A DNA stretch of 54,941 nt from positions 1 through 54,941 of the forward strand of contig QKFK01000141.1 of NCBI GenBank assembly GCA_003252195.1. The letters run 5' to 3'. This stretch comes from Rhodospirillales bacterium (GTDB taxonomy: Bacteria; Pseudomonadota; Alphaproteobacteria; QKFK01; SZUA-500). The translations under genes and the position numbers were made by a program. Below are positions 1-54,941 of the stretch, in pieces. The notes under the pieces were generated by a model that did not search any database, had not been told where the DNA came from, and saw only the letters and a list, made by a program, of their open reading frames with translations. Numbering within the stretch: the stretch's first letter is position 1; the number at the start of each line of letters is the position of its first letter.

Positions 1-830
1 TTAGAATATGAACCAGCAGAAGAAAGCAGCTCAGAACTTTACAACAACGCTCTCAATCTTGATGAGCTAGGGTTAGAAGCCAATAAGATTTTGCAAGGAG
101 AAAGCTCTGAAGTATTAGACGCACTATTAAACCTAAATGGCTCATCTGGTGGTGCAAGGCCCAAAATAGTCGCCCTTGTATCAGATGACAAAAAAAGCAT
201 AATCCACGGCTATGAACATAAAGAAAATTACACCCCGTGGCTAATTAAGTTTGACTCATCATTAGATAAAGAAAACATCGGGCTAATAGAATATTTTTAT
301 TCCATCATGGCAAAAAACGCTGGTATAGAAATGCCAGACACGCATTTATTTCCATCAAAGAACAGCAAAGGGCATTTTGGGGTTAAAAGATTTGACCGTT
401 CTAAAAACGGGAAAATACACATACACACTGCTTGTGGCTTATTACACGCCTCGCACCGCTACCCTACCCTTGATTATGAGAATTTAATCAAACTAACTTT
501 GCGTTTAACTAAAGACGTTAGAGAAGTTGAAAAAATGGTTAGATTAATGTTCTTTAACGTAAAGTCTGGCAATAAAGATGATCATAGCAAAAACTTCTCA
601 TTTATGATTGATGAGCAAAGATGACACCAGCCTATGACTTAACGCCGTCTGAAGGTATCAACGGCGAACAAACAGCAATGGTGAACGGCAAAGGTAGAAA
701 TATAACAGATGATGACCTTATAACCACAGCCTCAATATCTGGCATAGAAACAACCAAACTCAAACACATCATCGCCCAGACCATTGATGCAATCGCTGAT
801 TATGACAAACTAAAGAAAGAGGTTGAATAG
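1..830 (+). pseudogene. hipA: HipA-family Ser/Thr kinase toxin, 5'-truncated by window edge and frameshifted
   Basis: Frame 1 is open from nt 1 and contains GGARPK, GVKRFDR and the catalytic-loop-like GNKDDHSKNFSF, with a stop at 622-624. Frame 3 (621-830) continues with TPAYDL, the motif that normally follows in HipA C-termini. A 1-nt indel in the A-run around 615-621 would fuse the two ORFs. Confidence 0.7.
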
Positions 831-961
831 ATAACAATATAAAGCCTAGATGAATACACCAAAGCAGCAGATCAATTCATGCGCTATGTCTGGGCAGGAG
901 TACTAAGCTAAATGGGCTTATGTGGCGTAGAGAGGCAGAATCTGAAATTTATATGTTTGAA

Positions 962-990
962 TAAAAAAAGACGGTTCGCTTGGACCGTCT
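962..990 (-). terminator. Rho-independent terminator closing the minus-strand RT operon (hairpin could also serve hipA)
   Basis: Stem agacggt (969-975) pairs with accgtct (984-990) around an 8-nt loop. The A7 run at 963-969 gives a U-run on the minus strand. Confidence 0.7.
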
Positions 991-1083
991 CTTGTGTCTT
1001 ATTTTCGGTTTCATTCAAAAATAAAACTCACGCATGTGTGTGGGTTGCATACAACCATTACCTGCTAAGCGAAGCGTGAATAC
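991..1083 (-). ncRNA. Candidate DRT3-associated structured ncRNA (only uncommitted space next to the RT pair)
   Basis: About 93 nt between the RT stop (1084) and the terminator. On the minus strand tcacgc...gcgtga encloses a ggttg-tatg-caacc hairpin. No ORF is present. Confidence 0.3.
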
Positions 1084-3156
1084 TCAATATACTTCCTGAC
1101 TTTGTTTTGTGTCCAGCTCTTTTCCAAAATTAAAGTTTTGCCAGGTAGTGAACCATAGGTGTTTTTGCCCCTCTTTATTTCGAAAGTTAAGAATATTATT
1201 CTGATCAGTATCTTCCTGAATATCGTATAGAGCCAGCAAGTATTTTTTTGTTGAACCAGAAACGAACGGGCATGACAATGTATCAAATAAAAGCATTGTT
1301 AGTTCTGCTTTTTTACCAATTAGGGCTTTGTTTTCAGAAAAATATCTCTTGATCTCATTTTCAATATAATTCCGAAGGCCAATGTATCTAACTTTGTCCC
1401 TCATATAAAATAGAAGAACCGTGTATGATAAATAGTTTAACTTTGATTTGCTTTGATATTTTTCATTTGCTTTTTCTATATTAAAATAGCGAGCTAAAAC
1501 ATCTTCTTCTAACCAATAATCTTTTCCCAATTCGGCTAGAGTGACTAATAAATATAGGGTTTCTACTTGTGTATGTTCACTGCTTTTATTTTTATCTAAA
1601 ATAAAGCAAGCATTGTCGTAGATGCTCTTGTAAATTAGGTGTCTGTGCTCTGAATTAATATTCTTGGGGCTCAAGAAGGTACAGAATATACGAATAATTC
1701 TACACAGCCGAATAGTTGTATTAACTTTAGGAGAAACAGAGTAAATAAAAAAAGCAAAATCTAAAATTGAAATTATTGCCTGTATAATTTGATTTTTAGG
1801 CCTGTATTCAGCAGTGGTTTTGGAATAATTTTTAAGCATCCGATCACACTTATTTTCAACAGTAGCCAAACTGTAATTCAGCATATCTTTATAAGACACA
1901 TTACATTCTTTGATAATCGTCTTGAATTGCGTGATTAGCTTATCTGACCTGATATGAACAGAGCCTTTAATGATTTTATTGTCACCGTCACCTTCTTCGG
2001 TTGTCCGGTAAACTATTTTTTCTTCCAATAGACTGGCGATTTTTTGTTTAGCCATAGAAATTTCTGTTATCAATGGCTTGTCGTAAATAATTGCCTTAGA
2101 GGAGTTTAAATACAGCTTATATTCTTTTAATGCATGTTGCAGAGTGTCTGTTATTTTATCTTTATCGTCTTCTTCATTATAAAAAATGAAGTAGTCATCA
2201 ACATATCGAAAAATTTCATAGTCAACGCGATTTTTGAGTTGATATTCGTTATGTAACTGAAGTTCGACTTTTTTATCGACCGACTGAAGGAGTATTTCAG
2301 CAAAAATTCTAGAAAACTCAGGGCCGATTATAATGCCATTTGTTTCATTGTAGTTCATATTTTGCATTAGACGATCAAACTTACCAGCAAATGTATCCTT
2401 ACTAGCCCCTAGGTTCTCTTTGACATAGGTTTTTCCTATCGTGGCCCAAGCTAATGAATGGGTGTAAATACTATCAAAACACTTAGAGATATCTAACTTT
2501 AGAAGTCTATTATATTTTTTCTCACAGCGGTGATATTGGTACGATTCATAAAACTTATAAATATTACTATAATTCTGATAAACGAAAAAAGACCGTAGAT
2601 TTTCATATTCTTTACCATCCTCTTCAATCAAAGGATCATCTTCAGATAAGTTCGCATAATGGGTGCGATCTTTGTGGAATTTATATTTTGTAACCTTAAC
2701 AGGTTTTCTGATAGCAAAATTACTTCCAGAGCAATGATAGATAATCGTTTCTTTGCAAGTATCATAAAAATCAACAACCTCAAGCTGGCTCCTTGGGTGT
2801 GGAACAGTTAGTTCTCGAAATTCTGCTTTTTTATGATTTATTTTATAAGCAAAAGGTATCAAGTCAAATTTCTTTAGCTTGTAGACATTGAACTCCTTTT
2901 CAGCAGAGCCTATGTATTTTTTTATTTTGTGAAAAGTGTTGTTTTTAGGTAAATCAAACAACAAACAAACGATATGATCTAATGTTGAGCACCCACTAAG
3001 CCATGAAACTTTACCGTCTTTGATTTCCACTTTGTTTTCCAGAAGGAAGTGATAGAAATGTCTGTTTGTAAAAGTTATAGGCAACTCAAAGGGCAAAACG
3101 TCTGATAAAACAGCCCTTTCTTTACGATATTTAAGGTTTATTTTTTTACGTCGCAT
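1084..3156 (-). CDS. Reverse transcriptase, second and larger RT of a DRT type 3-like pair (UG8-like by position and size)
   Basis: RT motifs LDISKCFDSI (A), GIIIGPEFSRIFAEILL (B-like) and FRYVDDYFIFY (YVDD, C), followed by a long helical C-terminal half. Overlaps the upstream RT gene by 11 nt. Confidence 0.75.
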   Translation of the reverse strand: MRRKKINLKYRKERAVLSDVLPFELPITFTNRHFYHFLLENKVEIKDGKVSWLSGCSTLDHIVCLLFDLPKNNTFHKIKKYIGSAEKEFNVYKLKKFDLIPFAYKINHKKAEFRELTVPHPRSQLEVVDFYDTCKETIIYHCSGSNFAIRKPVKVTKYKFHKDRTHYANLSEDDPLIEEDGKEYENLRSFFVYQNYSNIYKFYESYQYHRCEKKYNRLLKLDISKCFDSIYTHSLAWATIGKTYVKENLGASKDTFAGKFDRLMQNMNYNETNGIIIGPEFSRIFAEILLQSVDKKVELQLHNEYQLKNRVDYEIFRYVDDYFIFYNEEDDKDKITDTLQHALKEYKLYLNSSKAIIYDKPLITEISMAKQKIASLLEEKIVYRTTEEGDGDNKIIKGSVHIRSDKLITQFKTIIKECNVSYKDMLNYSLATVENKCDRMLKNYSKTTAEYRPKNQIIQAIISILDFAFFIYSVSPKVNTTIRLCRIIRIFCTFLSPKNINSEHRHLIYKSIYDNACFILDKNKSSEHTQVETLYLLVTLAELGKDYWLEEDVLARYFNIEKANEKYQSKSKLNYLSYTVLLFYMRDKVRYIGLRNYIENEIKRYFSENKALIGKKAELTMLLFDTLSCPFVSGSTKKYLLALYDIQEDTDQNNILNFRNKEGQKHLWFTTWQNFNFGKELDTKQSQEVY

Positions 3157-4492
3157 GCTTCCAGACCTTTACTATTCTTTTAAAGTCGTTAGCTGAAAAC
3201 TTGAAAAATCTCTTTTCGTTAAAGCCTTTCTTAAAGGATAATTCGGAAAGAGTTCTTTTTAACTTTTCATCTTCAATTAAACTAATTTGGTTAGTTAAAA
3301 AACTATCAAGTTCATCAAGACAGGATGTACTATTCATTAAAGAACATGAAAAATATATTCCAACAACGGCGTTCTTTTTGTTGTTAACGAGCCGAGTATT
3401 CCCAGTTAAAAAACGCACTCTTTCCAATAGGATGGATTTTGATTTGTTTTTATTAGATTTTACTGTTTTGTGATAGTCTTTAAAAGAAAGTTCGATCTTG
3501 TCCTTATATTTCTGAATTTTAGACTTTGTAAGCTTAATTTCAACAGAGCCATTGCCAAAGGTAAAATTATATCCCAAGTAATCGAGTGTTTTTTGTTCTG
3601 TACCATTGATCGATTTTGTGTGTGTTTTTTCTTTGTTAAGAGTTAGGCCAATATCGCTCAGGCTTTTTTTTACAAAAGCCAATTTCCGATGCACACTAAT
3701 ACTTGGATCTGCACTGCAAACAATTATAATATCATCTACATAACGAGCATAATATAAAACCTGCGGGCATTTTAGAATTATTTCGTCAAACTTCCTTAAG
3801 TACAATTCTGACAAATATGCGCTTATACCAACTCCCCTAGGTATTCCTGATTTTTCTCCAGATATTTGCTCATACTCGTGTAGTATTCTACGAATTATCT
3901 TTTTTGATGTAAGCGTGAGGAGCGGATCGTCGTTAAGTTTTTTTAATAAACGGCCCCTCGGGATGCTTTCGTAAAAGCTTAAAATATCCGTTCTAATAAT
4001 ATGTTTAGGTAGCTTATCAGAAAAAGTTTCTCTAAGCTGACATACAATATTGTGCCGGTTTCCTTGTTTAACCTTATATAGCTTACGAAGATTGTTTTGT
4101 ATTTGCTTTAAAGCAAAGTATGAAGTGGCATTCTTTTCGTAACCGTATGCTTTTTTTGTTTTTCCAACATCGATTTCCTTTAAGCCTAATGAAAATTTTT
4201 TTTCTGTTATAGAAGAAGCAATTTGCTCAAGTTCATTAGAAAGTAAATTTTCTTTTTTTTCTTTTAAGTTTAACTTCTTTTTGTATAGCTCTTCCTTTTT
4301 CTTTTCATATGCTTCAATAGAAGTGTTTGACTTGGTTTTCCTGTGCTGTCGTATTGCGACGCTGACGTCCTTGATTTGTTTTGTAATCTTCTCAACTTCA
4401 GGAAAGAATTCATCTTCCAAGTAGTTACCTTTCCTATTTTCGTAGTCGAAAATTTTTCGGAAATTTTCAGATGAGAATGATTGATCAAGCAT
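3146..4492 (-). CDS. Reverse transcriptase, first and smaller RT of a DRT type 3-like pair (UG3-like by position and size)
   Basis: Motifs IPRGVGISAYLSELYL, YARYVDDIIIV (YVDD) and LTLNKEKT. The ATG lies 3 nt after the Res stop, with an AAGGA RBS inside the end of res. Confidence 0.75.
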   Translation of the reverse strand: MLDQSFSSENFRKIFDYENRKGNYLEDEFFPEVEKITKQIKDVSVAIRQHRKTKSNTSIEAYEKKKEELYKKKLNLKEKKENLLSNELEQIASSITEKKFSLGLKEIDVGKTKKAYGYEKNATSYFALKQIQNNLRKLYKVKQGNRHNIVCQLRETFSDKLPKHIIRTDILSFYESIPRGRLLKKLNDDPLLTLTSKKIIRRILHEYEQISGEKSGIPRGVGISAYLSELYLRKFDEIILKCPQVLYYARYVDDIIIVCSADPSISVHRKLAFVKKSLSDIGLTLNKEKTHTKSINGTEQKTLDYLGYNFTFGNGSVEIKLTKSKIQKYKDKIELSFKDYHKTVKSNKNKSKSILLERVRFLTGNTRLVNNKKNAVVGIYFSCSLMNSTSCLDELDSFLTNQISLIEDEKLKRTLSELSFKKGFNEKRFFKFSANDFKRIVKVWKHAT

Positions 4493-4495
4493 TTT

Positions 4496-7462
4496 CTAAT
4501 TCCTTTCAGACATGGCCTGATCCACAAAAGTGTCATAATTACTCGCCACCATATAGCGAGCATCTTCACCAAGGGCTTTAAAGTGCTCATGCCCACAATG
4601 AATTTTGGCTTGCTCTACATCGCGCAGCATATCTTCGAAAACTGTGCCTTTACTTTCAACAACGAAATACAGCTTCTCTTGACCATCAAGTTCAAATAAC
4701 ACTGCCCAGTCAGGATTATATGATCCAAGCGGGGTATCAATTTTAAACCAGCCCGGAAGTTTTGCGTAAACTTTTACTTCATCATTCTTTTCAAAGGACT
4801 GAGCCAGGCCTGATTCAATATCTGAATCGTAGACCACATGATCATATGCTGACTTATCTGCTTCAATCATGTTTTTGTTCAGATATCCAATCAGTTCTTC
4901 GCTTTCAAACAGCTCCTGTCCGTAAAAATGCTCGTCACCAATTTTGTGGTATTTAATCCCATCTACGATAAATCGGCGCATTTCACGCTTAATAACTTCT
5001 TTCACCTCATCAATAAACTTCTGAGGGTTATTCTTAAAGTCGTTTAGGCGACCGCTCTTGATCAGGATATCAAGAATAGACTGGCGCTTCAGGTTTGTTT
5101 CATTTTGTAGGTAGCTTAAAATATCCGGTATCTGATAATCGCGAACATCATACAAATGGGTGCTTTCTTGGGCTTGGGTAACGGTTACTCCGCCTTTGCT
5201 GATTTCAGTTTTGGCGCGTGTGTAATTGAACTTAGTTTTTCCTACAATTAGGCTTTTCTGAATGCTCTCAGCGCATTTTTCAATAAGCTGGTCTGGGTCA
5301 AAATCGACGTTATAGACGGTTTTGTATTTGATACGATCCCACAGGTCTTTAAATTCAGGGCTATCAAATACTGCCTTATTCAAACGAACTGTGCGCTTAT
5401 CATCATTGTTCTTAATGTTGAGGACGCCAGCCATTTTCTTAAGCGTTGCGGTGATCGCTTCCCGCTGTTCTTCAAACTGCTCTGGAAGTGCTACAGTGTC
5501 TTCCTTCAAAGCCTTTTTCAGCTCATCTGTGACTTTGCCGCGTTGATCGATATATTTGCTTTCCAGTAAGTCATTCCAGATCGCCTCAGAAGCCTCCGCG
5601 CCAAGGAAGGTCTGTTCGCCGGTTTCTGTTTCAATAACGATATTGGCAAAACTGTGATCTTCGATAACGCCGAATTTGATGCCTTCCTCTTTCTCGATCT
5701 CTTTTTGTAAGCCTTCAACAAAATCTTCGTAAGATTCATTAGCCATGACGGTCAATGTATTGACGTCAAATCCATGAACACGCTCTCCATCCTGATTGAC
5801 GGATATACGAAGACCACGACCAATTTCTTGTCGTTTTTTGATGGTTGACTTCGTTTCATTCAGCGTACATATCTGGAAGACGTTGGGGTTATCCCAACCT
5901 TCTTTGAGGGCAGAGTGAGAGAAAATAAACTTCAACTTTGAATCAAAGCTGAGTAGTTTCTCTTTGTCCTTCATAATTAAGCTGTACGTATCTTCATCAG
6001 CCTTGGTCGTACCGTTGGTGTCTTTGAAGCCGTTTTTATCGCCAGAGAAATATCCGTTGTGAACAATCTCAGGAAGGCTATCTGTGTCCATGTCTGAAAA
6101 TAGGCTGTTATACTTTGGCTTTTTGATCGCCTTGGCATACTCTTCCTCAAACATAATGGCGTATTTGCCTTTTTGATCTGGCGCATCATAGTCACGGTAA
6201 TTTGCCACCTTATCGATAAAGAAGAGGCTTAAAACTTTAATGCCCATCGGGGTGAGTTTCAGCTCTTTATCCAAATGCTCTTCGATGGTTTTGCGTATTT
6301 GCAGACGTTTATATTCGTCCTCGCTCACATCGCCAATGGCGTGATGCAGGCGAATAATATCTGGCTTACTGGTGAAATCGATATATTCATTGCCTTCTTC
6401 GCAGTAAATATCATTGACCACATATCCGTCATAAATAGAGCGTCCGCCAGAAATACTCAGCAAGTCATCACCTTGCTTAACCCATTTCTCGGCGCGTTTA
6501 ACATTGCCTTGTTGCTGAATATCCAGTTCGATCTTGGCGCGATGGCCGTTTTTGTTATCTACGGCCAGAAGCTTGATATATGCCTTATTGTGTCCATCTT
6601 TCACCTGAATAGAAGCGACCTCAATCTGTTTCACCAGTTTTTGCTCATAGGCATCAATAGAATCCAGTTTATAAAGCATATTGTGCTTATCAATATGCGT
6701 GGCCGAATATCTAAAGGTACATAGCGGGTTGAGCGACTTGATCGCTTCAGCAGATTTGGCTGTGGTATCCACACTTTGCGGCTCATCAATAATCACAATC
6801 GGGTTGGTGGATTTAATAAAATCAATCGGCACGCCCTGCATTTTATCATTCCAACGGTGAATAATATTGGCGCTGGTTTCTTTTGATGGATCGGTAAAGC
6901 TTTTGCGGAACGCATCAATATTGATCACCATGATCTGGATATAATCATTCGTAGCAAAACTGCGGACTTGCTCTAATCGGCCCGAGTCATAAACAAAATA
7001 ATCAAACGGCACATTATCATATTGTTCGCGGAAGTGCGTTTCTGTCATTTGCAGAGATTTATAAACACCTTCCTTAATGGCAATGCTTGGCACAACAATA
7101 ATGAATTTTGTAAACCCGTATTTTTTATTCATCTCAAAGATTGAGCGTAAATAAACATAAGTCTTTCCGGTTCCTGTTTCCATCTCAACCGTGAAGTCAC
7201 GGCTTTTCAATTCTTTTGTTTGCTTCAACCCATTATTGAGTTGGATTTTACGAACATTATCTTGTATCTCTTCATCCAATAGACGTAGGCGGTTACCGAA
7301 ACCTTTGTCCGTTTGGTTGGTCAATGTTGCCTCGAACTCACTCGCCGCGAGCGATGGCATTGAGAACGTGGTTTTATTCAGCTCTTGACCTTCAAATATA
7401 TCAACCGCAGATTCCCATGCGCGGCGCTGGTGGTTCTGGTTTGGATCAAATTTAATCTTCAT
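4496..7462 (-). CDS. res: Type III restriction enzyme Res subunit (SF2 helicase plus C-terminal PD-(D/E)xK nuclease)
   Basis: ETGTGKTYVY (motif I), IIDEPQS (motif II) and a C-terminal PDWAV...VVESKG nuclease-like motif. 4-nt overlap with the upstream doc gene. Confidence 0.85.
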   Translation of the reverse strand: MKIKFDPNQNHQRRAWESAVDIFEGQELNKTTFSMPSLAASEFEATLTNQTDKGFGNRLRLLDEEIQDNVRKIQLNNGLKQTKELKSRDFTVEMETGTGKTYVYLRSIFEMNKKYGFTKFIIVVPSIAIKEGVYKSLQMTETHFREQYDNVPFDYFVYDSGRLEQVRSFATNDYIQIMVINIDAFRKSFTDPSKETSANIIHRWNDKMQGVPIDFIKSTNPIVIIDEPQSVDTTAKSAEAIKSLNPLCTFRYSATHIDKHNMLYKLDSIDAYEQKLVKQIEVASIQVKDGHNKAYIKLLAVDNKNGHRAKIELDIQQQGNVKRAEKWVKQGDDLLSISGGRSIYDGYVVNDIYCEEGNEYIDFTSKPDIIRLHHAIGDVSEDEYKRLQIRKTIEEHLDKELKLTPMGIKVLSLFFIDKVANYRDYDAPDQKGKYAIMFEEEYAKAIKKPKYNSLFSDMDTDSLPEIVHNGYFSGDKNGFKDTNGTTKADEDTYSLIMKDKEKLLSFDSKLKFIFSHSALKEGWDNPNVFQICTLNETKSTIKKRQEIGRGLRISVNQDGERVHGFDVNTLTVMANESYEDFVEGLQKEIEKEEGIKFGVIEDHSFANIVIETETGEQTFLGAEASEAIWNDLLESKYIDQRGKVTDELKKALKEDTVALPEQFEEQREAITATLKKMAGVLNIKNNDDKRTVRLNKAVFDSPEFKDLWDRIKYKTVYNVDFDPDQLIEKCAESIQKSLIVGKTKFNYTRAKTEISKGGVTVTQAQESTHLYDVRDYQIPDILSYLQNETNLKRQSILDILIKSGRLNDFKNNPQKFIDEVKEVIKREMRRFIVDGIKYHKIGDEHFYGQELFESEELIGYLNKNMIEADKSAYDHVVYDSDIESGLAQSFEKNDEVKVYAKLPGWFKIDTPLGSYNPDWAVLFELDGQEKLYFVVESKGTVFEDMLRDVEQAKIHCGHEHFKALGEDARYMVASNYDTFVDQAMSERN

Positions 7463-7899
7463 TCTGCACCTCCCTGAATAGCATTCAGGATTTTTAATTT
7501 TAAGTCTTCTTCTTCATCCTGCTCATTCAGGACTGCCACAATAATTTCCCTTAGGAGATCTTTATCAATAGCCCCAGAAGCCACATGATAACTGACATTC
7601 TCCATTTTTCTTAAAAAGCTCCCAGAGCAATACATATAGCCATTCAAAAGTAACATCTGGGCTGCCAGTGTGATGGCAATTCTTTTGTTCCCATCTTGAA
7701 AACAATGAAATTTGCACGCACCAAAAAACAAATGCGTTAACTTATCTTCAAACTCGGGATAATAATCATCATTCTGTATATGCTCCAGAACAGAGCCTAA
7801 CTGTTGAACATCAAGAAACCCCAAAGCACCACCACCACTTACTTCGATAGTTTTAGCGTGGGTTTCTTTTGCTTGTTCAAGAGTGAGATAAATTGTCAT
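7459..7899 (-). CDS. doc: Doc (death-on-curing) / Fic-fold kinase toxin family protein
   Basis: FHCFQDGNKRIAITLA matches the Doc variant of the Fic motif, HxFx(D/N)(A/G)NKR. 146 aa. Confidence 0.8.
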   Translation of the reverse strand: MTIYLTLEQAKETHAKTIEVSGGGALGFLDVQQLGSVLEHIQNDDYYPEFEDKLTHLFFGACKFHCFQDGNKRIAITLAAQMLLLNGYMYCSGSFLRKMENVSYHVASGAIDKDLLREIIVAVLNEQDEEEDLKLKILNAIQGGAE

Positions 7900-8934
7900 C
7901 TATTCTCTCTCCTTCAAGCGCTTCATAACATCCTTAGCGTCTTCTAATCGTTCCTGAAGATCTTTGCTTTTTTCGCCTATAAATCGTTCAAAATCTTCTT
8001 TCTGAATAGGAGTTATGTATTCCTTTAGCTGATGATGCAGAGCATCCCTAAACGCCAGATCACGGCTAGCCATTTTATTTCTTGCTTTTTCAATCAAAGG
8101 TCGCCAATGTGCTTTATTTTCAAAATCAGAGAATACAGCGTCCACTTCGGAGCTAGAAAGAGACCTCCCCGCTTCAGTTGCTTTACGGCGTATTTCATCA
8201 GCAAGTCCGCATTCAAAGGAAGAAACCAGGTCAAGAATTTCAGAGTAAAAAGTATCGCGTGTATTATCATTGTTATGCAAATTTAAGATTTTTCTATATT
8301 CATCCGCATTTTCCTTAAAAATGGCGACATATATTTTATTCGTATAGACAGGGTACTTAAAATTTCCCATAGCAACACAATCTTTCAGTGCATCAGTAAA
8401 TTGCTTCCGATAGTTTTCTTCGGCAAACCAAGAATGAATAAAGTCTTCATCGCGCTGGTTTATATATTTTGTGCCCCCACCCGTACGCTGGTTTATAGTA
8501 TCAATTACGATATCAAGCATTGTTTGACGCAAAAGTCGTGCACGCTCATTTTCTGATAAAAGCATGGCAATATTTAAAAAAGCCCGAATATCAAAAACAC
8601 CTAGCTGAGGAGAAGTTTTAAGGTTAGCGAAATCAGTTTCGTTAACACCTGTTGACAAAATAGCATCTTTCAATGATTTCAAACGTTTACCAGTCAAAAC
8701 CACATAACCGTTACCAACCAACTCTCCTTCATTTTTTGAAATATAGTTATCAATTGTACGGGGCGTAACCTCAAAAAATTGTGCAACCTGTTCCTTCAGA
8801 ACCACATGTTTTCCCTCAAAAGGAATTCCATTAATGCCTACAGCCCGCTCTATTTCCTGCACAGCATAAGGGTTATTCAGGATATTCTGGCGATCAATTC
8901 TAGAAACTGTAAGGTCTTTTTTTCCATTTATCAT
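7900..8934 (-). CDS. Hypothetical protein with N-terminal HTH-like segment; occupies the antitoxin position upstream of doc
   Basis: VLKEQVAQFFEVTPRTIDNYI looks HTH-like. 344 aa, and its stop directly abuts the doc start. No Phd-like small ORF is present. Confidence 0.5.
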   Translation of the reverse strand: MINGKKDLTVSRIDRQNILNNPYAVQEIERAVGINGIPFEGKHVVLKEQVAQFFEVTPRTIDNYISKNEGELVGNGYVVLTGKRLKSLKDAILSTGVNETDFANLKTSPQLGVFDIRAFLNIAMLLSENERARLLRQTMLDIVIDTINQRTGGGTKYINQRDEDFIHSWFAEENYRKQFTDALKDCVAMGNFKYPVYTNKIYVAIFKENADEYRKILNLHNNDNTRDTFYSEILDLVSSFECGLADEIRRKATEAGRSLSSSEVDAVFSDFENKAHWRPLIEKARNKMASRDLAFRDALHHQLKEYITPIQKEDFERFIGEKSKDLQERLEDAKDVMKRLKERE

Positions 8935-8948
8935 GACGACCCCTCCCC

Positions 8949-10784
8949 TTACAAGCTCTTGATATCTTCAATACCGTAACGCTTGAGCGTTTGCAGGGCA
9001 TTGGTTTTGACAACATCATCCTTGAAGCCGTCATCCTTGAACACGACGCGCATAATTTCAGGCTGAAGCTCTTCTTTCAATGCGCCAATGCCATTCACCA
9101 CATCCATGTTGATATCCTTGTCCAGACAAACAACCAGAGCGCCCAGACCGATAGAGTAAACAGTCTTTCCGGCAATGCTTCGTGTTTCAATCGGCACGGT
9201 TAGATCAAGGCCATATTTCAGAAGAAGCTCATAAAGTACATCCTCGCTGGAGCGATCCTGTTTGATATAGTCAACGGCATTCAGAAGATCTGCTTCAAGC
9301 GTATCAAAATCCGCCTCCCATCGTTTGATGTTGGAGCTGTCCAGTTTAAACACTTTGAAGCCAAGATCGCCTTTGTAATCAGGGTTTTCTTCTTGAATTT
9401 TCTTTGCCGCACGGCGGATACGTTCTTTGGAAATATCAGCAATATTTTTATAACCAGATTTAAATGCTTCTGATTTCTCATCTGTAGTTTCAGGTAATTG
9501 AACAGAAATATGACGACGGCTGCCATTATCATCAACATTTAGTTGCATAACCGTATTTGCTGTTGTTCCTGAACCAGCAAAAAAATCCAGAACTATGGCA
9601 TCTTTATCTTCTTCTATCCCTTGCACGACAAGTTCTTTAATGAGTGCCGTAGGTTTAGGAAAATCAAAGGCTTTAAAGCCAAAAAGCTCATCAATTTCTT
9701 TTGTTCCATCTCTAGTGTAAATGTCTTTAGCAACAATAGAAGAGAAGCCAGTATATTCTTGTTGGAGTTCGTTTAAAAATAATTTTCTCCTTGGCCTTCC
9801 ATCTTCTTTTTCAGGCCAAATAATCTTATTTTCGGCGATCAAATTGTTCATAGTATTTTGATCGTATCTCCACCCCATTTTAGGTTTACCATAGTTTATA
9901 TTGTTTTCTGGATTTATAAGATCATAATGGCAATTTGGCCTTTGATCCTGAGGCAAAATACCGACCATGTTTGCGCTTGACCAATCTCCTCTGGGATCAT
10001 TATCGGGATTTTTATATTGATCAGTGTTCCTATCTGCTCCCCGTATCTTTCTTCCATAAACAATAATATATTCGTGATCTATAGATGCTCCAGTGACATT
10101 TCTATTATCTTTGTTTTGACGGCTTTTCCAAACAAATTGAGCAATGAAATTTTCCTCCCCAAAAACTTCGTTGCAAACTTTTTTCAAATTATCAGCTTCG
10201 ACATCATCTATCGAAATAAATATAGCTCCATCATCACGGAGAAGGTTTCTAGCCAATTTCAGGCGTGGGTACATCATGTTCAGCCAGTTGGTATGATAAC
10301 GTCCAGCCGCACTGGAATTCGTTCCCATTTTCTTGCCTTCACTATCGAGCTGTCCCGTCAATTCAAGATAGTTTTTTACGCCATCCTTAAAATCATCCTC
10401 ATAAACGAAGTCATTCCCTGTATTGTAAGGTGGGTCGATATAGATCATCTTCACTTGTCTGTGATATGATTTTTGCAGGAGCTTCAAGACTTCAAGGTTG
10501 TCACCTTCAATAAACAAATTCTGCGTGGTGTCCCAATCTACACTTTCTTCCTTGCATGGGCGGAGCGTTCCTGTGCTTGGTGTTTGTGCTAACCTGCCTG
10601 CCTTGCGTTTGCCATGCCATGTGAAGTTATAATGATCTTCATCTTCCACCACATAATTGCCAAGCAATTCCTGCAGCTGATCAAATTTGATTTTTCCTTC
10701 AGAAAACACTTCGGGAAACAGCTCCTTAAGCTGTTGAATATTCTGCTCCACAATATCCATGCTCTTGCCGTCTAGTTTTTCCAT
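8949..10784 (-). CDS. mod: Type III-like DNA methyltransferase Mod (N6-A/N4-C beta class)
   Basis: IYIDPPYNTGNDF (DPPY, motif IV) precedes VLDFFAGSGTTANTV (FxGxG, motif I). Confidence 0.85.
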   Translation of the reverse strand: MEKLDGKSMDIVEQNIQQLKELFPEVFSEGKIKFDQLQELLGNYVVEDEDHYNFTWHGKRKAGRLAQTPSTGTLRPCKEESVDWDTTQNLFIEGDNLEVLKLLQKSYHRQVKMIYIDPPYNTGNDFVYEDDFKDGVKNYLELTGQLDSEGKKMGTNSSAAGRYHTNWLNMMYPRLKLARNLLRDDGAIFISIDDVEADNLKKVCNEVFGEENFIAQFVWKSRQNKDNRNVTGASIDHEYIIVYGRKIRGADRNTDQYKNPDNDPRGDWSSANMVGILPQDQRPNCHYDLINPENNINYGKPKMGWRYDQNTMNNLIAENKIIWPEKEDGRPRRKLFLNELQQEYTGFSSIVAKDIYTRDGTKEIDELFGFKAFDFPKPTALIKELVVQGIEEDKDAIVLDFFAGSGTTANTVMQLNVDDNGSRRHISVQLPETTDEKSEAFKSGYKNIADISKERIRRAAKKIQEENPDYKGDLGFKVFKLDSSNIKRWEADFDTLEADLLNAVDYIKQDRSSEDVLYELLLKYGLDLTVPIETRSIAGKTVYSIGLGALVVCLDKDINMDVVNGIGALKEELQPEIMRVVFKDDGFKDDVVKTNALQTLKRYGIEDIKSL

Positions 10785-10813
10785 TATATACTCCTCGTAA
10801 ACAATCTTATACT

Positions 10814-11101
10814 CTACACATACTCAGCTGGATAAACCAATCTAGCGTTATCTTTTTCTATAAAAATATCTTCAACCTCAATACACGACACCAACCCTTT
10901 AATACTCCAAGGATTAGCAGCCATAGGTTCTCCTGGCACCAATGCCACTGCACAAGCAAAACTTCTTCCTGCAAGCATCCTTGCCTGACGTTCATCTTTT
11001 GCCACAAAAGTTGCCTTGCCTTTATATATACTAGCCTTCCAATTATGGTTATCCCGTCTATCTTCAACAGGTGATAGCTCAAATACTTTTAGTTCATCCA
11101 T
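10814..11101 (-). CDS. Hypothetical 95-aa protein
   Basis: ORF co-directional with the operon, lying between the HEPN-like gene and mod. No recognisable motif. Confidence 0.4.
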   Translation of the reverse strand: MDELKVFELSPVEDRRDNHNWKASIYKGKATFVAKDERQARMLAGRSFACAVALVPGEPMAANPWSIKGLVSCIEVEDIFIEKDNARLVYPAEYV

Positions 11102-11143
11102 AATATTTTCTCCAATTAAATTTTTATGTAAGATTATTACACA

Positions 11144-11914
11144 TCAGAAGGGGATTTCATCATCAAATTCTCTTATTTCAACAGGATATTCTATTTCATA
11201 ATAATTAAGTAAGAACAACCCTACTGTAGATACAGAGTTTAAGATAAACATTGCATACAAAGGGTTATCAATGATTTCTCTATCCGTACCATGAGCGTTA
11301 GTATTTTCGCTTCTAATATTCTCTACGGCTTGTGCCACACTTATCAAGCCAGAGGCTATATTCCTTAAATTACCATTAAGATCTTTATCAGGATATAATT
11401 TAAACTGCTTTAAAATGTGTTGCGTTAATTTATATAGTGTTAACTTACTATTGCATGGTTCAATCCTATCATCTGAGCATATTCTTTTTATTATTAACTC
11501 TAAAGCAGAATTTGCCATCATAACAGCAGCAGCTGGCTCTGAAGCGACTTTTTCAAACGCTTTATTAAATACATCTCCGACATTTTCGTATCTATCAGCT
11601 AATACCCCTTTTATTTCAGCAACAGCATATATTAGACCTGGCACTTCAATACCTAAGTCAACAGCAATCTGCATAAGCAACTCATCACCCATAGTATCCA
11701 GAGTTGCAGAAAGATTTATTTGATCTTTATCATTTAATATGACTGTGAAATTCTCATCACAGCATCTTCCATAATCGTCTGAGAAAACTTTATGCCAACG
11801 TTTTATATATCTTGATGCATTTTTATAAGAACTGTACTTTTCCCATATTGCCTTTTCAATTCGATCAATGATATCTATCATAGCAGATGGAGAAACAAGA
11901 ATATCACTCATCAC
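11144..11914 (-). CDS. Abi_C-type HEPN-like protein (putative abortive-infection RNase)
   Basis: The C-terminal NIRSENTNAHGTDREI fits the HEPN Rx4-6H motif and the RN..HG signature of the Abi_C family. 4-nt overlap with the upstream gene. Confidence 0.55.
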   Translation of the reverse strand: MMSDILVSPSAMIDIIDRIEKAIWEKYSSYKNASRYIKRWHKVFSDDYGRCCDENFTVILNDKDQINLSATLDTMGDELLMQIAVDLGIEVPGLIYAVAEIKGVLADRYENVGDVFNKAFEKVASEPAAAVMMANSALELIIKRICSDDRIEPCNSKLTLYKLTQHILKQFKLYPDKDLNGNLRNIASGLISVAQAVENIRSENTNAHGTDREIIDNPLYAMFILNSVSTVGLFLLNYYEIEYPVEIREFDDEIPF

Positions 11915-12663
11915 AACAACCTTTCTAAGTCATTTATTTTTATAGAGGCCTCTTTTATCAAAACATTTAAATCAAGCTTTTTATTAAATTGTGTCTCCTT
12001 CTTAAGCATGGAACGTAGTTCCGTTACTTTTCTTTCTAACTCGGCTATTTTAATTAGTTTTTCCCGGCGATCAATGACGCCATCTGCAGACACAACAAAA
12101 TATTGGCCACTACGCGATGATGAGTTAAGAGCAATGACACGATTTTTAATATCTGTGTAGAAAGCGTAAAAATTAACAAAAGATAAGTTCTTAACTGCCA
12201 TATCCTGCATAAACTTCTGCTGGGCTTCGTTTGGTGCATCAGGATTAAACCACTCGGTTATCCAAGAGTCTTCAATCACCCATTTGGATTTGTCGGCCTG
12301 ATTGATCCTTTTGTCGGCAACGCTAATCGCTATCGTATCCGCAAAGCTAAAAACAAGCATGACCGGATACGGAATAGCTTTATTCACAAAGGAGGCAATT
12401 CGCTGGGCGCGCGCTATGCTGGTCAGGTCAATCTGGATAATCGCGATTTCATCATATTCGCGCACATCATCCCGGTAAGGTTCGATATTGAGAGTGGATG
12501 GTTTTAGCGTATAAACCCATCGGATTTTATCAATGTCATCCTTAAGGGCTTTTTTATCCGTGATATCGAGATCAGCATGTTCCTGAAACAGCTTTTTGAA
12601 TAGCGGCTTGTTCAGCACACATTTCCCTGGGATGGCCATGTAATCATAAAAGGTCTGCGTCAT
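11911..12663 (-). CDS. DUF4391-like protein (helicase-associated, function unknown)
   Basis: 250 aa. Translationally coupled (ATGA overlaps) to the SNF2 helicase upstream. Assignment rests on size, synteny and remembered family features, not on a search. Confidence 0.45.
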   Translation of the reverse strand: MTQTFYDYMAIPGKCVLNKPLFKKLFQEHADLDITDKKALKDDIDKIRWVYTLKPSTLNIEPYRDDVREYDEIAIIQIDLTSIARAQRIASFVNKAIPYPVMLVFSFADTIAISVADKRINQADKSKWVIEDSWITEWFNPDAPNEAQQKFMQDMAVKNLSFVNFYAFYTDIKNRVIALNSSSRSGQYFVVSADGVIDRREKLIKIAELERKVTELRSMLKKETQFNKKLDLNVLIKEASIKINDLERLL

Positions 12664-15600
12664 GCTTGCGTCTCCCGAATGATCAGATAGCTGATGACCT
12701 CAAAATCTTCGAGGCTTGAGAAGTGATCTTGTGTGAGGGAAGTGCCGCCACGACTGAACAGGCTTTCGATGCCTTTTTCTTCAGTTTTCCCGATAACGGA
12801 TTGAATGGCAGTTTCCAGCATGAATTGGTATGCGCCCATGTCCTTGCCGTTCCGGGTGGCATCATTCAGATCTTGGACTGCTGTTTCATCGATGACCTTA
12901 TTCATGGCACAGAGCTTTTTGAAGATATCGAGGCTCTTTTTGCTCTGCAGGTGGTTATAGACAACGTTGCCATCTTCGGCCACATAAACCATGTAATATG
13001 GAGATAGGGCATAATGCGGGTCAAACTCGACTTTGCCGTTAATGTCTCTCAGGCAGAAGATGGTGCCTGGGACGATCTCATTCATGCTTTTGCTGACAGC
13101 GGCATAAAAACCAGAAGGCGAACGCTCAAGTTGATCCATGTTGTCCTTCATGAAGCCTGATAAATCCATGCGGAAATCATTCAGCGTCATATCGGTGATA
13201 GACACACTGCCATCCATATCTTCAAGATCAAGAACGGAATCTTGAAGCTGCTTCATTTGGCGGCGGCGGTATTCTAGATCATTCATCTGTTTCTTTTCGT
13301 CATAATCAATGACGTTTTCTTCACCAGTTGCAGAAATATCGAGAAGCACCATACGACCACTAACGCGGGCTTCAAGGTTGATATATTCGTCCAGCTCCAT
13401 ATTTGGCCAGAAATTGGCAAGCTGGATCGCATCGTTGCGAGAGCCTAAACGGTCAACACGACCAAAACGCTGGATAATCCGCACCGGATTCCAGTGAATA
13501 TCGTAGTTAATGAGCATGTCACAATCCTGCAGGTTTTGTCCCTCAGAAATACAATCTGTCGCAATCAAAATATCAATTTCTGTTGTTGCCAATGCATCTA
13601 TCTTAGCTCTATCTTTTGAAATTGGTGAAAAGTGAGTAAGGATATTATTCAGATCTTTGTCTATACCTTTAATAGTACATTGATTTGAGCCTGCCCCAGT
13701 AACCAGCGCCGAATGTAAACCTAGATTTGACAGTGCCCAATCAGCAATGTTTTTATAAAGATAGTCCGCAGTATCTGAAAATGCTGTAAAAATAACAACC
13801 TTTTTATTGCCAATGTTAATCTGATTATTTTCTTTATTAATTATAACTTCTTTTAATTTCAGTAATTTTGCATCCTCTGTTGCTGTTACCTTAAGAGCCT
13901 CTCCATGCAAACTCGCAAGAAGATGCAAATCATCTTCTAAATCCTGCCTCCAACGGTATAAGTCCATATCTTGAATAAGAATTTTTGTTTTGTTTCCTAT
14001 TAGATAATCCTCAAGCATTGGATCATCCACTTCAATATCTTCAATACTCAGCTCTTCAAATTCTGAATTCTCATGCCTATCAATTTGTTCTAATATTTTT
14101 TGTATCTTATCATGAATTTTTCCAACAGTTTGGGCAAACGAGTTAATAGAGCTTTCCATACGTTTAAGCATATTCACACGCATCAAATGAACCAAACTAC
14201 GTTCACGGTCAACTTGCCTAAAAACAGAAGCACCACCCTGCACTTCTTGATCGTACTTACGACTATATTCTTCCTTTTTATCGTCCCTAACATATTCCAA
14301 CGGGGCATATGCTCCTAGGTTCAACCTTTTAATGGATAAATTAACATCCTTCAAATGTGGAAAATTGCCATTTATATCTATATCAGATTTTATATTTACA
14401 GGCTTCAAACGCTCTGGGAACTTCCCCACTTCGCTTACATCATAATATTTTTCTATATGCTTTCTTGAACGAGCAATAGTCAATAAATCCAGAAGTTTAA
14501 AATAACCAAAATTCATACTCTCCAAAAGAGTTTCTGTTCTACGATCATTCTCTGGCAATTTAAGCCACTGATTAAACTTTGTCTGGGCTACCTTCAAAGT
14601 ATGTTCAATGCTAGATATGCCATAATCCTTCAAAGAATAGTCTCGTCCCTCCGTTATGAACGCAACCTGATTCTTAAGATCATTCATCCTATTATTAACT
14701 GGTGTTGCAGAAAGCATAAGAACTTTTGTCTTCACTCCAGCTCTAATAACATCATCCATTAATTTCTGATATCTATTTCCACCATCTTTTTTGCTACCGC
14801 TATTCCTAAAATTATGAGACTCATCTATTACCAACAGGTCATAGTTACCCCAATTAATAGTTTCTAGATTAATTTCTCCTGATCGTCCTTTTTTACGACT
14901 TAAATCTGTATGATTTATTACATCATAATTAAACCTATCCTTTGAGAGCAGGTTACGCTTATCATTTATTGTATATATAGTCCAATTTTCTCGTAACTTC
15001 TTTGGACAAAGCACCAGCACCCTATCGTTACGTAGTTCATAATATTTAATTACAGCCAAAGCTTCAAAGGTTTTACCCAAACCAACACTATCCGCTATAA
15101 TACAACCATTATATTTCTCAAGTTTATCAATAGCCCCTAGAACACCATCTCTCTGGAATTTATACAACTTATTCCATACAATAGTATCTTTAAAACCTGT
15201 TCTTGAACGAATAATGCTCTCTTCATTTATATCCTCTAAATAATCTCTAAATATATTATAGAGGGTAATAAAATAAACTAAATCAGCAGACTTATCTTCT
15301 GATAAATACTCAAGATGTGCTACAAGCTCGTTCTTAATATTTTGAGTAGCTTTAGCATCATTCCAAATCGCATCAAACCATTGGAGAAGCTGTTGTGTTG
15401 TTTCTGCATCGGATATACCCATATTGATTTCAAAAGAGTCAGACCTAACCTCACCAAGACCTGACGCCGTAAAGTGCGAACCACCTTGCACAACGAAACT
15501 ATTATTTTCATTTTTTATATGATACATATTTTGAGGTGGAAACGACATTTGCCCAGATATAGCTTTTATTCTAGCGTTTTTTTTCACCCAATCCATACAC

Positions 15601-15857
15601 TCTTTTGCTATCTGTTTTTGATCAAGCCTATTTTTTAATATATTCTCTTGATAAACACCTGATAAAGATTGCAATGATACTTTATCCCAACGGGACATCA
15701 TCAGCCTAAAGTCTTTTACCCTAAAAAGCTCTTTTTTTAACGCAGAAAATCCGTATATAGTAAACAAACCAGATAAAATCGATAACTTAGAATCCATATC
15801 AACTCTAGATCTAATTTCTGGCAAAACTTTTCCATGTGATTTATTATCAAGTAGCAT
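12660..15857 (-). CDS. SNF2-family helicase with N-terminal degenerate PLD-like domain
   Basis: DSVGLGKTFEA (motif I), VIDESHNFRN (motif II), MLSATPVNN (motif III) and WNPVRIIQRFGRVDRLGS (motif VI). The N-terminal GGSHFTASGLGE is PLD-like but lacks the HKD residues. Confidence 0.8.
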   Translation of the reverse strand: MLLDNKSHGKVLPEIRSRVDMDSKLSILSGLFTIYGFSALKKELFRVKDFRLMMSRWDKVSLQSLSGVYQENILKNRLDQKQIAKECMDWVKKNARIKAISGQMSFPPQNMYHIKNENNSFVVQGGSHFTASGLGEVRSDSFEINMGISDAETTQQLLQWFDAIWNDAKATQNIKNELVAHLEYLSEDKSADLVYFITLYNIFRDYLEDINEESIIRSRTGFKDTIVWNKLYKFQRDGVLGAIDKLEKYNGCIIADSVGLGKTFEALAVIKYYELRNDRVLVLCPKKLRENWTIYTINDKRNLLSKDRFNYDVINHTDLSRKKGRSGEINLETINWGNYDLLVIDESHNFRNSGSKKDGGNRYQKLMDDVIRAGVKTKVLMLSATPVNNRMNDLKNQVAFITEGRDYSLKDYGISSIEHTLKVAQTKFNQWLKLPENDRRTETLLESMNFGYFKLLDLLTIARSRKHIEKYYDVSEVGKFPERLKPVNIKSDIDINGNFPHLKDVNLSIKRLNLGAYAPLEYVRDDKKEEYSRKYDQEVQGGASVFRQVDRERSLVHLMRVNMLKRMESSINSFAQTVGKIHDKIQKILEQIDRHENSEFEELSIEDIEVDDPMLEDYLIGNKTKILIQDMDLYRWRQDLEDDLHLLASLHGEALKVTATEDAKLLKLKEVIINKENNQINIGNKKVVIFTAFSDTADYLYKNIADWALSNLGLHSALVTGAGSNQCTIKGIDKDLNNILTHFSPISKDRAKIDALATTEIDILIATDCISEGQNLQDCDMLINYDIHWNPVRIIQRFGRVDRLGSRNDAIQLANFWPNMELDEYINLEARVSGRMVLLDISATGEENVIDYDEKKQMNDLEYRRRQMKQLQDSVLDLEDMDGSVSITDMTLNDFRMDLSGFMKDNMDQLERSPSGFYAAVSKSMNEIVPGTIFCLRDINGKVEFDPHYALSPYYMVYVAEDGNVVYNHLQSKKSLDIFKKLCAMNKVIDETAVQDLNDATRNGKDMGAYQFMLETAIQSVIGKTEEKGIESLFSRGGTSLTQDHFSSLEDFEVISYLIIRETQA

Positions 15858-15859
15858 AT

Positions 15860-16054
15860 TTATTTTGACCCCTCATCAATTCTGAATTGAGCCACTATCC
15901 ACCTATTTACATCAATTTCACGGAAACGCCAACTACCACCAACCTTAAACCCAGGCAATTTACCTTCAGCAGTTAGACGATATGTTGTTTTTTCATTTAG
16001 CTTGAGGTACTCGGCAACCTCTTTAACCGTTAATATACCACTTTTCATAACCAT
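15860..16054 (-). CDS. Small HTH DNA-binding protein (excisionase/MerR-like HTH_17)
   Basis: LTVKEVAEYLKLNEKTTYRLTAEGKLPGFKVGGSWRFREIDVNRWI. The likely start is the internal ATG at 16054 or 16048 rather than 16132. The stop lies 2 nt before the SNF2 start. Confidence 0.7.
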   Translation of the reverse strand: MVMKSGILTVKEVAEYLKLNEKTTYRLTAEGKLPGFKVGGSWRFREIDVNRWIVAQFRIDEGSK

Positions 16055-16164
16055 CCCATCATGTAAAAAACAACTGAGAAAATAACGGAAAATTACTGAA
16101 CAATCAAGAGCAATAACAAAAACATAATACATAAATATTCAAAATAGATAATGTTCAATAACTA

Positions 16165-19023
16165 TTAACGATCAATCTTCATTGCCTTATCAAGTGCACT
16201 AATAAATTTATTATCATTTTCAGGTCTTACAGCTTCCACCGTTTTAACTCTACAAAGTGGCAAATTTATCTTTTCCATTATGCTATCTTTTTTATTATCT
16301 CTAATTATTTGCTTTTCTTTTTCTCTATGTAGCACACCATCAACCTCAACGACTAACACAGGCTCTTTATCCATTTTATTAAAAATCAAAAAGTCAACAT
16401 GTGCAAAGGGATGCTTAGCAAATTTCGTCTCTTCTTCATTCAAAGAAGAATAGTCTTTTATAATGGAATATAGAGGAACATGAAGCACACATTTTAGAGC
16501 ACTGTATTTGGGATCTTTTAAAATATTTTCTATAACATAATAAAAACAATTTTCTGAAGGATGTTCTGAAACCTTTTTAATCTGCTCTTCAATTTTCAAT
16601 AGTTTTTCTGAGTATTCACTATACATCAAATCAAAAACAGATATTATCTGGCTCTCTGTAACAGCACTTTCATCTGAGTTATACTCAATGTATCGGATTA
16701 AATTACCCAAATTGCTGCCATGTTGTCTGTAAATACTATCAGACACGACCAACATAAACTTATTCACGCTACGCGATACAGCCACATTAACAAGATGCTC
16801 GTCATCGATGAAACCATTAATATCATCTTCTACGGTTGAAAAAATTATTGTATCTTTTTCTCGCCCCTGGAATTTATGAACAGTATCAACCTCAATATCA
16901 CTATCCTCTTTTAATATATTTTTTAAAGATACGAGTTTACCTGGTTTAGACGTATCTTTGTACGACACGCCTGATAACACAGCAATCGCCTCTTTAACCT
17001 GCTCCTTGTACGGAGTGATTATCCCAATACCTTTTACAATATCACCCCTTGCCAAAATCTCATCATTAATTACATCAACTTGACGCCTATTATACTTACT
17101 AGATTTATCATTTTTAGTAGATTTTCTGACATGGCGACCTTTTACCGTTTTATAAATCTCTAACGGCTTAGGATTTGAGTTTTCATTAGTCATTATAACT
17201 AGCTGATTATCGTAGAATTGCTTATTGCAGAAGCCGATTATCTTTGGATTACATCTATAGTGCTCTTTTAATAAAGTTGTGGCAATTTTATCCCCGTAAA
17301 GAGCTGAAAGAGACGATATTATACTGTGTTTAGTATAATTATACTGAATAGGTATTAAATCAGCTTGATACAACTTCCTATCTTCTTTAGCATTATCCTT
17401 AGAAACAATATGTGGCAACTGCTTCTCATCGCCAACTATAACAATATTTTTGCAACAATACATTGATAGCGTGGCTGTCACCAAATCAACCTGAGATGCC
17501 TCATCAATTATCACATAATCAAACATATAATTTTGTGGAATTGAGTTTAATATTGAGTTAGTCGTACTTAAGATTACTGGATAATCATTGATAAAGCTCT
17601 TAAAATCACGAAAAAAGCCATATTGCTCATAGTTTTTTCTTTTATTTTCACTGTATCTTTTACAAAGCAATGACTTAAACAGCTTCTCTGAGTTTGCAAC
17701 ATACTCATTCATCAGAGCTTCGCTTTTTCTACCCTTATGCTTTTTCTCAATATGCCGTATCTTAGACTGTTTCTCAGATATAGCTCTGATATAGTACATC
17801 CCTTTAAGAGAAAGCATAATTTTTGATATATTATTATCTATAAAGGCAAAGCTATAAACACCAAACCTTAGAAATAAAATTAACTTGGTCAGCTTATCTG
17901 GTTTATAAGAATAATTTTCTAGCAGCATCATTAAATCAATAAGCTTATTTGACCCCCAATTATTAAATAAAGCCATGCCACGCAAAGACATTATTTGCGA
18001 ACCAAAGTTCTTAAAAAAATGTTTTTTCTCCACTTCAAGCTCAGCCATATCTTCTTTTAATTTGGCCTTTATGTTTTGATCTTCTAAGAATTCAGCTAAC
18101 ACATGTGCCGTATTGGCAATGTCGTTTTCAAGGTTTTGAGTTTCTTTATTGGTTTTACTCCAATCATTTATATCAGGTACTTCCGACTGTTTACACTCAA
18201 AAAACTCTTTTTTATTATCAGAATTACCAAGCATTGCAGTTAAAAAGCCTACCCCTTGTTTTTCTAACTTCTCTTGAACATTGCTTGTTGCTGAATTATT
18301 ACCAGAAACAACAGCTACAGATTTATTATTTACAACAATATTAGCTATCAAATTTAATATAGTCTGGGTTTTACCTGTTCCAGGAGGACCCTTAATAATA
18401 CTAATTTGGTTTTCAAGAGCATTCTTAACCGCATCTCTCTGACTTAGATTAATTCCAAATGGGAATATGGGCACTTCATGGTGTTTATTTTTAGCGATTA
18501 CATTCTTTGACAGGTATGTACCTAACACTTGTTTTTCATTTATGTTTTTTATTTTATCGTATTGTCTGGATAAGTAACCATGTTCACCTTGAGGTTGCAT
18601 ATCATCTTCATTTACCGTTTCTTTTTTTGTATCACTCTCAAGTATTGGGGCTAATTTTTTAAAATACTCAAATATATTTTTTGCATCATTGTTGTTAAGA
18701 CATGAAGGTACAAGCTCAACCTGTTTTTTATCATACAGCATAGCGCCATCATTCCTATTTATTACTTTAACATAATCACCAAAGTCTAACACTTCTCCGT
18801 CTATAAGAAAATCATCTTCATAAACAGCAAATTTAGACGCGTCTATGTTTACAGGATTCTCAAAAAACAAGACGTTATGCGAATTATAAATATATCTCTT
18901 ACCACCATTAAACTGCACGGCTACTTTATTATGTAACGAAAAATCTACACTACAAACTCTTGCTGTAGCATCTTCAAATACGCCATCCCGTTTTAATAGA
19001 ACTAAGCTAGTTCTTATATCCAC
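16165..19023 (-). CDS. SF1 (Upf1/DNA2-like) helicase with unknown ~190-aa N-domain and C-terminal DUF2726-type PD-(D/E)xK nuclease-like domain
   Basis: GPPGTGKTQT, VIIDEASQV, VGDEKQLPH, HYRCNPKI, FQGREKDTIIFS and LNVAVSRS helicase motifs. C-terminal HVDFLIFNK...LVVEVDGVLH. Confidence 0.75.
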   Translation of the reverse strand: MDIRTSLVLLKRDGVFEDATARVCSVDFSLHNKVAVQFNGGKRYIYNSHNVLFFENPVNIDASKFAVYEDDFLIDGEVLDFGDYVKVINRNDGAMLYDKKQVELVPSCLNNNDAKNIFEYFKKLAPILESDTKKETVNEDDMQPQGEHGYLSRQYDKIKNINEKQVLGTYLSKNVIAKNKHHEVPIFPFGINLSQRDAVKNALENQISIIKGPPGTGKTQTILNLIANIVVNNKSVAVVSGNNSATSNVQEKLEKQGVGFLTAMLGNSDNKKEFFECKQSEVPDINDWSKTNKETQNLENDIANTAHVLAEFLEDQNIKAKLKEDMAELEVEKKHFFKNFGSQIMSLRGMALFNNWGSNKLIDLMMLLENYSYKPDKLTKLILFLRFGVYSFAFIDNNISKIMLSLKGMYYIRAISEKQSKIRHIEKKHKGRKSEALMNEYVANSEKLFKSLLCKRYSENKRKNYEQYGFFRDFKSFINDYPVILSTTNSILNSIPQNYMFDYVIIDEASQVDLVTATLSMYCCKNIVIVGDEKQLPHIVSKDNAKEDRKLYQADLIPIQYNYTKHSIISSLSALYGDKIATTLLKEHYRCNPKIIGFCNKQFYDNQLVIMTNENSNPKPLEIYKTVKGRHVRKSTKNDKSSKYNRRQVDVINDEILARGDIVKGIGIITPYKEQVKEAIAVLSGVSYKDTSKPGKLVSLKNILKEDSDIEVDTVHKFQGREKDTIIFSTVEDDINGFIDDEHLVNVAVSRSVNKFMLVVSDSIYRQHGSNLGNLIRYIEYNSDESAVTESQIISVFDLMYSEYSEKLLKIEEQIKKVSEHPSENCFYYVIENILKDPKYSALKCVLHVPLYSIIKDYSSLNEEETKFAKHPFAHVDFLIFNKMDKEPVLVVEVDGVLHREKEKQIIRDNKKDSIMEKINLPLCRVKTVEAVRPENDNKFISALDKAMKIDR

Positions 19024-19214
19024 TACACCTCTCCATCACACGATATTTGCAAGCATAATAAGGCTAATACAGCAATCTAATATTAACAACAATTAAATAC
19101 ATCTGATTAAGCATCAATTAATATTGAATAAAACCTAGAATTGTGTAGAATCTGTAAAACAAACTCATCGTATTATTTTAAATATCTTAACATTAAATAT
19201 TAAGAAGAGAAAAA

Positions 19215-21719
19215 ATGGATTTTACAAAATTAACCTCAACTGTTCAAAAAACATTACCGACACATCCTATAAAAGTATTTGAGAGTCTGCCAAGCTTAGA
19301 AAACACCCTGAATGATCTTTGGCGAGGACAAGCAGAAGCTCTTGAGAATTGGCATAAATGCCGAGATAAAAATGATGTTCTTGTTTCTCTTAATACAGGT
19401 GCCGGAAAAACAATCGTAGGTTTACTTATCGCCCAGAGTTTAGTTAACGAAGGAAATGAAAATGTTCTATATGTATGCTCAACTATTGATTTGGTAAAAC
19501 AAACATCTCAAGAAGCTTCTCGGATTGGATTACCTCATACAACTAGAGTGCGAAGAGAATTTAGCAACAAACTATTTGAGTTGGGTAACGGGTTCTGTAT
19601 TACAACTTATCACGCCCTTTTTAACGGTCATAGCTATCTTAGAAAACGTCATTTTCCAGGTGTTATTATTTTTGATGACGCTCATGTTGCGGAAGGGATT
19701 TTGAGGGACGCGTTTACAATTAGAATTGATAGCGCCGAAAAAACAGAATTATTTAACCAGATTGCGGAGTTGTTTACGCCCCATTTCGACGATCTAGGAA
19801 TCTCAGAAAGATTTAAAGACAGTATAAGTAAGGGGCAACATGCCACAGCATTTGTTGCCCCTAGAGGTATCCAGAGAAACAAGAACCAATTATTGCAGAT
19901 TTTAAACAACCATAAGATTTCAACTGATAAAGACCTAAGTTATCCATTTGAACATCTTAAAGACCACCTTGAGGCTTGTGCTGCAGTTTTCACGAGAGGA
20001 GTTTTTGAAATTTCCCCACCGTTTCTTCCGGTTCTTGCAATGGATGTTTTTGAGCAGCCAGTTAAAAGAGTTTATTTATCTGCGACATTGCAATCGCAAA
20101 CTGAATTTATTCGGGCATTTGGGCGAAAACCTCAGGAGGTTATTGTACCTTCTAATGATGCAGGTAATGGCGAGAGGCTTATTATTAATGGACAAGCAAT
20201 ACAAAGTGGTTTTACTGCCGATTTTGTAAAACAGCTCTCTTCATCAAGGAAAGTAGTCATTGCAGTTCCTAATTTCATAGAAGCTCAAAAGTGGTCAGAG
20301 TTGGCCACGCCGTCTAATCCAGATAACTTTTCAAATGATTTAGATAATTTTAGAGCATCACAGAATGGTGCTTTTGTTCTTGTTTCTAGAGTTGATGGTA
20401 TTGACTTACCTTATGAAACATGCAGATTGATGGTAATGGATGGGCTGCCCAGCGGAACCTCTCTTCTTGAACGTTACCAGTGGGAGTTTCTGAGAATGGA
20501 CAATGTGCATGCATCAAGAATTGCCAACAGGATAGCTCAGTTATTTGGTCGTATTAATCGTGGCAGGAATGACTATGGTGTCTTTTTATTGGAAGGACAT
20601 GAATTAAATATATGGTTAGGTAAGGATCGAAATGTGGCTCTTTTACCTCCTTTGTTACAAAAGCAAGTCCTTCTTGGTCGTACTGTTCAAGAGGGTTTGG
20701 GGATTAAAACGCATGCAAGTGTATTGGATGCTATCAATTCTGTTTTGTCTCGTGATAAAACTTGGCTCGATTATTATGAAAGTGAAGTCAAATTAGGCGA
20801 GCTTGACAAAGAACAGGCTGATCGCGCTAAACAAGCTGAGCCAGTTTTAGAAGAAGTCGCAACTTCTGAAGCTAAATATGCGGCGTACTTATGGAACAAA
20901 GAGTATGCAGAAGCACGTATCGAAATAGAAGAATCATCCAACAAAGTAGCACCTATTGACGCACCTCTCGCTGGATGGCACAGCGTTTGGCTGGCAGCTG
21001 CATACGATTTAGAGGGAGATACTGAAAGCGCTGAAAGAGCTTATTCTGTAGCAAGGAAACGTATTGGAGGAGCTATTACTTTGCCTCGAAAAAATTGGAG
21101 CAATATAAATTCAGCGCAATTAGAGCAAAAGAATGAATTTTGCATATCTCTAGAAAATTATCTTGGATTTTCTACAAGCGATAAATGTCAAAAGGAAATT
21201 AATAAAGCAAAAGCTTCATTGAATGGAATAAGCACAGGTAGCACTAATCAAGCTGAAGAAGCTGTAAGGCTTCTGGGTGAAATATTAGGTTTCGATGCAA
21301 CAAGGCCTGACAATGATATAGGCAAAGGCCCTGATGTTTTTTGGGTGAACAATCAAACAAAAGAAGTCTTAGCCTTTGAACTAAAAACCAATAAGAACAC
21401 TCCAACCCGATATAAAAAAGATGATATCGGCCAAGGGCATAATCACATTGCTTGGGTTAAGGAGAATTATCAAAGCTATAATTTGTTGGGATTGCTATTT
21501 ATAGGGCCAGAAATAGGAGTTGTTGAGGATAAGGCCAGTCCATCAGAAAACATGCGTTTTACCGATATTATTAAAACAAAAGCAGTTATGGACGATGTTA
21601 CGGCACTATTATCAGATCTTCTAAGATTAACACCATTAGAAAGAAGCACTGAGATAAGATCTATATCAAAACAACAAAAGTGGGAGCTTAATGATATATT
21701 TAAAAGAATGATAAAATAA
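19215..21719 (+). CDS. SF2 DEAD/DEAH-type helicase with TPR-like middle region and C-terminal RecB-like PD-(D/E)xK nuclease motif
   Basis: NTGAGKTIVG (motif I), IIFDDAH (motif II), LSATL (motif III) and QLFGRINRG (motif VI). C-terminal GPDVFWV...AFELKTNK...QGHNH. Confidence 0.7.
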   Translation: MDFTKLTSTVQKTLPTHPIKVFESLPSLENTLNDLWRGQAEALENWHKCRDKNDVLVSLNTGAGKTIVGLLIAQSLVNEGNENVLYVCSTIDLVKQTSQEASRIGLPHTTRVRREFSNKLFELGNGFCITTYHALFNGHSYLRKRHFPGVIIFDDAHVAEGILRDAFTIRIDSAEKTELFNQIAELFTPHFDDLGISERFKDSISKGQHATAFVAPRGIQRNKNQLLQILNNHKISTDKDLSYPFEHLKDHLEACAAVFTRGVFEISPPFLPVLAMDVFEQPVKRVYLSATLQSQTEFIRAFGRKPQEVIVPSNDAGNGERLIINGQAIQSGFTADFVKQLSSSRKVVIAVPNFIEAQKWSELATPSNPDNFSNDLDNFRASQNGAFVLVSRVDGIDLPYETCRLMVMDGLPSGTSLLERYQWEFLRMDNVHASRIANRIAQLFGRINRGRNDYGVFLLEGHELNIWLGKDRNVALLPPLLQKQVLLGRTVQEGLGIKTHASVLDAINSVLSRDKTWLDYYESEVKLGELDKEQADRAKQAEPVLEEVATSEAKYAAYLWNKEYAEARIEIEESSNKVAPIDAPLAGWHSVWLAAAYDLEGDTESAERAYSVARKRIGGAITLPRKNWSNINSAQLEQKNEFCISLENYLGFSTSDKCQKEINKAKASLNGISTGSTNQAEEAVRLLGEILGFDATRPDNDIGKGPDVFWVNNQTKEVLAFELKTNKNTPTRYKKDDIGQGHNHIAWVKENYQSYNLLGLLFIGPEIGVVEDKASPSENMRFTDIIKTKAVMDDVTALLSDLLRLTPLERSTEIRSISKQQKWELNDIFKRMIK

Positions 21720-21929
21720 ACTAGCAAAAAACTCTCATATTTTTGCTTTTAAGTAGCTTAATAACTTTTTAAAATATTGCATTTTAATTATTAAACGATA
21801 CAACACAAGGTGAACATTTAAGGTTATCCCGGCTGGGGAATTAGCCCACTTCGATGCGGATAAACTTGAAGGTTTTTGTTTATCTAAAAGAATAGGAAAA
21901 GTACATTTATTTAACTACATCGTCTAATT

Positions 21930-22490
21930 TTATAAATTAAAAAACATTTTTACGTTCTCTAAAAGCAGACTTTTTTCTTTATTTTCTCTAGTAATTATAC
22001 CCGTAGGCCTTTTAATAAAATCATAAACATGATTTTTCTGGATATTTACATATGTAGAGCTGCCATATGTTGTGTCAACTAACCAACTTGGCCAAGAAAA
22101 ATAAAAAGTATTAAGAATGGTAGATTTTGATAAGTCATATGCAAATGATTTTCTAGTATTCTGCTCTTGAATATTAGAGTATCTTCCTTGAAGTCTATCT
22201 AGATCATACCTAGAATTTATACCAAAGATATTAAAACAATCTCGTATTTTCATAAACTTCACTTCTAATTGGATCTGATCCCCATATATCTTGTATTTTC
22301 CTAAATTGTTACCGTTTTCATCTAACAAAAGCACCTGATATTCTTTACCGCTCAACTTAGCTTCTTTAATTATTGCTGTAGCAACTATTACCTCTTTTGT
22401 TAATTGATAATACATATTAGAAAACACTGTAATCGCAATTATTACACAAACAACCAAGGTAATCGGTACGCCGAAGAGTATGCGTTTCAT
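21930..22490 (-). CDS. Membrane-anchored hypothetical protein
   Basis: N-terminal hydrophobic helix ILFGVPITLVVCVIIAITVF. No other motif. Confidence 0.5.
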   Translation of the reverse strand: MKRILFGVPITLVVCVIIAITVFSNMYYQLTKEVIVATAIIKEAKLSGKEYQVLLLDENGNNLGKYKIYGDQIQLEVKFMKIRDCFNIFGINSRYDLDRLQGRYSNIQEQNTRKSFAYDLSKSTILNTFYFSWPSWLVDTTYGSSTYVNIQKNHVYDFIKRPTGIITRENKEKSLLLENVKMFFNL

Positions 22491-22700
22491 ATTTTACTAT
22501 CCCTATAAGCTCTGATGCTTTTATTTTATATTTATATGTTAGAATGATTATGTTTACAAAATAAATTATAATTAGTATACATTATTAACAATATCAGAAC
22601 AATCAAAACAAAGTAATAACTTCGTATATCATATAACATTTCAAACATAAAAATCATTTACATAGTAGAGACCATCATGTAGATTTAATTGTAGGTATAG

Positions 22701-22800
22701 ATTAGTGTTCGCAGAGCAGCGAACAGGATAATATAAATAAAGCTCAAGAGTATTAGTAATGTTCGTAGAGCCACGAACAGGTTAATATAAACAAAGCTCA
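22701..22800. repeat. Two tandem ~46-49 nt units, each with a 7-bp hairpin (loops AGAGCA / AGAGCC)
   Basis: Unit 1 (22701-22746) has tgttcgc-agagca-gcgaaca. Unit 2 (22752-22800) has tgttcgt-agagcc-acgaaca. A compensatory C:G to T:A change preserves the stem. Both units end in aaagctca. Confidence 0.9.
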
Positions 22801-22816
22801 TATGTACATCTTGCCC

Positions 22817-22841
22817 GCCCCCTTAATGGGGGCTTTATTTT
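22817..22841 (+). terminator. Rho-independent terminator
   Basis: gccccc-ttaat-gggggc followed by tttatttt. Confidence 0.8.
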
Positions 22842-23057
22842 AAGCCTAACATAACTGTAACAACACCTGTAGCACATAGAAGCTTTCAAAATAGGTGGTA
22901 ACATCTCATGTGTAGCGATGTAGCACTTATTTAGACTACATAAACACAAGTATATGAATCATATAATTTCAAAAATTATCAACAGCTATGAATTTATATA
23001 AATATTTATTTTAGAAGTTACCCCAGAGTTACCCGGGCAGCATTTCCGACCAAACAT

Positions 23058-23101
23058 TTAAAAACACAAAACCCTCGAAAACTTAGAGTTTTCAAGGGTT
23101 T
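23058..23101 (-). terminator. Orphaned terminator of the ancestral tRNA-Thr gene, now separated from the tRNA by the island
   Basis: Stem 23069-23082 pairs with 23088-23101 (14 bp, 1 mismatch) and is followed on the minus strand by ttgtgttttt. It lies directly 3' of the tRNA fragment. Confidence 0.6.
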
Positions 23102-23105
23102 GAGA

Positions 23106-23150
23106 TGGTGCCGACACACGGACTCGAACCGCGGACCCACTGATTACAAA
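23106..23150 (-). repeat. attL: 45-nt copy of the 3' part of tRNA-Thr (anticodon loop to CCA)
   Basis: Identical nucleotide for nucleotide to 47282-47326. The flanking bases differ on both sides. Confidence 0.9.
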
Positions 23151-23289
23151 ACAAAACCACGTATTTCCTTAGTTTTTCATAACATCACACGTACTAAAAA
23201 AGTCTTTTCGTTAACTTTTGGTAACAAAAAGAAACGAAAGGAACCAATCATGACGGAATAATTTTTCTGAACTTTTAAGCAAAATAAAT

Positions 23290-23330
23290 GCGAGGTTTGC
23301 AGACCTCGCATCTCATATAAACTAGTGCGC
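23290..23330 (+). other. Candidate oriT (inverted repeat plus MOBQ-like nick-region core)
   Basis: Hairpin gcgaggt-ttgcag-acctcgc (23290-23309), followed 12 nt later by ctAGTGCGCt (23322-23330). This resembles the AAGTGCGC core of RSF1010-type nic sites. It lies upstream of mobC/relaxase. Confidence 0.35.
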
Positions 23331-23442
23331 TAACACCAATCTGAATAACAATTAGATTGTAATGTATTTTTGCAACCAAAATCAAGGATTATTTTCTACA
23401 AAAATATATTGGTGAGCACTTATCCAAAAAAGGGTATATAAG

Positions 23443-24405
23443 ATGAAAAAGATAAGTGATTGTAACATCCACCTAAATTTAGGCAAAAGAGACGATACAG
23501 AAATAAACAAACAAATTACTAAATTAAAGGCAAAAGTTTCTGACCTACCACCAAACCAACTAGAACTACTTAAAAGCATGCTTTTCTCTGGAAAGATAAC
23601 AGAAATCATTGAAGAAAGCACCCCTGGCACAGTAATACATTTAATCATTTTGTTAATGTTCGTGGGTTTTCAAGACTGGAAGAATGGCCAAATTACCACA
23701 TATACATCACAAAAACTTCTTGCCGAGATTGAAGGGTGCTCGATAGAAACTATAAGAAAAAGACAAAGAGAGTTAGAACGTCTAGGGCTCTCTTTTGCAC
23801 ATTTTGATCATCAAAACCACCCTGCTGGCAATGAAGCCATAGATTTAACCCCTATTGCACTACAGTATTCCGAACTTAGAAACAAGGCAGAAGAAAAAAC
23901 TCAGGCACGAGAAAGAGAGAGAAAAGAACATCTCACATCAACTACCGAAGCTCTTTTCAATAATAATTGGGGAGCCCCCCAAGAAAAATTGGGACATATA
24001 CTATATACTAAAGATACTAGTAAATTTAAAAAAGAAAGTGAAATTGCTTTAAAGGAAGAAAAACTCAAAACCCAGCAATCTTATTCCAAGCAGAAGCAAA
24101 TATCTCCGTCTTCAAAAGAAATGATCCAGATTATATCTAAGCTCTCGCCAGAAGCTAATGATTGGGATACTGACATATTGGAGCGGATATACAAACAAAG
24201 GCTATATGTTAGCGATAGTGCTTGGGAAATAGCGAAATCAAGACATAGTCAACTCACAAGACTGGCTATTTTACTGGTGTCTCTCGTGCGATACGGCATC
24301 AAGAACCGAACATCATTTGCAGAAAGCATGCTCATGAGGAAGGATATTAACATCTGGATAACAGCAGGCAATCTAGCTGATAAGGGGGTGTGTTATGCAG
24401 CTTAA
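23443..24405 (+). CDS. Hypothetical DNA-binding (HTH-like) protein, possible replication or regulatory protein of the element
   Basis: IEGCSIETIRKRQRELERLGL is a wHTH-like segment. It is the first gene of the mobC-relaxase operon and overlaps mobC by 11 nt. Confidence 0.4.
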   Translation: MKKISDCNIHLNLGKRDDTEINKQITKLKAKVSDLPPNQLELLKSMLFSGKITEIIEESTPGTVIHLIILLMFVGFQDWKNGQITTYTSQKLLAEIEGCSIETIRKRQRELERLGLSFAHFDHQNHPAGNEAIDLTPIALQYSELRNKAEEKTQARERERKEHLTSTTEALFNNNWGAPQEKLGHILYTKDTSKFKKESEIALKEEKLKTQQSYSKQKQISPSSKEMIQIISKLSPEANDWDTDILERIYKQRLYVSDSAWEIAKSRHSQLTRLAILLVSLVRYGIKNRTSFAESMLMRKDINIWITAGNLADKGVCYAA

Positions 24406-24721
24406 AGATAACCACGCCAACAAATCACTTAGGCGGACAGTTAATGTCAAAATACGCCTATTCCCAGATGAATACAAACAGCTAAAACTATTAGCCCAAG
24501 GTTATTCTATGAGTATGTCTGCTTATATCCGCAAATCAGCACTAAAAGAAACCAAGGCTAACTCGACAGCCGTTTTGGCAGGACAGCTGTGCAGGTTGTT
24601 CATAAAGCTTTGCAATATTGAAAAAGACATTTCGAGTAGAACAAAAATATACCAAAGCAACATGCGTGAACTACGGGCTTTTATCGTTAAAACAGAAAAA
24701 TTATTTGAAAGGATTAAGTAA
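24395..24721 (+). CDS. mobC: MobC-type relaxosome accessory protein (ribbon-helix-helix)
   Basis: RTVNVKIRLFPDEYKQLKLLAQGYSMSMSAYIRKSAL. Lies immediately upstream of the relaxase. Confidence 0.75.
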   Translation: MQLKDNHANKSLRRTVNVKIRLFPDEYKQLKLLAQGYSMSMSAYIRKSALKETKANSTAVLAGQLCRLFIKLCNIEKDISSRTKIYQSNMRELRAFIVKTEKLFERIK

Positions 24722-26053
24722 ATGGTTATTGCAGAGAAGATGACTTATATAAACGAAACGCCATCGTTTCAAACCTTAGCAGCATATTTAACTCAAACTC
24801 CAGCCGAAGAAAACAGAATTTTATGTGGCAAAATTTACAATTGTGGAAATCTTGATGGCGAATTTGGCAAAAACGACCTAGATAGATTATATAAAGCTGC
24901 AGACATTATGAAGCATGTTGCTTCAACCAATAATAGGATAATTAAAAGCCCTCTTATCCATTATTCCATTTCGTTTCATCCCAGTGATAGGAATAAACTC
25001 AGCAGGTCTGATATGTTGGATTCATGTGATTATATTGTTGAGCAAAGCAAAATGCACGATTGCCAGTGTATATGTTGTTTTCATGATGACAAACACCATT
25101 TACATTTCCATATAATGTTAAACAGAGTAAAGCCAGCCGATACAACCGTATATGAGGAATGGGGAGACCTACGTGATCTTGAAAAGAAAATGAGAGCCCT
25201 AGAAAACAACTATGGACTAGTTATATGCGAAGGCAATAATTATACGTTTAATGGAAAAGACAAACGTGACTTAGATGAAGAAACCATGCAACGTGAATTA
25301 TTTGAAGCTTTATTAGAAAGATCTTTAAGTAAAAATTTCCTTTTGTTTGGGGACAATGAGAGAATTAAGACTTGTAGAGACGTCCCCATTTTAAATATCA
25401 AGCATATTCCTGAGATAACACAGAGATTGAGTTTAGAAATAATTCGTGCAATTGCAGAAAAGATGTCTTTTAATCTAAAAACAAAAGCTTTCACCCAAAT
25501 GGAAACAGACTTGATAGAAAAAAGCCTTAAACAGGTAAGAGAGATGAAAATAAGTAAGATAGAAAATCTTATAAAACAAGACTACACAGATCTTTATAAG
25601 TCTTCTCCAAACTTAGCTCTACCACACCTACTTGCATCATGGGATCTATCCGATCAAAAGGATCAAGCAAAGCTCTATACAAACATGATAAATCATATAC
25701 ATAAAACATCAGCAACCAACCAAAACAACAGCGAACTTGAAAAGGCTTTTTTTACAGCTCTTACCAAAATGGCAAAAGCCATACAAGGAAAAGCCACAAA
25801 AGATGAACTTAAAGCCAAGGTTGATTTATATGACATTTGCTTAAAAATGCTCGAGAAAGTAGCAGAAATAAGCAAAGGCATCATAAAGTTAAGAATATTA
25901 AAGATACCTTCTGTGAAACAGACTTACAAACAGATTGTTGATCTTAAACATAAAAACCAAACGCTACTAGATTTAACTCTACAACAAGAAGCAGCAAATA
26001 AAGCACCCGTAAAAACAAAGAAGAAACACAAAGACCGTTCTATTGAAATGTAG
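24722..26053 (+). CDS. Relaxase / mobilization nuclease (MobA/VirD2-type)
   Basis: HYSISFHP, plus the histidine triad FHDDKHHLHFHIMLNRV (HxDxxHxH). Confidence 0.8.
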   Translation: MVIAEKMTYINETPSFQTLAAYLTQTPAEENRILCGKIYNCGNLDGEFGKNDLDRLYKAADIMKHVASTNNRIIKSPLIHYSISFHPSDRNKLSRSDMLDSCDYIVEQSKMHDCQCICCFHDDKHHLHFHIMLNRVKPADTTVYEEWGDLRDLEKKMRALENNYGLVICEGNNYTFNGKDKRDLDEETMQRELFEALLERSLSKNFLLFGDNERIKTCRDVPILNIKHIPEITQRLSLEIIRAIAEKMSFNLKTKAFTQMETDLIEKSLKQVREMKISKIENLIKQDYTDLYKSSPNLALPHLLASWDLSDQKDQAKLYTNMINHIHKTSATNQNNSELEKAFFTALTKMAKAIQGKATKDELKAKVDLYDICLKMLEKVAEISKGIIKLRILKIPSVKQTYKQIVDLKHKNQTLLDLTLQQEAANKAPVKTKKKHKDRSIEM

Positions 26054-26110
26054 TAACACAATTTACTGTAAATACAGATACAAAGCTTACCTCTACTGTC
26101 TTACGCAAAT

Positions 26111-26138
26111 AAGCCCTCAATTAAGAGGGCTTATTTCT
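26111..26138 (+). terminator. Rho-independent terminator after the relaxase
   Basis: aagccctc-aattaa-gagggctt followed by atttct. Confidence 0.6.
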
Positions 26139-26281
26139 AATTCTTAGCATTTCTATCGCAGTATATTCCATAGCTATATGGTTCATATATGCCAAAACTT
26201 AAAGCACTAAACAATCCATTAACAAAGCTCCTATGGGTTTCCAAAGAAGTTATTGGGTACATGGTACTACCAACAGCTACG

Positions 26282-26411
26282 CTGTTAGCTATCGCTTTAC
26301 ACTCGTTTTTATGTAGTTTTTTGTTAATCTTAGCTCATTCCTGTCACTACAATAAACCAAAAACACACCTTAACAATATATCCTAGTTTGTCCCAATTGT
26401 TCCAACGGCGT
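26282..26411. repeat. Left arm of a ~130-bp imperfect inverted repeat
   Basis: Reverse-complementary to 35581-35711, with about 15 differences including one 1-nt indel (~88% identity by hand alignment). Similarity stops abruptly at both ends. Confidence 0.9.
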
Positions 26412-26443
26412 AAAATATATACAGTAATAGGTTATTAAATAGT

Positions 26444-28159
26444 TCATACTTGCCATATTTCCTTTGATAGCTCATAAAGCTCCAAGATTCTATCATTTAT
26501 TCTACTCTCATTCCATTCTTCATAAGACAAACACTCATCAGAAATATCAAGACCTGCCGCAAACTTCTTAAGACCACCATGCTTCAAATTTCCTTCCAAT
26601 TTTATATTCCAACTAGAATCTCTTATTGATGAGTTAAGAGAGCATGTAATTATCATAAGATTTCCAAGCTTTAGCAATAAGCGATCTCTTTCATTAGCCT
26701 GCAGTTCATTTAAATTATCACCCCAATTATTACGCCATTTCTTCGGCATCATATGCTCTAAGCTATAACTGTTTATTGGCAACAGACTTGTAGAATGTAG
26801 TTTATCATTTCTAACACTAAGCTCCATTATATACAAAACCAGCCTAGCCTGTTGATTTGTAAGGTTATTTTCAAAAAACGCCTTATAAAGCTCATCATTA
26901 TCAGGGAATTTATTTGCAATATCACCAAAATTAAACAATTCTTTTTTTAAAGCATCAAGTGAAAGCACTTCTTTTCTAATTAATTTTGCAAATAAATTAT
27001 TGTAGTCCTTATTAGTTTCCTTGCAAATCAACCTACGCATCAGAAAAGATTCTAAATGCATAAATATTCCATTTTTTTCATCATCATCATCAATATTTTT
27101 AACAACATACAAAATATAAGGAACAATAGTTGTTATACCTAAAGAAAATATAATGAGATTAAGCCTATCCAAACGACTGTTTTTATCAACATCAGAAAAT
27201 ATAATATTCTTATTAATGTTCTTTCTGTATAGATTTGCATAGTTGACGAGATCATATATAAACTCATCCTTAGTTTCTTTACTTTCGTATATACGATAAT
27301 CCCTCATATATTCCTTGTAATTATAAAACAAACTATCAAGTCCTATATATTTCTCTTTAGCCCCGCTCTTTATTAAAAGATAAGACTGTAACAACAAGTC
27401 TATATTAACACGATATAGTCTTCCACTTGTAAGCTCCATATCCCAAAACGACCTAATATCCTCATCCCCCTCAAAGGCTTCCTTCCATGTCTTTCCATAT
27501 AACTCTTCATCCTTTCTTTTGAATAGTTCATTCTTCAAAAGCTCTGCTGTTGTTAGAGATACGCCCAAAGAGTTTATAGTATCAAAAATTTGCTGTTCAT
27601 CTTCAGTTTCAAATAGATCGATCACAACGAAGTATAAATTATTTAGAATAACATCTTCTTTTATTTCTCTGAGAACGTCTTTTTTAGTTAAAAAATAGTT
27701 ATAACATAACAGTATATTATTGCTTTTATATTTATTAGTTAAGTCATCAGATAAATTACCATCAAGTATAGCTTCAAATATCTCAATATCATTGTGATTA
27801 TGTAATATTTTTAGATTGTTACCTTCTTTATTTAGCAGATTTCTAAAATTAAAATCAAAAAATTCACCAATATCTTTTATATTACAAATAACTTTAAACA
27901 TTAGAAGTAGTGTTGTTAACCGTTGTTGACCATCAACTATATTTCTATAGTCTCCAGTACAATTAGATGGTGTGCACCTTTGTTTTAGTATAAGAGACCC
28001 CATAAAATGCTCTCTTTTATTATCTGAAACATATCTAACATCATCTATAAATCTTGACCAATTTTTATCAGACCAAACATAACTTCTTTGAAAGAAGGGG
28101 ATTTCCAATGTTCTGTTATTGGTAAACACCTCATTTATTTTTCTCTTTCCAACATCCAC
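26444..28159 (-). CDS. DUF262/DUF1524 (GmrSD/BrxU-like) putative type IV modification-dependent restriction enzyme
   Basis: N-terminal IPFFQRSYVW and DGQQRLTT (DUF262). C-terminal SLEHMMPKKW ... GNLMIITCSLNSSIRD (DUF1524 His-Me-like). Confidence 0.75.
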   Translation of the reverse strand: MDVGKRKINEVFTNNRTLEIPFFQRSYVWSDKNWSRFIDDVRYVSDNKREHFMGSLILKQRCTPSNCTGDYRNIVDGQQRLTTLLLMFKVICNIKDIGEFFDFNFRNLLNKEGNNLKILHNHNDIEIFEAILDGNLSDDLTNKYKSNNILLCYNYFLTKKDVLREIKEDVILNNLYFVVIDLFETEDEQQIFDTINSLGVSLTTAELLKNELFKRKDEELYGKTWKEAFEGDEDIRSFWDMELTSGRLYRVNIDLLLQSYLLIKSGAKEKYIGLDSLFYNYKEYMRDYRIYESKETKDEFIYDLVNYANLYRKNINKNIIFSDVDKNSRLDRLNLIIFSLGITTIVPYILYVVKNIDDDDEKNGIFMHLESFLMRRLICKETNKDYNNLFAKLIRKEVLSLDALKKELFNFGDIANKFPDNDELYKAFFENNLTNQQARLVLYIMELSVRNDKLHSTSLLPINSYSLEHMMPKKWRNNWGDNLNELQANERDRLLLKLGNLMIITCSLNSSIRDSSWNIKLEGNLKHGGLKKFAAGLDISDECLSYEEWNESRINDRILELYELSKEIWQV

Positions 28160-28628
28160 GTCAGATCTCCTTAAATTTTATAACGACACACTCAGTATAT
28201 TGTTCATATTCACAGCCTAGTATTTTACTAATATAATTCTAATCTAGCAACCTAAATTATCTATCTTCATAGCCTAATTAAGTGCATTAAAATCCATATC
28301 ACACTCAGATACTGTGGCATCTCTAGTTTCAACTATGTACATCAACAAACACAAGGATAATACTGGTAGATTTTATAGTAGAAAACACCTAGATCAACCA
28401 TCTGAATGGTACGCTTAACCCCACCCTGCCACTCAAAAGAAAATTAACAATACTGTAAATGGCAAATAAAAAAGAGCTTAAACACGTGTAAAACAACCAA
28501 ACTCTTTGATCAAGAATAAAAAACAGCTTGAGTTGATTGAAAATTAAGGTAATCATTTGTATGATGAGTTTAATTTTATAAAACAAACAATAGTTGATTA
28601 AACATCTTAAGAGACTTAAGGACAAGCC

Positions 28629-31217
28629 ATGAACAAACAACAACTTGCTAACAAAATCTGGGCTTCTGCCAATAAAATGCGTTCTAAAATAGAGGCAAAT
28701 GAATATAAAGACTATATATTAGGTTTTATTTTTTATAAATATCTTTCTGAGAAGCAAGAAAATTTCTTAAAAGCGGAGGGCTATCAAACAAGTGATGTTA
28801 AGCAACTTAGTGAAGATAAAACACAAGAAGTTGATTATATCAAAAACAACATTGGCTATTTTATGGCTTATAACAACCTTTTCTCGACTTGGTTAAACAA
28901 GGGCTCTGACTTTAATGTGTCTAATGTTAGTGACGCTTTATCAGCTTTTTCAAGAAATATTAGCATAAATCATAAAAAGGTATTTGATGGTATTTTTAAG
29001 ACTTTAGAAACAGGGCTTAGTAAGTTAGGCGATACATCTGGAGCAAGAACCAAAGCAATTAGCGGATTGCTGGATTTAATTAAAGACATTCCCATGAATG
29101 GCAAACAAGATTATGATGTACTTGGATTTATATATGAATACCTTATTTCTCAGTTTGCGGCAAATGCAGGCAAAAAGGCTGGTGAGTTTTATACACCACA
29201 TGAAATTTCTGTTTTAATGTCAGATATAATTGCTGACCACTTAAAAGACAAGCAAGAAATTCAAATCTATGATCCAACTAGTGGTTCGGGCTCTTTATTG
29301 ATAAATATTGGTCAAAGTGTTGCTAAACATATGGCTGATAAAGATAAGATTAAATATTACGCCCAAGAGTTAAAAGGAAACACTTATAATCTTACTCGTA
29401 TGAATTTAATTATGCGTGGTATACTTCCAGATAATATTATTACTCGTAACGCTGATACACTAGAAGATGATTGGCCATATTTTGATGATAATGACCCAAC
29501 ATCTACTTATAATTTATTATCTGTTAATGCTGTTGTTTCTAACCCTCCATATTCTCAAAATTGGGAACCTAAAGATAAAGACAATGACCCAAGATACTCA
29601 GGCTTTGGACTTGCCCCTAAAACAAAAGCAGATTATGCCTTTTTGCTTCATGATTTGTATCATTTAAAGCATGATGGCATTATGACCATTGTTTTGCCAC
29701 ATGGTGTGTTGTTTAGAGGTGGGTCTGAAGGAGAAATCCGTAAGAATTTGATAGAAAAAGATCATATTGAAGCGGTTATTGGCTTGCCTGCCAATATTTT
29801 CTTTGGTACAGGTATTCCAACGATTATTTTAGTGCTAAAAAGAACAAGAGCAACTTCAGATGTTTTATTTGTTGATGCATCAAAAGGATTTGTAAAAGTT
29901 GGCAAAAATAACCAACTAAGAGCATCAGACATTAAAAAGATTGTCGACACTGTTATAAACAAAGAAAACACTGATAAATACTCAAGATTGGTGGCAAAAG
30001 AAGAAATTAAACAAAACGAATATAACTTAAATATTCCTCGCTATATTGACTCATCAGAACCAAGTGAGAGCTTTGATATTTATGCCACAATGTTTGGAGG
30101 TATTCCGCAGCATGAAGTTGATGAATTAAACTCATATTGGCAAGCATTTCCAACCCTGCAGTCAGATTTATTCACAAAAGAAGAAAATGGATATAATAAA
30201 GTAAAGAATGAAGATATAAAACAAACTCTGAACGACAATGAAGATGTTCAGAGTTTTATAAGTAGTTTTAAAAATTCATTTGCAGATTTTTCTGAGTTTT
30301 TAAAACAAGAATTATTGACTGATATAGCTGATATTAATATATCCAATAAAAAAATAGTTTTAACACAAGATATTTTCTCTCGTTTACAAGACTTGCCATT
30401 GATTGATAAATATCATGCTTATCAGTTTTTAGATGATAATTGGCAACAAATTAAAACTGATTTTGAAATTATTCAAACAGAAGGCTTTGAAGCAACAAAA
30501 ATTGTTGATGCCAATATGGTTACAAAAAACAAAGATGGAAAAGAAATAGAAGTCCAAGATGGCTGGATTGGTCGAATTATTCCATTTGAAGTAGTTCAAA
30601 ATTATATTTTAAAAGACGAAGCTGATGCCCTTAAAGATAAAGAGAACAGATTATTAGAAATAACATCAGAGTTTGACGCAATTTTAAGTGAATTATCAGA
30701 AGAAGACAAAGAGGCAGAAACAGTAAACGAAGATAAAACAAGTTTTATTAATAAAGAGGTTGTTAAAGAGGCGAAACGCATAAAAGCAGAAATAAAACAA
30801 GGCGAAGTTTTTGATGCAGATAGTTATGAGCAAAATATTTTACAAGTTGATAAGTTGATAACAAAAGAAAAAGCCCTTAAAAAACAAGTTAAAGATGAAA
30901 CTACAGCACTTATTTTAAAGACAAAAGCAACTATTGAAAACCTATCAGATGAGAGAGCATTAGAGTTATTAGAGAAAAAATGGATAATGCCATTAATTGC
31001 AGATTTATATGCCTTACCGATAAATGTTGTAAATGATTTGACTTATAGGGTTAAAATTTTAGCAGAAAAATATGCCACAACACTTGTGGATGTAGAAGAA
31101 GATATTGCAAGCACCTCAACAACTATTTGCTCAATGATTGATGATCTGGTTGGCAATGACTTTGATATGCAAGGCTTAGCAGAGTTTAAGAAATTGTTGG
31201 GTGGTTATGATGAGTAA
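28629..31217 (+). CDS. hsdM: Type I R-M methyltransferase subunit HsdM with ~350-aa coiled-coil C-terminal extension
   Basis: N-terminal LANKIWASANKMRSKIEANEYKDYILGFIFYKYLS, then DPTSGSGSLL (motif I) and VVSNPPYSQNW (NPPY). Confidence 0.9.
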   Translation: MNKQQLANKIWASANKMRSKIEANEYKDYILGFIFYKYLSEKQENFLKAEGYQTSDVKQLSEDKTQEVDYIKNNIGYFMAYNNLFSTWLNKGSDFNVSNVSDALSAFSRNISINHKKVFDGIFKTLETGLSKLGDTSGARTKAISGLLDLIKDIPMNGKQDYDVLGFIYEYLISQFAANAGKKAGEFYTPHEISVLMSDIIADHLKDKQEIQIYDPTSGSGSLLINIGQSVAKHMADKDKIKYYAQELKGNTYNLTRMNLIMRGILPDNIITRNADTLEDDWPYFDDNDPTSTYNLLSVNAVVSNPPYSQNWEPKDKDNDPRYSGFGLAPKTKADYAFLLHDLYHLKHDGIMTIVLPHGVLFRGGSEGEIRKNLIEKDHIEAVIGLPANIFFGTGIPTIILVLKRTRATSDVLFVDASKGFVKVGKNNQLRASDIKKIVDTVINKENTDKYSRLVAKEEIKQNEYNLNIPRYIDSSEPSESFDIYATMFGGIPQHEVDELNSYWQAFPTLQSDLFTKEENGYNKVKNEDIKQTLNDNEDVQSFISSFKNSFADFSEFLKQELLTDIADINISNKKIVLTQDIFSRLQDLPLIDKYHAYQFLDDNWQQIKTDFEIIQTEGFEATKIVDANMVTKNKDGKEIEVQDGWIGRIIPFEVVQNYILKDEADALKDKENRLLEITSEFDAILSELSEEDKEAETVNEDKTSFINKEVVKEAKRIKAEIKQGEVFDADSYEQNILQVDKLITKEKALKKQVKDETTALILKTKATIENLSDERALELLEKKWIMPLIADLYALPINVVNDLTYRVKILAEKYATTLVDVEEDIASTSTTICSMIDDLVGNDFDMQGLAEFKKLLGGYDE

Positions 31218-32397
31218 TGTAACATGGATAAACATCCCTGATCTGAGGTTTAATGGCTTTAGTGATGAGTGGGAAGAAAAAGAATTGGAAGCTCTTGCCA
31301 ATAAATTTGATAATGAAAGAGTTCCTATATCTGCAAGAAATAGAACAAGCGGAAACACCCCTTACTATGGGGCGAATGGTATTCAGGATTATGTTGAAGG
31401 TTATACGCATAAGGGGGAATATGTTCTTGTAGCAGAAGATGGAGCTAATGATATTAAAAATTATCCTGTGCAGTATATTAACGGAAAAGCCTGGATAAAC
31501 AATCATGCTCATGTTTTACAAGGAAAGAAAGAAGTATTAAAAACACTTTTTTTAAAATATCTTTTTTCTCAAACAAATATTGAGCCATTTTTAGTAGGTG
31601 GTGGTAGAGCAAAATTAAATGCATCCGTTATGATGAAAATTAACTTTGTTTATCCTCAAAACATAAACGAACAAACAAAAATTGGCAACCTATTCAAAAA
31701 TATTGATGAGTTGATTACCAATCAAGATAAAAAAATAAAAAAGCTTGAAAATATCAAAAAAGCTCTGCTTGAAAAAATGTTCCCTCAAAATGGAGCAACT
31801 ACCCCAAAATTAAGATTCAAAGTGTTTAATGATGACTGGGAAGAGTGTAAACTGAGAGATATTGCTGATATTATTGGAGGTGGTACGCCTAACACTAGTG
31901 TTTCAGAGTATTGGAATGGATCTATAGATTGGTATGCTCCTGCTGAAATTGAAGGACAAAGATATGCTATCTCGAGTAAAAAGAAAATAACAGAATTAGG
32001 CTTTCAAAAAAGTTCTACAACAATGCTTCCAGCTAAAAAAACATTACTCTTTACTAGTCGTGCAGGAATTGGAAAAATGGCTATATTGCTAAATCCAGCA
32101 ACAACGAATCAAGGATTTCAATCTCTTGTTTTAAAAGACGGATACAATTCATATTTTATTTATTCTCTTAGTAGTGATATTAAAAAGAAAGCTGAGAGTA
32201 TCGCTTCTGGCTCAACATTTCTTGAAATATCAGGAAAGATGCTTGGCAGTCTTGTAATACAAGTAGTATGTGAAAACGAACAAACAAAAATCGGCAACCT
32301 ATTTAAAAATATTGACGATCTCATCGCTCAACAAAATCAAAAATTGGAAAAATTAAAAAACATCAAAACCGCCCTGCTTGGCAAAATGTTTGTATAA
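31201..32397 (+). CDS. hsdS: Type I R-M specificity subunit HsdS (two TRDs)
   Basis: PDLRFNGFSDEW start region. The conserved spacer is duplicated as NEQTKIGNLFKNID(E/D)LI...L(E/G)KMF at mid-gene and at the C-terminus. The true start is probably ATG 31207/31210. Confidence 0.9.
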   Translation: MVMMSNVTWINIPDLRFNGFSDEWEEKELEALANKFDNERVPISARNRTSGNTPYYGANGIQDYVEGYTHKGEYVLVAEDGANDIKNYPVQYINGKAWINNHAHVLQGKKEVLKTLFLKYLFSQTNIEPFLVGGGRAKLNASVMMKINFVYPQNINEQTKIGNLFKNIDELITNQDKKIKKLENIKKALLEKMFPQNGATTPKLRFKVFNDDWEECKLRDIADIIGGGTPNTSVSEYWNGSIDWYAPAEIEGQRYAISSKKKITELGFQKSSTTMLPAKKTLLFTSRAGIGKMAILLNPATTNQGFQSLVLKDGYNSYFIYSLSSDIKKKAESIASGSTFLEISGKMLGSLVIQVVCENEQTKIGNLFKNIDDLIAQQNQKLEKLKNIKTALLGKMFV

Positions 32398-32409
32398 AAG
32401 GAGATTATA

Positions 32410-35400
32410 ATGACATTTAATACAGAAAAAGAATTTGAAAATGCATTTATAGCTCTCCTTACAACAAAAGGCTGGGAATCTGAGGTTATTTATAATCCAA
32501 CAGAAGAACAACTAATTCAAAATTGGGCAGATATCCTTTTTAATAATAACAAAGAAATTGATAGATTAAATAATCAAGCTCTAACTGATGGTGAGATGGC
32601 TCAAATTGTTGAACAAATAACGGCTTTAAAAACTCCTCTAGCCCTCAATGGCTTTATCAATGGCAAAACTGTTACAATAAAAAGAGATAATCCAAATGAC
32701 ACCTTGCACTTTGGCAAAGAAGTTAGCTTAAAAATATATGACCGTCACGAAATTGCTGCAGGGCAAAGTCGTTATCAAATTGTTAGCCAACCACAATTCA
32801 AACGACAATCACCTCTTGCTCATGACCGCAGAGGTGATGTTATGCTACTGATTAATGGAATGCCAGTTATTCACATAGAGCTGAAAAAAAGTGGTGTTCA
32901 TGTTAGTCAAGCTTACAATCAAATAGAAAAATACTCATCAGAAAGTATTTTTACTGGCTTATTTTCTCTTATTCAAATTTTTGTAGCAATGAATCCTGAA
33001 GAAACTCTTTATTTTGCCAATCCAGGACAAAATGGTATATTCAACAAGGATTATTATTTCCATTGGGCAGATTTCAATAATGAGCCAATAAATGAATGGG
33101 GAAAAGTTACAGTTTCACTCTTATCAATTCCGATGGCACATCAATTAATAGGTTTTTATACCGTTGCTGATAACGGCGATGGACTATTAAAAGTTATGCG
33201 TTCTTATCAATATTATGCTGCTAATTCAATTTCTGACAAGGTTGCAAAAATAGATTGGAAAGCAAAAAATATTTATGGCGGTTATATTTGGCACACCACA
33301 GGAAGTGGTAAAACAATGACTAGTTTTAAGTCAGCTCAGCTTATTGCTAGCTCAAAAGATGCTGATAAAGTTATCTTTTTAATGGATAGGATAGAACTTG
33401 GCACTCAGTCATTAAAAGAGTATCGTGGCTTTGCAAATGATAATGAAACTGTTCAAGCAACAGAAAATACAATCATTTTAATCAATAAATTAAAAAGTGG
33501 TTCACCCCAAGATACTTTGATTGTAACCTCTATTCATAAAATGAGCAACATTCAAGAAGATGGTCTAAACACAAAAGATATTGCAAAAATGAACTTAAAA
33601 AGAATAGTGTTTATTGTGGATGAGGCTCATCGTTCCACCTTTGGAGATATGTTAATTAATATTAAAGATACGTTCCCAAATGCAATATTTTTTGGCTTTA
33701 CTGGCACCCCAATTCAAGATGAAAATGCAAAAAAAGATCATACTACTGCAACGGTCTTTGGAGACGAGCTTCATAAATATACAATTGCCGATGGCTTGCG
33801 TGATAAAAATGTGTTAGGTTTTGACCCTGATAAAATTCTTACATACAAAGATAAAGACCTAAGAAAAGAAATTGCTTTGCTAAAATCCAAAGCGAAGACA
33901 GAAGTTGAAGCTCTTGCCAATCCTCAAAAAGCCGCAATTTATCAAAAATATATGGATAGTAATCAAATTAAAATGTATGGCTATCAAACAGATAAAGGGG
34001 AATATATAAAAGGTATTGAAGATTACGTTCCCACAGCTCAATATGAAAGAGAAGAACATCAAAATATAGTTGTAACAGATATCTTAGATAACTTTTTAAG
34101 ATTAAGCCGTAATAAAAAATTTCATGCCATTTTTGCAACATCTAGCATCAAAGAAGCAATAGAATATTATCGCCTTATAAAACAGAAACAACCAGATTTA
34201 AAAACAACAGCTCTTTTTGATCCTAATGAAAATAACGAAAGACCATCAAAATTTAAAACAGATGGGATTATTGAAATATTAAGCGATTATAACAATAGAT
34301 TTAATCAAAGGTTTGAGCTTGCAACTCATGGAAAATTTAAAAAAGATATTTCATTGCGTATGGCTCATAAAGAATACTACAAAAACATAGATCCAGATAA
34401 GCAGTTAGACTTATTGATTGTCGTTGACCAAATGCTAACAGGCTTTGATTCTAAATGGGTAAATACTTTATATCTTGATAAGAAGTTAGAAAATGAAGGA
34501 CTTATTCAAGCATTTTCTAGAACCAACCGCCTATTCAATCAACATGAAAAACCTTTTGGAATAATTAGATATTATAGATACCCACATACAATGGAGCAAA
34601 ATATTCAAAAAGCCCTAAAACTATACTCTGGAGATAAGCCATTAGCACTATTTGTTGATAAGCTAGAACAAAACCTTATAAAAATGAATGAAGTTTATAA
34701 TGAGATTTTTAACCTATTTGAATGTGCTAAAATACAAAACTTTGAAAAATTGCCCGATGATAATTCAGAACGAGCAAAATTTGCAAAACTATTCAAGCAA
34801 TTTTGTAATCATCTGGAAGCTGCCAAAATTCAAACATTTGTTTGGGAAAAGCTAGAATATAAATTCTCAAAAAGAGTTATTAAGCTCAATCTTGATGAAG
34901 CAACTTATTTAACTCTTCTACAACGTTATAAAGAACTATCAAAAGATACTGGTGGCGGTCAATACAATGATGTTGCTTTTGATATTGATGGTTATTTAAC
35001 AGAAATTGATACAGATACAATTGATTTTGATTATATGAACTCTCGTTTTGATAAATATCTTAAAAATTTATCATCTGCTGATAAAGATGAAATAAAATCA
35101 GAATTACATAAATCTTTTGCTATTTTATCACAAGAAGATCAAAAATATGCAAATATCTTTTTACATGACATCGAGTGTGGTAATATTGTTTTAGAAAATA
35201 GCAAAACCTTGAAAGACTATATTACCCAATATAAATACACTGCCGAAGAAAAAAGGATTGATAAGATTGTAGATGCTTTAGGCGTTGATAAAACTTTATT
35301 AAAAGCAATGCTAAACACAGGTATTACAAAAGCAAATATCAATGAATACGGCAGGTTTAATAATTTAAGAGAAAGTGTTGATAAAAACAAAGCAAGAGAA

Positions 35401-35505
35401 TATTTTAATCAGCGAGATAATGAGAACCTACCAGTTTTTAAATTAAACATAGCAATAGATAATATTTTAAGAGACTTCATTTTAAGCAATGGAGATTTTT
35501 CATGA
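32410..35505 (+). CDS. hsdR: Type I R-M restriction subunit HsdR
   Basis: N-terminal nuclease GDVMLLINGMPVIHIELKK, then HTTGSGKTMTSF (motif I) and VDEAHRS (motif II). Confidence 0.9.
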   Translation: MTFNTEKEFENAFIALLTTKGWESEVIYNPTEEQLIQNWADILFNNNKEIDRLNNQALTDGEMAQIVEQITALKTPLALNGFINGKTVTIKRDNPNDTLHFGKEVSLKIYDRHEIAAGQSRYQIVSQPQFKRQSPLAHDRRGDVMLLINGMPVIHIELKKSGVHVSQAYNQIEKYSSESIFTGLFSLIQIFVAMNPEETLYFANPGQNGIFNKDYYFHWADFNNEPINEWGKVTVSLLSIPMAHQLIGFYTVADNGDGLLKVMRSYQYYAANSISDKVAKIDWKAKNIYGGYIWHTTGSGKTMTSFKSAQLIASSKDADKVIFLMDRIELGTQSLKEYRGFANDNETVQATENTIILINKLKSGSPQDTLIVTSIHKMSNIQEDGLNTKDIAKMNLKRIVFIVDEAHRSTFGDMLINIKDTFPNAIFFGFTGTPIQDENAKKDHTTATVFGDELHKYTIADGLRDKNVLGFDPDKILTYKDKDLRKEIALLKSKAKTEVEALANPQKAAIYQKYMDSNQIKMYGYQTDKGEYIKGIEDYVPTAQYEREEHQNIVVTDILDNFLRLSRNKKFHAIFATSSIKEAIEYYRLIKQKQPDLKTTALFDPNENNERPSKFKTDGIIEILSDYNNRFNQRFELATHGKFKKDISLRMAHKEYYKNIDPDKQLDLLIVVDQMLTGFDSKWVNTLYLDKKLENEGLIQAFSRTNRLFNQHEKPFGIIRYYRYPHTMEQNIQKALKLYSGDKPLALFVDKLEQNLIKMNEVYNEIFNLFECAKIQNFEKLPDDNSERAKFAKLFKQFCNHLEAAKIQTFVWEKLEYKFSKRVIKLNLDEATYLTLLQRYKELSKDTGGGQYNDVAFDIDGYLTEIDTDTIDFDYMNSRFDKYLKNLSSADKDEIKSELHKSFAILSQEDQKYANIFLHDIECGNIVLENSKTLKDYITQYKYTAEEKRIDKIVDALGVDKTLLKAMLNTGITKANINEYGRFNNLRESVDKNKAREYFNQRDNENLPVFKLNIAIDNILRDFILSNGDFS

Positions 35506-35580
35506 CAACATATACAACGAAAATGCTATAACGAATGATACTTTCAATGATTTAATTTTAGAGTAAAAAAAGGTAACTGT

Positions 35581-35711
35581 ACGGCATCGGAACAAGTGGG
35601 ACAAACTAGGATGTATTGTTAAGGTGTAGTTTTTGGTTTATCGTAGTGACTGGAAGGAACGAAGATGAACAAAAAACTACATAAGAGCGAGCGTAAAGCG
35701 ATAGCTAACAG
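35581..35711. repeat. Right arm of the ~130-bp inverted repeat
   Basis: Reverse complement of 26282-26411 (~88% identity). Confidence 0.9.
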
Positions 35712-35958
35712 ACTCATTAGGCGAAATATTTTTGACCAATTCTGAAAGATTTTTTCGATTTGCGCAATGTTCATATTTTAATCTTCCTTCTGGTTTTGGG
35801 CTTTTTCTATCCTCTAATGTTATGAAGATAGAAAATAATTGAAATTGAATAAAAAGACAAGTAGATTGAATAAGTTTTGAAAGCTATGCCTTACAAAATA
35901 TTTTAAGGTATCTTAATTGTGTTGGATCATGCAATAATATAAAACATTGAGAGTAAAC

Positions 35959-38178
35959 ATGCCTGACAAAATAAAGTTAAATCTAGAAAACTGCTATGGC
36001 ATTGGAAAACTAGAAGAAGAGTTGGAATTCAAGCATAAAGGCTATGCGATTTACGCCCCTAACGGCGTAATGAAAACATCATTTGCGAAAACAATGATAG
36101 CGTTGTCTAAGGGCAACAATCCTGAAGATCTAGCTTTTCCAGAGCGCAACACGATTTGCGAAGTAACTTGGAATGATGTCTTTATAAAGAGCGAGGAAAT
36201 ATTTGTTGTCAAATCTTATGACGATAAGTATTCACCAGATGGTGTCTCAACTCTGTTGGCTAATGAAGCCTTAAAGGCTAAATATGAAACGATACACAAA
36301 GATATTGGTGAGGCTAAAAAAAGCTTAGATAAAAGACTACGACATCTAGCAGGTTATGGAGAAAAATCCAGAGAAAATTTAGATCCAATTCTGGAGCGTA
36401 TTTTCAAGCAGCAATACTATGATGCGTTGTTAAGTATAGAATCTGAAATTGATACACTTAAAAAAGAAGATTTTGGCGATGCTGATTATAAAATAATTTT
36501 CAATCAAAAAGTTATAGACTTACTAAAAGAAGACACATCCAAAGCCAATATTGACGACTTTGCTCAAAAATACGATGAGCTTACTGAAAGGTCACCTATT
36601 TTAAGAAAAGGTTTCCAGTACCATCATGTTAACCAAGTTCGTCAACAGTTGCAATCAAACAACTTTTTCGCTGCTGGTCACACTATTAATCTATGCGATA
36701 AAAATGATGGCAAGAAAGAAGAGCTTGCGACAGACTCTTCTTTGCTAAAACGAATTGAGGAAGAGAAACAGCGTGTTTTCAGTGATCCTGATTTAAAGAA
36801 AAAATTTGATACCTTTAACGCTAAGCTAAAAAATAAAGAGTTACAAGATTTCAGGGATTACATTACACAAAACCAACATATTTTACCAGAGTTACAAGAT
36901 CTTGAGGCTTTTGAAAGAAAGCTATGGCTACAGTATCTTTATAGATCAAAAGCAGAATATGAGTTACTAATAGAGAAGTATAAAAAAGGCCAGGTTGAAC
37001 TTGCTAAAATAATTTCTGAGGCCAAAGACAATAGGAATGATTGGGATAATGTTATCGATGATTTTAATCGCCGCTTTTTACACTTGCCTTTTCAGCTTTC
37101 GGTCGAAAATAAAGCGGACGTAATTCTAAAAGATACAGCCCCTTCGGTGGTATTCAATTTTATTGATGGTAAAGATCAACGCAAATACCCAGCCACCCAA
37201 AGAAATGACTTGTTAAATCTCCTTAGTACAGGGGAAGCTAGAGCATTGTATATTTTGAATATAATGTTTGAAGTACACACAAGATGGAATGCTCGTAAAA
37301 AGACGTTGTTTGTTTTTGATGATATTGCAGACTCATTTGATTATAAAAACAAATTTGCAATTATTGATTACCTTGATTACATCATTAAATCTGAAGATAC
37401 AAACTTCATAGCAATTGTTCTTACACATAACTTTGATTTTCTTCGCACTATTGAGAGTAGAGATATATGCCTAGCAAGCCAGTGTTATATGGCACTAAGA
37501 AATCAAGGTCAAATCACATTAACGCCATTCAAGAACCGATCAGATATCAGGAATCCATTCCATAAGTGGAAAAATAGGTTGAATGAAGCAGAAATTCAAA
37601 TTGCTTACATACCATTTCTAAGAAATGTGATTGAATATACGTGCGGAATAAAAGATGAACATGGGGCGGATAACGCAGACTATATAACCCTTACAAATAT
37701 GTTGCATTATAAAGATGAAACAGAAGATTTAAAAATCCAAGATTATAAAAATATTTTTGAGAAATATTTTACAAATCTAACTTTCCCGCAGGTTAATTTA
37801 AGTAAAGATATTTTAGGCTATATAAAAGAAACGGCAGATAATTGCTTAAATCAACAGGATGGAATAAATCTTGAACATAAGATTGTTCTATCGATAGCAA
37901 TTCGTATTTTGGCCGAAAAATTTATGATTGAAAAGATTCGAGGTGTTGAACCAGATTATGATCCTGCACAAAAACAGATGGGTAAATTACTTCATGACTT
38001 TAAAAATAAGTTAAACAACCTGATTGATGATATTAGGCTTTTAAAGAGAATTAATCTAATTACCCCAGCAAATATCCACATTAATGCTTTTATGTATGAG
38101 CCTATTTTAGATATGGGTTTTGGTGAATTAAAGGATCTATACCAAGAAGTTAATGCACGGCAAGCATCCCAACCTTAG
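35959..38178 (+). CDS. ABC-type ATPase of the PrrC/RloC (AAA_13-like) kind with long helical insert and C-terminal R-x3-E...H segment
   Basis: Degenerate Walker A YAPNGVMKTSF, signature LSTGEARAL, Walker B LFVFDDIADSFD and LTHNFDF. C-terminal FLRNVIEY...NMLHY. The ATG at 35959 with a GAGAG RBS is preferred over TTG 35947. Confidence 0.6.
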   Translation: MPDKIKLNLENCYGIGKLEEELEFKHKGYAIYAPNGVMKTSFAKTMIALSKGNNPEDLAFPERNTICEVTWNDVFIKSEEIFVVKSYDDKYSPDGVSTLLANEALKAKYETIHKDIGEAKKSLDKRLRHLAGYGEKSRENLDPILERIFKQQYYDALLSIESEIDTLKKEDFGDADYKIIFNQKVIDLLKEDTSKANIDDFAQKYDELTERSPILRKGFQYHHVNQVRQQLQSNNFFAAGHTINLCDKNDGKKEELATDSSLLKRIEEEKQRVFSDPDLKKKFDTFNAKLKNKELQDFRDYITQNQHILPELQDLEAFERKLWLQYLYRSKAEYELLIEKYKKGQVELAKIISEAKDNRNDWDNVIDDFNRRFLHLPFQLSVENKADVILKDTAPSVVFNFIDGKDQRKYPATQRNDLLNLLSTGEARALYILNIMFEVHTRWNARKKTLFVFDDIADSFDYKNKFAIIDYLDYIIKSEDTNFIAIVLTHNFDFLRTIESRDICLASQCYMALRNQGQITLTPFKNRSDIRNPFHKWKNRLNEAEIQIAYIPFLRNVIEYTCGIKDEHGADNADYITLTNMLHYKDETEDLKIQDYKNIFEKYFTNLTFPQVNLSKDILGYIKETADNCLNQQDGINLEHKIVLSIAIRILAEKFMIEKIRGVEPDYDPAQKQMGKLLHDFKNKLNNLIDDIRLLKRINLITPANIHINAFMYEPILDMGFGELKDLYQEVNARQASQP

Positions 38179-38287
38179 GCCAATCAGTTCACTAACAAAA
38201 CATTCTTTTACTTAAGGAATCTTAATATATGTTTGCTACATATTATTAATGTATACAGAAAAATTAATCTGATTAAGAAAGAATAAT

Positions 38288-38986
38288 ATGAACAAAGAAC
38301 ATTTTAATAAATTTAGTGAATGTATAAATGATTCATTAAAAGAAGAGCAATGGGTTGGCAACAACATAAATAAATGGTGGAAGTGGGTTTCAGCTAAAAC
38401 AGAAACTCAACTACATTGTGACGCGTTACCAAACAATAGATTAACAAGAAAAGAACTAAAATCTTTATGCAGTAACAACAGTGGAGCATCAGATCTAGCT
38501 TGCTCTATTGCGATTATGGCTTGGGGTGGTCAAAATAGAAATCACGGCATAACTCTATTTAATAGATTTGATGAAATCAAGCCCATTATTAAGGATATGA
38601 GAAAAGGAAACATAAATCATATAGAAGCTTATAAGCAATTTTATAAAATATGGATTGCCGAAAAACCATTAGGCATGGGAGCCGCATATTTTTCCAAGCT
38701 AATATTCTTCTGTGAACCAAGCCACAAAGGCTACATAATGGACCAATGGACTTCAAAATCTATAAATATGCTTACAAATGAACCAATAGTCCATCTCATA
38801 TCTAATCATGTTAGCAACAAAAACACTGATATAACATACTCAACGTTCTGTAATACAGTAGATAATATTGCACAAACTCTAGGATATAAAGGCGAAGAAA
38901 TAGAAATTGCAATGTTTTCTAAAGGTGGACGCAACAAATGGCAATGGAGGGAGTATGTGTGTAATAACTACAACAAACAAACATAA
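38288..38986 (+). CDS. Hypothetical 232-aa protein (possibly a helix-hairpin-helix/OGG-fold-like protein; unverified)
   Basis: Segments IMAWGGQNRN and GMGAAYFSKLIFFCEP...YIMDQW recall glycosylase-fold proteins. Lies 110 nt downstream of the ATPase. Confidence 0.3.
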   Translation: MNKEHFNKFSECINDSLKEEQWVGNNINKWWKWVSAKTETQLHCDALPNNRLTRKELKSLCSNNSGASDLACSIAIMAWGGQNRNHGITLFNRFDEIKPIIKDMRKGNINHIEAYKQFYKIWIAEKPLGMGAAYFSKLIFFCEPSHKGYIMDQWTSKSINMLTNEPIVHLISNHVSNKNTDITYSTFCNTVDNIAQTLGYKGEEIEIAMFSKGGRNKWQWREYVCNNYNKQT

Positions 38987-38999
38987 TTGACTTTCGACC

Positions 39000-39270
39000 C
39001 TTTTGTGGGGCAAGTACTCTTGCTTGCAATGAGTGTTTGACACTTATAATTTGAGATTAAAAATATCCTAATAATTAACATTTCAATATTAGGACTTACC
39101 CACAAAAGTAGGTATTAAAAACATTGTTCCTCAGGGTTAAAAAGTCATCATTAAAACATATTATTATATGGTTTAAGCTGGTAAACATTTAGCAAGATAA
39201 ATTAATAAGAATATATTTGTATCCCCTCTTACTTTTATAGGTTGCAAGCAAGAGTAAGTGGGGTACAAAT
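39000..39270. repeat. Nested inverted repeats (MITE-like or structured RNA)
   Basis: cttttgtggg (39000-39009) pairs with cccacaaaag (39099-39108), and cctaata (39067-39073) with tattagg (39087-39093). A 15-nt perfect IR, tactcttgcttgcaa (~39015-39029), matches ttgcaagcaagagta (~39242-39256). Confidence 0.8.
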
Positions 39271-39293
39271 TACAATTCTTATCTAATAATTAA

Positions 39294-39350
39294 GCATAAA
39301 AAAGCCAATCTTCACTACGGCCAGTTATGGTGCAAGCGTGAGATTGGCTT
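39294..39350 (-). terminator. Intrinsic terminator-like hairpin (13 bp, 1 bulge, 22-nt loop) with U-run on minus strand
   Basis: 39302-39315 pairs with 39338-39350. The plus-strand A-run at 39298-39303 gives UUUUUU after the stem on the minus strand. Confidence 0.55.
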
Positions 39351-39362
39351 ATTCATCTAGTT

Positions 39363-39457
39363 GAGCTTTTTTAGATTTGCAACCTCAATGCTCTTTGAGG
39401 TTTACTGAAACGAGCTTTTTTAGATTTATAACCTCGATACTCGTTCGAGGTTTACTG
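39363..39457 (-). repeat. Two tandem ~45 nt hairpin units, same family as 22701-22800 but on the minus strand
   Basis: Plus-strand readings are aacctcaa-tgctct-ttgaggtt and aacctcga-tactcgt-tcgaggtt, with a compensatory A:T to G:C change. On the minus strand the loops read AGAGCA and ACGAGTA, and both units end in aaaaaagctc. Confidence 0.9.
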
Positions 39458-39492
39458 TAGATGAACCTAAACATAACATATTTTAAATAACA

Positions 39493-39654
39493 TAACAAGA
39501 AATTGTTACTTCCTGAGCTTTGCGTAACAAAAATCTGTTATATTCTAATAAAAAATCACAAAATTCTGTTATGTTGACGTCAATTAATAACAAATATTTG
39601 TTATATTTTGCTAATTCATAACACTTTTTTGTTATACATAACAAAAATCTGTGA
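39493..39654. promoter_or_regulatory. Phased array of six 16-bp palindromes TAACA-N6-TGTTA
   Basis: Sites at 39493-39508, 39525-39540, 39556-39571 (TCACA), 39588-39603, 39619-39634 and 39639-39654 (TGTGA). Start-to-start spacing is 32, 31, 32, 31 and 20 bp. Confidence 0.85.
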
Positions 39655-39694
39655 CATTAGAAATTAGCAGCCAAACATAGAAAATATATAAGAC

Positions 39695-40078
39695 TTAACT
39701 CTTATTCTTCTCGTTTCTTGTCATTTCACGCTTTTCTCTAATGGATTTATCAATTATACCAGCTAGCTTTCTGAAAGTTCTGTCGCTAAGTTTTCTGAGG
39801 CCAGAATCAGCCCAATCATCTCCAAAATAACATCTTAAATCGTTAAAGTCCTTAAACCTATCCGTTGATGGGATAACCTCTTCAATAATGTATCTTTCCA
39901 TAAGATGCCCTAAATTTTCTTTACGACACCATCCGTTTTCAATGATTTGCACCATCAAAGCACCGAGTAGCTCATTCTGCCTTTTCTCACGAGCAACATT
40001 CTCACTTATGACTTGCTCTTTAATCGCCAGAACCTGTTTATCAATAGCATCTAATGGTGCTTCAAAGTCATCTGACAT
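39695..40078 (-). CDS. Hypothetical 127-aa protein
   Basis: ORF with a GGAGG-like RBS (aaaggagggg) upstream. No recognisable motif. Confidence 0.5.
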   Translation of the reverse strand: MSDDFEAPLDAIDKQVLAIKEQVISENVAREKRQNELLGALMVQIIENGWCRKENLGHLMERYIIEEVIPSTDRFKDFNDLRCYFGDDWADSGLRKLSDRTFRKLAGIIDKSIREKREMTRNEKNKS

Positions 40079-40112
40079 AATTTCCCCTCCTTTTAACTTG
40101 GTTATCTTTGAA

Positions 40113-40147
40113 TTTTCAAGGAACCTATATATAAGATTCCTTGAAAA
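40113..40147. promoter_or_regulatory. Perfect 11-bp inverted repeat operator overlapping a TATATA box upstream of orf127
   Basis: ttttcaaggaa (40113-40123), 13-nt spacer, ttccttgaaaa (40137-40147). The spacer is cctatatataaga. Confidence 0.6.
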
Positions 40148-40358
40148 TGCTTATTCTAGCCGCAAATATTATCTCATTTTCTGGTGGGTTATTTCCTGAA
40201 CCCTGCCATTTAATTGATGCATATCGCTATCAATTGAGCTTAAATGTGAGTTTATTGAAAATAACTGAGCTAAGCATAGTATTGAGGCTACAGCTATTAC
40301 CAATATTGCAACATTACGAATTTTATCTGACATCTTTACCTCATATCTGAAAATAATA

Positions 40359-40715
40359 TTAACGCATACATGGCTTATCGTATTTATAATAGGTCTTGTC
40401 TAATTTAAACACACCCTTGAACTTAGTGCTTCCTGTGTACCAGAATATGCCCATTGGCATATCTTCTTGCCACTGAATGTCCATGGAGCCAACTTGACAC
40501 CCTGGTACATAGAAATAAATTTTGTTATAGTTTCTCGCGCTATCGAATATCTTAGTTGCCTTACCTTTACCTGCATACTCATCTTCGAAATAAATTTTAG
40601 TATCTTTGGTTGGACCTTCGGCCGTGATTTTATAATCTGGCAAAATCCTATCTCCTATCATTCCACAGGCCGATAAGCTTGCTATAACAAATAAGCTTAA
40701 AAATACTCTTTTCAT
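40359..40715 (-). CDS. Small lipoprotein
   Basis: Signal peptide with lipobox: MKRVFLSLFVIASLSAC. Confidence 0.65.
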   Translation of the reverse strand: MKRVFLSLFVIASLSACGMIGDRILPDYKITAEGPTKDTKIYFEDEYAGKGKATKIFDSARNYNKIYFYVPGCQVGSMDIQWQEDMPMGIFWYTGSTKFKGVFKLDKTYYKYDKPCMR

Positions 40716-40724
40716 ATCATGCTC

Positions 40725-40970
40725 CTATGCTGCCTTTTTAACTTCTTCTTTGATTTCTTTTTTAAGCTTATTTAGCTCACGCTTTGTATTTGCCTTGCTA
40801 ATGATAAAGCAAGTAGCAATCACATTAAGAATGTGCAACAGCACACCAAAGCCCATCACAAACGTAACCAAGCTAACGATAAACACTATTCCAGAGATTA
40901 TTGCAGATATTATCTTGCGAGATATGAGCAATGATAATGGCGGAATAAAAATAGCTAAAATGTAATTCAT
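40725..40970 (-). CDS. Small two-helix membrane protein with Lys/Glu-rich tail
   Basis: Hydrophobic segments ILAIFIPPLSLLI and GIVFIVSLVTFVMGFGVLLHILNVIATCFII. Lies 9 nt upstream of the lipoprotein gene. Confidence 0.55.
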   Translation of the reverse strand: MNYILAIFIPPLSLLISRKIISAIISGIVFIVSLVTFVMGFGVLLHILNVIATCFIISKANTKRELNKLKKEIKEEVKKAA

Positions 40971-41001
40971 AATTCACCCCTTCCTATTTAGGTTTTTTAA
41001 T

Positions 41002-41135
41002 AAAAAAAGACCGCCAAATGTTAATCTGGCGATCGGGGTGTTAGAAAACCTTGATACATATAAAGGCACGCAATTCTTTGGCCATGAATACACATAGCTT
41101 GAACATACAATTACGTCACCCCGATCATAAGATCG
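41002..41135 (-). promoter_or_regulatory. Attenuator-like leader with mutually exclusive terminator and antiterminator pairings
   Basis: Terminator: 41009-41016 pairs with 41027-41034, plus a U7 run from 41002-41008. 41031-41040 (gatcggggtg) is perfectly complementary to 41117-41126 (caccccgatc). 41122-41126 also pairs locally with 41131-41135. Confidence 0.5.
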
Positions 41136-41393
41136 AGGTAACAATTTTTCGGCTTGTTTCACCGTATGTATCGAAGAGGTTTCTACGCCCCACCAATCAA
41201 GCCAAAGCAAATTGCCTTCACTTAAACCAGCAGGACTAATTTATCTGAATATGCTTAAAAATTCAATCTTTTAATTAAGCCTAGACTTATACAAAATCGT
41301 ATCAGTGTAAATATAAGTGTTAAATATAATTGTGTTTTATTATATAACTTGGTATTATTCGGACAACATATACCTATAACAAGTAGATAAAAA

Positions 41394-42023
41394 ATGAAAA
41401 AATCAATACTGTTGTTGCTTTTTCTAATATCATCATGTAGATCATTCAATTCTGCTGAACAGATGAAATTTGACAAAATAACAAGCAACAAATTACCTAA
41501 TTTAGAAATTATTTTTAATAATGACGACTTAATTTTCAACTCTACAGCTATTAGCTTAATAGCTGGCGAACAAGCATATGCACTAAACTCTGCACACAAA
41601 GGCGATTTAGAAAATTTTCTAAAAACTCATATTGAGCAACAAATAAGAAACGATATAATTGATGAATATTCATCTCCAAGAGGCTATATATCATTTAGAA
41701 TTGCAGCTAACAACTCCAGCAATGCAGGTTTATTAATGTTTCCAAGCATACTATCTTTAGGCACACTTAATCTACTAGGAATGCCAGCTGGTTGGTCAAA
41801 AACAAAAGTTGAGTTAGAAGCTAGAATATACGACAAAAGCAGAAGACTAATAAAAGTATATACAGGTACTGGCTCAGATAAGAATGTTATAGCTTGTTAT
41901 TATGGCTATAGTGAAATGGATTCAGAAAAAGTCTCAATGGTCAATTCTGTTAAAATTGCTATGAGCTCTATAAAGGAGCAGATTAACAGTGATTACCCAT
42001 ACTTAATATCAAAACTCAAATAG
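41394..42023 (+). CDS. Lipoprotein, paralog 1
   Basis: Lipobox LLFLISSC. The C-terminal half and the YLISKLK end are shared with the next gene. Confidence 0.65.
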   Translation: MKKSILLLLFLISSCRSFNSAEQMKFDKITSNKLPNLEIIFNNDDLIFNSTAISLIAGEQAYALNSAHKGDLENFLKTHIEQQIRNDIIDEYSSPRGYISFRIAANNSSNAGLLMFPSILSLGTLNLLGMPAGWSKTKVELEARIYDKSRRLIKVYTGTGSDKNVIACYYGYSEMDSEKVSMVNSVKIAMSSIKEQINSDYPYLISKLK

Positions 42024-42034
42024 GTATCATAAGA

Positions 42035-42649
42035 ATGAATAAAGCGTATGTTTTACTATTTCTACTTATTGCTTCATGTCGATCTCTAGATGTTATTGAC
42101 GCATTAAAAGTAAGTAATAATAACAACTCGAACAAACTCCCAACTCTTGTCACGCTATCTGATGATAACATGACAATGAAGAATGAAAAAGGCATTAGGA
42201 CTTCCAAACTACGGAATGAACAATATGCATTAATGAGCAAAGAGTTTAACAGCCTATTTATTAGAGAGTTAGAAAACAATATTACATATCCATACGGCGA
42301 ACCTAAGGGGTATATCCGTGCAGAAATTATAACAAACGACTTGAACAACAACTTTTTTACAATAATACCATCAGCGTTTTCATTAGGAATATTAAATTTA
42401 CTTGGGATGCCTTTTAACCACCCCAAATACTCATTAAATTTTGAATTTTCTTTGTACAACACTAAAAAAGAATTGATAAAAAAATATACTATATATGCAA
42501 GTGGTAGTGCATGGTCTGCTGCATACTATGGATACAATGAAATAAATGCAGAAAAAAAGGCGTCTTATAATGGATTCAAAGACGCTCTAAATCAGTTAAA
42601 ACAAGAGTTACAAACAGACCATAAATACCTGATATCAAAACTAAAATAA
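42035..42649 (+). CDS. Lipoprotein, paralog 2
   Basis: Lipobox FLLIASC. Shares P(R/K)GYI, LNLLGMP, YYGY and the YLISKLK end with paralog 1. Confidence 0.65.
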   Translation: MNKAYVLLFLLIASCRSLDVIDALKVSNNNNSNKLPTLVTLSDDNMTMKNEKGIRTSKLRNEQYALMSKEFNSLFIRELENNITYPYGEPKGYIRAEIITNDLNNNFFTIIPSAFSLGILNLLGMPFNHPKYSLNFEFSLYNTKKELIKKYTIYASGSAWSAAYYGYNEINAEKKASYNGFKDALNQLKQELQTDHKYLISKLK

Positions 42650-42658
42650 ATCATATAT

Positions 42659-43336
42659 TTAGTGAAGAATAGTTTCTTCGTCTTTTTCTATATACTCTAG
42701 AGGTCTTACTCTTCTGACACTAAGATAATGTTTTAACCCTAGTTCTCTAACCTTTAGCGTATCAAACATTGCCATAGTGTTTTTAGAAGGGTATTTATCT
42801 ATTTTATTTCCTCTTTCAAACACACATGCCATAGCACTTGAACGCACATAGTTTTCTTTTTTCATTTCTTTGGTGTAAGGTTTAAAATCGTGGCGACGAC
42901 CTTTACTTCTGTAAAAATACTCCCCTTTTTTATCTATTTTTATTTCTTCTGGCCAACCAGGCTCACACACAAAACATTCATCGTTATTTTTTAGTAGATC
43001 ATCAATATATTCTAGACCGCCATCATTAATATTAAGCCTACCCATTTTAGGTTTTTTAAGACTATACAGGTGCAATTCATCATGTTTAAGCTTATTAAAA
43101 AAGGGGAATGCCGCACCATTAGATGCTATTGTTCTATCATCATCAGGCAAAACTTCTCTTTTATAATATATGTTTAGCCTATCAATAAAATTTTTATAAA
43201 ATTTATACTTGTCACTTGTTAAATATATTGGTGTTTTATTTATATATATTTTCGCAATTATAACCCTTCGAATGGGGTAGCCTAGCTTTCCAAAAACAAA
43301 CTTAAGCAAACCAATAAGTCTCATATTAAATAACAT
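42659..43336 (-). CDS. Hypothetical 225-aa protein
   Basis: ATG preceded by AGGAGG. Lies 14 nt downstream of the preceding ORF. No motif recognised. Confidence 0.5.
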   Translation of the reverse strand: MLFNMRLIGLLKFVFGKLGYPIRRVIIAKIYINKTPIYLTSDKYKFYKNFIDRLNIYYKREVLPDDDRTIASNGAAFPFFNKLKHDELHLYSLKKPKMGRLNINDGGLEYIDDLLKNNDECFVCEPGWPEEIKIDKKGEYFYRSKGRRHDFKPYTKEMKKENYVRSSAMACVFERGNKIDKYPSKNTMAMFDTLKVRELGLKHYLSVRRVRPLEYIEKDEETILH

Positions 43337-43350
43337 ATTAGTCCTCCTTA

Positions 43351-44100
43351 TTAATTTATAATAGTAGGCTTGTTATTATTACGCATATAATCCAGTTCAT
43401 TAATTTTATGACATATTGCCCTTAGCATTGCCTTATTATAATATTCATTAGATATAGAGAGGATATTAGTTCTATAGCGGATTACCCCCGTATATTCACG
43501 ATTAAAATCTTCAGGGGAGTAATTATCGACTTCAAAATATGCTTCTATATTCTTACCACTACAAACAGCTTTTCCAAAAACGTGATACTCATCCCAAATA
43601 ATATCTATTTCTTTTGTTTTTATATATGGAAAAGCATAAAGGTAATCTTCAACGCAAACACCCATAACAAAGTTAGGCCTAGTCATAATATAATTGACCT
43701 TTGCTTCGTCTGCACAAGAGAGCTGATGTTTAGAATAATAATTATACATAAGCTCTCTCTTAGCCTGTTCATATGATAAATAAGCCATAGATTTAACCTT
43801 ATCTTCTACAATCTCAGCAACAACCAATCCATTATAACGATAGGCAGGATGATTCTTAACTCTGTATAACTTCACATCATCAGAAATAAATATATAATCC
43901 TTATCAAGCTTTTCATCGCAGTTAACTGGAGTGAAAAAATAGTGAAAGCAGACTAAATCTTCACGTTTAGGGTCTTCATCAATAGATGAGGTAAAATCGT
44001 GCAAATTAACCAAACGAAACCTATTATGGAAGTCTGCAATTACATTTGAAATAGTACTAATTAAATTTGTAAGGAACCCGCTATTTACTGCTAAAAACAT
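43351..44100 (-). CDS. Hypothetical ~249-aa protein
   Basis: The internal ATG at 44100 has a perfect AGGAGG 7 nt upstream and is preferred over TTG 44154. No motif recognised. Confidence 0.5.
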   Translation of the reverse strand: MFLAVNSGFLTNLISTISNVIADFHNRFRLVNLHDFTSSIDEDPKREDLVCFHYFFTPVNCDEKLDKDYIFISDDVKLYRVKNHPAYRYNGLVVAEIVEDKVKSMAYLSYEQAKRELMYNYYSKHQLSCADEAKVNYIMTRPNFVMGVCVEDYLYAFPYIKTKEIDIIWDEYHVFGKAVCSGKNIEAYFEVDNYSPEDFNREYTGVIRYRTNILSISNEYYNKAMLRAICHKINELDYMRNNNKPTIIN

Positions 44101-44283
44101 AAAGCACCTCCTTGTCAGATATAATTCAATTATCTCAAGCACAAGGTTAACCAAATATTAACAACATAAAATCTGTGGATAATAAGAAACATATGAAATG
44201 TAAATAATTTAGTTTTTGTTCCCACAAACAACATTTGGTATATTTTTACCAGTTTATAAATCTACTTTATAAAAGGATTATCC

Positions 44284-45507
44284 ATGATTGACCCTTTAAA
44301 GCACCCCAGATATTTATTAAGTAAAAAATATACGATTTCACAATCATTCATCAACCTACTTTATGCCTTAACATGGTATCTAGATGGTGATTTTGTCCCA
44401 GATTCATTTAACACCGTATTATTTCTACTACTAAGTATACTATTACTAATCGACAATATTAAAATAATTATGTCTTACCTCGCTCACAAAGGGAAATGTG
44501 CATCAAATATAGGCGTATACATATTAATTACGTCAATAACAATCACACTTATTTGTGTTATTGCCGACAAATATATGCCAGTGATTACATTATCAACAAA
44601 ATATTACTTTTTCGTACCCATGCTTTCATGCTATTTTTCTTCATTTATTATTACTTTTTGCATGATGGAACATGAATATCTAAAGAACATGTTTGCAAAA
44701 ATTAGCGCCTGGTTAAAATTTCAAATAAGATTTGCATGCGTTCCTGAGCATATAATGAATGCAATTCTTGCTGCTGAGGCTAAAGAAGCAGCAGATGCCA
44801 AAGCAACGGCTGAAGCTAAAGAAGCGGCTAAAGCCAAAGCAGCTGCTAAAGCCAAAGCAGCGACTGAAGCCAAAGAAGTGGCTAAAGCCAAAGCAGCTGC
44901 TGAAGCTAAAGAAGCGGCTAAAGCCAAAGCAGCTACTGAAGCAATGGCTAAAGAAGTAGCTAAAGCAGTAGCTAAAGCAATAGCTAAAGCAATAGCTATA
45001 ACTAAAGAAGCACCAGAAGCTAAAGCAGTGGCTGAAGCTAAAGAGGTAGCAGAAGTCAAAGTAGCGGCAGAAGCTAAAGAGGCACTTAAAATAGAGAACG
45101 AAATAATAGATTTTGCAAGCTTGTTAAAAAATAAAGATATTAAAGATATTCTCCCCCTAAAAATGCCTAACAAAGATCTTATTGCAAAAGATCAACATAC
45201 AATAATGTATAAAAACACCATAGAATTTATCAAATATAAAGAACCTGTTATTGTGTGCGAAGAAGATATAAATGATAAAGATGAAAAAAAACACACCGTA
45301 ACAATAGGTCTTTCTAAAAACAAGTTTATAGGAGTTGTACAAAAACTTTATGGAGACAGTATTGTTAAGAAAGAAATCAACAAACAGGCCAAACAATGTC
45401 TTGGGATTATATTTGATCGGTCTAGAGACCGAGAACTTGAAGACCGATTCCTCGAGAATTTTTATACGAAAAATCCTATAAACCAAGAAGAAACGGCGTT
45501 ATATTAG
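44284..45507 (+). CDS. Multi-pass membrane protein with central Ala/Lys/Glu repeat region
   Basis: About four N-terminal hydrophobic helices, then ~105 aa of (A/E)AK(E/A)(A/V)AKAKAA repeats, then a Lys-rich C-domain. Confidence 0.6.
   Translation: MIDPLKHPRYLLSKKYTISQSFINLLYALTWYLDGDFVPDSFNTVLFLLLSILLLIDNIKIIMSYLAHKGKCASNIGVYILITSITITLICVIADKYMPVITLSTKYYFFVPMLSCYFSSFIITFCMMEHEYLKNMFAKISAWLKFQIRFACVPEHIMNAILAAEAKEAADAKATAEAKEAAKAKAAAKAKAATEAKEVAKAKAAAEAKEAAKAKAATEAMAKEVAKAVAKAIAKAIAITKEAPEAKAVAEAKEVAEVKVAAEAKEALKIENEIIDFASLLKNKDIKDILPLKMPNKDLIAKDQHTIMYKNTIEFIKYKEPVIVCEEDINDKDEKKHTVTIGLSKNKFIGVVQKLYGDSIVKKEINKQAKQCLGIIFDRSRDRELEDRFLENFYTKNPINQEETALY
44767..45087 (+). repeat. In-frame degenerate tandem repeats encoding the AKEA-type region
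   Basis: Recurrent gctaaagaagcggctaaagccaaagcagctgct-type units. The mirror ORF on the minus strand (44721-45173) is an artefact of this repeat. Confidence 0.85.
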
Positions 45508-45522
45508 ATAAAAAATACACCA

Positions 45523-45625
45523 TGTGGGAAATCTTAAATTTTCTACATAGAACAAAAAAGCAGATGCATCAACTTTTACATGTGGGAAAACAGCATTTTC
45601 CCACATAATCTAGAGATTTCCCACA
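45523..45625. promoter_or_regulatory. Four TGTGGGAAA boxes (two direct, two inverted) upstream of xis/int
   Basis: Direct copies at 45523-45531 and 45581-45589, inverted copies at 45597-45605 and 45617-45625. The middle pair forms the palindrome atgtgggaaaa-cagc-attttcccacat. Confidence 0.7.
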
Positions 45626-45688
45626 TTTACAAGGGATTAAAACAGCCCTAGCCTAAAAATATACGTTGATTTTTTTAGGAGTGCTTAG

Positions 45689-45916
45689 ATGGCAAAACAA
45701 GATAATTATTTAAACCAGAAGCAAGTTATCGATTTGATGGGAATAACTAAAACAACATTTAATCGGAATCTTCATAAATACATATATGCTGGAATGCCTG
45801 CAAAAATAGATCTTATTGGCAAATGGAATAAGACTGATATAATAAAATGGCTTAAAAGTCAGAATTTTTCTATTCCGCATGATCCTTTTATAGAAAAGGA
45901 GATTAGCGATGAGTAA
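45689..45916 (+). CDS. AlpA/excisionase-family small HTH protein
   Basis: LNQKQVIDLMGITKTTFNRNL. AGGAG RBS. Overlaps the integrase start. Confidence 0.7.
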   Translation: MAKQDNYLNQKQVIDLMGITKTTFNRNLHKYIYAGMPAKIDLIGKWNKTDIIKWLKSQNFSIPHDPFIEKEISDE

Positions 45917-47120
45917 AATTAAACTACCTACAAATGTTATAAAAAAGGTCACTAAAAGTGGGACATACCTCTATTGGGTTGCACCAAAAAAAGATGTGTA
46001 CCAAGGTTTTAAAGCGAAAAGTTGCCGACTACCAGACGACAAGTTTTCTATGAACAAAATGGCTCATGAATTAAATCTAGAACTTGAAGAATTTAGAAAT
46101 CAAGATACTTTTTGTTTAGTTGGTGATGTTTTAACCAAAAATCCAACTTTTCAGAATGTTATAGATTGGTTTAAAACAACTGCTGAATTCACTACATCCA
46201 TAGAAGAAAAGACCAGAAAAGACTACATATACAGCCTAAATAGATTTTTAGACACACAAGTTCCGTGGAGAAACAACAATACAATTTCAGAGATTAGAGT
46301 TACTTCATTTGTTCCTGGCGAAGCATTAAGAATGAAAAACCTATTACTACAAAATTGCTTGTCAGGATCTGGTGAAATACAAACGAACAGAATTCTGGCA
46401 ATTGCAAACAGAGCTTTAAATCTAGCAGAAGATTTTGATGTTATAGAAAGCAATCCATTCAAAAAGGTAAAGAATTTTAGAGAAAACACGCGTAGTAGAT
46501 TTGACGAAAGTACAATTTTTACGAAAGATGATATTGATAAATTAGTATATTGCTCTGACAATAATGGATACCATGAATTATCATTAGCAATATTGCTGGC
46601 AAACCACCTGTGTCAACGTATGGGGGATGTTGTAAATAGCATAAAAAAATCATCCATTAAAAACAACTTTGATACAATTGAGTTCATCCAAAACAAGACA
46701 AAGAAGCATGATACTCACCCTCGTATTTTCCCATTAAAAACTCCAGGTGGAAAAGAAATATTCCCAGACCTGCTACCAAGGATAAAAGAAATGTTTTATC
46801 TGCATAATTTAGACACATTAATAGCCTATAAAAGTAAACATAGCGGAGAATATATTAAATACAATACAGACCTCGTACGCAAGCATTTCCATAAAGTACG
46901 TAAAATAGCTGGTGTATCAGAGGCAAAGAAATTCATGCATTTCAGATCAAGTGGTTTAACTGCTATGGCAAAATGTGGTTGCGACCAACAAATGTTGTTA
47001 AACTACTCAGGACACAAATCTATTAAAATGCTTGATAGATATGTTAAATCAGACACGTCGCAAACCATTCTTGGAGCAATGAAACGATTTCACCCTGAAA
47101 GGCTAAACGACGAGGTATAG
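45909..47120 (+). CDS. int: Tyrosine site-specific integrase
   Basis: C-terminal catalytic region MHFRSSGLTAMAKCG...LLNYSGHKSIKMLDRYV (HxxR ... GH ... Y). Lies adjacent to the tRNA attachment site. Confidence 0.85.
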   Translation: MSKIKLPTNVIKKVTKSGTYLYWVAPKKDVYQGFKAKSCRLPDDKFSMNKMAHELNLELEEFRNQDTFCLVGDVLTKNPTFQNVIDWFKTTAEFTTSIEEKTRKDYIYSLNRFLDTQVPWRNNNTISEIRVTSFVPGEALRMKNLLLQNCLSGSGEIQTNRILAIANRALNLAEDFDVIESNPFKKVKNFRENTRSRFDESTIFTKDDIDKLVYCSDNNGYHELSLAILLANHLCQRMGDVVNSIKKSSIKNNFDTIEFIQNKTKKHDTHPRIFPLKTPGGKEIFPDLLPRIKEMFYLHNLDTLIAYKSKHSGEYIKYNTDLVRKHFHKVRKIAGVSEAKKFMHFRSSGLTAMAKCGCDQQMLLNYSGHKSIKMLDRYVKSDTSQTILGAMKRFHPERLNDEV

Positions 47121-47281
47121 ATTTTTTTGTGGAAAAAAGAATCTCAATTGATTATAATGTTGAGTTATCGAAAAGACTTTTTAGCAACATTAGTGACTAA
47201 AGAAAGATTCGGAAATTTTTGGAAAAATAAGGGCTTTGATTTGATAGAAAATAAAAATAACAATATAAATCAAAGGATTAG

Positions 47282-47357
47282 TGGTGCCGACACACGGACT
47301 CGAACCGCGGACCCACTGATTACAAATCAGTAGCTCTACCAACTGAGCTATGTCGGC
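47282..47357 (-). tRNA. tRNA-Thr (anticodon UGU), 76 nt with encoded CCA
   Basis: The reverse complement reads GCCGACATAGCTCAGTTGGTAGAGCTACTGATTTGTAATCAGTGGGTCCGCGGTTCGAGTCCGTGTGTCGGCACCA. It has a 7-bp acceptor stem, anticodon loop TTTGTAA and a TTCGAGT T-loop. Confidence 0.9.
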
Positions 47358-47432
47358 ACTTGAGGAGATATATAAAATATATTTTCACCTCTTGCAAGAG
47401 TTTTTTTATATATTTTGTAATTATTTTTAATT

Positions 47433-49403
47433 TTATATATTTTCACCGTTTGATTGCTCTGACACAGAGGCTATAACAGTGCCTTTAACACCTAGTTTAT
47501 TCATTAACGAAATAACATCTTCGCCATTTTCAGGGTAATGGACTATTGAGCATTTAGTTTTAACTACAATACCAGTAACAGAACCAGCATCTATTGGCTG
47601 TTCCATATACAGAGAGGCAACATTAGCAATATTACCAACCTCCTCTGCATTATTAGCGCCTTCAACAATAACTATAAAACCATTACCAAGCCTTCCTACA
47701 AAATCGCTTTTCTTAAAGCTATTTCTAAGCCTATTCGCACAGCTAATAATTACATCATCACCAACTTCATATCCATATTTATCATTAACATAAGACAACC
47801 CGTCTAACGAGAAATATATTAAAGAAAATTTGCTATCATCAACCACAAATTTATCTACAGAACGCTTAAATCTTTCTTCAAACATCAATTTATTAGGCAA
47901 CCCAGTCAATGGATCTTGATAATACATTTTTGAAACATCATTTGTAACATCAACATCACTATTAACCAAATGAGCTATCTCGACTAAATACATGCACCCC
48001 TTAACATTAACCATATTTAACTGCACGTTACTTAAAACCGCAATTCCCTGCCTATCCCTTTTCCAGATTTCTCCTTCCCATACATAATTGCGCATACCTG
48101 ACTTTATGTATTCGTCATATTTTATTTTTTCTCCAGATCTCGCACAGAAATCATGAATGTATTTACCGACCACCTCTTTGGAATAATACCCCATTAAATT
48201 ATAAAAAGATTTATTAACGCTAATTATACGCCCATTTTTGTCGGCAATTACAATTGTATCCCTCGTTGCATTATTAACGATTGACATCAATTTACCATAA
48301 CGAGTATTAATCAGGAACTGAGACCTTATCATTGATATAAGAACAGAGAATATCAATACAAAACCAGATAGAACCCTATCTAACATTAACGTTCCACGAC
48401 TTGCTTTATCAACTATATCATTTATTCTATCTTTTGGCACCGAGGTATAAACCACCCATCTGGTTTCAACATTATTTTTCCTTAAATCATCTCTTATTGA
48501 AATAATTTTACTAAAATTACTATCGTGCTTTTCTCTTAAATCTTCTATCAAGCGCTCCTTAAAGCCTGAAAACGGCTCTATAGAATGATAATTATACAAA
48601 TCATTATGTATAAATGAGCGACCACTATCTCCATTAAACAGAGACCACAAAGTAGCATCTTCTTTATATAAATTCGACTTATGAGGCAAAGACATCCCCC
48701 ATTCTTTTCCTTGGTCAGAATTTATAAGCCAATAACCATTCCTATCTACAAAATAGCCATCCCCGTAAGATGATTTCAAAATTCTTACCACATCGTTTAA
48801 ATAGTTCTTACCTAAATAATTAAGAACAAGCACCCCTTTAAGAACACCGCTAGATGAAAGCAACGGCGCAACAGCTCTTAAAACAGGCTTATGAGGAATT
48901 TCAACTTTTTTATGCTCAATGTTAAGATCAAAGAATGATATATAGATATCCCCTTCTGATAACTCCATTCCTCTAACAACATAGTCTCTATCTATCTTAT
49001 TCTGCAATTCATCAGACTTAACAAGATAAGATGTTCTTTCAGGTGATAAATTGACCCTTATTTTCTCCATACCTTTAGCATCTATATATCTTATTTGATC
49101 ATACATTCCATAATATTCTGAAAAATACAGCCATTCATTAGTCAGAGCCTTATAACTAGAACCATTTTCTATGTAATCATTCAAATGCTTTGACGACATA
49201 AGAAATCTAATATCATTATACAAATTAGTAAATCGATGTTCAGAAGCTTCAAACACTGAATTAACTACTGATTTTTCATTAAGTGATATTTTTTCTATTT
49301 GAGAATTGCGCAAATTATCGTATATATGCCTAAAAATTAACTCTTTAGTTGCATACATAAGAATAAAACTAACCAAGAAACAAAGCGCTATACTTTTTTT
49401 CAT
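47433..49403 (-). CDS. Membrane sensor protein (periplasmic Cache-like domain, PAS, degenerate GGDEF domain)
   Basis: DPLTGLPNK and GYEVGDDV are present, but the GG(D/E)EF position reads RLGNGFIV. The ATG at 49403 (MKKSIALCFLV) is more likely the start than GTG 49457. Confidence 0.65.
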   Translation of the reverse strand: MKKSIALCFLVSFILMYATKELIFRHIYDNLRNSQIEKISLNEKSVVNSVFEASEHRFTNLYNDIRFLMSSKHLNDYIENGSSYKALTNEWLYFSEYYGMYDQIRYIDAKGMEKIRVNLSPERTSYLVKSDELQNKIDRDYVVRGMELSEGDIYISFFDLNIEHKKVEIPHKPVLRAVAPLLSSSGVLKGVLVLNYLGKNYLNDVVRILKSSYGDGYFVDRNGYWLINSDQGKEWGMSLPHKSNLYKEDATLWSLFNGDSGRSFIHNDLYNYHSIEPFSGFKERLIEDLREKHDSNFSKIISIRDDLRKNNVETRWVVYTSVPKDRINDIVDKASRGTLMLDRVLSGFVLIFSVLISMIRSQFLINTRYGKLMSIVNNATRDTIVIADKNGRIISVNKSFYNLMGYYSKEVVGKYIHDFCARSGEKIKYDEYIKSGMRNYVWEGEIWKRDRQGIAVLSNVQLNMVNVKGCMYLVEIAHLVNSDVDVTNDVSKMYYQDPLTGLPNKLMFEERFKRSVDKFVVDDSKFSLIYFSLDGLSYVNDKYGYEVGDDVIISCANRLRNSFKKSDFVGRLGNGFIVIVEGANNAEEVGNIANVASLYMEQPIDAGSVTGIVVKTKCSIVHYPENGEDVISLMNKLGVKGTVIASVSEQSNGENI

Positions 49404-49528
49404 TAATAAACCCTGTAAAAAAACTCCTATGATTGTAGCACCATTTAACAAACACACATATTATTAATAAGTATTAATATATAGACTTATTATTAAGGTA
49501 GTTTTCTATTTATAGTAGATAAAATAAA

Positions 49529-49558
49529 CAAAAAAGGCAGTCCCAACAAAGACTGCCT
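49529..49558 (-). terminator. Rho-independent terminator after the ADH gene (bidirectional shape)
   Basis: aggcagtc (49535-49542) pairs with gactgcct (49551-49558). A/T runs flank both sides. Confidence 0.75.
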
Positions 49559-49578
49559 TTTCATATCTAACAAAATGC

Positions 49579-50730
49579 TTATTGTGCAAAAGTAAATATC
49601 TGTTTTATCTTTTCTGGTGTTATATCACCATTCTCGCCTAATTTTCTTCCTCTTTGTTCAAAAATTGGCGCAATAAAGAAGCAATCTTCTTTTTTGATGC
49701 CGTAATCTGAAAGCTTAGTTTTCATACCAAGCTCATTAAAGAAAGCCTCTGTTTTAACAATAGCAATATCAGCAGCTTTATCATCATCGCCTTCAACCAC
49801 ATCAAGAACTCTTCTGGCATAATTAGCGAGCTTAGTTTTTTTACCTTCTTTTTGCACCTGCCATAAAGCTGGCATTACAACAGCCAATGTTTGCCCATGA
49901 TCTAGACCAAATTTTGCTGTAAGCTCATGTCCAATAGCATGTGTTGCCCAATCTTGAGGCACTCCACAAGCTATCATTTTATTAAGCCCATGAGTAGCCG
50001 CCCACATTATATTAGCCCTAGTATCATAATCATTTGGGTTTTTAAGAACCTTTTTACCCTCTTCTATAAGAGTTTTTAATATTGCCTCTGCTTGCCTATC
50101 TTGCAATGGAGCATTAACATCATATGTCATATATTGTTCCATAACATGAACAAACGCATCTACAACACCATTAACAGTTTGTTTTGTTGGCAATGAGAAA
50201 GTCGCTTGAGGATCCATAATTGAGAAAACAGGAAACACAGCATTATTACAAAAAGAAAGCTTAAGCCCTTTTTCTCTTCTAGACACAACAGCGTTATTAT
50301 TCATCTCCGTGCCAGTAGCAGGAAGAGTAAGCACACAACCTAAAGGAAGTGCTTTATTAAAAGGAGTTGCTTTTTCTAAAATATCCCAAGCATCACCATC
50401 AAACAGAGCTCCAGCGGCAATGAATTTGGAAGCATCAACAACAGAACCTCCACCAACAGCTAGAATAAAATCAACTTTTTCATTCTTTGCCAAATCAATA
50501 GCCTTTTTACATGTTTCATACTCAGGATTAGGCTCTATACCAGAAAATTCAATCACATCAAAATCAGCTGTTGCTTTTTTCACCTGATCATACACTCCAT
50601 TCTTTTTAATTGAACCACCACCATATGTCATAAGAATCTTTTTACCCTTTGGTAGCAAGTCAGATAATGCAGCGATTTGATCTTTACCAAAAACAACTTC
50701 AACAGGATTTTTATATGAGAAATTAAACAT
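49579..50730 (-). CDS. yqhD: Iron-containing NADPH-dependent alcohol/aldehyde dehydrogenase, YqhD-like
   Basis: Collinear by eye with E. coli YqhD: YGGGSIKKNG, GIEPNPEYET, AVGGGSVVDASKFIAA, CVLTLPATGTE, NGVVDAFVHVMEQY and VPQDWATHAIGHELTA. Confidence 0.8.
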   Translation of the reverse strand: MFNFSYKNPVEVVFGKDQIAALSDLLPKGKKILMTYGGGSIKKNGVYDQVKKATADFDVIEFSGIEPNPEYETCKKAIDLAKNEKVDFILAVGGGSVVDASKFIAAGALFDGDAWDILEKATPFNKALPLGCVLTLPATGTEMNNNAVVSRREKGLKLSFCNNAVFPVFSIMDPQATFSLPTKQTVNGVVDAFVHVMEQYMTYDVNAPLQDRQAEAILKTLIEEGKKVLKNPNDYDTRANIMWAATHGLNKMIACGVPQDWATHAIGHELTAKFGLDHGQTLAVVMPALWQVQKEGKKTKLANYARRVLDVVEGDDDKAADIAIVKTEAFFNELGMKTKLSDYGIKKEDCFFIAPIFEQRGRKLGENGDITPEKIKQIFTFAQ

Positions 50731-50804
50731 TAAACAGCCCTTTGTTTGATAAGTTAAAACTATATATCTAACTAGTTTATAAAAACATATATTACAACCC
50801 CAAA

Positions 50805-50834
50805 CACAAAAAAAGTGGGCAAGTTAGCCCACTT
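50805..50834 (-). terminator. Rho-independent terminator after pepF (bidirectional shape)
   Basis: aagtgggc (50813-50820) pairs with gcccactt (50827-50834). An A-run lies upstream and a T-run downstream. Confidence 0.75.
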
Positions 50835-50856
50835 TATTTTTTACATAATAGCAAAA

Positions 50857-52719
50857 TTACTTTCTACCATTTTGTTTTAACTTAGATATTACGATAGCTT
50901 CGTTTTTAACTGAAGATTTATTTTTAGGTTTCGTTAGACCTAAATCCTCTGATATTTTTTCCATATCATCAACAAATCCTTTAAGAACACCTAAGCCTTT
51001 ATTCCAAAAGTCTGGTTTTGAAGCATCTAGCCCAAACGGCTTAAGCATATCTTTATAGCCTTCTGAACCACCCTTAGATAGCATGTCAACATACTTGTCT
51101 TGGAAGTTATCAACCTTCTTCTCTTCATAAACCTTATACATTGAGTTAACCAAGCAATCTGCAAACGAATATGCATAAACATAAAAAGGTGTATGAACAG
51201 CGTGAGGCAACTGAGCCCACATATGACTTGAGTTATCATCATAATTCACTTTTGGACCAAGATAAGCTTGCATTTTATCTTTCCAAATTGCTGAAATATC
51301 TTTACTCTCTAACTCACCTTCTTTTCTTTTGTTATGAACTTCTGTCTCATACTCATGGAAAGCAATTTGACGCATTGCAGTATTAATCATATCTGCTGAT
51401 TTACCAGCTAGTAATGCAAGACGCGCTTTAGGATCAGTTTCTTTTGCTAACAAAGACTTAAATGTAAGCATCTCACCAAAAATAGAGGCTGTTTCAGCCA
51501 ATGTAAGTGGAGTGTCTGCCATTAAGGCCCCCTGCTCACGTGATAAGTACTGGTGAATTCCATGCCCTAATTCATGAGCCATAGTACTAACATCATTTGC
51601 AGTACCTTGGAAATTAAGCATTACATAAGGGTGAGCCTTAGGGTTACATGGCATAGCATATGCACCAGATTCTTTACCTTTTCTTGGACCACCATCGATC
51701 CAATTATTGTCGAAGAATTTTTGAGCAATCTCTGACATTTCAGGAGAAAACTCTCTATATGCATCAAGCACAATTTTTTTAGCTTCATCCCATGAGTATT
51801 TTTTATCACTACCAAAAGGAAGTGGAGCATTTCTATCCCAATATTCAAGCTTATCTAAACCAAGCCATTCTGCTTTCATGTCATAAAAACGATGAGATAT
51901 ATCAGCATAATTGTTCTTTACAGAGGTTGCTAAAGCCTCAACAACTTCGTCTTCAACATTATTAGATAGGTTTCTAGCTGAAACAGGCTTATCAAATTTG
52001 TGCCATTTATCATCAACATCTTTGCTCTGAGCTACTGTATTTGTCACAATAGTAAACAAATATTCATTTTGCTTTGTAACTCTATTTATTTCTTTACCAG
52101 CCTTTGCTCTTACCTCTGGGTCTGATGAGTGGAAGAATTCATCCATCTCAGCATCGGCATATTCTTTACCATCTATATTAAAAGTCATATTGGCTCTTGC
52201 TTCATCATAAATTCTTACAATCACGCCTGAACCAGTTTTATTTTTGTCAATTTCAAATTTTGTCATCTCATCACTAAGTTGATGAGGCTTCATTTTACGG
52301 ACTTCTTCTAAATAAGGTTTATATTTTGCGACATCTTTGTGCTTTAAGAAATCTTGAAATTTATCATCAGGAATGTCGTTTATTTCCAAATTAAAAAATA
52401 CATATTTAGAATAATCATCTGTCATTTTATCTTCAGAATCTTTAACAAACTTTTTAATTGGACTGTTATCAAGGTTTGTTGTGTATAAGAGCCCTGAATA
52501 CGATCCAATTTTTTGAATAGTATCCATATTATCCTCATATACTTTAAGCATTTTAGCAAATTCTTCAGGAGATAGGCTAGTAAGTTTGCCTTTATACTCT
52601 TTTTCAAATCTATCAGCATTTTTGCCAACAGAAATCAAATCTTGTTTAAACTCTTTAGAATCGTGCGATGGATATAAATCTGTTAAATCCCATGTAGGCA
52701 AAGCTTTTTCTTGTGTCAT
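50857..52719 (-). CDS. pepF: M3-family oligoendopeptidase F
   Basis: HELGH zinc motif (MAHELGHGIHQY). The ATG at 52719 (MTQEKALPTWDL) has a GGGGGA RBS and is preferred over 52767. Confidence 0.8.
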   Translation of the reverse strand: MTQEKALPTWDLTDLYPSHDSKEFKQDLISVGKNADRFEKEYKGKLTSLSPEEFAKMLKVYEDNMDTIQKIGSYSGLLYTTNLDNSPIKKFVKDSEDKMTDDYSKYVFFNLEINDIPDDKFQDFLKHKDVAKYKPYLEEVRKMKPHQLSDEMTKFEIDKNKTGSGVIVRIYDEARANMTFNIDGKEYADAEMDEFFHSSDPEVRAKAGKEINRVTKQNEYLFTIVTNTVAQSKDVDDKWHKFDKPVSARNLSNNVEDEVVEALATSVKNNYADISHRFYDMKAEWLGLDKLEYWDRNAPLPFGSDKKYSWDEAKKIVLDAYREFSPEMSEIAQKFFDNNWIDGGPRKGKESGAYAMPCNPKAHPYVMLNFQGTANDVSTMAHELGHGIHQYLSREQGALMADTPLTLAETASIFGEMLTFKSLLAKETDPKARLALLAGKSADMINTAMRQIAFHEYETEVHNKRKEGELESKDISAIWKDKMQAYLGPKVNYDDNSSHMWAQLPHAVHTPFYVYAYSFADCLVNSMYKVYEEKKVDNFQDKYVDMLSKGGSEGYKDMLKPFGLDASKPDFWNKGLGVLKGFVDDMEKISEDLGLTKPKNKSSVKNEAIVISKLKQNGRK

Positions 52720-52802
52720 ATATTCCCCCATAAAAAAACAACAAAATATTTTGTCTATTTTATACAACTTTTTTTAAATTTAGACAAGCAAAAATATTAT
52801 AA

Positions 52803-52994
52803 CTACAAATCAGAAATCACCTTATCAAAAAACTTTTCCGCCTCTTCTAATGTTTTAAACTCTTGCCCCAAGACACGATTATCTTTGTCCATAACCACAT
52901 AACAAACACGTACTATTCTCATATATTCGTCTGGAACAGTACTCTTACACAAAGAGCAACCCTTTTTAGATTTCACAACATTATACTTAGGCAT
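52803..52994 (-). CDS. Hypothetical 63-aa protein
   Basis: Overlaps the stop of the upstream kinase-like gene by 8 nt. No motif recognised. Confidence 0.4.
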   Translation of the reverse strand: MPKYNVVKSKKGCSLCKSTVPDEYMRIVRVCYVVMDKDNRVLGQEFKTLEEAEKFFDKVISDL

Positions 52995-53580
52995 TATTTA
53001 TTTTACCCCTCTTATCAGCGATTATTTTGATAACATTGTCAAAAACCATATTAGCATCCCCATTCGCATCTACTATAGCCCACCCCTCATATGAATCGGG
53101 TACATTAATCACATGTTTTTCTAAAACTTCAATATTACCATCTGAAGCATGACCCATATATTCACTTTGAATTACACCAGAGGCTTTTTCATCTAAACGT
53201 TTTACAATTCTTCTTTTAACCTCACTAATCTCAACATCCAACCAGATTGGTTTTAACTCTGAATTGATTTGTTTTGCAAAATCTTTAATGCCATCTCTAT
53301 ATTCTTTTATCCAAAATCCCATTGGTATAACTACAACAACGCCCTCTTTAACGTAACGCTCTGCTTTTTGATAGCATATATCCATCACTTCTTTATTAAT
53401 TTCTTGCGTATAATCTTTTTGTGTCGTGAGGTAATCAATCGAGTATCCCAGATATTTTCTCCTTTCTATATCGTTATCTACAACTTCTGCCATAACAGAT
53501 GATGTTATAAGATATTTTTGGATTTTATATGCTAAGGTTGTCTTTCCGGCTCCAACAGCACCACCTATTGCTATAATCAT
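52987..53580 (-). CDS. P-loop NTPase / small-molecule kinase-like protein
   Basis: The N-terminal Walker A IIAIGGAVGAGKTT is followed immediately by a helix. 197 aa. Confidence 0.55.
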   Translation of the reverse strand: MIIAIGGAVGAGKTTLAYKIQKYLITSSVMAEVVDNDIERRKYLGYSIDYLTTQKDYTQEINKEVMDICYQKAERYVKEGVVVVIPMGFWIKEYRDGIKDFAKQINSELKPIWLDVEISEVKRRIVKRLDEKASGVIQSEYMGHASDGNIEVLEKHVINVPDSYEGWAIVDANGDANMVFDNVIKIIADKRGKINNA

Positions 53581-53675
53581 TTTAATAACTACCTTACCTA
53601 TATGAAAATAGTTTATAATAAACCCTTGGGTGTATTACGAACATCGATTTATAACCATTATTTATTGTAAAACAA

Positions 53676-54941
53676 ATGACATTTACAAAACGAACCATAG
53701 TTTATTTTATTATTCTATTGTCATGCTTAATGCTTGGCAAGAGCCTCATATTTAAAAAAATAATCTCTAATATTGAGGAAAATTCTATAAACTCAATTAG
53801 AAGACAAGAGATAAATCTAACCAGTGAAATAGCAAGAGATGTAGAAAGTGAATTTAGCAGGCTTTATAATGACATTGAATACATAGCTAACAGCCCTTGC
53901 TCGGCCAATAGTACTAGCACTGAGATTAATACAAATGCCTTTAGAGAGATGATGAAGTCATATCTTAGCTTCTATGATTTTTATCGCAAAGCCAGTATAT
54001 TTGATACAAATGGAATAGAAATAATTTCAATAGAATCTGCAAATGGAATCAGCAAAGAAACTCCAAATACAAAACTTAGAAACCTTTCTAAAGATGCTTT
54101 CTTCATTAACTCATTAAAAAACAAACGCAAAGATATTCTCATATCTAACATAATATACGACAACAATTCTAACGGATATGCGCAATCATCAATAGATATA
54201 TCAGCTCCTATATTTAACAAAGATAATAAAAAAATGGGGATTGTGGTTCTAACCTACAACTTCCAAGAAGTTATTCAATTAATATTATCTCAATACAAGC
54301 TATCATACGGTAGCGGTCAAACTATAGATGAGGACGGATACTGGATTACAAGTAGCAAAAACGAAAATGCCAACAATAGTATAAACATTAATTTTAAAGA
54401 AGAAAACAGCACCGTATTTTCTTTATTTTCCAGACCTAATGGACAAACATTTCACAATGGCAAACTATATACCTTCAATGAAATTCTACCATTTAGAAGA
54501 ATTCTAGAAAAATCAAAGAAAGACAAATGGAGCGAGCCAATGACCATGGCAATGGCTGATGAAATCGCCAAAAAAGCTGGTATGAGCACAAGATGGATAT
54601 CTTACACAGAAGTGAGCCAAGGTAAAATATATGCAACAATTGAGAAAAACCTAAATGATATTGATTACGCAGAAAGAATCGTAAATTATGCAATTATATT
54701 ATTAGCCATTACTATATCTATGTTATGGACAAGACGAGATATTGATGCTCAAAATGTCGAGCTACATGCTGTAGTTAGAGAAGTTACTAATGACTCTGTT
54801 GTTATAACAGATAAAAAAGGATTTATAATATCCAGTAACAGAGCTTTCACTCAAATGATGGGATACTCGCCGAAAGAAGCTGAAGGATTAACTTTTGATA
54901 AGTTTTATGCAAACAAAAGTGACATAGCTAGAAAAAAAGAC
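53676..54941 (+). CDS. Partial (3'-truncated) membrane sensor protein, paralog-like to 47433-49403 (Cache-like domain, TM helix, start of PAS)
   Basis: The frame is open from ATG 53676 to the window end (422 codons) and is absent from the ORF track. It has an N-terminal TM helix, a second TM helix (YAIILLAITISMLW), then VITDKKGFIISSNRAFTQMMGYSPKEAEG (PAS-like). Confidence 0.7.
   Translation, partial: MTFTKRTIVYFIILLSCLMLGKSLIFKKIISNIEENSINSIRRQEINLTSEIARDVESEFSRLYNDIEYIANSPCSANSTSTEINTNAFREMMKSYLSFYDFYRKASIFDTNGIEIISIESANGISKETPNTKLRNLSKDAFFINSLKNKRKDILISNIIYDNNSNGYAQSSIDISAPIFNKDNKKMGIVVLTYNFQEVIQLILSQYKLSYGSGQTIDEDGYWITSSKNENANNSININFKEENSTVFSLFSRPNGQTFHNGKLYTFNEILPFRRILEKSKKDKWSEPMTMAMADEIAKKAGMSTRWISYTEVSQGKIYATIEKNLNDIDYAERIVNYAIILLAITISMLWTRRDIDAQNVELHAVVREVTNDSVVITDKKGFIISSNRAFTQMMGYSPKEAEGLTFDKFYANKSDIARKKD

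Follow-up and report, generated by a model that had tools for sequence, protein, structure and literature searches.

The minus-strand segment 963-4492 of the window (the whole stretch of DNA analysed, 54,941 nucleotides of Rhodospirillales contig QKFK01000141.1) very probably holds a complete and canonical DRT3 system, comprising the reverse transcriptases (RTs) Drt3a and Drt3b and a ~118-nt ncRNA, taken up at the 3' end of a composite Type III restriction-modification (R-M) operon as its last cassette. Our main result is a correction to the initial annotation of this DNA: no ncRNA is missing or squeezed, and the locus reads as a textbook DRT3. The ncRNA belongs to a widespread class, other than that of E. 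coli, with a well-supported fold that includes a pseudoknot formed through the loop of its terminal hairpin.

The RT genes are the last of ten co-directional minus-strand genes that extend from an SNF2-family helicase gene (12660-15857) through drt3b, with no gap longer than 42 nt. Upstream of mod, the helicase gene is accompanied by a DUF4391 gene (11911-12663), an Abi_C/AbiJ-like gene (11144-11914) and a 95-aa ORF (10814-11101). The mod gene itself (8949-10784; PADLOC MTase_III 5.8e-227; Pfam N6_N4_Mtase) is followed after 14 nt by PDC-M59A (7900-8934; PADLOC 9.4e-103), which directly abuts (0 nt) the Fic/Doc gene PDC-M59B (7459-7899; PADLOC 2.3e-37; Pfam Fic), and this in turn overlaps res by 4 nt. 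The res ORF, taken from the sequence and the ORF list, occupies 4496-7462 with its TAG stop codon at 4498-4496 and encodes a Type III restriction endonuclease of 988 aa (PADLOC REase_III PDLC03647, 1130 bits; Pfam ResIII and RE_endonuc). A Mod methyltransferase and a Res helicase-endonuclease thus share one operon, as in EcoP15I-like mod-res systems, where Mod likewise carries N6_N4_Mtase and Res combines a ResIII helicase with a C-terminal endonuclease. The match to NCBIfam PRK15483 (368 bits) lies below the equivalog cut-off of 564 bits, indicating that the window's R-M system is of a divergent subfamily. In contrast to the EcoP15I-like arrangement, the operon is interrupted and extended by guest cassettes, namely the Abi_C-like gene before mod, PDC-M59A/B separating mod from res, and DRT3 following res, and it also has the SNF2 helicase and DUF4391 genes upstream. 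The order SNF2-DUF4391-Mod-Fic-Res-Drt3a-Drt3b recurs in locus L087. A literature search on DUF4391 yielded nothing useful for naming the SNF2-DUF4391-mod-res arrangement, and a megablast comparison of 900-7500 with plasmids gave no match.

The two RT genes are drt3a (3146-4492, 448 aa), encoding a UG3, Class 2 RT, and drt3b (1084-3156, 690 aa, TGA stop codon at 1086-1084), encoding a UG8, Class 1 RT. The initial annotation had described them as adjacent, both bearing YVDD and overlapping by 11 nt, and this is exactly what is read from the sequence: the overlap is at 3146-3156, and the YVDD codons are at 3742-3731 in drt3a (RYVDDI) and 2205-2194 in drt3b (RYVDDY). Its proposal that they are the UG3 and UG8 pair of a DRT3 system also holds in a profile check. 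Drt3a scores 390.1 bits against NCBIfam NF041747 and Drt3b 750.5 bits against NF041748, above the curated equivalog cut-offs of 200 and 350 bits, respectively, and the assignments agree with PADLOC (Drt3a 7e-117, Drt3b 1.5e-205) and with the chains of the experimentally solved DRT3 structure PDB 9z6y (9z6y_A 2e-32 for Drt3a, 9z6y_H 4.7e-76 for Drt3b). As judged from these matches, the pair is Drt3a and Drt3b, far beyond chance. Both ORFs are full length relative to their homologues and keep all invariant residues, among them D320 and D321 of Drt3b, invariant in 30 homologues; the Drt3a N-terminus MLDQSFS is kept across loci. In E. coli DRT3 the intact YVDD motifs of both RTs are needed for defence. 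Residues E24 (codon 3087-3085) and R283 (2310-2308) of Drt3b, also invariant in 30 homologues (alignment A1), align with residues 26 and 253 of 9z6y_H, that is, with Glu26 and Arg253 of E. coli Drt3b, which according to PMC13213688 select the alternating A and C bases. A genome scan with a single Drt3b protein as query found no loci, whereas alignment-based scans did. A weak RT-6 match at the drt3a/drt3b junction (3167-3238; 21 bits against a gathering score of 46.7) was rejected as chance, being absent from four homologous loci.

The ncRNA lies directly downstream of drt3b, at 963-1082, the position reported for published DRT3 ncRNAs (PMC13174585; PMC9226505). It was located with a covariance model, R1, built from 28 other DRT3 loci, a set from which the window was left out together with L001 and L002, the loci most closely related to it. 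Searched against all 55 kb of the window, R1 has a single match, at 965-1082 (96.8 bits, E 6.9e-22), and this match spans model positions 1-119 of 119, which disposes of the earlier suggestion that the RNA is short or overlaps coding sequence. The other suggestion, that it is hidden in the 3' end of res, fails as well, since the same search of the window gave no match within res. An ncRNA of ~118 nt, as is usual in this clade, simply fills the interval from the drt3b stop codon to the terminator in which very little room had been seen, and this compact layout is the norm, with an R1 match immediately behind drt3b in 126 of 169 sources. No Rfam family covers this RNA: a search of 800-4800 returned nothing at the gathering score and only noise at E values up to 10.

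The fold consists of four helices and a pseudoknot, all five of which are backed by covariation. Helix P1 pairs 1078-1074 with 1033-1029, P2 pairs 1056-1052 with 1047-1043, P3 pairs 1027-1016 with 1007-996, and P4 pairs 989-984 with 975-970; in the pseudoknot, the P4 loop AAGCGA (981-976) pairs with UCGCUU at 1072-1067. Cells at paired positions can pair in 86.8% of cases across 30 MAFFT-aligned sequences and 91.7% across 65 model-aligned ones, as against ~38-45% when the partners are slid, and 29 of 34 and 33 of 34 pairs, respectively, have changed on both sides. The pseudoknot, which was not part of the covariance model when its covariation was scored, is 91.5% paired with compensatory changes at all six of its pairs. 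The minimum free energy fold of the single sequence reproduces P1-P4, and, in agreement with the folding noted for this stretch in the initial annotation, a 146-nt segment downstream of drt3b has a folding energy of -38.1 kcal/mol (z = -3.64), equalled by none of 200 shuffles. The template CACACACAU (1042-1034, with ACACAC at 1041-1036) is left exposed, flanked by P2 on one side and by the 3' strand of P1 on the other: the CACACACA template is single-stranded in this fold.

Helix P4 and the tract of seven U residues that directly follows it (969-963) make up the element at 963-990 that had been taken for a strong terminator separate from any ncRNA. The G+C-rich hairpin at 989-970 is the sole strong terminator found on the operon strand by a terminator scan, which places it at 993-966, but it is also an integral part of the RNA, with its loop paired to the 5' region. 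In P4, 97-98% of cells are paired and 5 or 6 of the 6 pairs show compensatory changes; the helix persists, again with compensatory changes, in loci that have no U-tract. Homology between the window and L001 stops at 963. P4 and the U-tract probably end both the operon transcript and the ncRNA, and annotation pipelines that call such a terminal hairpin a terminator will miss the RNA.

Sequence conservation at the end of drt3b suggests that the ncRNA probably has its own sigma-70 promoter within the last ten codons of that gene. The candidate (1086-1115) has a -35 element TGGACA at 1115-1110 and a -10 element TATATT at 1091-1086, the latter ending on the T of the drt3b stop codon, and would start the ncRNA at ~1081-1078. 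By itself it is one of five promoter-like sites scoring 10/12 in 10.7 kb against the sigma-70 consensus, which may fit this host imperfectly. Across loci, a promoter match occurs at the fixed site in 84 of 137 distinct DRT3 loci, compared to 0.07% per position in the rest of these genes. The site coincides with the invariant Drt3b tail L-D-x-K-x-S-x-E-V-Y*, where codon choice is constrained at synonymous positions: the Val codon is GTA in 91 of 108 cases (25.6 expected), and in 32 of 33 for loci with a G+C content of at least 0.5 (5.5 expected), while the Asp codon is GAC in 75 of 80 (27.5 expected).

Alternatively, the ncRNA may lack its own promoter and be processed from the operon mRNA, of which it would be just the 3' untranslated end, with the conserved GTA-TAY and GAC codons acting as a processing signal or as part of the RNA. 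The ncRNA begins 3-13 nt after the drt3b stop codon in almost all loci, so transcription reading through drt3b must include it; conservation alone is silent on which nucleic-acid function is selected, and the synonymous-site constraint could instead serve RNA processing or structure. We nevertheless consider this account unlikely, if a serious contender, because the conserved bases fit T[TG]GAC[AG]-N18-TATAYT exactly, including the invariant A2 and T6 of the -10 hexamer, and the first ncRNA helix begins 8-9 nt after that hexamer. The geometry in E. coli is alike relative to an experimentally mapped end: the ncRNA 5' end from RIP-seq (PMC13174585, Table S3) lies 7 nt after a TATTTT, which has a TTGCGA 18 nt upstream. 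A dual-coded ncRNA promoter would explain how RNA levels could be set separately from RT levels when the RT genes are carried by a foreign operon.

The initial annotation had placed the drt3a start codon just behind res with its ribosome-binding site inside that gene, and so it proves: the ATG (4492-4490) follows the res stop codon after 3 nt, forming the junction TAG-AAA-ATG, and 8 nt ahead of the ATG the last codons of res contain a Shine-Dalgarno sequence, AAGGA (4505-4501). This junction is identical in L001, whose Res is 97% identical to that of the window and whose drt3a likewise starts 3 nt after res, and in L002, and it is near-identical (TAG-GAA-ATG) in L169. The related observation that no intergenic room remains for a promoter also stands, and the last ~2.2 kb of res (minus strand, 4493-6665) has no sigma-70-like site scoring at least 9/12 in a consensus scan. 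Since there is no intergenic promoter room and the res-drt3a junction is conserved in the closest relatives, co-transcription of drt3a and drt3b with the R-M operon, as had been proposed, is plausible and is the simplest reading of the sequence. Scans of 800-16400 found promoter-like sites no more often than in shuffled sequence (38 versus 33.1 +/- 7.0; 19 versus 21.2), so that the operon promoter or promoters could not be placed; nor can such scans exclude a weak promoter inside res.

A promoter in the 3' end of res could drive drt3a and drt3b independently of the R-M operon, the tight junction then being an accident of packing. In L169, which has 85% Drt3b identity to the window, res is interrupted by a DUF1643 gene and about 500 nt of inserted sequence, and the last ~112 nt of res are kept immediately upstream of drt3a. 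The E. coli DRT3 abuts its upstream gene, starting 1 nt after a P4-like integrase gene, and is active when cloned with its native flanks only (PMC13174585, methods). Both the L169 remnant and the activity of the cloned E. coli system fit a promoter in the 3' end of the upstream gene. Against this, as well as the empty scan of the res end, homology with L083, a relative that stands alone, extends only 21 nt upstream of the drt3a ATG, implying that no ancestral DRT3 promoter was carried along. In 25 of 127 loci, drt3a lies 3 to 12 nt behind a co-directional gene or overlaps it by 8 nt, and the partner genes are quite diverse. Such recurrent tight junctions look like selection for coupling, and we regard an independent promoter in res as doubtful; co-transcription with the operon remains our preferred reading. 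That the whole module is instead a decaying or incomplete passenger with a truncated or missing ncRNA and no contribution, as the short intergenic distance, the one point in its favour, might suggest, is scarcely credible given two full-length ORFs with all invariant residues, an ncRNA match over the entire model and a layout shared with most other loci.

The association with res is not an old one. The junction seen in the window is common only to close relatives, and more distant DRT3 cassettes follow unrelated Res, BrxL, Cas4-like or T5orf172 genes. In all, the partners comprise three unrelated Type III Res lineages, BrxL, Cas4-like PD-(D/E)XK nucleases and T5orf172 proteins of ~400 aa, as well as the P4-like integrase gene of the E. 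coli prototype. An ancient link between Res and DRT3 was rejected on three counts: the window and L087 share 67% identity in Drt3b but 37% in Res, L149 has a Res of another subfamily, and the 76% relative L083 is stand-alone. With these partners, drt3a-drt3b repeatedly sits 1-12 nt from the stop codon that closes a defence or mobile-element operon, or overlaps the operon's last gene by 8 nt. We tentatively propose, at slightly less than even chances, that DRT3 is a dockable RT cassette without a promoter of its own that borrows the transcription of its host operon, that its ncRNA has an autonomous, dual-coded promoter, and that the pseudoknotted 118-nt class of this RNA is far commoner in our sample than the E. 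coli RNA.

On this evidence, drt3a and drt3b would lack their own promoter and be transcribed with res, and their translation would be coupled, through the Shine-Dalgarno sequence inside res and the TAG-AAA-ATG junction and then through the drt3a/drt3b overlap. Transcription of the operon would yield the ncRNA as its 3' end, and a second supply would probably come from the ncRNA promoter in the drt3b tail; with two sources, RNA levels could differ from RT levels. By homology to E. coli DRT3 (PMC13174585; Deng et al. 2026, summarised in PMC13213688), Drt3a with the ncRNA would make poly(dT-dG) from the ACACAC template, and Drt3b would make poly(dC-dA) in a protein-primed and protein-templated reaction. 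The two products would pair as repeat dsDNA, which RecBCD ordinarily degrades, and a phage inhibitor of RecBCD would let this dsDNA accumulate and so abort the infection. For the window, product and trigger are extrapolated from an E. coli system whose Drt3b is only 32% identical and whose ncRNA is of another class. The docking of DRT3 behind restriction or BREX genes, taken with the reported trigger by RecBCD inhibition, suggests a layered-defence logic. The cut products of restriction enzymes are cleared by RecBCD, and we speculate that a DRT3 behind a restriction enzyme would give such layered defence.

The closest characterised system is the E. coli DRT3 (Gao et al. 2020; Deng et al. 2026, PDB 9z6y/9z6z; Wang, Yoneyama et al. 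2026, PMC13174585). Like it, the window has a UG3 RT gene with an adjoining downstream UG8 RT gene on the same strand, YVDD in both RTs, the equivalents of Glu26 and Arg253, and, directly 3' of drt3b, an ncRNA with an exposed ACACAC template. In both, an unrelated gene ends right in front of drt3a and a promoter-like sequence (TTGnnA-N18-TATnnT in E. coli) stands just before the ncRNA 5' end. The two differ in the size of Drt3a (448 aa versus 398 in E. coli), in host context (a Type III R-M operon versus a P4-like satellite) and above all in the RNA. The window's ncRNA has 118 nt, its template at nt ~41-49 and four helices with a pseudoknot, whereas that of E. coli has 161 nt and its template at ~nt 112, and R1 did not detect the E. 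coli ncRNA in an unfiltered search of its locus, L168 (best score 4.7 bits). The two RNAs are of different classes. A shared fold is not required of a DRT3, because Mestre et al. 2022 (PMC9226505) report group-specific folds, with downstream ncRNAs predicted in 20 UG8 groups and an exposed CACACA-like motif that is conserved globally but varies in its distance from the RT end; compared at the level of description, the window's ncRNA fits this account of UG8-associated RNAs. There is also a resemblance to DRT9 and DRT10 (PMC12632851, PMC12489045), in which Class 2 UG RTs synthesise repeats from a short template in a structured ncRNA and helices flanking the template can act as boundaries, as P2 might, lying immediately 5' of the template in the window. 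Those, however, are single-RT systems with other products (poly-dA or tandem repeats) and other effectors, and they have no counterpart to the second, protein-templating RT that distinguishes DRT3.

The two reverse transcriptase (RT) genes on the minus strand belong to a DRT3 system. The first RT is Drt3a according to PADLOC (7e-117) and the NCBI curated equivalog model (390 bits, cut-off 200), and the second is Drt3b (PADLOC 1.5e-205; equivalog model 750 bits, cut-off 350). Both also match chains in the structure of the E. coli DRT3 complex (9z6y), Drt3a at 2e-32 and Drt3b at 4.7e-76. Residues E24 and R283 of the window Drt3b, invariant among 30 homologues, align to Glu26 and Arg253 of chain 9z6y_H, which are the base-selecting residues of Drt3b (PMC13213688). 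The DRT3 assignment of the initial annotation holds, and the locus is a further member of an already known system.

The minus-strand layout over 962-4498, read directly in the sequence, also agrees with the initial annotation in its junction, gene overlap, YVDD motifs and hairpin. The res stop codon TAG (4498-4496) is followed by just three bases, AAA, before the drt3a ATG at 4492, and the AAGGA Shine-Dalgarno for drt3a (4505-4501) is within the res coding sequence, 8 nt upstream of the ATG. The drt3a (3146-4492, 448 aa) and drt3b (1084-3156, 690 aa, stop codon 1086-1084) genes overlap by 11 nt, with YVDD codons at 3742-3731 and 2205-2194. About 93 nt separate the drt3b stop from a G+C-rich hairpin followed by U7 (989-963), which also appears in the terminator-scan list, and the fold of the region 3' of drt3b is significantly more stable than the folds of its shuffled versions (z = -3.64). 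An Rfam RT-6 match at the drt3a/drt3b junction (3167-3238, minus strand) reaches 21 bits against a gathering score of 46.7, is absent from four homologous loci, and is ascribed to chance.

The gene for the DRT3 ncRNA directly follows drt3b, and the conserved 5'-ACACAC-3' loop of the RNA templates poly(dT-dG) synthesis by Drt3a (PMC13174585); Mestre et al. had earlier predicted, downstream of UG8, structures that are specific to each group and expose a 'CACACA' motif (PMC9226505). These sources settle the expected position of the RNA as directly 3' of drt3b. We gathered 171 Drt3b loci from genomes, metagenomes and assemblies (L001 to L172, omitting L168). The sequences downstream of drt3b in these loci align visibly with window positions 1086-955, and most carry CACACA 28-50 nt past the stop codon. 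A covariance model built on 28 of the downstream regions, with the window and its nearest relatives left out, gives a single match in all 54,941 bp of the window, at 965-1082 (minus strand; 96.8 bits, E 6.9e-22), covering 119/119 model positions. The model also matches immediately 3' of drt3b in 126/169 sources searched, and so the interval between stop codon and hairpin is of normal size for this RNA. The concern that the locus leaves very little room for an ncRNA thus falls away, and the suggestion that the RNA lies instead inside the res 3' end is dismissed because the model matches nothing there. Rfam holds no family for this ncRNA class or for the E. coli DRT3 ncRNA class.

The RNA fold (all minus strand) comprises helices P1 (1078-1074 with 1033-1029), P2 (1056-1052 with 1047-1043), P3 (1027-1016 with 1007-996) and P4 (989-984 with 975-970, followed by U7), with the single-stranded template CACACACAU (1042-1034) between P2 and the 3' strand of P1. 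A pseudoknot joins 1072-1067 (UCGCUU) to the P4 loop (981-976, AAGCGA). When 30 sequences are aligned with MAFFT alone, the paired fraction of cells is 86.8%, compared with 38-45% after the partners are slid, and 29/34 pairs change on both sides, values reached by no shuffle. In the model-aligned set of 65 distinct sequences 91.7% of cells pair and 33/34 pairs are compensatory. The pseudoknot, which was absent from the covariance model and to which the alignment was therefore not fitted, is still 91.5% paired with 6/6 pairs compensatory. Given this covariation, the 'strong terminator' of the initial annotation is not a separate element but helix P4 of the ncRNA, and many G+C-rich relatives keep P4 with the U-tract absent. 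Position 963 is exactly where the homology with L001, the nearest relative, stops. In the window P4 and its U-tract very likely also terminate the operon.

A consensus scan places a candidate promoter, TGGACA-N18-TATATT, at 1115-1086 (minus strand), its last base being the T of the drt3b stop codon. The same criteria hold at this fixed position in 84/137 distinct loci (61%), against 0.07% per position elsewhere in the same genes. Since the Drt3b protein tail, L-D-x-K-x-S-x-E-V-Y*, is conserved across loci, we tested synonymous positions. The penultimate Val codon is GTA in 91/108 loci (25.6 expected from each gene's own usage), and in 32/33 loci with G+C of at least 0.5 (5.5 expected); the Asp codon is GAC in 75/80 (27.5 expected). 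The synonymously constrained bases are those of TTGAC and TATAYT. P1 starts 8-9 nt past the -10 hexamer, and in E. coli the RIP-seq 5' end of the ncRNA lies 7 nt past TATTTT, with TTGCGA 18 nt upstream of that hexamer. As judged from these sequence patterns, we lean towards an ncRNA driven by its own promoter within the drt3b 3' end; the rival explanation is that it is made by processing of a read-through transcript.

The Drt3 pair and its upstream set form ten same-strand genes, none of the gaps exceeding 42 nt, the upstream members being Res, PDC-M59B (Fic/Doc), PDC-M59A, Mod, a 95-aa ORF, an Abi_C/AbiJ-like protein, DUF4391 and an SNF2-family helicase. The last four (10814-15857, minus strand, gaps of at most 42 nt; helicase PADLOC 'HKD+Snf2' C3a139, 9.4e-128) precede mod-res, and the SNF2-DUF4391-mod-res backbone is common to the window and L087; we found no name for this arrangement in the literature. 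The two-gene cassette of PDC-M59A (344 aa, no Pfam match) and PDC-M59B (146 aa) between mod and res (7459-8934, minus strand) is missing from the otherwise collinear L001, whose homology to the window breaks off at 7462 and 8945. In L087 a Fic gene of 371 aa occupies the position between mod and res, and this points to a site within Type III R-M operons that receives insertions repeatedly. Within the window, the first ~22 kb form a defence island, in which the operon is surrounded by further defence-type genes: a 177-aa fragment with HipA_C alone, accompanied by a 69-aa ORF (91-830, plus strand), an SF1 helicase with DUF2726 that is Mokosh MkoA/MkoC-like (16165-19023, minus strand) and a PDC-S28 helicase (19215-21719, plus strand, 1124 bits). 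At 22701-22806 (plus strand) Rfam 6A RNA (RF02925) matches twice in tandem, with scores of 45.7 and 50.1 bits that both exceed the gathering threshold.

The partner upstream of drt3a varies between loci. L001 and L002 (Drt3b 89% identical to the window) have the same Res (97%) and an identical TAG-AAA-ATG junction, without the M59A/B cassette. L169 (85%) retains only the last ~112 nt of res before drt3a, with a DUF1643 gene inserted further up, a possible hint of a role for the res 3' end in drt3a expression; its positions 1-1740 hold further res fragments at 3-82 and 183-303, with the DUF1643 gene (501-1109) in between. L083 (76%) is free-standing within a defence island, and its homology with the window extends no further than 21 nt upstream of the ATG. 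L087 (67%) has a different Res (37% identical) at an 11-nt gap, within an SNF2-DUF4391-Mod-Fic-Res operon, and L149 (42%) a Res of another PADLOC subfamily at a 3-nt gap. Other neighbours, at gaps of 2-12 nt or an 8-nt overlap, are ~400-aa T5orf172/MUG113 proteins, Cas4-like PD-(D/E)XK nucleases and BrxL. A co-directional neighbour within 12 nt occurs in 25/127 loci with an upstream ORF (median gap 189 nt). With the same Res confined to close relatives and differing partners elsewhere, the window junction is a recent, lineage-specific event and an instance of what the DRT3 cassette does repeatedly, not a unique weld.

The T5orf172/MUG113 proteins (GIY-YIG-like, C-terminal; ~305-440 aa) lie directly 5' of drt3a in L005, L007, L010, L011, L014, L026, L028, L089, L091, L095 and L171, overlapping it by 8 nt or ending 2-5 nt before it. 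PADLOC returns nothing for them except one weak match in L005 (PDC-S57, 6.2e-05), and they may represent an additional, third component in one subclade of DRT3. Cas4-like nucleases (222-225 aa; L106, L108, L117, L118) and BrxL (L122) end 5-12 nt before drt3a, and in these loci DRT3 appears to form the final cassette of operons that contain nuclease genes or encode BREX. The candidate dual-coded promoter, RNA fold and docking habit are side observations that deserve a short follow-up.

In the E. coli model, Drt3a and the ncRNA make poly(dTdG) and Drt3b synthesises poly(dCdA) in a protein-primed and protein-templated reaction; the two products anneal into dsDNA that is removed by RecBCD, and when phage RecBCD inhibitors such as Gam are present the dsDNA builds up, leading to abortive infection (PMC13174585; PMC13213688). 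By analogy, our working model is that the window system would act in the same way. The RT genes would be expressed through R-M operon transcription, a co-transcription that the initial annotation had proposed and that is probable, together with translational coupling, and the ncRNA would be expressed partly on its own. P2, adjoining the 5' side of the template, may set the template boundary, and DRT3 with the restriction enzyme could provide layered defence against RecBCD-blocking phages.

The prototype E. coli DRT3, in strain CFSAN064035 (L168, NZ_CP031134.1, 1603-6161), begins 1 nt after a tyrosine integrase stop in a P4-like satellite, near ogr/Delta, psu and a primase-helicase gene, and its annotated drt3b (679 aa) extends 22 nt into the published ncRNA. 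In Table S3 of PMC13174585 the EcoDRT3a and EcoDRT3b genome coordinates appear swapped, and the ncRNA coordinates 60365-60204, which conflict with a place downstream of drt3b (58373), are probably a typing error for about 58365-58204. The E. coli ncRNA is 161 nt long with its template near nt 112 (PMC13174585 Table S3), and has only its position and template motif in common with the window ncRNA. Our covariance model scores at most 4.7 bits on L168 with filters off, and the two Drt3b proteins are 32% identical. Taken with the differences in length and template position, these comparisons indicate that the window ncRNA is of a different structural class from the E. coli RNA, in agreement with the group-specific folds of Mestre et al.

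Follow-up and report, generated by a model that had tools for sequence, protein, structure and literature searches.

The window analysed here is the whole 54.9-kb contig of a low-GC alphaproteobacterium. It carries two short non-coding repeat arrays, both of which have defence genes around them and lie at a tRNA-Thr integration site, where an island of 24.2 kb (23106-47329) is integrated. Locus 1, on the plus strand, lies about 265 nt outside the island, and locus 2, on the minus strand, lies inside it. In both loci a predicted promoter precedes two non-identical repeats, each ~50 nt long, and an intrinsic terminator follows them. The features, in order along the window, are the following.

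22657..22685, plus strand: promoter-like site of locus 1 from a consensus scan (-35 TTTACA 22657-22662, 17-nt spacer, -10 TAGATT 22680-22685)
22699..22752, plus strand: tenpI/6A unit 1; stem TGTTCGC/GCGAACA, 22706-22712 with 22719-22725; loop AGAGCA 22713-22718; A-rich linker
22714-22717 with 22742-22745, plus strand: predicted pseudoknot helix of unit 1, loop GAGC paired with tail GCUC
22753..22806, plus strand: tenpI/6A unit 2; stem TGTTCGT/ACGAACA, 22760-22766 with 22773-22779; loop AGAGCC 22767-22772
22768-22771 with 22796-22799, plus strand: predicted pseudoknot helix of unit 2, loop GAGC paired with tail GCUC
22817..22843, plus strand: intrinsic terminator of locus 1, GCCCCCTTAATGGGGGC (GCCCCC-TTAAT-GGGGGC) followed by a T-run; terminator scan and MFE fold
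22844..23105, plus strand: non-coding gap at the expected TenpN site, without ORF; its far end is marked by the tRNA-Thr terminator (23069-23101, minus strand) and the tRNA 3' fragment
23106..23153, minus strand: 48-nt copy of the tRNA-Thr 3' end, a direct repeat of 47282-47329 (98% identical) and one end of the island
24395-26053, strand not given: NikA and relaxase, island genes
39296..39350, minus strand: terminator of locus 2, a long hairpin AAGCCAAUCU...AGAUUGGCUU followed by U6; MFE fold, z = -4.86
39354..39408, minus strand: tenpI-like unit B (downstream, diverged); stem 39395-39402 with 39381-39388, AACCUCAA/UUGAGGUU; loop AGAGCA 39389-39394
39403..39458, minus strand: tenpI-like unit A (upstream, diverged); stem 39445-39452 with 39430-39437, AACCUCGA/UCGAGGUU; loop ACGAGUA 39438-39444
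39470..39509, minus strand: promoter-like sites of locus 2, GTAACA-18-TAAAAT 39509-39480 or alternatively TTGTTA-17-TATGTT 39498-39470; weak, not above chance
45909-47120, strand not given: integrase, island gene
47282-47357, strand not given: tRNA-Thr, the integration site of the island

Structure of the two arrays

The two 54-nt units of locus 1 (22699-22806) are identical at 42 of 54 positions (78%), and the "46-49 nt" direct repeats of the original prediction must be corrected to this longer period. Because the units are just 78% identical, TRF misses the array. The 7-bp stems with their AGAGCA and AGAGCC loops, which had been recognised from the start, are visible both in the sequence and in the MFE fold, and the compensatory difference between them is real: the closing stem pair is C:G in unit 1 and T:A in unit 2. 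The box AAAGCTCA is present in both units (22739-22746 and 22793-22800), with the GC-rich terminator beginning 16 nt past its second copy, at 22817, as had been described. The MFE fold contains both hairpins and the terminator (z = -3.95), an equal stability being reached in 0 of 200 shuffles, and the plus strand has no ORF at the locus, again in agreement with the earlier reading. The promoter TTTACA-17-TAGATT is indeed where it had been placed, but as a signal it fares less well; it matches 9 of the 12 consensus positions, and two such matches were found where 4.0 are expected in this AT-rich stretch. Since equally good matches are no rarer than chance, the case for this site is purely positional: its spacing to the first unit equals that of the TTGACx/TATATA promoters in toxin-linked arrays.

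The second array (39354-39458, minus strand) has diverged, and TRF reports it as a 49-nt repeat in 1.9 copies with 86% matches. Each of its units has an 8-bp stem (AACCTCGA/TCGAGGTT and AACCTCAA/TTGAGGTT). The proposal that this locus repeats the unit grammar of locus 1 holds for the two units, the terminator and the different stems, but not for the loop, AGAGCA being found in the downstream unit only; the upstream unit, which had also been credited with AGAGCA and AAAGCTC, has instead the loop ACGAGTA and the tail GCTCGT. In this unit A, the loop ACGAGU pairs over 6 bp with the tail GCUCGU (39410-39415), and the tail box reads AAAGCUCGU. Unit A has no Rfam match and scores 14.2 bits with our model R1 (E 3e-4, in a 138-nt search) and 17 bits with model R2 (E 0.008, in a search of the whole window), the training set of R2 consisting in part of the window units themselves; further support comes from its TRF repeat with unit B, the MFE fold and the loop-tail pairing. 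Unit B reaches 31 bits on the Rfam 6A model, under the gathering score (E 9e-4, in a 0.9-kb search), and 37.6 bits with R1 (E 4.5e-8, 229 kb searched); the fold agrees, and the predicted pseudoknot partner GCUC lies within 39362-39369. The terminator of locus 2 escaped a simple terminator scan on account of its long loop.

When the window was scanned for the pattern AGAGC-N19-23-AAAGCTC, four matches were found against 0.02 expected, three of them being array units; the fourth (12912-12946, minus strand), which is inside an ORF and has no stem, was set aside as noise.

Loop-tail pairing and covariation

The loops and the flanking boxes had been taken for separate recognition elements. They are better understood as the two sides of one helix: the loop (G)AGC and the tail GCU(C) change together in homologues, and they are jointly conserved because the two base-pair, which gives an H-type pseudoknot its second helix. 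Among 31 CM-aligned units, all seven stem pairs and all four pseudoknot pairs have double compensatory changes, and pairing is seen in 99.7% of cells, compared with 82% in shuffles (0/500) and 32-52% when the register is slid. A cognate loop/tail helix of at least 4 bp can be formed in 56 of 56 units, the permutation mean being 38.5 (0/2000). The covarying loop/tail pairs comprise GAGC/GCUC, GAAC/GUUC, GGAC/GUCC, GGGC/GCCC and GUGUA/UACAC, together with ACGAGU/GCUCGU of unit A in the window, and all four window units have stems of 7-8 bp and loop-tail helices of 4-6 bp. To judge from these sequence comparisons, the repeat can fold into an H-type pseudoknot in which a hairpin of 7-8 bp has 4-6 of its loop bases paired beyond an A-rich linker. 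Published tenpI repeats are non-identical, contain an A stretch and have likewise been predicted to form an H-type pseudoknot (PMC12283969); the covariation now suggests its register, in which loop bases 2-5 would pair with the four bases that follow the A-run, and would so fill a gap in the tenpI literature.

Relationship to the 6A motif and to TenpN toxins

An Rfam cmscan, which had been proposed along with the original prediction, places locus 1 in a known family. Both of its units match the full 52-nt model of RF02925, the 6A RNA (Weinberg et al. 2017, PMC5737381), above the gathering score of 41.2 bits: unit 1 with 45.7 bits and unit 2 with 50.1 bits (72.6 and 73.2 bits, respectively, with R1). 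This makes the locus an instance of an already catalogued motif; it does not define a new family of sRNAs. The characteristic 6A features, namely a hairpin of 6-7 bp, the loop (U)AGAGC(A/C), an A-rich stretch and AAAGCUCA, are found in the units of locus 1 and in unit B, whereas unit A differs. Rfam models the hairpin only and types the family as an sRNA with no stated function, in contrast to the pseudoknot and the TenpN linkage described here. Neither 6A nor toxin-antitoxin systems are mentioned in the main text of PMC5737381, and our literature search found no paper that names RF02925.

A likeness to type III antitoxin arrays had been noticed in the window, along with the suggestion that distant copies might be found beside type III toxins, and it is the homologues that bear this out. 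Arrays were recovered by pattern scans of genomes, metagenomes and viral contigs, from which 6 of 14 genome and 9 of 25 metagenome matches were discarded as stem-less chance occurrences. In 14 of the 23 assessable pattern-found loci, an ORF starting 15-190 nt downstream of the array gives TenpN profile matches with E values of 1e-40 to 1e-60. With NCBIfam NF047358, "TenpIN family toxin" (cutoff 90), three of these ORFs reach 105-146 bits, and NCBI names their homologues alike. The same toxins score 18.9 bits on the NCBIfam CptIN model, against a cutoff of 90; their only PDB match is a weak one to CptN (PDB 4RMO), and Pfam (including ToxN) and PADLOC returned no match for them. The association is equally clear from the side of the toxin. 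A scan for viral TenpN genes gave no loci with a 4-sequence toxin alignment and needed one of 28 sequences; 18 of the 20 TenpN-encoding viral loci then had 6A matches above the gathering score, and these matches end 45-110 nt before the toxin start. Because 6A arrays lie just upstream of TenpN in these loci, we conclude that the 6A units are tenpI antitoxin repeats. The homologues, whose gene partner is fixed, come from several phyla; the family is joined to the original tenpIN list of Blower et al. via Granulicella pACIX905 (PMC3401426). The ToxI and CptI classes were rejected for the arrays: the repeats measure 49-54 nt, compared with ~36 and 40-48 nt in those classes, and the linked toxins match the TenpIN model. 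The 6A model covers only a part of the tenpI diversity; the E. coli, Vibrio, Yersinia and Granulicella loci escape it, and a toxin-linked Leptotrichia array scores 36 bits, under the gathering score, which may be compared with the 31 bits of locus 2.

The window arrays resemble the tenpI component of TenpIN (Blower et al. 2012, PMC3401426; Nadig et al. 2025, PMC12283969) in having about two non-identical repeats of ~50 nt and a clear terminator, with weak promoter-like hexamers at the expected place, in the succession of hairpin, A-stretch and second helix of the H-type pseudoknot, and in that homologous arrays directly precede TenpN genes. Published tenpI arrays have repeats of 39-57 nt (mean 50.9) in 1.9-3.0 copies (PMC3401426), and the window arrays, with 54 nt x 2 (78%) and 49 nt x 1.9 (86%), agree with them in copy number and length. 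Unlike tenpI, however, the window arrays have no TenpN downstream or elsewhere on the contig, the stem sequence of locus 2 is wholly different, and the loop/tail pair of one unit deviates.

The absence of a toxin had been pointed out for both copies, and it extends to the entire contig. Neither array has an ORF downstream, no TenpN was found in the six frames of the 54.9 kb, and no ToxN, CptN or TenpN family match exists among the unannotated ORFs of the window. In the 22844-23105 gap, the TenpN profile scores 2.3 bits, a value reached in 25 of 300 shuffles, so that no remnant is detectable there. A candidate remnant at 22984-23094 was rejected: it is a single 37-aa tblastn alignment with two stop codons that runs partly over the tRNA terminator, and its profile score does not rise above the shuffles. 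Weak tblastn matches at 6629-7000 (minus strand) were also dismissed, as they sit in the helicase domain of a type III restriction subunit. With no TenpN homologue or detectable remnant on the contig, both arrays are to be regarded as orphan antitoxins, and we file the loci as orphan tenpI-type arrays and not as TenpIN systems. Neither window locus has relatives in the plasmid and phage collections, and no relatives of the locus 2 unit were found in viral contigs. Locus 1 is very probably a tenpI/6A array, and locus 2 is probably one as well. We believe with good confidence that the arrays are best explained as orphans of the branch of tenpI catalogued in Rfam under the name 6A RNA, their toxin genes presumably having been deleted.

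Toxin-less arrays and their possible roles

According to published work on type III systems, the terminator of a canonical locus causes the array to be transcribed in excess over the toxin; the toxin, an endoribonuclease, processes the array to individual repeats, and one toxin molecule is held and inhibited by each pseudoknot. The window loci would be former TenpIN defence modules in a defence-gene hot spot that lost their toxin genes by deletion, an event encountered repeatedly elsewhere, and intact antidote genes would have been left behind. If transcribed, the arrays would yield RNAs of ~150 nt that remain inert until a matching TenpN is made, either elsewhere in the genome or by an incoming phage, plasmid or island, and that would then neutralise it.

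Arrays in this condition are common. The toxin is absent at 12 of 29 assessable loci (~40%), some of them in phages, and at two more a frameshifted toxin stands behind an intact array; this census comes from exact-pattern scans, which recover well-preserved units only. The toxin-less array L010 is the same as that of L011, the two sequences parting just before the toxin start, and a Fusobacterium-type array exists in versions with and without the toxin. The neighbours of toxin-less arrays are unrelated to each other, for example an aminotransferase (L005) or tail-fibre genes (L001). On each of four phage contigs (L001, L066, L079 and L085) there is one 6A unit, accompanied by a promoter and 91% identical to a toxin-linked host unit; these phage-borne single units lie between tail-fibre genes and are kept in diverged phages.

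Such arrays could simply be relics, i.e. neutral and functionless remains of TenpIN modules that decay after deletion of the toxin, and we put this at close to an even chance. Loss of a toxin should be tolerable where loss of an antitoxin is not, and the frequency of toxin-less or toxin-disrupted arrays fits; moreover, the terminators are gone in the viral toxin-less arrays L092 and L094, the promoters predicted in the window are poorer than the TTGACx/TATATA sites found with toxin-linked arrays, and DNA of the defence-island kind, to which both loci belong, turns over fast. Decay may, however, less readily account for four units that keep full stems and loop-tail pairing along with both terminators, for two independent, intact orphans of different sequence on one contig, or for the retention of promoter-bearing single units in diverged phages. 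Granted that the arrays are of tenpI/6A identity, neutral leftovers have in our estimation an even chance of being correct, while useful trans-acting antidotes today are possible at somewhat below an even chance.

It is improbable that the arrays are independent trans-acting sRNAs or protein sponges whose loops and AAAGCUCA boxes are recognition sites for a protein or an mRNA. Rfam does type 6A as "Gene; sRNA", each locus comes with a promoter-like site and a terminator of its own and has no gene downstream, and repeated hairpins with conserved loops resemble protein-titrating sRNAs; yet loop and box covary as one helix and not as independent motifs, the linkage to TenpN is tight and directional (18/20 viral TenpN loci, 14/23 pattern-found arrays), and the loop sequence is free to vary among homologues, which argues against a common sequence-specific reader. 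Still less probable is a role as antitoxin or regulator for an unrecognised toxin of another family encoded next to the arrays, for which a divergent 186-aa gene at locus 1 (21930-22490) and an upstream 127-aa gene at locus 2 (39695-40078), both without family assignment, come into question given the diversity of type III-like RNA-protein pairs. The two proteins share no similarity with each other, their upstream or divergent placement does not fit the order array-terminator-toxin, the 186-aa protein opens with a hydrophobic, membrane-anchor-like segment, and the varied neighbours of the toxin-less arrays elsewhere speak against any such partner. Finally, the elements are short, palindromic, intergenic and AT-rich, as would be a dispersed REP-like repeat or a chance pair of hairpins, and a ubiquitous REP-like repeat is what the original prediction had feared the units might turn out to be. 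A model search of the whole window, however, found just four units in two arrays in 55 kb; with Rfam matches that exceed the curated threshold, homologues in several phyla that combine a fixed gene partner with covariation, and a pattern count of four where 0.02 is expected, this explanation is almost certainly wrong.

Several known systems offer parallels. Phage escape by mimicry or capture of an RNA antitoxin has been documented experimentally for ToxIN (review PMC5086642). In the PhiTE phage (pseudo-ToxI and captured ToxI; Blower et al. 2012 PLoS Genet, PMC3475682; summarised in PMC5086642), mobile toxin-less antitoxin repeats could likewise neutralise a resident type III toxin; the PhiTE case, however, concerns ToxIN and is laboratory-selected and experimentally proven, whereas the window loci are housed on a bacterial chromosome and within an integrated mobilisable island instead of a phage. 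The CptI antitoxin of CptIN (4RMO; Rao et al. 2015, PMC4627078) shares the H-type pseudoknot, with A-minor contacts of an A-run to the adjacent stem (as summarised in PMC12283969). Its toxin has a distantly related fold. It differs in belonging to another toxin family, in its repeats of 40-48 nt and in having no RNA sequence similarity. Chromosomal anti-addiction modules and orphan antitoxins of phages (reviewed in PMC12548467) are alike in concept, an antidote without its own poison neutralising a toxin from another element, but it is for protein antitoxins (type II, DarG-like) that cases have been documented.

For the contig itself the outcome is ordinary: a hot spot of defence islands holds two arrays that are either leftovers or antidotes. 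To our knowledge, no natural chromosomal RNA-only orphan of a type III system has been characterised. We suggest, tentatively and as a rather unlikely generalisation, that orphan tenpI arrays, far from being debris, are a recurrent RNA-only counter-measure: with separate genes for pseudoknot antitoxins, chromosomal islands, mobilisable elements and phages would disarm the TenpIN modules that serve competitors or hosts for abortive infection or addiction. Were this true, the two window arrays would be immunity genes against two different TenpN toxins, and the phage-borne single units would be the natural counterparts of the laboratory-selected pseudo-ToxI of PhiTE.

For the family, a catalogued orphan motif gains a probable role: Rfam 6A represents the antitoxin repeats of one branch of TenpIN, a type III toxin-antitoxin and abortive infection system. 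In annotation, a 6A match should prompt a search for TenpN, the absence of which marks a toxin-less array. As ~40% of the sampled arrays, phage ones included, are toxin-less, it becomes a testable idea that RNA antitoxins circulate alone as anti-defence or anti-addiction genes.

Two hairpin arrays and their relation to 6A RNA

Locus 1 was originally predicted to consist of two tandem hairpins followed by a terminator, with no ORF, and both its sequence and its fold (stability z = -3.95 versus shuffles) bear out this description; no + strand ORF is found there. The tandem repeat also stands, but its period is 54 nt rather than the 46-49 nt first proposed. The components of the two arrays are as follows:

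Start of 22657-22843 (+): locus 1 promoter-like site TTTACA-17-TAGATT, from sequence
22699-22752 and 22753-22806 (+): the 54-nt units of locus 1, identity 42/54
22817-22843 (+): locus 1 terminator, a GC-rich hairpin with a T-run
39354-39458 (-): locus 2, two 49-nt units

Unit 1 of locus 1 forms a perfect 7-bp hairpin, TGTTCGC/GCGAACA, with the loop AGAGCA, and unit 2 an equally perfect one, TGTTCGT/ACGAACA, with the loop AGAGCC; the closing pair of the stems has undergone a double change that preserves pairing, and an A-rich stretch and then AAAGCTCA lie 3' of both hairpins. Locus 2, said to share this grammar, is indeed a second two-unit array with different stems, these being of 8 bp (AACCUCGA/UCGAGGUU and AACCUCAA/UUGAGGUU) and unrelated in sequence to those of locus 1, and it ends in a long terminator hairpin with U6 (fold z = -4.86); however, the AGAGCA loop attributed to both of its units occurs in only one. 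A fourth match to AGAGC-N19-23-AAAGCTC, at 12912-12946 (-), is stemless, lies within the SNF2-helicase ORF and was judged to be due to chance.

The proposed Rfam scan of the window identified both locus 1 units as RF02925, "6A RNA", with 45.7 and 50.1 bits over the full model (gathering score 41.2). The downstream unit of locus 2 reaches 31 bits, below this threshold, and its upstream unit is matched only by models built in the present analysis (14-17 bits, E 3e-4 to 8e-3). An exhaustive model search of the window gave no units beyond these four.

Linkage of 6A arrays to TenpN toxin genes

Public genomes, metagenomes and viral contigs were searched with the pattern AGAGC-N8-GG-N-TAAT-N6-AAAGCTC, leaving the stem free. 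Once stemless chance matches had been removed, 25 true arrays were left, from alphaproteobacterial MAGs, Fusobacterium, Alkalibaculum, gut and fermentation metagenomes and phage contigs. An ORF of ~145-160 aa starts 15-190 nt past the array, right behind the terminator, in 14 of the 23 cases with enough downstream sequence. Neither Pfam nor PADLOC assigns these ORFs to a family. All 14 match a TenpN profile (E 1e-40 to 1e-60), and on NCBIfam NF047358, "type III toxin-antitoxin system TenpIN family toxin" (cutoff 90), three of them reach 105-146 bits; their homologues carry matching names at NCBI, and the one PDB entry matched, weakly, is the CptN toxin 4RMO. Conversely, among 20 distinct viral TenpN loci gathered by TenpN similarity, 18 have one or two 6A matches above the gathering score, on the strand of the toxin and ending 45-110 nt 5' of its start codon. 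What had been an aside about a type III antitoxin-like layout is therefore right: 14/23 of the arrays precede a TenpN gene, and 18/20 of the viral TenpN loci have 6A units ahead of the toxin. Two viral contigs (L032, 2068-2140, 64 bits; L057, 3309-3379, 59 bits) also match RF02924, "skipping-rope RNA", the matches lying 3' of TenpN by a few hundred to 1,400 nt.

Granulicella pACIX905 connects this toxin family to Blower's original tenpIN set (PMC3401426). Published tenpI arrays hold 1.9-3.0 copies of a repeat of 39-57 nt (mean 50.9; PMC3401426); the repeats are non-identical and contain a conserved run of A, and an H-type pseudoknot has been predicted for them (PMC12283969). The window arrays fit all of these properties. 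This fit, together with the linkage in both directions, identifies 6A units, at the level of sequence, as tenpI antitoxin repeats. The 6A model covers tenpI only in part: it finds a Clostridium tenpI array (50 bits), gives a toxin-linked Leptotrichia array only 36 bits and has no match at the E. coli, Vibrio, Yersinia and Granulicella tenpI loci. Since known tenpI loci are missed or under-scored, the sub-threshold score at locus 2 is compatible with a genuine tenpI unit.

Pairing of the loop with the tail

The loop and the conserved box had been viewed as independent recognition motifs, a view refuted by 56 non-redundant units in which the loop complements the sequence 3' of the A-run, the two changing together as a helix. 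The variants include 4-bp (GAGC/GCUC, GAAC/GUUC, GAGU/ACUC, GGAC/GUCC, GGGC/GCCC, GGAU/AUCC) and 5-bp pairings (GUGUA/UACAC, UAGUA/UACUA, GGGAG/UUCCC), one with G-U pairs (GAGGU/GUCUC) and, in the upstream unit of locus 2, 6 bp (ACGAGU/GCUCGU). A cognate helix of at least 4 bp forms in 56/56 units, versus a mean of 38.5 with permuted tails (0/2000), and with one representative per loop type in 12/12 versus 6.5 (0/5000). Moreover, a model-made alignment of 31 units has double changes at 7/7 stem pairs and 4/4 pseudoknot pairs, with 99.7% of cells pairing, versus 82% in shuffles (0/500) and just 32-52% when the partner columns are slid. Because this alignment was fitted to the stem and not to the pseudoknot, covariation in the latter is the more independent result. 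From this covariation each unit is predicted to be an H-type pseudoknot in which stem 1 is crossed by the A-rich strand, as it is in CptI (PMC12283969).

Arrays without a toxin

That no toxin ORF follows either array is confirmed: the TenpN profile has no match in six frames of the 54.9-kb window and nothing above shuffles in both downstream gaps, and no unannotated window ORF matches type III toxin models. The window is one complete contig, and a toxin gene may lie elsewhere in the genome. Locus 1 is followed by 262 non-coding nt, which lead into a terminator at 23069-23101 (-) and a 48-nt duplicated tRNA-Thr 3' end, and locus 2 by a convergent OGG-like gene. The surroundings are:

1084-19023 (-) and 19215-21719: defence island (family annotation), including two adjacent DRT-like reverse transcriptase genes, a DUF2726 helicase and a DEAD/ResIII helicase
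4496-7462 and 8949-10784: type III restriction-modification, Res and Mod
7459-7899: Fic
11144-11914: Abi_C protein
11911-16132: DUF4391, SNF2 helicase and MAD1-like HTH, looks MADS-like
23106-47329: integrated 24.2-kb mobilisable island between 48-nt direct repeats of the tRNA-Thr 3' end, carrying integrase, NikA, MobA-type relaxase, RepC/HTH-like protein, GmrSD, type I restriction-modification (HsdM/S/R), SMC-like ATPase and OGG-like protein

Defence genes crowd positions 1-22.9 kb, and as TenpIN is itself a phage-defence module, pieces of it are to be expected in these surroundings. The right flank beyond the island is chromosomal. The host, an uncultured alphaproteobacterium of low GC content, has a PepF that shares no more than 55% identity with any other (46-49% with named Rhodospirillales and Rickettsiales entries). 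A 20-nt element with a TAACA-N8-TGTTA palindrome occurs four times (39525-39658; spacings 31, 32 and 51 nt) between a 127-aa ORF (39695-40078, -) and the locus 2 promoter region; the copies resemble operators or iterons and may have a role in regulating the array. At least 15 tandem 18-nt units (44725-45110) lie inside ORF 44284-45507, whose product contains a 6-residue repeat and weakly resembles a cell-wall-binding protein. In an independent short assembly (Logan contig, SRR7216773), the region ends exactly where the locus 1 array starts, the repeat having probably broken the assembly.

Toxin-less arrays are common elsewhere: 9/23 and 3/6 in two pattern-based samples lack TenpN. Two further loci, from Alkalibaculum bacchi (L013, array 3487-3542 (-)) and a fermentation metagenome (L088), have an intact two-unit array ahead of a TenpN frameshifted into two overlapping frames. 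Loci L010 and L011 share array and terminator, L010 diverging a few bases 5' of the toxin start, and the Fusobacterium-type array has its toxin in some copies and not in others. In four phage contigs a lone unit, equipped with its own TTGACA promoter, lies between tail-fibre genes; it shares 91% identity with a toxin-linked unit from gut alphaproteobacteria. Phage PhiTE escapes ToxIN by expansion or capture of ToxI repeats (PMC5086642), to which phage-borne toxin-less 6A units are a natural parallel. Two phage contigs, L085 and L001, differ by ~620 nt inserted in L085 exactly at the terminator behind the 6A unit, after which homology resumes; the insert does not contain TenpN. Another viral contig (L097, 1291-1332 (-)) has a toxin-less single 6A/tenpI unit ~50 nt 3' of an apparent tRNA 3' end (GGTTCGATTC...CCA), a setting resembling that of locus 1.

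The window loci are arrays of a known kind, tenpI (very probably at locus 1, probably at locus 2), in an unusual toxin-less state. An unrelated protein-binding sRNA fits poorly with the loop/tail covariation and the TenpN linkage, as does a REP-like repeat with only four units in the window; the antitoxin of a cryptic neighbouring toxin is a poor fit too. In type III systems the toxin cuts the transcribed array into units, and one pseudoknot inhibits one toxin molecule. Both loci would have descended from TenpIN modules after loss of the toxin genes and, if expressed, may still be able to counteract a cognate TenpN made in trans. They may be kept for that purpose or may simply be young relics. 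Retention is mildly favoured by the intact state of the four units, the two terminators and the promoter positions, and by the presence of two different orphans on the same contig. Against it stand the weak promoters and the lack of close relatives of the window loci in the plasmid and phage collections, and of the locus 2 unit in viral contigs. The locus itself is of modest interest; of some general value are the equation of 6A with tenpI, the covariation-supported pseudoknot register and the frequency of orphan arrays, phages included.

Follow-up and report, generated by a model that had tools for sequence, protein, structure and literature searches.

The locus and the element that carries it

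The region analysed here (the window) is a stretch of 54,941 nt that contains a 24.2-kb att-bounded element integrated at a tRNA-Thr gene (Table 1), a point overlooked when the DNA was first read without database searches (the sequence-only reading). Within the element, two long inverted repeats, referred to here as the left and right arms, enclose a block of ~9.2-9.4 kb that contains a gene for a GmrSD-like type IV restriction enzyme and the type I restriction-modification (R-M) genes hsdM, hsdS and hsdR, and nothing more. This gene content is as first described, and it is likewise correct that no recombinase lies inside the block. The tyrosine integrase of the element, 10 kb away, is the only recombinase in the window, and neither an invertase nor a transposase is found in its 55 kb. 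Since the putative promoters are internal to the cassette, flipping the block would leave expression unrewired.

On its left, the cassette is adjoined by genes for a NikA-like protein and a relaxase. The left arm begins 229 bp after the stop codon of the relaxase gene, and this interval includes a terminator-like hairpin (26107-26136). The relaxase passes the cut-off of the Pfam Relaxase model (73 bits), as the NikA-like protein passes its own; the sole NCBIfam match of the relaxase is to TraI/MobA(P) (NF041893), with 91.7 bits, which is below the 250-bit cut-off. Its plasmid relatives, at 25-30% identity, are all annotated as TraI/MobA(P), and the gene upstream of it matches NikA-like, MobA and TraJ models. 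On the right, the cassette is followed by an ATPase of 739/743 aa that matches the PADLOC candidate PDC-S46. Thus, the arms do bracket exactly the GmrSD gene and hsdMSR, as had been claimed, but the ATPase outside them is also a defence candidate, a point that the claim overlooked; consequently, the arms enclose only part of the defence cargo.

Table 1. Positions of the element, its mobilisation genes, the two arms and the genes between them (window coordinates)
Feature	Position	Strand	Remarks
attL	23106-23153		48-nt copy of the tRNA-Thr 3' part, 98% identical to 47282-47329
NikA/TraJ/MobA-like protein	24395-24721	+	ribbon-helix-helix (RHH) relaxosome accessory protein
Relaxase	24722-26053	+	TraI/MobA(P) type
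Left arm	26282-26412	+	131 nt; written outer to inner on + strand
Left stem-loop	26312-26367	+	TGTAGTTTTT(T)GTT ... AAC(C)AAAAAC-ACA
Left nick-like motif	26379-26386	+	TATCCTAG; 11 nt after stem
16-nt block, left copy	26380-26395	+	ATCCTAGTTTGTCCCA; identical in both arms
GmrSD-like type IV restriction enzyme	26444-28159	-	DUF262/DUF1524; GmrSD_N+GmrSD_C
Divergent intergenic region	28160-28628		sigma-70-like sites both ways; consensus matches only
hsdM	28629-31217	+	type I methyltransferase
hsdS	31201-32397	+	specificity subunit; called gene starts at 31210
hsdR	32410-35505	+	type I restriction subunit
Right arm	35580-35711	-	132 nt; outer to inner on - strand; 88.6% identical to left
16-nt block, right copy	35597-35612
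Right nick-like motif	35606-35613	-	CATCCTAG
Right stem-loop	35625-35681	-	interrupted stem, 10+3 (or 10+4) bp
Tyrosine integrase of element	45909-47120	+
tRNA-Thr(TGT)	47282-47357	-	3' 48 nt (47282-47329) = attR

Structure of the arms

The arms are reverse complements of each other, and their global alignment has 132 columns with 14 substitutions and one indel (88.6% identity). A repeat search reports two pairs (26282-26364/35629-35711, 83 nt, 89%, and 26354-26412/35580-35638, 59 nt, 85%), which are a single repeat because the 1-nt indel splits the alignment. Beyond the edges, identity falls to 13/40 in the adjoining outer nucleotides and 8/40 in the inner ones; consequently, the arm boundaries are sharp. 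The alignment and these edges bear out the inverted repeat and its coordinates as given in the sequence-only reading. Its observation that there is no target-site duplication also holds, since the left flank, ending in CAGCTACG, and the right flank, beginning with ACTCATTA, have no direct repeat in common. In addition, a reading of the ends finds no relation between the two ends of an arm. Probes of 24 and 28 nt from the arm match just the two arm sites in the window, with 0.00 matches expected in shuffles.

Each arm consists of an interrupted 13-bp stem-loop (the 1-nt bulge in the left stem being due to the indel), an 11-nt spacer and then (T/C)ATCCTAG, a layout like that of a MOBP oriT. MOBP relaxases cut (C/T)ATCCTG(C/T) just past an inverted repeat, attaching to the 5' end (PMC3772185). 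In both arms, an inverted repeat of ordinary stem energy stands immediately upstream of the nick-like region, and a relaxase of the TraI/MobA(P) type and an RHH accessory protein are encoded nearby. YATCCTAG agrees with the MOBP consensus at 5/6 core bases and 6/8 consensus positions; the base adjoining the nick differs (ATCCTA vs the ATCCTG core), and thus the MOBP core hexamer itself is not present. Within the element, intergenic sites of the motif occur only at the two arms. None of the 14 substitutions lies in the stem and six are in the apical loop; the ~47 nt of stem and spacer-plus-motif hold 2 of the 15 arm differences, whereas the other ~84 nt hold 13. The left arm and the T-DNA border have CAATATATCCT in common, the border sequence being backed by a primer in PMC3478159, and the intergenic DNA beside the two nearest plasmid relaxases contains putative one-off variants, AACCTGCC and TATCCAGG. 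The resemblance of the arms to an oriT matched to the adjoining relaxase had been overlooked in the first reading.

The stem of the arms is rich in AT and of ordinary energy; of the 44 ATCCT(A/G) sites in the window, the right arm ranks seventh. On the strand with the motif, the fold z-score is +1.28 for the left arm and -1.11 for the right. It should be noted that the motif resemblance was recognised post hoc, after inspection of the sequence, and that the only two copies offer no comparative or covariation support. Furthermore, a rival oriT candidate, a perfect 9-bp inverted repeat at ~23296-23319 followed by AGTGCGC, lies upstream of the mob operon, and the literature searched offers no precedent for cargo enclosed by an inverted pair of oriTs.

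Searches for further copies and relatives

It had been proposed that the arm be sought elsewhere, together with other cargo between arm pairs. When this was done, none was found in any collection searched. A 19-mer from the outer part and a 23-base pattern from the inner part gave empty or chance results in 185,579 species-representative genomes and in JGI metagenomes; five seeds in IMG/VR and blastn against PLSDB plasmids and GenBank phages returned nothing beyond chance matches. Exact seeds overlook copies that have diverged inside the seed. Among the matches considered as arm copies and rejected, the viral 16-mers belong to a phage gene encoding NKWDKLGF, and the 17-mers extend to 26 nt at most. 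A dispersed intergenic repeat or MITE was also rejected, since the arm occurs just twice in the 55 kb and in none of the collections searched, and a MITE-type structure for each arm is contradicted by its unrelated ends and the lack of a flanking duplication.

The lineage is essentially unsampled: at 90% identity, every protein of the window, housekeeping ones included, is a singleton. GmrSD has its next homologue at 55% identity, and the best match of PepF is 48% identical. The relaxase has one relative, at 45% identity, in L023 (6.1 kb). An 893-nt module is 95.7% identical between the element and L023, and the remainder is ~68% identical. In L023 there is no arm-like sequence or nick region above shuffled background; its own hairpin occupies the canonical place, upstream of nikA.

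The assembly graph and a predicted chimeric arm

An independent Logan assembly (run SRR7216773) covers the cassette together with its two flanks in three contigs that are 100% identical to the window, and consequently the repeat is not the product of one assembler. The left junction is spanned by an overlap of exactly k-1 = 30 nt between Logan contigs L002 and L001. The window alone gives a k=31 de Bruijn graph without a break. Adding one chimeric arm (left-outer + 16-nt block + right-inner) produces the exact Logan ends, 26395 and 26366..35612. In this chimeric arm, the relaxase side is connected with the end that carries hsdR, and the crossover lies within the 16-nt block, where the nick-like motif is found. 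Other sources of the break were rejected: with a SNP variant of the right arm, L002 would end at 26394, but its observed end is 26395, and a clean inversion isomer, simulated with both reciprocal hybrids, gives contig ends unlike those observed. At the outer edges, Logan contig L025 starts with an exact overlap that consists of the 30 nt farthest out in the right arm (35682-35711), and L002 passes unbroken through the edge of the left arm, with no alternative flank there.

These metagenome data suggest that the two arm copies recombine with each other. The earlier proposal that the cassette moves or inverts as a unit thus has indirect support only, in that the graph of the source metagenome needs exactly one chimeric arm; the reciprocal junction of a clean inversion is absent, and such an inversion is consequently not supported.

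Alternative explanations

The window is a metagenome contig, and short-read graphs tangle at repeats, so it may be asked whether misassembly made the inverted repeat or placed the cassette where it is. The three Logan contigs identical to the window and the exact k-1 overlap across the left junction speak against this, as do the 15 positions at which the arms differ, which make them distinct loci, and an artefact is so improbable that we give it scarcely any weight. It is also very improbable that the arm is a small gene, whether for a toxin-like hydrophobic peptide or for an RNA (small or antisense) that would target the GmrSD gene and hsdR at their 3' ends. Short hydrophobic ORFs do overlap both arms, the outward-read strand of the right arm folds well (z = -4.55), and a weak -35/-10 match at the inner edge of the left arm points inward. 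However, each of the nine substitutions that precede the indel is non-synonymous in the hydrophobic frame, the indel shifts that frame, stops are present in all six frames, and the N-termini of the ORFs lie outside the repeat and are mutually unrelated. A composite query of all 12 frames of both arms found no match among 5.8 billion proteins, no Rfam family matches on the arms, and the fold of the left arm is unremarkable (z = -1.69). Given these substitutions, the indel, the stops and the empty peptide search, coding ORFs are ruled out, in agreement with the view taken in the sequence-only reading. A Phe_leader match in Rfam at 26104-26216 (E = 0.014, below threshold) overlaps the terminator hairpin and was dismissed.

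The arms could instead be the terminal inverted repeats of a non-autonomous transposon-like R-M unit, as in Furuta et al. 2010, with the transposase supplied in trans. R-M genes with long, imperfect, unique inverted repeats and no internal mobility gene are a described class (PMC2853133), the arm edges are sharp, and the start of L025 is where a second flank at the outer edge of the arm would be expected to place it. This nevertheless seems decidedly unlikely: there is no target-site duplication, the 55 kb contain no transposase, and the searches found neither more copies nor arm pairs with other cargo. The earlier idea of a transposon mobilised in trans has no support either, in view of the missing duplication, copies and cargo. 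Furthermore, the similarity is near-uniform over 131 bp rather than confined to short terminal repeats, and the unbroken L002 offers no alternative flank at the left arm. Somewhat unlikely, in our view, is a passive inverted duplication, i.e., a scar of cargo acquisition or a neutral segmental copy that has no site-specific function and provides just 131 bp of homology for occasional general recombination or replication template switching. An identity of 88.6% with 14 scattered substitutions is like that of an old duplication drifting apart, no collection searched holds further copies, the hairpin is statistically unexceptional, and the element family, as its comparison with L023 indicates, is mosaic. 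In addition, the crossover would fall in a given identical block, one of ~six, by chance roughly 1 time in 6. Against a passive origin stand the sharp edges on both sides, substitutions that avoid the stem and motif region, a motif-stem layout that fits the adjoining relaxase type, and a graph that is explained by one crossover class with one of two reciprocal junctions.

A possible duplicated, inverted oriT-like module

Taken together, the findings lead us to favour, tentatively, the possibility that the arms are a duplicated, inverted oriT-like module that recombines and that brackets defence cargo of the 24.2-kb mobilisable element. This reading, which is not proven, is favoured by the relaxase type, its adjacency and its NikA-like partner; by YATCCTAG 11 nt past a stem-loop in both arms, the sole intergenic sites in the element; by arm differences that avoid the stem and spacer-plus-motif; by a single chimeric arm that reproduces the Logan ends exactly; and by the fact that relaxase-catalysed oriT-oriT recombination is established elsewhere. 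It is weakened by a motif that misses the core hexamer and by an unexceptional stem and fold; by L023, which has its own hairpin upstream of nikA and no arm-like sequence; by the rival oriT candidate at ~23296-23319; and by the missing reciprocal chimera, the lack of a precedent in the literature searched, the post hoc recognition of the motif and the presence of only two copies.

According to the oriT-like reading, the TraI/MobA(P)-like relaxase and its NikA-like partner would bind the stem-loop and nick in or beside ATCCT/AG, the putative relaxase cleavage target sequence being AACAATAYATCCTAGTTTG. In both copies, the order would run from stem to nick to cassette, and consequently transfer from either copy would lead with the cassette; from the left copy, the relaxase operon would enter last. 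With nick sites on opposite strands, either cleaving-joining by the relaxase or ordinary recombination in the common block could produce an arm whose outer half comes from one copy and whose inner half comes from the other, such that the cassette would be a recombining segment. We infer that the motif may be a real nick site on which the relaxase acts and that the relaxase may have made the chimera. That both arms are active nick sites, with the relaxase serving additionally as a recombinase of the cassette and flipping, re-joining or swapping the defence cargo, we consider unlikely.

How R-M and defence cassettes without a transposase are exchanged between islands has been an open question ever since long inverted repeats were first catalogued on either side of them. 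If the arms are duplicated oriTs used by the neighbouring relaxase, then HUH relaxase strand transfer at nick sites would provide a testable mechanism, and conjugative DNA processing would be directly involved in how defence cargo is shuffled. If the relaxase is the cassette recombinase, transposase-less cassettes would gain a concrete route of movement, with cargo in the leading DNA whichever origin fires. If, on the other hand, the arms are only a passive duplication, the locus is one more case of a known class.

Comparison with known systems

Among the R-M units described by Furuta, Abe & Kobayashi 2010 (PMC2853133), an X. oryzae example has 60/65-bp inverted repeats, and the best-documented cases have repeats of 26-65 bp and an 8-bp target duplication. 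The present cassette is like these units in having long, imperfect inverted repeats (>20 bp) that are not high-copy, with no further copy in the window or the collections searched and no mobility gene inside. It differs in lacking a target duplication, in the length (131 bp) and oriT-like character of its repeats, and in its location inside a relaxase-bearing integrative element. A segment between inverted repeats that adjoins type I R-M genes also recalls invertible segments and hsdS shufflons; here, however, there is no invertase gene and no second hsdS, the repeats lie outside all coding sequence, and, the promoters being internal, inversion would not switch expression. Thus, the adjacent invertase, short crossover sites and expression switch of a site-specific invertible segment are not found.

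The borders of T-DNA are 25-bp direct repeats, and consequently the DNA that they enclose is excised as a single strand. As with these borders and VirD2, two copies of a MOBP nick sequence would delimit a segment here, and the left arm has the CAATATATCCT of the border; in contrast, the repeats are inverted, 131 bp long and equipped with a stem-loop. ICEclc has two functional oriTs, according to the citations of Miyazaki & van der Meer 2011 in PMC10018362 and PMC6561031, and is similar as one integrative element with two oriTs and one relaxase; its relaxase is called TraI in these citing accounts and is set alongside ours by name alone. Finally, relaxase-catalysed oriT-oriT recombination is established for R64 NikAB, R388 TrwC and pBMB0228 Mob (reviewed in PMC5714925), and in one case the exchange occurs inside a 24-bp common nick region (PMC5714925, PMC10018362). 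The likeness lies in two nick-region copies, one HUH relaxase and a NikA-type accessory protein, known exchange being confined to a short common nick region. Activity at the present locus is deduced from the sequence and the assembly graph alone, and whereas the oriTs of the known cases are direct repeats or intermolecular, resulting in deletion, resolution or cointegration, the two copies here are inverted.

Structure of the element and its cargo

A 48-nt direct repeat (23106-23153 and 47282-47329, 98% identical), which is the 3' part of tRNA-Thr, together with a tyrosine integrase, places the cassette in a 24.2-kb integrated element. This unit is an integrative mobilisable element, with the arms and cassette wholly inside it. 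Its relaxase contains the Pfam Relaxase domain; the sole NCBIfam match is to TraI/MobA(P), at 91.7 bits and below the family cut-off, and the only plasmid relatives, annotated TraI/MobA(P), are 25-30% identical. Its Tyr22 motif (LAAYLTQ) and HDDKHHLHFH motif presumably correspond to those of RP4 TraI. This lineage has hardly been sampled: all window proteins looked up are singletons at 90% identity, the nearest GmrSD homologue is 55% identical, the best PepF match reaches 48%, and the relaxase has one relative (45% identity).

Features of the element, its cassette and the neighbouring defence island
Feature	Coordinates	Strand or orientation	Remarks
HipA-like kinase	within 91-22490
DRT type 3, Drt3b	1084-3156
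DRT type 3, Drt3a	3146-4492
Type III R-M, res	4496-7462		system interrupted by Fic and ORF6N genes
Type III R-M, mod	8949-10784
AbiJ/Abi_C protein	within 91-22490
DUF4391 + Snf2-like helicase	within 91-22490		best PADLOC match 'HKD+Snf2'
SF1 helicase with DUF2726 (MkoA-like)	within 91-22490
PDC-S28	19215-21719
NikA-like protein	24395-24721		near left end of element
Relaxase	24722-26053		near left end of element
Repeat segment 1	26282-26364/35629-35711	inverted	83 nt, 89% (repeat search)
Repeat segment 2	26354-26412/35580-35638	inverted	59 nt, 85% (repeat search)
GmrSD_N/GmrSD_C protein	26444-28159	minus
hsdM, hsdS, hsdR	28629-35505	plus
Tyrosine integrase	45909-47120		right end of element

The sequence-only reading, in which the arms bracket exactly a GmrSD-like gene and hsdMSR with no transposase or recombinase inside, is borne out, as these are the only genes between them. 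The protein adjoining the right arm, previously called an ABC ATPase (35959-38178, 739 aa), matches the PADLOC phage-defence candidate PDC-S46 end to end (789 bits); thus, defence cargo extends beyond the arms. Next comes a protein of the OGG-like glycosylase family (38288-38986). No invertase was found in the window, and predicted promoters are located inside the cassette; consequently, a site-specific invertible switch is unlikely.

Several other features were observed. A separate dense defence island (91-22490) lies left of attL. About 300 nt outside attL is a tandem pair of the Rfam 6A RNA motif, RF02925 (22701-22752 and 22755-22806, plus strand), scoring 45.7 and 50.1 bits, each above the gathering score; the first copy carries TATCCTGT on the reverse strand from 22729. 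The module at 40419-41311 (893 nt, two small ORFs) matches positions 5241-6133 of L023, the related element that bears the relaxase relative and comes from the same metagenome, at 95.7% identity, against only about 68% for the mob regions of the two. Immediately after the relaxase terminator in L023, the module is found in the window 15 kb away and oppositely oriented, which points to a putative recent exchange or rearrangement between elements. A 34-nt direct repeat (39363-39396 and 39412-39445, 85% identity, 49-nt spacing) is located in a region with few genes that separates the OGG-like gene from this module. About 20 tandem 18-nt (6-codon) repeats (44724-45108) lie within ORF 44284-45507, whose matches are weak and repeat-driven only (EntC-like cell-wall-binding protein).

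The arms

The two segments found by the repeat search are one repeat, interrupted by a single-base indel. Global alignment of the arms gives 88.6% identity, with 14 substitutions and 1 indel over 132 columns, and the edges are sharp, since identity collapses to 13/40 nt beyond the outer edge and 8/40 nt beyond the inner. Inverted repeats of ~130 bp with sharp boundaries, as originally described, are therefore confirmed, as is the lack of an obvious target-site duplication: comparison of the outer flanks revealed no common direct repeat. A 6-bp palindrome, AACAGC-TAC-GCTGTT, spans the left arm's outer boundary (26270-26300); it has no counterpart at the right arm and is possibly due to chance. 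Probes of 24 and 28 nt matched the window at the two arm sites only (shuffles expect 0.00), so that within 55 kb the arm sequence is confined to the cassette boundaries. The database search that had been proposed for other arm copies or cargo returned no further copy with two seeds each in species-representative genomes and JGI metagenomes, in plasmid and phage collections, or at the peptide level in six frames; five seeds against IMG/VR gave only chance matches.

It is very improbable that each arm is a small gene or RNA. The earlier view that the short hydrophobic frames are not coding-driven holds: each of the nine substitutions that precede the indel in the LLAIAL frame alters the amino acid, the indel itself breaks the frame, stops occur in all arm reading frames, and the arm ORFs have mutually unrelated N-terminal portions encoded beyond the repeat. 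There was no Rfam match to the arms.

On its outer side each arm begins with a conserved block of 19 nt. Further in come an interrupted stem, TGTAGTTTTT(T)GTT ... AAC(C)AAAAAC(T)ACA, with a loop of about 28 nt, and a spacer of 11 nt leading to (T/C)ATCCTAG and then TTTGTCCCA. The stems differ between arms by the indel only and the spacer and motif at the Y position only, while the apical loop holds 6 of the 14 substitutions. MOBP relaxases (RP4 TraI, VirD2, H. pylori Tfs4 VirD2) cleave at (C/T)ATCCTG(C/T), just 3' of an inverted repeat, and attach to the 5' end (PMC3772185). The left arm also has CAATATATCCT in common with the T-DNA border, a sequence supported by a primer in PMC3478159. The arms are both oriented towards the cassette, and the left one lies 229 bp beyond the 3' end of the relaxase gene, directed away from it. 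Conjugative transfer proceeds 5' to 3', usually with the relaxase operon entering the recipient last, and with the left arm so oriented this operon would indeed arrive last.

However, A replaces G at the base beside the presumed nick; the stem, rich in AT, is of ordinary energy (the right arm comes 7th among 44 ATCCT[AG] sites), with motif-strand fold z-scores of +1.28 and -1.11; L023 has no arm-like sequence and carries its own hairpin upstream of nikA; and the resemblance was recognised post hoc. Furthermore, the real oriT could be in 23154-23442, upstream of the mob operon. There, a perfect 9-bp inverted repeat, ATGCGAGGT-ttgcag-ACCTCGCAT, is present at 23290-23340; AGTGCGC follows it, as do ...CTAGTGCGCTAAC and another inverted repeat of 6 bp. 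This stretch competes with the arms as a candidate oriT of the element, or is a candidate promoter/terminator region. Given the A at the presumed nick, the ordinary stem, L023, the rival region and the post hoc recognition, the arms are not classed as a MOBP oriT, but may function like one.

Indications of recombination between the arms

Three contigs of the Logan assembly of SRR7216773 (k = 31) are 100% identical to window positions 24464-26395, 26366-35612 and 35682-38347. This independent match indicates that the structure is not one assembler's product, and an assembly artefact is scarcely tenable. The exact 30-nt overlap of the first two contigs (26366-26395) marks a graph branch. A simulated de Bruijn graph of the window alone has no break from 25000 to 37000. 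Adding one sequence, the left flank and left-outer arm up to ATCCTAGTTTGTCCCA followed by the right-inner arm and hsdR end, reproduced exactly a contig end at 26395 and a contig from 26366 to 35612. A C-to-T variant of the right arm, which was rejected, the reciprocal hybrid alone and both hybrids together all gave contig ends differing from those observed. Because only the one hybrid succeeded among the simulated options, these results suggest a chimeric arm in the source community, with the crossover in a 16-nt block bearing the nick-like motif. The third contig's 30-nt (k-1) overlap coincides exactly with the right arm's outermost 30 nt (35682-35711), suggesting that the source community has a second flank at this edge or a variant at 35681; no comparable break occurs at the outer edge of the left arm.

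The reciprocal junction is absent from the cleaned assembly graph, which consequently does not establish a simple inversion isomer. The earlier proposal of a unit that moves or inverts is partly supported as to recombination, in the form of the chimeric arm, but not as to transposition, for which there is no evidence. A single relaxase cleaving-joining event, with nick sites on opposite strands, would yield such a one-sided join. Template switching at the inverted repeat would presumably give the same product; it is also possible that the chimeric arm is a PCR chimera, or that the missing junction is a low-coverage path lost in graph cleaning.

Comparison with known systems

We tentatively read the locus as an oriT-like module, suited to the MOBP-type relaxase next to it, that has been duplicated in inverted orientation and recombines at the motif-bearing block, a possibility short of a probability. 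That the arms are a passive inverted repeat is rather unlikely, and a transposon-like R-M unit is distinctly doubtful. The latter recalls the class of Furuta et al. 2010 (PMC2853133), in which R-M genes lie within long, imperfect, genome-unique inverted repeats without an internal mobility gene, type I plus type IV pairs were noted to travel together, and the mechanism was left open; the locus fits this description, except that the 8-bp target duplication seen in the best cases is missing. For an oriT-like module, no literature precedent for inverted duplicate oriTs around cargo was found. Relaxase-catalysed oriT-oriT recombination is established: it is stimulated by NikA in R64, and exchange in pBMB0228 occurs inside a 24-bp shared nick region. 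ICEclc carries two functional oriTs (PMC5714925, PMC10018362).

Follow-up and report, generated by a model that had tools for sequence, protein, structure and literature searches.

The analysed window is a 54,941-nt stretch of DNA from a Rhodospirillales bacterium (assembly GCA_003252195.1, contig QKFK01000141.1). Two loci in it carry tandem hairpin repeats. Locus 2, described here, occupies positions 39457-39363 of the minus strand, where direct reading of the sequence revealed two tandem hairpin units with 8-bp stems. It lies directly after the defence cargo of a mobilizable island and is convergent with the gene of an OGG-like protein. The surrounding features are as follows.

22698-22806, plus strand: locus 1, the sister locus, with two canonical 6A/TenpI units; the stretch from its terminator (about 22813-22841) to attL has no toxin gene
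23106-23153, plus strand: attL of the mobilizable island; 48 nt, duplicating the 3' half of tRNA-Thr
23443-26053: RepC/HTH-like protein (weak, sub-threshold matches), NikA-like protein and MobA relaxase of the island
26444-28159: GmrSD, island defence cargo
28629-35505: type I R-M system, island defence cargo
35947-38178: PDC-S46, island defence cargo (PADLOC E 1e-237)
38288-38986: OGG-like protein, island cargo
45909-47120: integrase of the island
47282-47329: attR, inside the tRNA-Thr gene (47282-47357)

The direct repeat formed by attL and attR (48 nt, 98% identity) bounds an island of 24.2 kb. Since the att repeats are accompanied by an integrase and a relaxase, and no transfer apparatus was evident among the ORFs scanned (the block 39695-44154 gave no family matches), the island was classified as an integrative mobilizable element. 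The left chromosomal flank is another defence island, with DRT3, a type III R-M system, PDC-M59, an AbiJ-like protein and helicases. Locus 1 is found at the edge of this flank, about 300 nt outside attL, and the two toxin-less arrays fall within 17 kb of each other. A preliminary description of the window had placed one copy on the flank and the other on the island, and this placement holds with the tRNA-Thr repeat as the boundary of the element. An earlier tandem island, which would have made locus 1 element-borne, was considered and dropped, as no third att copy was present.

A search for integrase homologues at E ≤ 1e-30 returned only the query itself. BLAST of the island and locus 2 against plasmids gave a distant hsdM match and none for locus 2, and the relaxase matched only plasmid MobP relaxases that were about 25-30% identical.

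Anatomy of the array and its promoter region

The elements of locus 2 and its immediate surroundings are listed from the promoter side to the expected place of the toxin gene.

39493-39654, strand not assigned: six TAACA-N6-TGTTA palindromes starting at 39493, 39525, 39556, 39588, 39619 and 39639 (spacing 32, 31, 32, 31 and 20 bp)
39470-39498, minus strand: putative, weak sigma-70-type promoter, TTGTTA (39498-39493), 17-nt spacer and TATGTT (39475-39470)
39412-39457, minus strand: TenpI-like repeat unit 1, stem AACCTCGA (39452-39445) / TCGAGGTT (39437-39430), loop ACGAGTA, A-rich spacer, tail GCTC
39363-39407, minus strand: TenpI-like repeat unit 2, stem AACCTCAA (39402-39395) / TTGAGGTT (39388-39381), loop AGAGCA, A-rich spacer, tail GCTC
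39348-39362, minus strand: beginning of an incomplete third repeat, AACTAGATGAATAAG, whose linker motif GATGA also occurs in canonical arrays
39298-39350, minus strand: intrinsic-terminator-like hairpin (39350-39302; 13 bp with one bulge and a 21-nt structured loop) followed by a T6 run
39215-39270, minus strand: second long imperfect hairpin, about 28 nt past the first terminator
38987-39297, minus strand: non-coding gap at the expected place of the toxin gene, with no tenpN ORF or remnant

Both units have perfect 8-bp stems, which differ by a compensatory G:C to A:T exchange, and both end in AAAAAAGCTC at the 3' side. Direct reading thus bore out the coordinates, stems, loops and common unit ends given in the preliminary description, together with the compensatory change in the stem. 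Its value of about 45 nt applies to the unit length (45-46 nt) but not to the start-to-start period of the repeat, which is 49-50 nt. Counted together, locus 2 contains two full units and the beginning of a third, which fits the 1.9-3.0 copies of 39-57 nt reported for TenpI. Canonical arrays have linkers such as AATNGATGAT.

Unit 2 shows the hairpin-loop-tail arrangement of 6A RNA, with AGAGC in the loop, then an A-rich stretch and the tail AAAAAAGCUC. In unit 1, the loop is the variant ACGAGUA and the tail is that of unit 2; loop variants with matching tails are normal in toxin-linked arrays. According to the predicted fold, the hairpin of unit 1 has an energy of −10.5 kcal/mol. In the MFE structure, TAGATGAA (39359-39352) pairs with TTCATCTA (39465-39458), and both units are enclosed by this helix. 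The whole 179-nt strand was predicted to fold at −50.2 kcal/mol compared to −32.6 ± 3.7 kcal/mol in shuffled sequences (z = −4.75, 0 of 200).

The 13-bp terminator hairpin with a U-run, also described previously, is present in the predicted fold with one bulge. A simple terminator scan did not pick it up because its 21-nt loop exceeds the 3-8 nt to which the scan is limited.

The promoter proposed in the preliminary description has the hexamers, spacer and overlap with a palindrome that were claimed for it. However, it is a weak candidate, matching the consensus at 4/6 and 4/6 positions (8/12 in total), below the cut-off of the promoter scanner, which instead listed GTAACA-18-TAAAAT at 39509-39480. 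Promoter-like sites in the region showed no excess over shuffled sequences (6 versus 5.7). The palindrome array abuts and overlaps the putative promoter, and the −35 hexamer TTGTTA is half of the palindrome TAACAAGAAATTGTTA at 39493-39508. Canonical TenpIN loci are without any such phased palindrome array. For orf127, an exact look-up returned no record and a homology search no homologue.

Family membership and the identity of 6A RNA

In the Rfam scan, unit 2 aligned end to end with the 52-position model of RF02925 ('6A RNA') at 31.0 bits (E 6e-4, 601-nt search). This value is below the gathering score of 41.2, and locus 2 misses the curated threshold. Unit 1 gave no 6A match at E ≤ 10. In the scan of the whole window, the units of locus 1 exceeded the gathering score with 50.1 and 45.7 bits.

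As an independent covariance model, R1 was derived from 42 TenpN-linked units, none of them from the window. All seven stem pairs of R1 (7/7) covary with changes on both sides, and 96.7% of the cells of its structure, comprising the stem and the loop-tail helix, are paired, compared to 30-41% with a slid partner. R1 was then searched against the whole window with filters off. It matched locus 1 at 45.3 and 30.0 bits (E 1.5e-11 and 6.6e-7), unit 2 of locus 2 (39363-39410) at 19.5 bits (E 1e-3, rank 3 in the window) and unit 1 (39412-39460) at 12.5 bits (E 0.13, rank 6), a match that alone is not significant. The two matches at locus 2 lie between genes in head-to-tail order, share a strand and keep the register of the repeat. 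For comparison, a chance match of 16.3 bits was found inside hsdS (31703-31746). The pattern AAAGCTC-N14-26-AGAGC-N20-21-AAAGCTC occurred in the window only at loci 1 and 2, with 0.00 occurrences expected from shuffles.

The relationship to 22701-22800 was made dependent, in the preliminary description, on a significant covariance-model match, and such matches were obtained with both R1 and Rfam 6A, albeit modest ones. Locus 2 is therefore a second, more diverged member of the family. We assign it with high confidence as a diverged TenpI-type array without its toxin; it is not a new class of sRNA.

The link between 6A and TenpI was established in arrays elsewhere. Viral and genome contigs were scanned with the family pattern and chance matches were removed, which left, among the matches listed, at least 43 loci (about 30 distinct arrays) with tandem hairpin units. 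Downstream of the array, the listed loci have an intrinsic terminator, then a ribosome-binding site and an ORF of about 140 aa. The products of these ORFs scored 124-138 bits against NCBIfam NF047358 (TenpIN family toxin; cut-off 90). According to an HMM of these proteins, a same-strand toxin lies directly downstream in 36 of the 43 listed loci, one locus ends too early to judge, and six (L034, L059, L091, L117, L151 and L153) have no toxin. At two of the listed loci the toxin is broken: L040 carries an in-frame stop and L077 a frameshift. Counted as distinct arrays among the matches listed, 23 are toxin-linked, six are toxin-less and one is undetermined, so that tenpN follows the array in 23 of about 29 with readable downstream sequence.

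Toxin-linked arrays scored 42-67 bits with Rfam 6A. A repeat length of 49-50 nt and about 2.2 copies are within the published TenpI ranges of 39-57 nt (mean 50.9) and 1.9-3.0 copies, with toxins of about 143-164 aa (PMC3401426), and the window loci agree with the repeat ranges. Since the arrays precede a terminator and a TenpN toxin and score with the Rfam model, 6A RNA and the TenpI antitoxin repeat of TenpIN type III toxin-antitoxin systems are one and the same. Rfam files it as a candidate sRNA of unstated function and models a 6-bp hairpin only, without a pseudoknot; here it behaves as an antitoxin repeat. Toxin-antitoxin and abortive-infection activity of TenpIN has been demonstrated (PMC3401426). 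A 2025 survey of tenpIN loci makes no mention of Rfam or of toxin-less arrays (PMC12283969), and we found no paper equating 6A with TenpI in the literature searched.

Toxin loss is recurrent: of about 30 distinct arrays listed, six lack the toxin, and tenpN is disrupted in at least two. About one in five distinct tandem arrays among the matches listed is toxin-less, and one of these is located on a viral contig (L034). The toxin-less arrays listed have near-consensus promoters and lie at unrelated loci, and no alternative neighbour gene is common to the six. In L224 and L225, an extra array follows a complete tenpIN locus, and no toxin ORF was evident in the approximately 400 nt read downstream.

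No close relative of locus 2 was found by pattern searches of viral contigs and metagenomes or by plasmid BLAST. In viral contigs, the 31 matches to AAAAAAGCTC-N34-46-AAAAAAGCTC all proved to be unrelated sequence or K/A-rich repeats within coding regions, and the 110 matches to AAATCTAAAAAAGCTC in viral contigs were chance matches, none with a hairpin and a second tail. The AGTAA-type tandem pattern was found in metagenomes only in two identical gut contigs, both toxin-linked. A viral tenpIN locus gave no blastn match in E. coli genomes.

Pseudoknot covariation and absence of the toxin gene

To put the modest scores of locus 2 in perspective, 53 viral tenpIN loci were gathered by protein instead of RNA pattern. 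With R1, their toxin-proximal units scored 41-65 bits, while the promoter-proximal units often reached only 10-32 bits; arrays beside more distant TenpN proteins (25-37% identity) scored at most 18 bits or not at all. Since bona fide tenpIN units also score low, low values reflect subfamily divergence as much as decay.

In the protein-gathered loci, four loop bases pair with the four bases closing the A-rich spacer, and the pairing changes unit by unit (GAGC/GCUC, GGGC/GCCC, GAAC/GUUC, GAGU/ACUC and GGAUA/UAUCC). The more distant arrays have CGGU/ACCG versus CGGC/GCCG, GGAUG/CAUCC, GGUAA/UUACC and GGCGU/GCGCC. In an alignment of 24 units, 97.9% of loop-tail cells were paired compared to 21-47% with a slid partner, three of the four loop-tail pairs change on both sides, and 16 compensatory cells were counted against 4.9 ± 2.0 in shuffles (0 of 500). 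The 2025 survey had described non-identical repeats, a conserved A-stretch and, from manual inspection, a possible H-type pseudoknot (PMC12283969); this loop-to-tail pseudoknot now has unit-by-unit covariation support.

By analogy with the toxin-linked units, the same pseudoknot is predicted for both units of locus 2. Unit 2 has the complementary segments GAGC (39393-39390) and GCUC (39366-39363), and unit 1 has CGAGU (39443-39439) and GCUCG (39415-39411). The extra C in the loop of unit 1 is matched by a G after its tail, where unit 2 has an A. As the loop-tail pairing is kept and the stems differ by the G:C to A:T exchange, we regard both units as structurally intact TenpI repeats.

A tenpN gene or remnant is absent after either array and anywhere in the 55-kb window. 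From 39297 to the end of the OGG-like gene, no minus-strand ORF in the ORF list exceeds 45 aa, and tblastn with seven TenpN proteins found no match in the gap after locus 2. A 24-sequence TenpN HMM (hmmsearch --max) retrieved nothing at E < 1.9 among all ORFs of the window, and three-frame translations of 38700-39300 and 22800-23500 gave negative bit scores with this HMM. Weak tblastn matches at 6752-7003 were dismissed as noise inside a type III restriction enzyme (PADLOC score 1130). Neither orf127 nor a 148-aa ORF (42016-42462) had TenpN HMM, Pfam, PADLOC or PHROG support as a displaced toxin.

The expected start of tenpN is occupied by the second hairpin at 39215-39270, which had z-scores of −3.3 on the minus strand and −3.7 on the plus strand. 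Speculatively, this hairpin may be a former distal terminator moved beside the first by deletion of the toxin gene.

Origin and possible role of the toxin-less arrays

In a complete TenpIN locus, a promoter drives about two tandem repeats of approximately 50 nt, and the terminator passes only some of the transcripts on into tenpN. The TenpN endoribonuclease cleaves the repeat precursor in the A-rich stretch, and the resulting unit-length pseudoknotted RNAs bind and inhibit it.

Locus 2 resembles TenpI of published TenpIN systems in having about two tandem non-identical repeats of approximately 50 nt between a promoter-like site and a predicted Rho-independent terminator, a hairpin, conserved A-run and loop-to-tail pseudoknot in each repeat, and a setting in a mobile element and defence island (PMC3401426, PMC12283969). 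In contrast to them, it has no tenpN gene downstream, its promoter candidate is weak and embedded in phased palindromes, and it differs in its 8-bp AACCTCNA stems, in having AGUAA in place of a GAUGA linker and in a spacer shorter by 1 nt. Compared with Rfam 6A, unit 2 aligns across the whole model and locus 1 is a bona fide member. ToxI and CptI of the ToxIN and CptIN systems share the operon logic, namely a repeat precursor that is processed by the endoribonuclease toxin and inhibits it via pseudoknotted A-rich units. However, their repeats are about 36 nt (ToxI) and 45 nt (CptI), and their sequence and toxin families are different; the Rfam scan detected no ToxI or CptI similarity at locus 2.

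The orphan state itself has a known analogue in another type III family. Pseudo-ToxI of Pectobacterium phage PhiTE likewise consists of antitoxin-like repeats on a mobile element without a toxin gene, and for it the host type III toxin is known and suppression in trans was shown experimentally (PMC3475682). Locus 2 has the same composition, being toxin-less repeats on an island with attL, attR, integrase and relaxase. The two differ in family (ToxI versus TenpI) and in carrier (phage versus mobilizable island), and for locus 2 a toxin and its suppression are hypothetical.

Both tandem-hairpin loci of the window are thus antitoxin halves of TenpIN modules, located in two adjacent defence islands and both toxin-less. 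For locus 2, we consider it somewhat probable that a TenpIN module on the defence-loaded mobilizable island lost its toxin and left the antitoxin RNA behind. Most likely, the module sat among the defence cargo of the island and then lost tenpN, which would be expected within about 60 nt of the terminator and is gone. As the searches found no close relative of locus 2, its descent from a complete TenpIN locus is what we infer. Transcription of the locus would yield an RNA of about 170 nt that could no longer act in cis and would presumably be inactive at present; any remaining activity would be that of a trans antidote for TenpN made elsewhere. Defence islands turn over fast. A relic is favoured by this turnover, by the order of decay, in which toxin-first loss is the only viable course because antitoxin-first loss would kill the cell, by the broken and missing toxins at other loci, and by the weak promoter. 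In the overall assessment, the defence cargo of the island, the defence genes on the left flank and the second hairpin at the place of the toxin were also counted for a relic. Counted against it were the modest scores of locus 2, the lack of any sign of decay (stems are perfect, pseudoknots and terminator intact), the palindromes at the promoter, foreign to canonical loci, and the presence of two orphans in 17 kb together with orphans elsewhere that have consensus promoters, which hints at selection.

These last observations bear on a tentative alternative, which we regard as possible though rather unlikely: the array may be maintained as an orphan antitoxin acting in trans, with the TenpI-like RNA of the island neutralising a TenpN-type endoribonuclease encoded elsewhere. 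Sources of this toxin could be the host, a prophage, a plasmid or a rival element, with the RNA serving as a decoy against addiction or abortive infection, in the manner of pseudo-ToxI of PhiTE towards ToxN, and the phased palindromes could provide regulated expression. The stem and a pseudoknot specific to each unit are kept in both units, as is an intact terminator after them, although these features may simply be older than a recent loss of the toxin. The presence of two toxin-less arrays in the 55-kb window, the recurrence of toxin-less arrays at unrelated loci with near-consensus promoters (including the viral contig L034, among the matches listed), the extra arrays of L224 and L225 and the precedent of an element-borne antitoxin mimic in PhiTE (PMC3475682) are consistent with this role. 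On the other hand, no TenpN is known in the source organism, of which the 55-kb window was searched; a high specificity for the cognate toxin is reported for type III antitoxins, and locus 2 is close to no toxin-linked array. Its promoter is weak compared to the strong promoters of canonical arrays, and the carrier is a defence-carrying mobilizable island and not a phage in need of evading abortive infection. Less likely still is the broader version of this idea, that the palindrome-controlled array of the island is a trans antidote against TenpN toxins of host, phages and rivals, that the chromosomal orphan does likewise for the host, and that free-standing arrays form a recurrent, selected class of RNA anti-toxin 'vaccines'. 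If orphans were functional antidotes, they would be relevant to the ways in which RNA-controlled suicide systems are disarmed by hosts and mobile elements.

An independent small regulatory RNA, as first suggested for this locus, that pairs with mRNA or titrates a protein unrelated to TenpN and is possibly controlled through the palindromes or orf127, appears improbable. Rfam does list 6A under 'Gene; sRNA', locus 2 looks like a discrete intergenic unit running from a promoter to a terminator, and toxin-less arrays exist elsewhere. Yet tenpN accompanies 23 of about 29 distinct readable arrays of the family listed, the antitoxin fold (stem, pseudoknot and A-run) accounts for the conserved positions, toxin-less arrays share no alternative neighbour gene, and no target or partner is indicated. 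The notion of a portable regulatory RNA module therefore stands as far as a portable RNA module is concerned, but not as a novel trans-regulatory sRNA, since the family is that of the TenpI antitoxin. Regulatory cross-talk between element and host was not upheld: the family is TenpI, whose arrays usually precede tenpN, and the toxin is absent here at both loci. Cross-talk between the two arrays of the window is not suggested either, because their stem and spacer sequences differ.

Chance similarity, or a repeat acting at the DNA level without an RNA role (for example, a duplicated palindrome as a site of protein binding or recombination), is very improbable. The low R1 scores (19.5 and 12.5 bits), the unrelated 16.3-bit match in a coding region and the AT-rich surroundings next to the palindrome array would be compatible with it. 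Against this, both matches sit in an intergenic region on the same strand, head to tail and in register, with a strong terminator hairpin after them; shuffles are expected to contain 0.00 copies of the exact family pattern; the units have the length, copy number, linker motif, A-run and GCUC tail of the family; and the fold has a z-score of −4.75. Chance is untenable because two in-register matches coincide with the exact pattern, the terminator and the right repeat length and copy number.

Against plasmids, an L049-type TenpN gave tblastn matches in eight records, all annotated as 'hypothetical' or unannotated, which contributed nothing further.

Identity of 6A RNA and its occurrence beside tenpN

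The Rfam family RF02925 ("6A RNA"), classified there as an sRNA, is in the loci analysed here the TenpI repeat, i.e., the antitoxin RNA of TenpIN type III toxin-antitoxin systems. Arrays from other genomes (loci L001-L034, L035-L154 and L188-L240) scored 42-67 bits with the Rfam model, and in these genomes the 6A-scoring arrays were followed by a gene for the toxin TenpN (NF047358). The repeats also form a loop-to-tail pseudoknot with unit-by-unit covariation, which is absent from the Rfam 6A model. In the window, a 6A/TenpI array of two units is located on the chromosomal flank:

22698-22806, plus strand: 6A/TenpI array (locus 1)

A further match to our TenpI covariance model, at 31703-31746 in the interior of hsdS, scored 16.3 bits. 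It lies in AT-rich coding sequence and was taken as a chance match, providing a handy yardstick for weak scores of this model.

Other structured RNAs were found on some of the contigs carrying these loci. Skipping-rope RNA (RF02924) occurred on two phage contigs that also bear tenpIN, 0.6-2 kb apart (L001, 11109-11179; L008, 6255-6327), and Termite-flg RNA was present on L077.

Arrays lacking a toxin gene and additional arrays

Among the matches listed, tandem TenpI arrays without a toxin were observed at six unrelated loci (L034, L059, L091, L117, L151 and L153), of which one, L034, is a viral contig (IMG/VR 3300029305_001893). Several of these arrays have near-consensus promoters (TTGACA-17-TATAAT), and the genes 3' of them include those for DHFR, an amidohydrolase-like protein, a membrane protein and an Rpn-like nuclease. 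Each unit of the toxin-less L151 array differs at a single base from the corresponding unit of the toxin-linked L045 array. Two loci with an interrupted tenpN adjoining an intact array look like intermediates of toxin loss:

L040, 1379-1931: tenpN with an in-frame stop
L077, 7458-7967: tenpN with a frameshift

A different arrangement, TenpI-TenpN-TenpI, was found in a viral tenpIN locus (L224, 1340-2100; L225, 500-640), where a second promoter-array-terminator unit immediately follows the toxin gene. This extra array carries the loop GAGGGUA and the tail (G/U)CCC in place of AGAGC and GCUC, and no toxin ORF was evident on reading approximately 400 nt downstream of it.

Sequences adjoining the toxin-less array of the island

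The toxin-less array of the mobilizable island (locus 2; 39457-39363, minus strand) is flanked by two features:

39493-39654: six TAACA-N6-TGTTA palindromes, phased at ~31.5 bp (three helical turns)
39215-39270: long, imperfectly paired hairpin (z about −3.5 for each of the two strands)

The palindromes are located between the stop codon of the orphan ORF orf127 and the putative array promoter, with the first one overlapping the −35 hexamer, and no comparable cluster was found elsewhere in the window. The cluster could represent an operator, iteron or centromere-like site for a putative binding protein. The hairpin is located ~28 nt past the predicted array terminator in otherwise non-coding DNA and may be a second terminator remaining after deletion of the toxin gene.

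Gene content of the chromosomal flank and the island

The chromosomal flank harbors a dense defence island at 1084-19023:

1084-3156: Drt3b (DRT3)
3146-4492: Drt3a (DRT3)
4496-7462: Res (type III R-M)
7459-8934: PDC-M59B/A, inserted between Res and Mod
8949-10784: Mod (type III R-M)
11144-11914: AbiJ-like protein
12660-15857: HKD+Snf2 protein
16165-19023: Mko/Hhe-like helicase

The island cargo (26444-38986) is likewise all defence-type. It consists of GmrSD, the hsdM, hsdS and hsdR genes of a type I R-M system, a 743-aa protein assigned to the PADLOC candidate system PDC-S46 (E 1e-237), and a protein with an OGG-like glycosylase fold. The remaining island features include:

39695-44154, minus strand: block of nine small/medium ORFs
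44284-45507: ORF in which an 18-nt unit (GCNGCTGAAGCTAAAGAA-like) is repeated ~13 times head to tail at 44724-45108
45909-47120: integrase

Within the nine-ORF block, no Pfam match was obtained for the ORFs scanned (the set scanned varied between libraries). For the ORFs compared with NCBIfam, PADLOC and PHROG, the sole match was a marginal one, of orf127 to PHROG. A search of 5.8 billion proteins gave no close homologue for either orf127 or the integrase; the element belongs to a very poorly sampled lineage. The 18-nt repeats encode an A/E/K-rich repeat protein, and the product of this ORF showed a weak match to EntC, a cell-wall-binding protein.

Follow-up and report, generated by a model that had tools for sequence, protein, structure and literature searches.

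The central finding of this analysis is an array of six 16-bp palindromes of the form TAACA-N6-TGTTA at positions 39493-39654 of the 54,941-nucleotide stretch of DNA examined here (the window), and the conservation pattern within these sites suggests that they almost certainly constitute a protein-binding platform. As to its function, we tentatively propose, at a probability somewhat below even, that a dimeric helix-turn-helix (HTH) protein would use the platform as a cooperative multi-operator and so gate a neighboring 6A/TenpI-like RNA gene. We infer protein binding, the position of the promoter, the repressive direction of the effect and the identity of the binder alike from the sequence.

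A pattern search returned exactly the six sites listed in the original prediction, four perfect and two with one half-site mismatch each. The perfect ones are site 1 (TAACAAGAAATTGTTA, 39493-39508), site 2 (TAACAAAAATCTGTTA, 39525-39540), site 4 (TAACAAATATTTGTTA, 39588-39603) and site 5 (TAACACTTTTTTGTTA, 39619-39634), the latter with an A/T-rich centre that is inverted relative to sites 2, 3 and 6; site 3 (TCACAAAATTCTGTTA, 39556-39571) deviates in its left half-site, TCACA, and site 6 (TAACAAAAATCTGTGA, 39639-39654) in its right half-site, TGTGA. The start-to-start steps are 32, 31, 32, 31 and 20 bp, as described earlier, with gaps of 16, 15, 16 and 15 bp among sites 1-5 and a gap of 4 bp between sites 5 and 6, where the 20-bp step corresponds to about two helical turns. 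Once the flanking bases are included, the consensus lengthens to 18 bp (ATAACA-N6-TGTTAT), and the half-site centres within each palindrome are 11 bp apart around an A/T-rich centre. The array also has a symmetry of its own: its centre, between sites 3 and 4, is the perfect 10-bp palindrome TTGACGTCAA (39574-39583), and sites 2 and 3 together with sites 4 and 5 form a 48-nt imperfect inverted repeat. The GC content of the array is 22.5%, its AT-richness being uniform and hence uninformative. Two side observations concern the spacers. The sequence TGACGTCA has five copies in 2.27 Mb, one of them at the exact centre of the array, where our own estimate from composition would give about 25 copies; avoidance of GACGTC as a restriction target may account for this scarcity. 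The spacer that separates site 1 from site 2 reads GAGCTTT (39515-39521), i.e. AAAGCUC on the minus strand; the 6A units carry this sequence as a conserved 3' motif, and the copy in the spacer may be the leftover of a third unit.

The array is far from chance by a wide margin. Perfect TAACA-N6-TGTTA sites number 12 in the whole 2.27-Mb assembly compared to approximately 8 expected from base composition, and the array holds 4 of these 12. Sites with at most one mismatch number 146 genome-wide, and in the whole genome pairs of such sites closer than 70 bp occur in the array only; by our own arithmetic, these counts give a Poisson estimate of about 1e-10 for finding six of them within any 162 bp of the genome. 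Likewise, the density of TAACA/TGTTA pentamers is 12 per 200 bp at the array versus 7 in the next densest 200 bp of the genome. Because seven of the eight perfect sites outside the array lie within ORFs, there is no sign of a regulon in the host. The proposal that the sites lie on one face of the DNA holds as well: the steps are close to whole helical turns, and the six site centres share one phase (0,.05, 0,.05, 0 and.9 at 10.5 bp per turn, all within 0.1 turn), an arrangement reached in about 6 of 10,000 Monte Carlo trials with random spacings (P ~6e-4).

Identity between the units is 96% in the half-sites, 45% in N6 and 36% in the spacers, with a composition expectation of 33%. Half-sites this conserved beside spacers near the composition level argue for selection on the sites and against a young tandem duplication, and a recent tandem duplication is excluded by spacer identity at the random level; the comparison of the units shows half-sites and a spacing that have been retained while the remainder drifted. 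The architecture (conserved half-sites, random spacers, half-site centres 11 bp apart, a single face) and the uniqueness of the motif in the genome fit the original prediction of a cooperative platform that would bind a dimeric protein. The binder would most likely be of the HTH type.

The array is located within a 708-bp gap between the end of a plus-strand OGG-like gene (38986) and the end of minus-strand orf127 (39695), and we agree with the earlier description of this gap as convergent and intergenic, next to a hairpin-repeat locus and with no protein gene behind the array. On the minus strand, the order is orf127 (40078-39695), the array (39654-39493), two tandem 50-51-nt 6A/TenpI-like RNA units (39456-39407 and 39406-39356), which are the presumed regulated target, and the terminator of this RNA gene (39350-39295), a long hairpin followed by a U-run, in which the stem covaries with the copy on contig C78 of the same assembly. 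One of the two units matches the Rfam family 6A (RF02925) with 31 bits and E = 9e-4, which is under the gathering score of 41.2; both have near-identical counterparts in a four-copy array on contig C78, and a third 6A locus at 22701-22806 scores above the threshold. A leader (39466-39458) pairs with 39359-39351 and in that way encloses both units, and the segment 39475-39285, comprising leader, units and terminator, has a fold z of -4.5. Given that the closing stem starts at 39466, the transcript would have to start at or upstream of approximately 39466, i.e. at the proximal edge of the array or beyond.

A predicted sigma-70-like promoter on the minus strand (39509-39480) consists of GTAACA (39509-39504), an 18-nt spacer and TAAAAT (39485-39480). 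In agreement with the original prediction, its -35-like hexamer overlaps site 1; two additional ATAACA half-sites (39473-39478 and 39487-39492) lie on either side of its -10-like hexamer, and the RNA start estimated from the -10 position is near 39473. This is the sole sigma-70-like match inside the array and a weak one, agreeing with the consensus at 9 of 12 positions, and shuffled sequence yields such matches at least as often. Since the interval from orf127 to the RNA units was found to have no terminator, read-through is also possible. Two other 6A loci in the genome are without such an array, and 6A RNA in general thus does not need one; a search for 6A loci in 150 genomes of the class gave one weak match only.

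Type III toxin-antitoxin (TenpIN) loci have the layout promoter, antitoxin repeats, terminator and toxin. The locus beside the array resembles them in having two tandem repeats of about 50 nt and a terminator beyond the array and differs from them in that no toxin gene follows: between the RNA units and the convergent OGG-like gene, no minus-strand ORF of at least 60 aa was found. With repeats and terminator present and the toxin gene missing, we reject membership in the TenpIN toxin-antitoxin loci. TenpI repeats have a mean length of 50.9 nt and a mean of 2.2 copies (PMC3401426), and the unit length (50-51 nt) and copy number (two) found here fit these statistics. A further difference is that a six-operator array in front of a type III toxin-antitoxin promoter is without counterpart in the type III toxin-antitoxin papers searched, PMC3401426 among them, in which operators at such promoters are not mentioned.

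Combining the geometry of the sites with the order of the elements on the minus strand, we suggest that each 16-18-bp palindrome (ATAACA-N6-TGTTAT) would take one dimer and that, by virtue of the three-turn (31-32-bp) and two-turn (20-bp) steps, all six dimers would be placed on one face, where neighboring dimers may touch or, alternatively, about 160 bp of DNA may wrap around an oligomer. Counted from the predicted start of the minus-strand two-unit RNA gene, the platform would cover about -20 to -180. With site 1 on the -35-like hexamer and half-sites flanking the -10-like hexamer, occupancy would shut the promoter off, and the occupied array would probably also block read-through from the co-oriented upstream orf127. 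Of the three roles proposed originally, a multi-operator repressing the promoter of the small RNA fits best in that the array is directly upstream of the RNA units and has the half-sites, one turn apart and on one face, of a repressor multi-operator; the part of the proposal that concerns the promoter itself depends on the weak match described above.

The array resides on a mobilisable island that takes up about 24 kb of the window. A tRNA-Thr gene (47282-47357, minus strand) has a copy of its 3' part at approximately 23108-23150, and a tyrosine integrase (45909-47120) is preceded by an AlpA-like 75-aa ORF. At the other end, the island encodes a Rep-like 320-aa protein (orf320), a NikA-like protein and a MobA/VirD2 relaxase. 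Between the ends are GmrSD, a complete type I restriction-modification (R-M) system and a PDC-S46 ATPase with its OGG-like partner, and the other ORFs encode small envelope proteins or are ORFans. The 743-aa ATPase (in the region 35947-38986) matches the PADLOC candidate defence family PDC-S46 with E = 1e-237 and also phrog_38705, and the OGG-like (PF21790) protein that follows it has widespread homologues (80 clusters at E <= 1e-10). A near-identical OGG-like fragment (P0043) was dismissed as an artefact, being a loxP-joined chimeric contig. The 1096-bp contig L116 (ENA ERZ926216) contains pieces that are 100% identical to window positions 38552-38925, 32703-32845 and 26790-26905, and given that these are joined by loxP sequences, the contig is a library or assembly artefact rather than a variant locus.

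Beyond the window, contig C78 (reverse-complemented) appears to abut its left end: C78 carries an N-terminal piece of hipA, the last 48 residues of which (C78:1-144) match window positions 1-144 at 100%, in a 5'-open frame that extends to 624. If the two contigs abut, a four-unit 6A array and a hipB(HTH_3)-hipA module would lie about 1 kb upstream of the window, and three 6A loci would fall within about 67 kb. In addition, CTGTACGSCATCGGAACAAGTGGGACAA of the inverted module flanking the defence cassette (35570-35610) recurs beside the 6A array of this contig (C78:1540-1590).

Three binders had been put forward originally, i.e. orf127, the 320-aa HTH protein and AlpA/Xis, and none of them gained support. 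The product of orf127 (39695-40078, minus strand), which is co-oriented with the array and immediately upstream of it, is a 127-aa all-helical ORFan: among about 15 billion proteins no homologue turned up, either by word search or by a full HMMER search of 1.8 billion representatives, and the AlphaFold2 model (all-helical, pLDDT 64) found no fold match in Foldseek, leaving the fold uninformative. Its gene is preceded by a TTCAAGGAA/TTCCTTGAA palindrome. Between orf118 and orf127, a near-perfect inverted repeat, ATTTTCAAGGAA-N13-TTCCTTGAAAAT (40112-40148), may be either the terminator of orf118 or an operator of orf127. The AlpA/Xis-like 75-aa ORF (45689-45916) overlaps the start of the integrase gene; its HTH is visible by eye while Pfam is silent at E<=0.01, and its upstream region (45522-45627) contains four ATGTGGGAA/TTCCCACAT motifs, a palindrome different from that of the array. 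Because the AlpA-like gene and orf127 are both preceded by other repeats, these proteins presumably have other sites.

The Rep-like orf320 (23443-24405) lies 15 kb from the array and has sub-threshold matches to HTH_36 and RP-C; it has one homologue, on a 2.1-kb contig, and a structure model with a pLDDT of 38. Upstream of the gene, the stretch 23282-23386 consists of a GCGAGGT..ACCTCGC hairpin followed by a conserved run and is about 95% identical in a related element (L115:1-110), in which the protein is only 75% identical; this non-coding stretch is probably the oriT of the island, and it carries no array of the kind described here. Among the island ORFs of at least 45 aa, no significant Pfam or NCBIfam match to a DNA-binding domain was found, the 320-aa protein having sub-threshold matches only, and for the other island ORFs, small ones included, Pfam, PHROGs, NCBIfam and PADLOC gave no DNA-binding domain. 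HipB of the neighboring hipBA module was rejected on the ground that its promoter region has a different palindrome, ATAATATATTAT, its sole link to the array being one split site in which TAACAAAAAT and CTGTTA are separated by 10 bp. Candidates for the binder are orf127, another unannotated ORF of the island and a factor that a helper element would provide in trans.

Several other explanations of the array deserve consideration. That it is a functionless relic, arising from a tandem duplication that has since decayed or from chance clustering in AT-rich DNA, is the least probable of all those considered here: a 63-bp two-site unit can be drawn as a direct repeat with 73% identity, and there are no relatives at hand that could show conservation, but a relic does not account for half-sites that are 96% identical while the spacers are random, for a cluster that is the extreme of the whole genome or for phasing at P ~6e-4. 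Only slightly less improbable is a role of the palindromes in RNA, in which each would be a small hairpin unit in the 3' UTR of orf127 or in a longer 6A/TenpI precursor. The continuity between orf127 and the RNA units, with no terminator separating them, would permit such a transcript, the AAAGCUC motif between sites 1 and 2 is shared with the 6A units, and shuffled versions fold less well than the array RNA of the minus strand (z = -3.3); this value, however, follows trivially from six mutually complementary palindromes, and the hairpins, with only five mostly A-U pairs and a 6-nt loop, would be too weak for stability. Moreover, the changes in the arms are never compensated (TCACA/TGTTA, TAACA/TGTGA), the array itself has no Rfam 6A match at E<=5 and strict helical phasing is meaningless for RNA. 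We consider it unlikely that the array serves the maintenance of the excised island in cis, whether as a centromere-like site of the sopC/parC type or as an initiator-binding or handcuffing array, for which the Rep-like 320-aa protein would be the initiator. Models for the latter kind of array are the lambda ori iterons, which are bound by O dimers, and the inverted-repeat operators of RepE/pi-type initiators. Six palindromes on one face with A/T-rich centres, the low GC content and the dyad about TTGACGTCAA would suit a wrapped complex, no protein gene lies behind the array, and one island protein has weak similarity to RP-C and HTH_36. At an iteron origin, initiator sites lie next to or within the initiator gene together with an AT-rich unwinding region and usually DnaA boxes. 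Here, by contrast, the Rep-like gene is 15 kb away and adjoins an oriT-like region that is conserved separately, there is no DnaA box up to 390 bp from the array (the nearest similar sequence, with one mismatch, is at 39096) and the repeats are palindromes whereas classical iterons are direct repeats, all of which weakens the earlier suggestion of an iteron-type origin. The suggestion of a centromere fares no better, as no ParA/ParB/ParM/ParR-type match was found in the island ORFs of at least 45 aa. The sopC site of the F plasmid consists of near-identical 43-bp repeats next to sopAB; the array resembles it in being a noncoding set of tandem 16-bp palindromes on a mobile element, bound by dimers in sopC and predicted to be so here, and differs from it in that the spacers are unrelated and partition genes were not found.

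It is also very unlikely that the array is a decoy, titration or sensor site for a regulator from elsewhere, such as host NrdR or the repressor of a helper conjugative element or phage, which would couple the island to the state of the host or helper. No cognate regulator adjoins the array and the genome has no second cluster of this kind, as expected for a foreign binder; furthermore, the geometry is exactly that of tandem NrdR boxes, and NrdR is encoded by the host. Specifically, both have 16-bp palindromes with gaps of 15-16 bp (a 31-32-bp period), C at position 4 and G at position 13; the array differs in comprising six sites rather than a pair, in its consensus and in having no nrd gene nearby, and this tandem geometry is also met in unrelated operators. 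The NrdR-box consensus reportedly given by Rodionov and Gelfand in 2005 is acaCwAtATaTwGtgt. The nrd genes of the host are on contigs C139 and C77, outside the window, and its boxes (C77:7900/7933/8018/8050, C139:6212 and C246:22400), which precede nrdD and other genes with steps of 32-33 bp, have 0-3 mismatches to the host consensus ACACWATATATWGTGT. In contrast, no array site is within a 4-mismatch cut-off of ACACWATATATWGTGT, site 3 having 6 mismatches by hand count, and we therefore reject an identity of the array with NrdR boxes. The single DUF4143 gene of the genome has a different upstream motif, which likewise speaks against a regulator from elsewhere and against a host regulon. Finally, a cluster of recognition sites of the type I R-M system was rejected: a palindromic bipartite type I site needs an HsdS with two like target-recognition domains, and the two halves of the island HsdS are 33% identical overall, mostly in a conserved C-terminal stretch. 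With target-recognition domains that are unlike, the site of this HsdS is not palindromic.

Comparative searches returned operators of the same kind but no homologue of the array. DNA similar to the array was found neither in plasmids nor, beyond the hairpin repeats, in 60 relatives, which share only the class and each come from a different family, the lineage being very poorly sampled; there was no homologous array in GTDB species genomes, viral contigs or metagenome contigs. The search of related elements proposed originally thus yielded none that carries the array, leaving it without comparative support. In a scan of GTDB with one genome per species for two perfect sites 14-17 bp apart, we found 56 loci, none with more than three sites within 250 bp, and a step of 31 bp dominates. 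At 23 of the 56, AATAACAT-N4-ATGTTATT precedes AAA_14/DUF4143 ATPase genes, and at nine, TATAACAC-N4-GTGTTATA precedes genes for HTH_26 (Cro/C1-HTH) nucleotidyltransferases of about 170 aa. The former pairs have a 31-bp spacing, in many cases with an intervening TTGACA, are located 10-11 bp in front of genes for ATPases of about 385 aa and occur in Elusimicrobia, Omnitrophota, Planctomycetales and others; the latter occur in Oscillospiraceae/Saccharofermentans. At both gene classes (within L005-L060 of the scan), the paired palindromes resemble operators that are conserved and autoregulatory. When viral and metagenome contigs were scanned for three sites, nearly all matches were satellites with an exact period and identical spacers, which are unrelated. 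Two operator-like exceptions stand out: in metagenomic locus L081, three T[AC]ACA-N6-TGT[GT]A sites separate a CI-like HTH_3 gene from a small divergent ORF, and a marine metagenome contig (L100:1416-1590) has six TCTAACAC-N4-GTGTTAGA sites with 31-33-bp steps and variable spacers. The latter array is in GC-rich DNA at a contig end, and the adjoining ORFs are without Pfam matches. The same half-site class therefore serves as operators elsewhere, i.e. in the triple of L081 and in the 31-bp pairs at AAA_14/DUF4143 and HTH_26-nucleotidyltransferase genes. Judged by its sequence, the array is ordinary for HTH dimers in half-site class and spacing, and as a six-site array it is without relative in the collections searched.

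Returning to the multi-operator, one extension concerns the use that the island might make of the RNA. If the RNA is a toxin-less type III antitoxin on a mobilisable island and the array is its repressor-gated switch, which we regard as a long shot, then the RNA would be off in an established host and would be set free by the absence or inactivation of the repressor, e.g. just after transfer or upon induction of a phage or helper, and the released RNA would neutralise a TenpN-type abortive-infection toxin met in trans. Such a system would act against defence through an inducible RNA and would provide the first case of a type III antitoxin promoter under regulation. Independently of this extension, the array stands out as statistically very clean and as the only one in its genome. 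Should it be a real operator array, elaborate transcriptional control can extend to type III antitoxin-like RNAs, and the array would point to a DNA-binding protein so far unrecognised, for which the ORFan orf127 is a possibility; with a binder from a helper element or phage, it would act as a sensing device. At present, the array is a well-defined bait for DNA pull-down rather than a demonstrated system.

Palindromes arrayed in helical phase are the hallmark of cooperative nucleoprotein switches, as in the operators of lambda and 186, pap/Lrp, hipBA and NrdR. In the lambdoid/Xre-type multi-operator regions, represented by OR1-3 of lambda, the ACAA-N6-TTGT operators of 434 and the CI wheel of phage 186, the likeness to the array extends to palindromes of 14-18 bp, half-sites about one turn apart, an A/T-rich centre, placement on one face and overlap with a promoter, which in the array is a predicted one. 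The array differs from these regions in that (i) it has six sites instead of three and spans about 160 bp, (ii) it has no adjoining repressor gene or divergent promoter pair, and (iii) its presumed target is a small RNA gene and not a lysis-lysogeny switch. Phased arrays of the Lrp type include the pap region of Escherichia coli, with six sites three turns apart, and the boxes of Ss-LrpB, and are paralleled by the HipB operators of hipBA promoters. The array shares with them several palindromes at whole-turn spacing, which in the known systems bind an oligomerising regulator cooperatively, the DNA being wrapped or bridged by it, and differs from them in its consensus and in that no Lrp/AsnC or HipB gene adjoins it. 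In kind, the array is a further member of this well-known class of helically phased operator arrays; unusual for such arrays is that they should have, as presumed here, an orphan and antitoxin-like RNA for a target, on a mobilisable island rich in defence systems.
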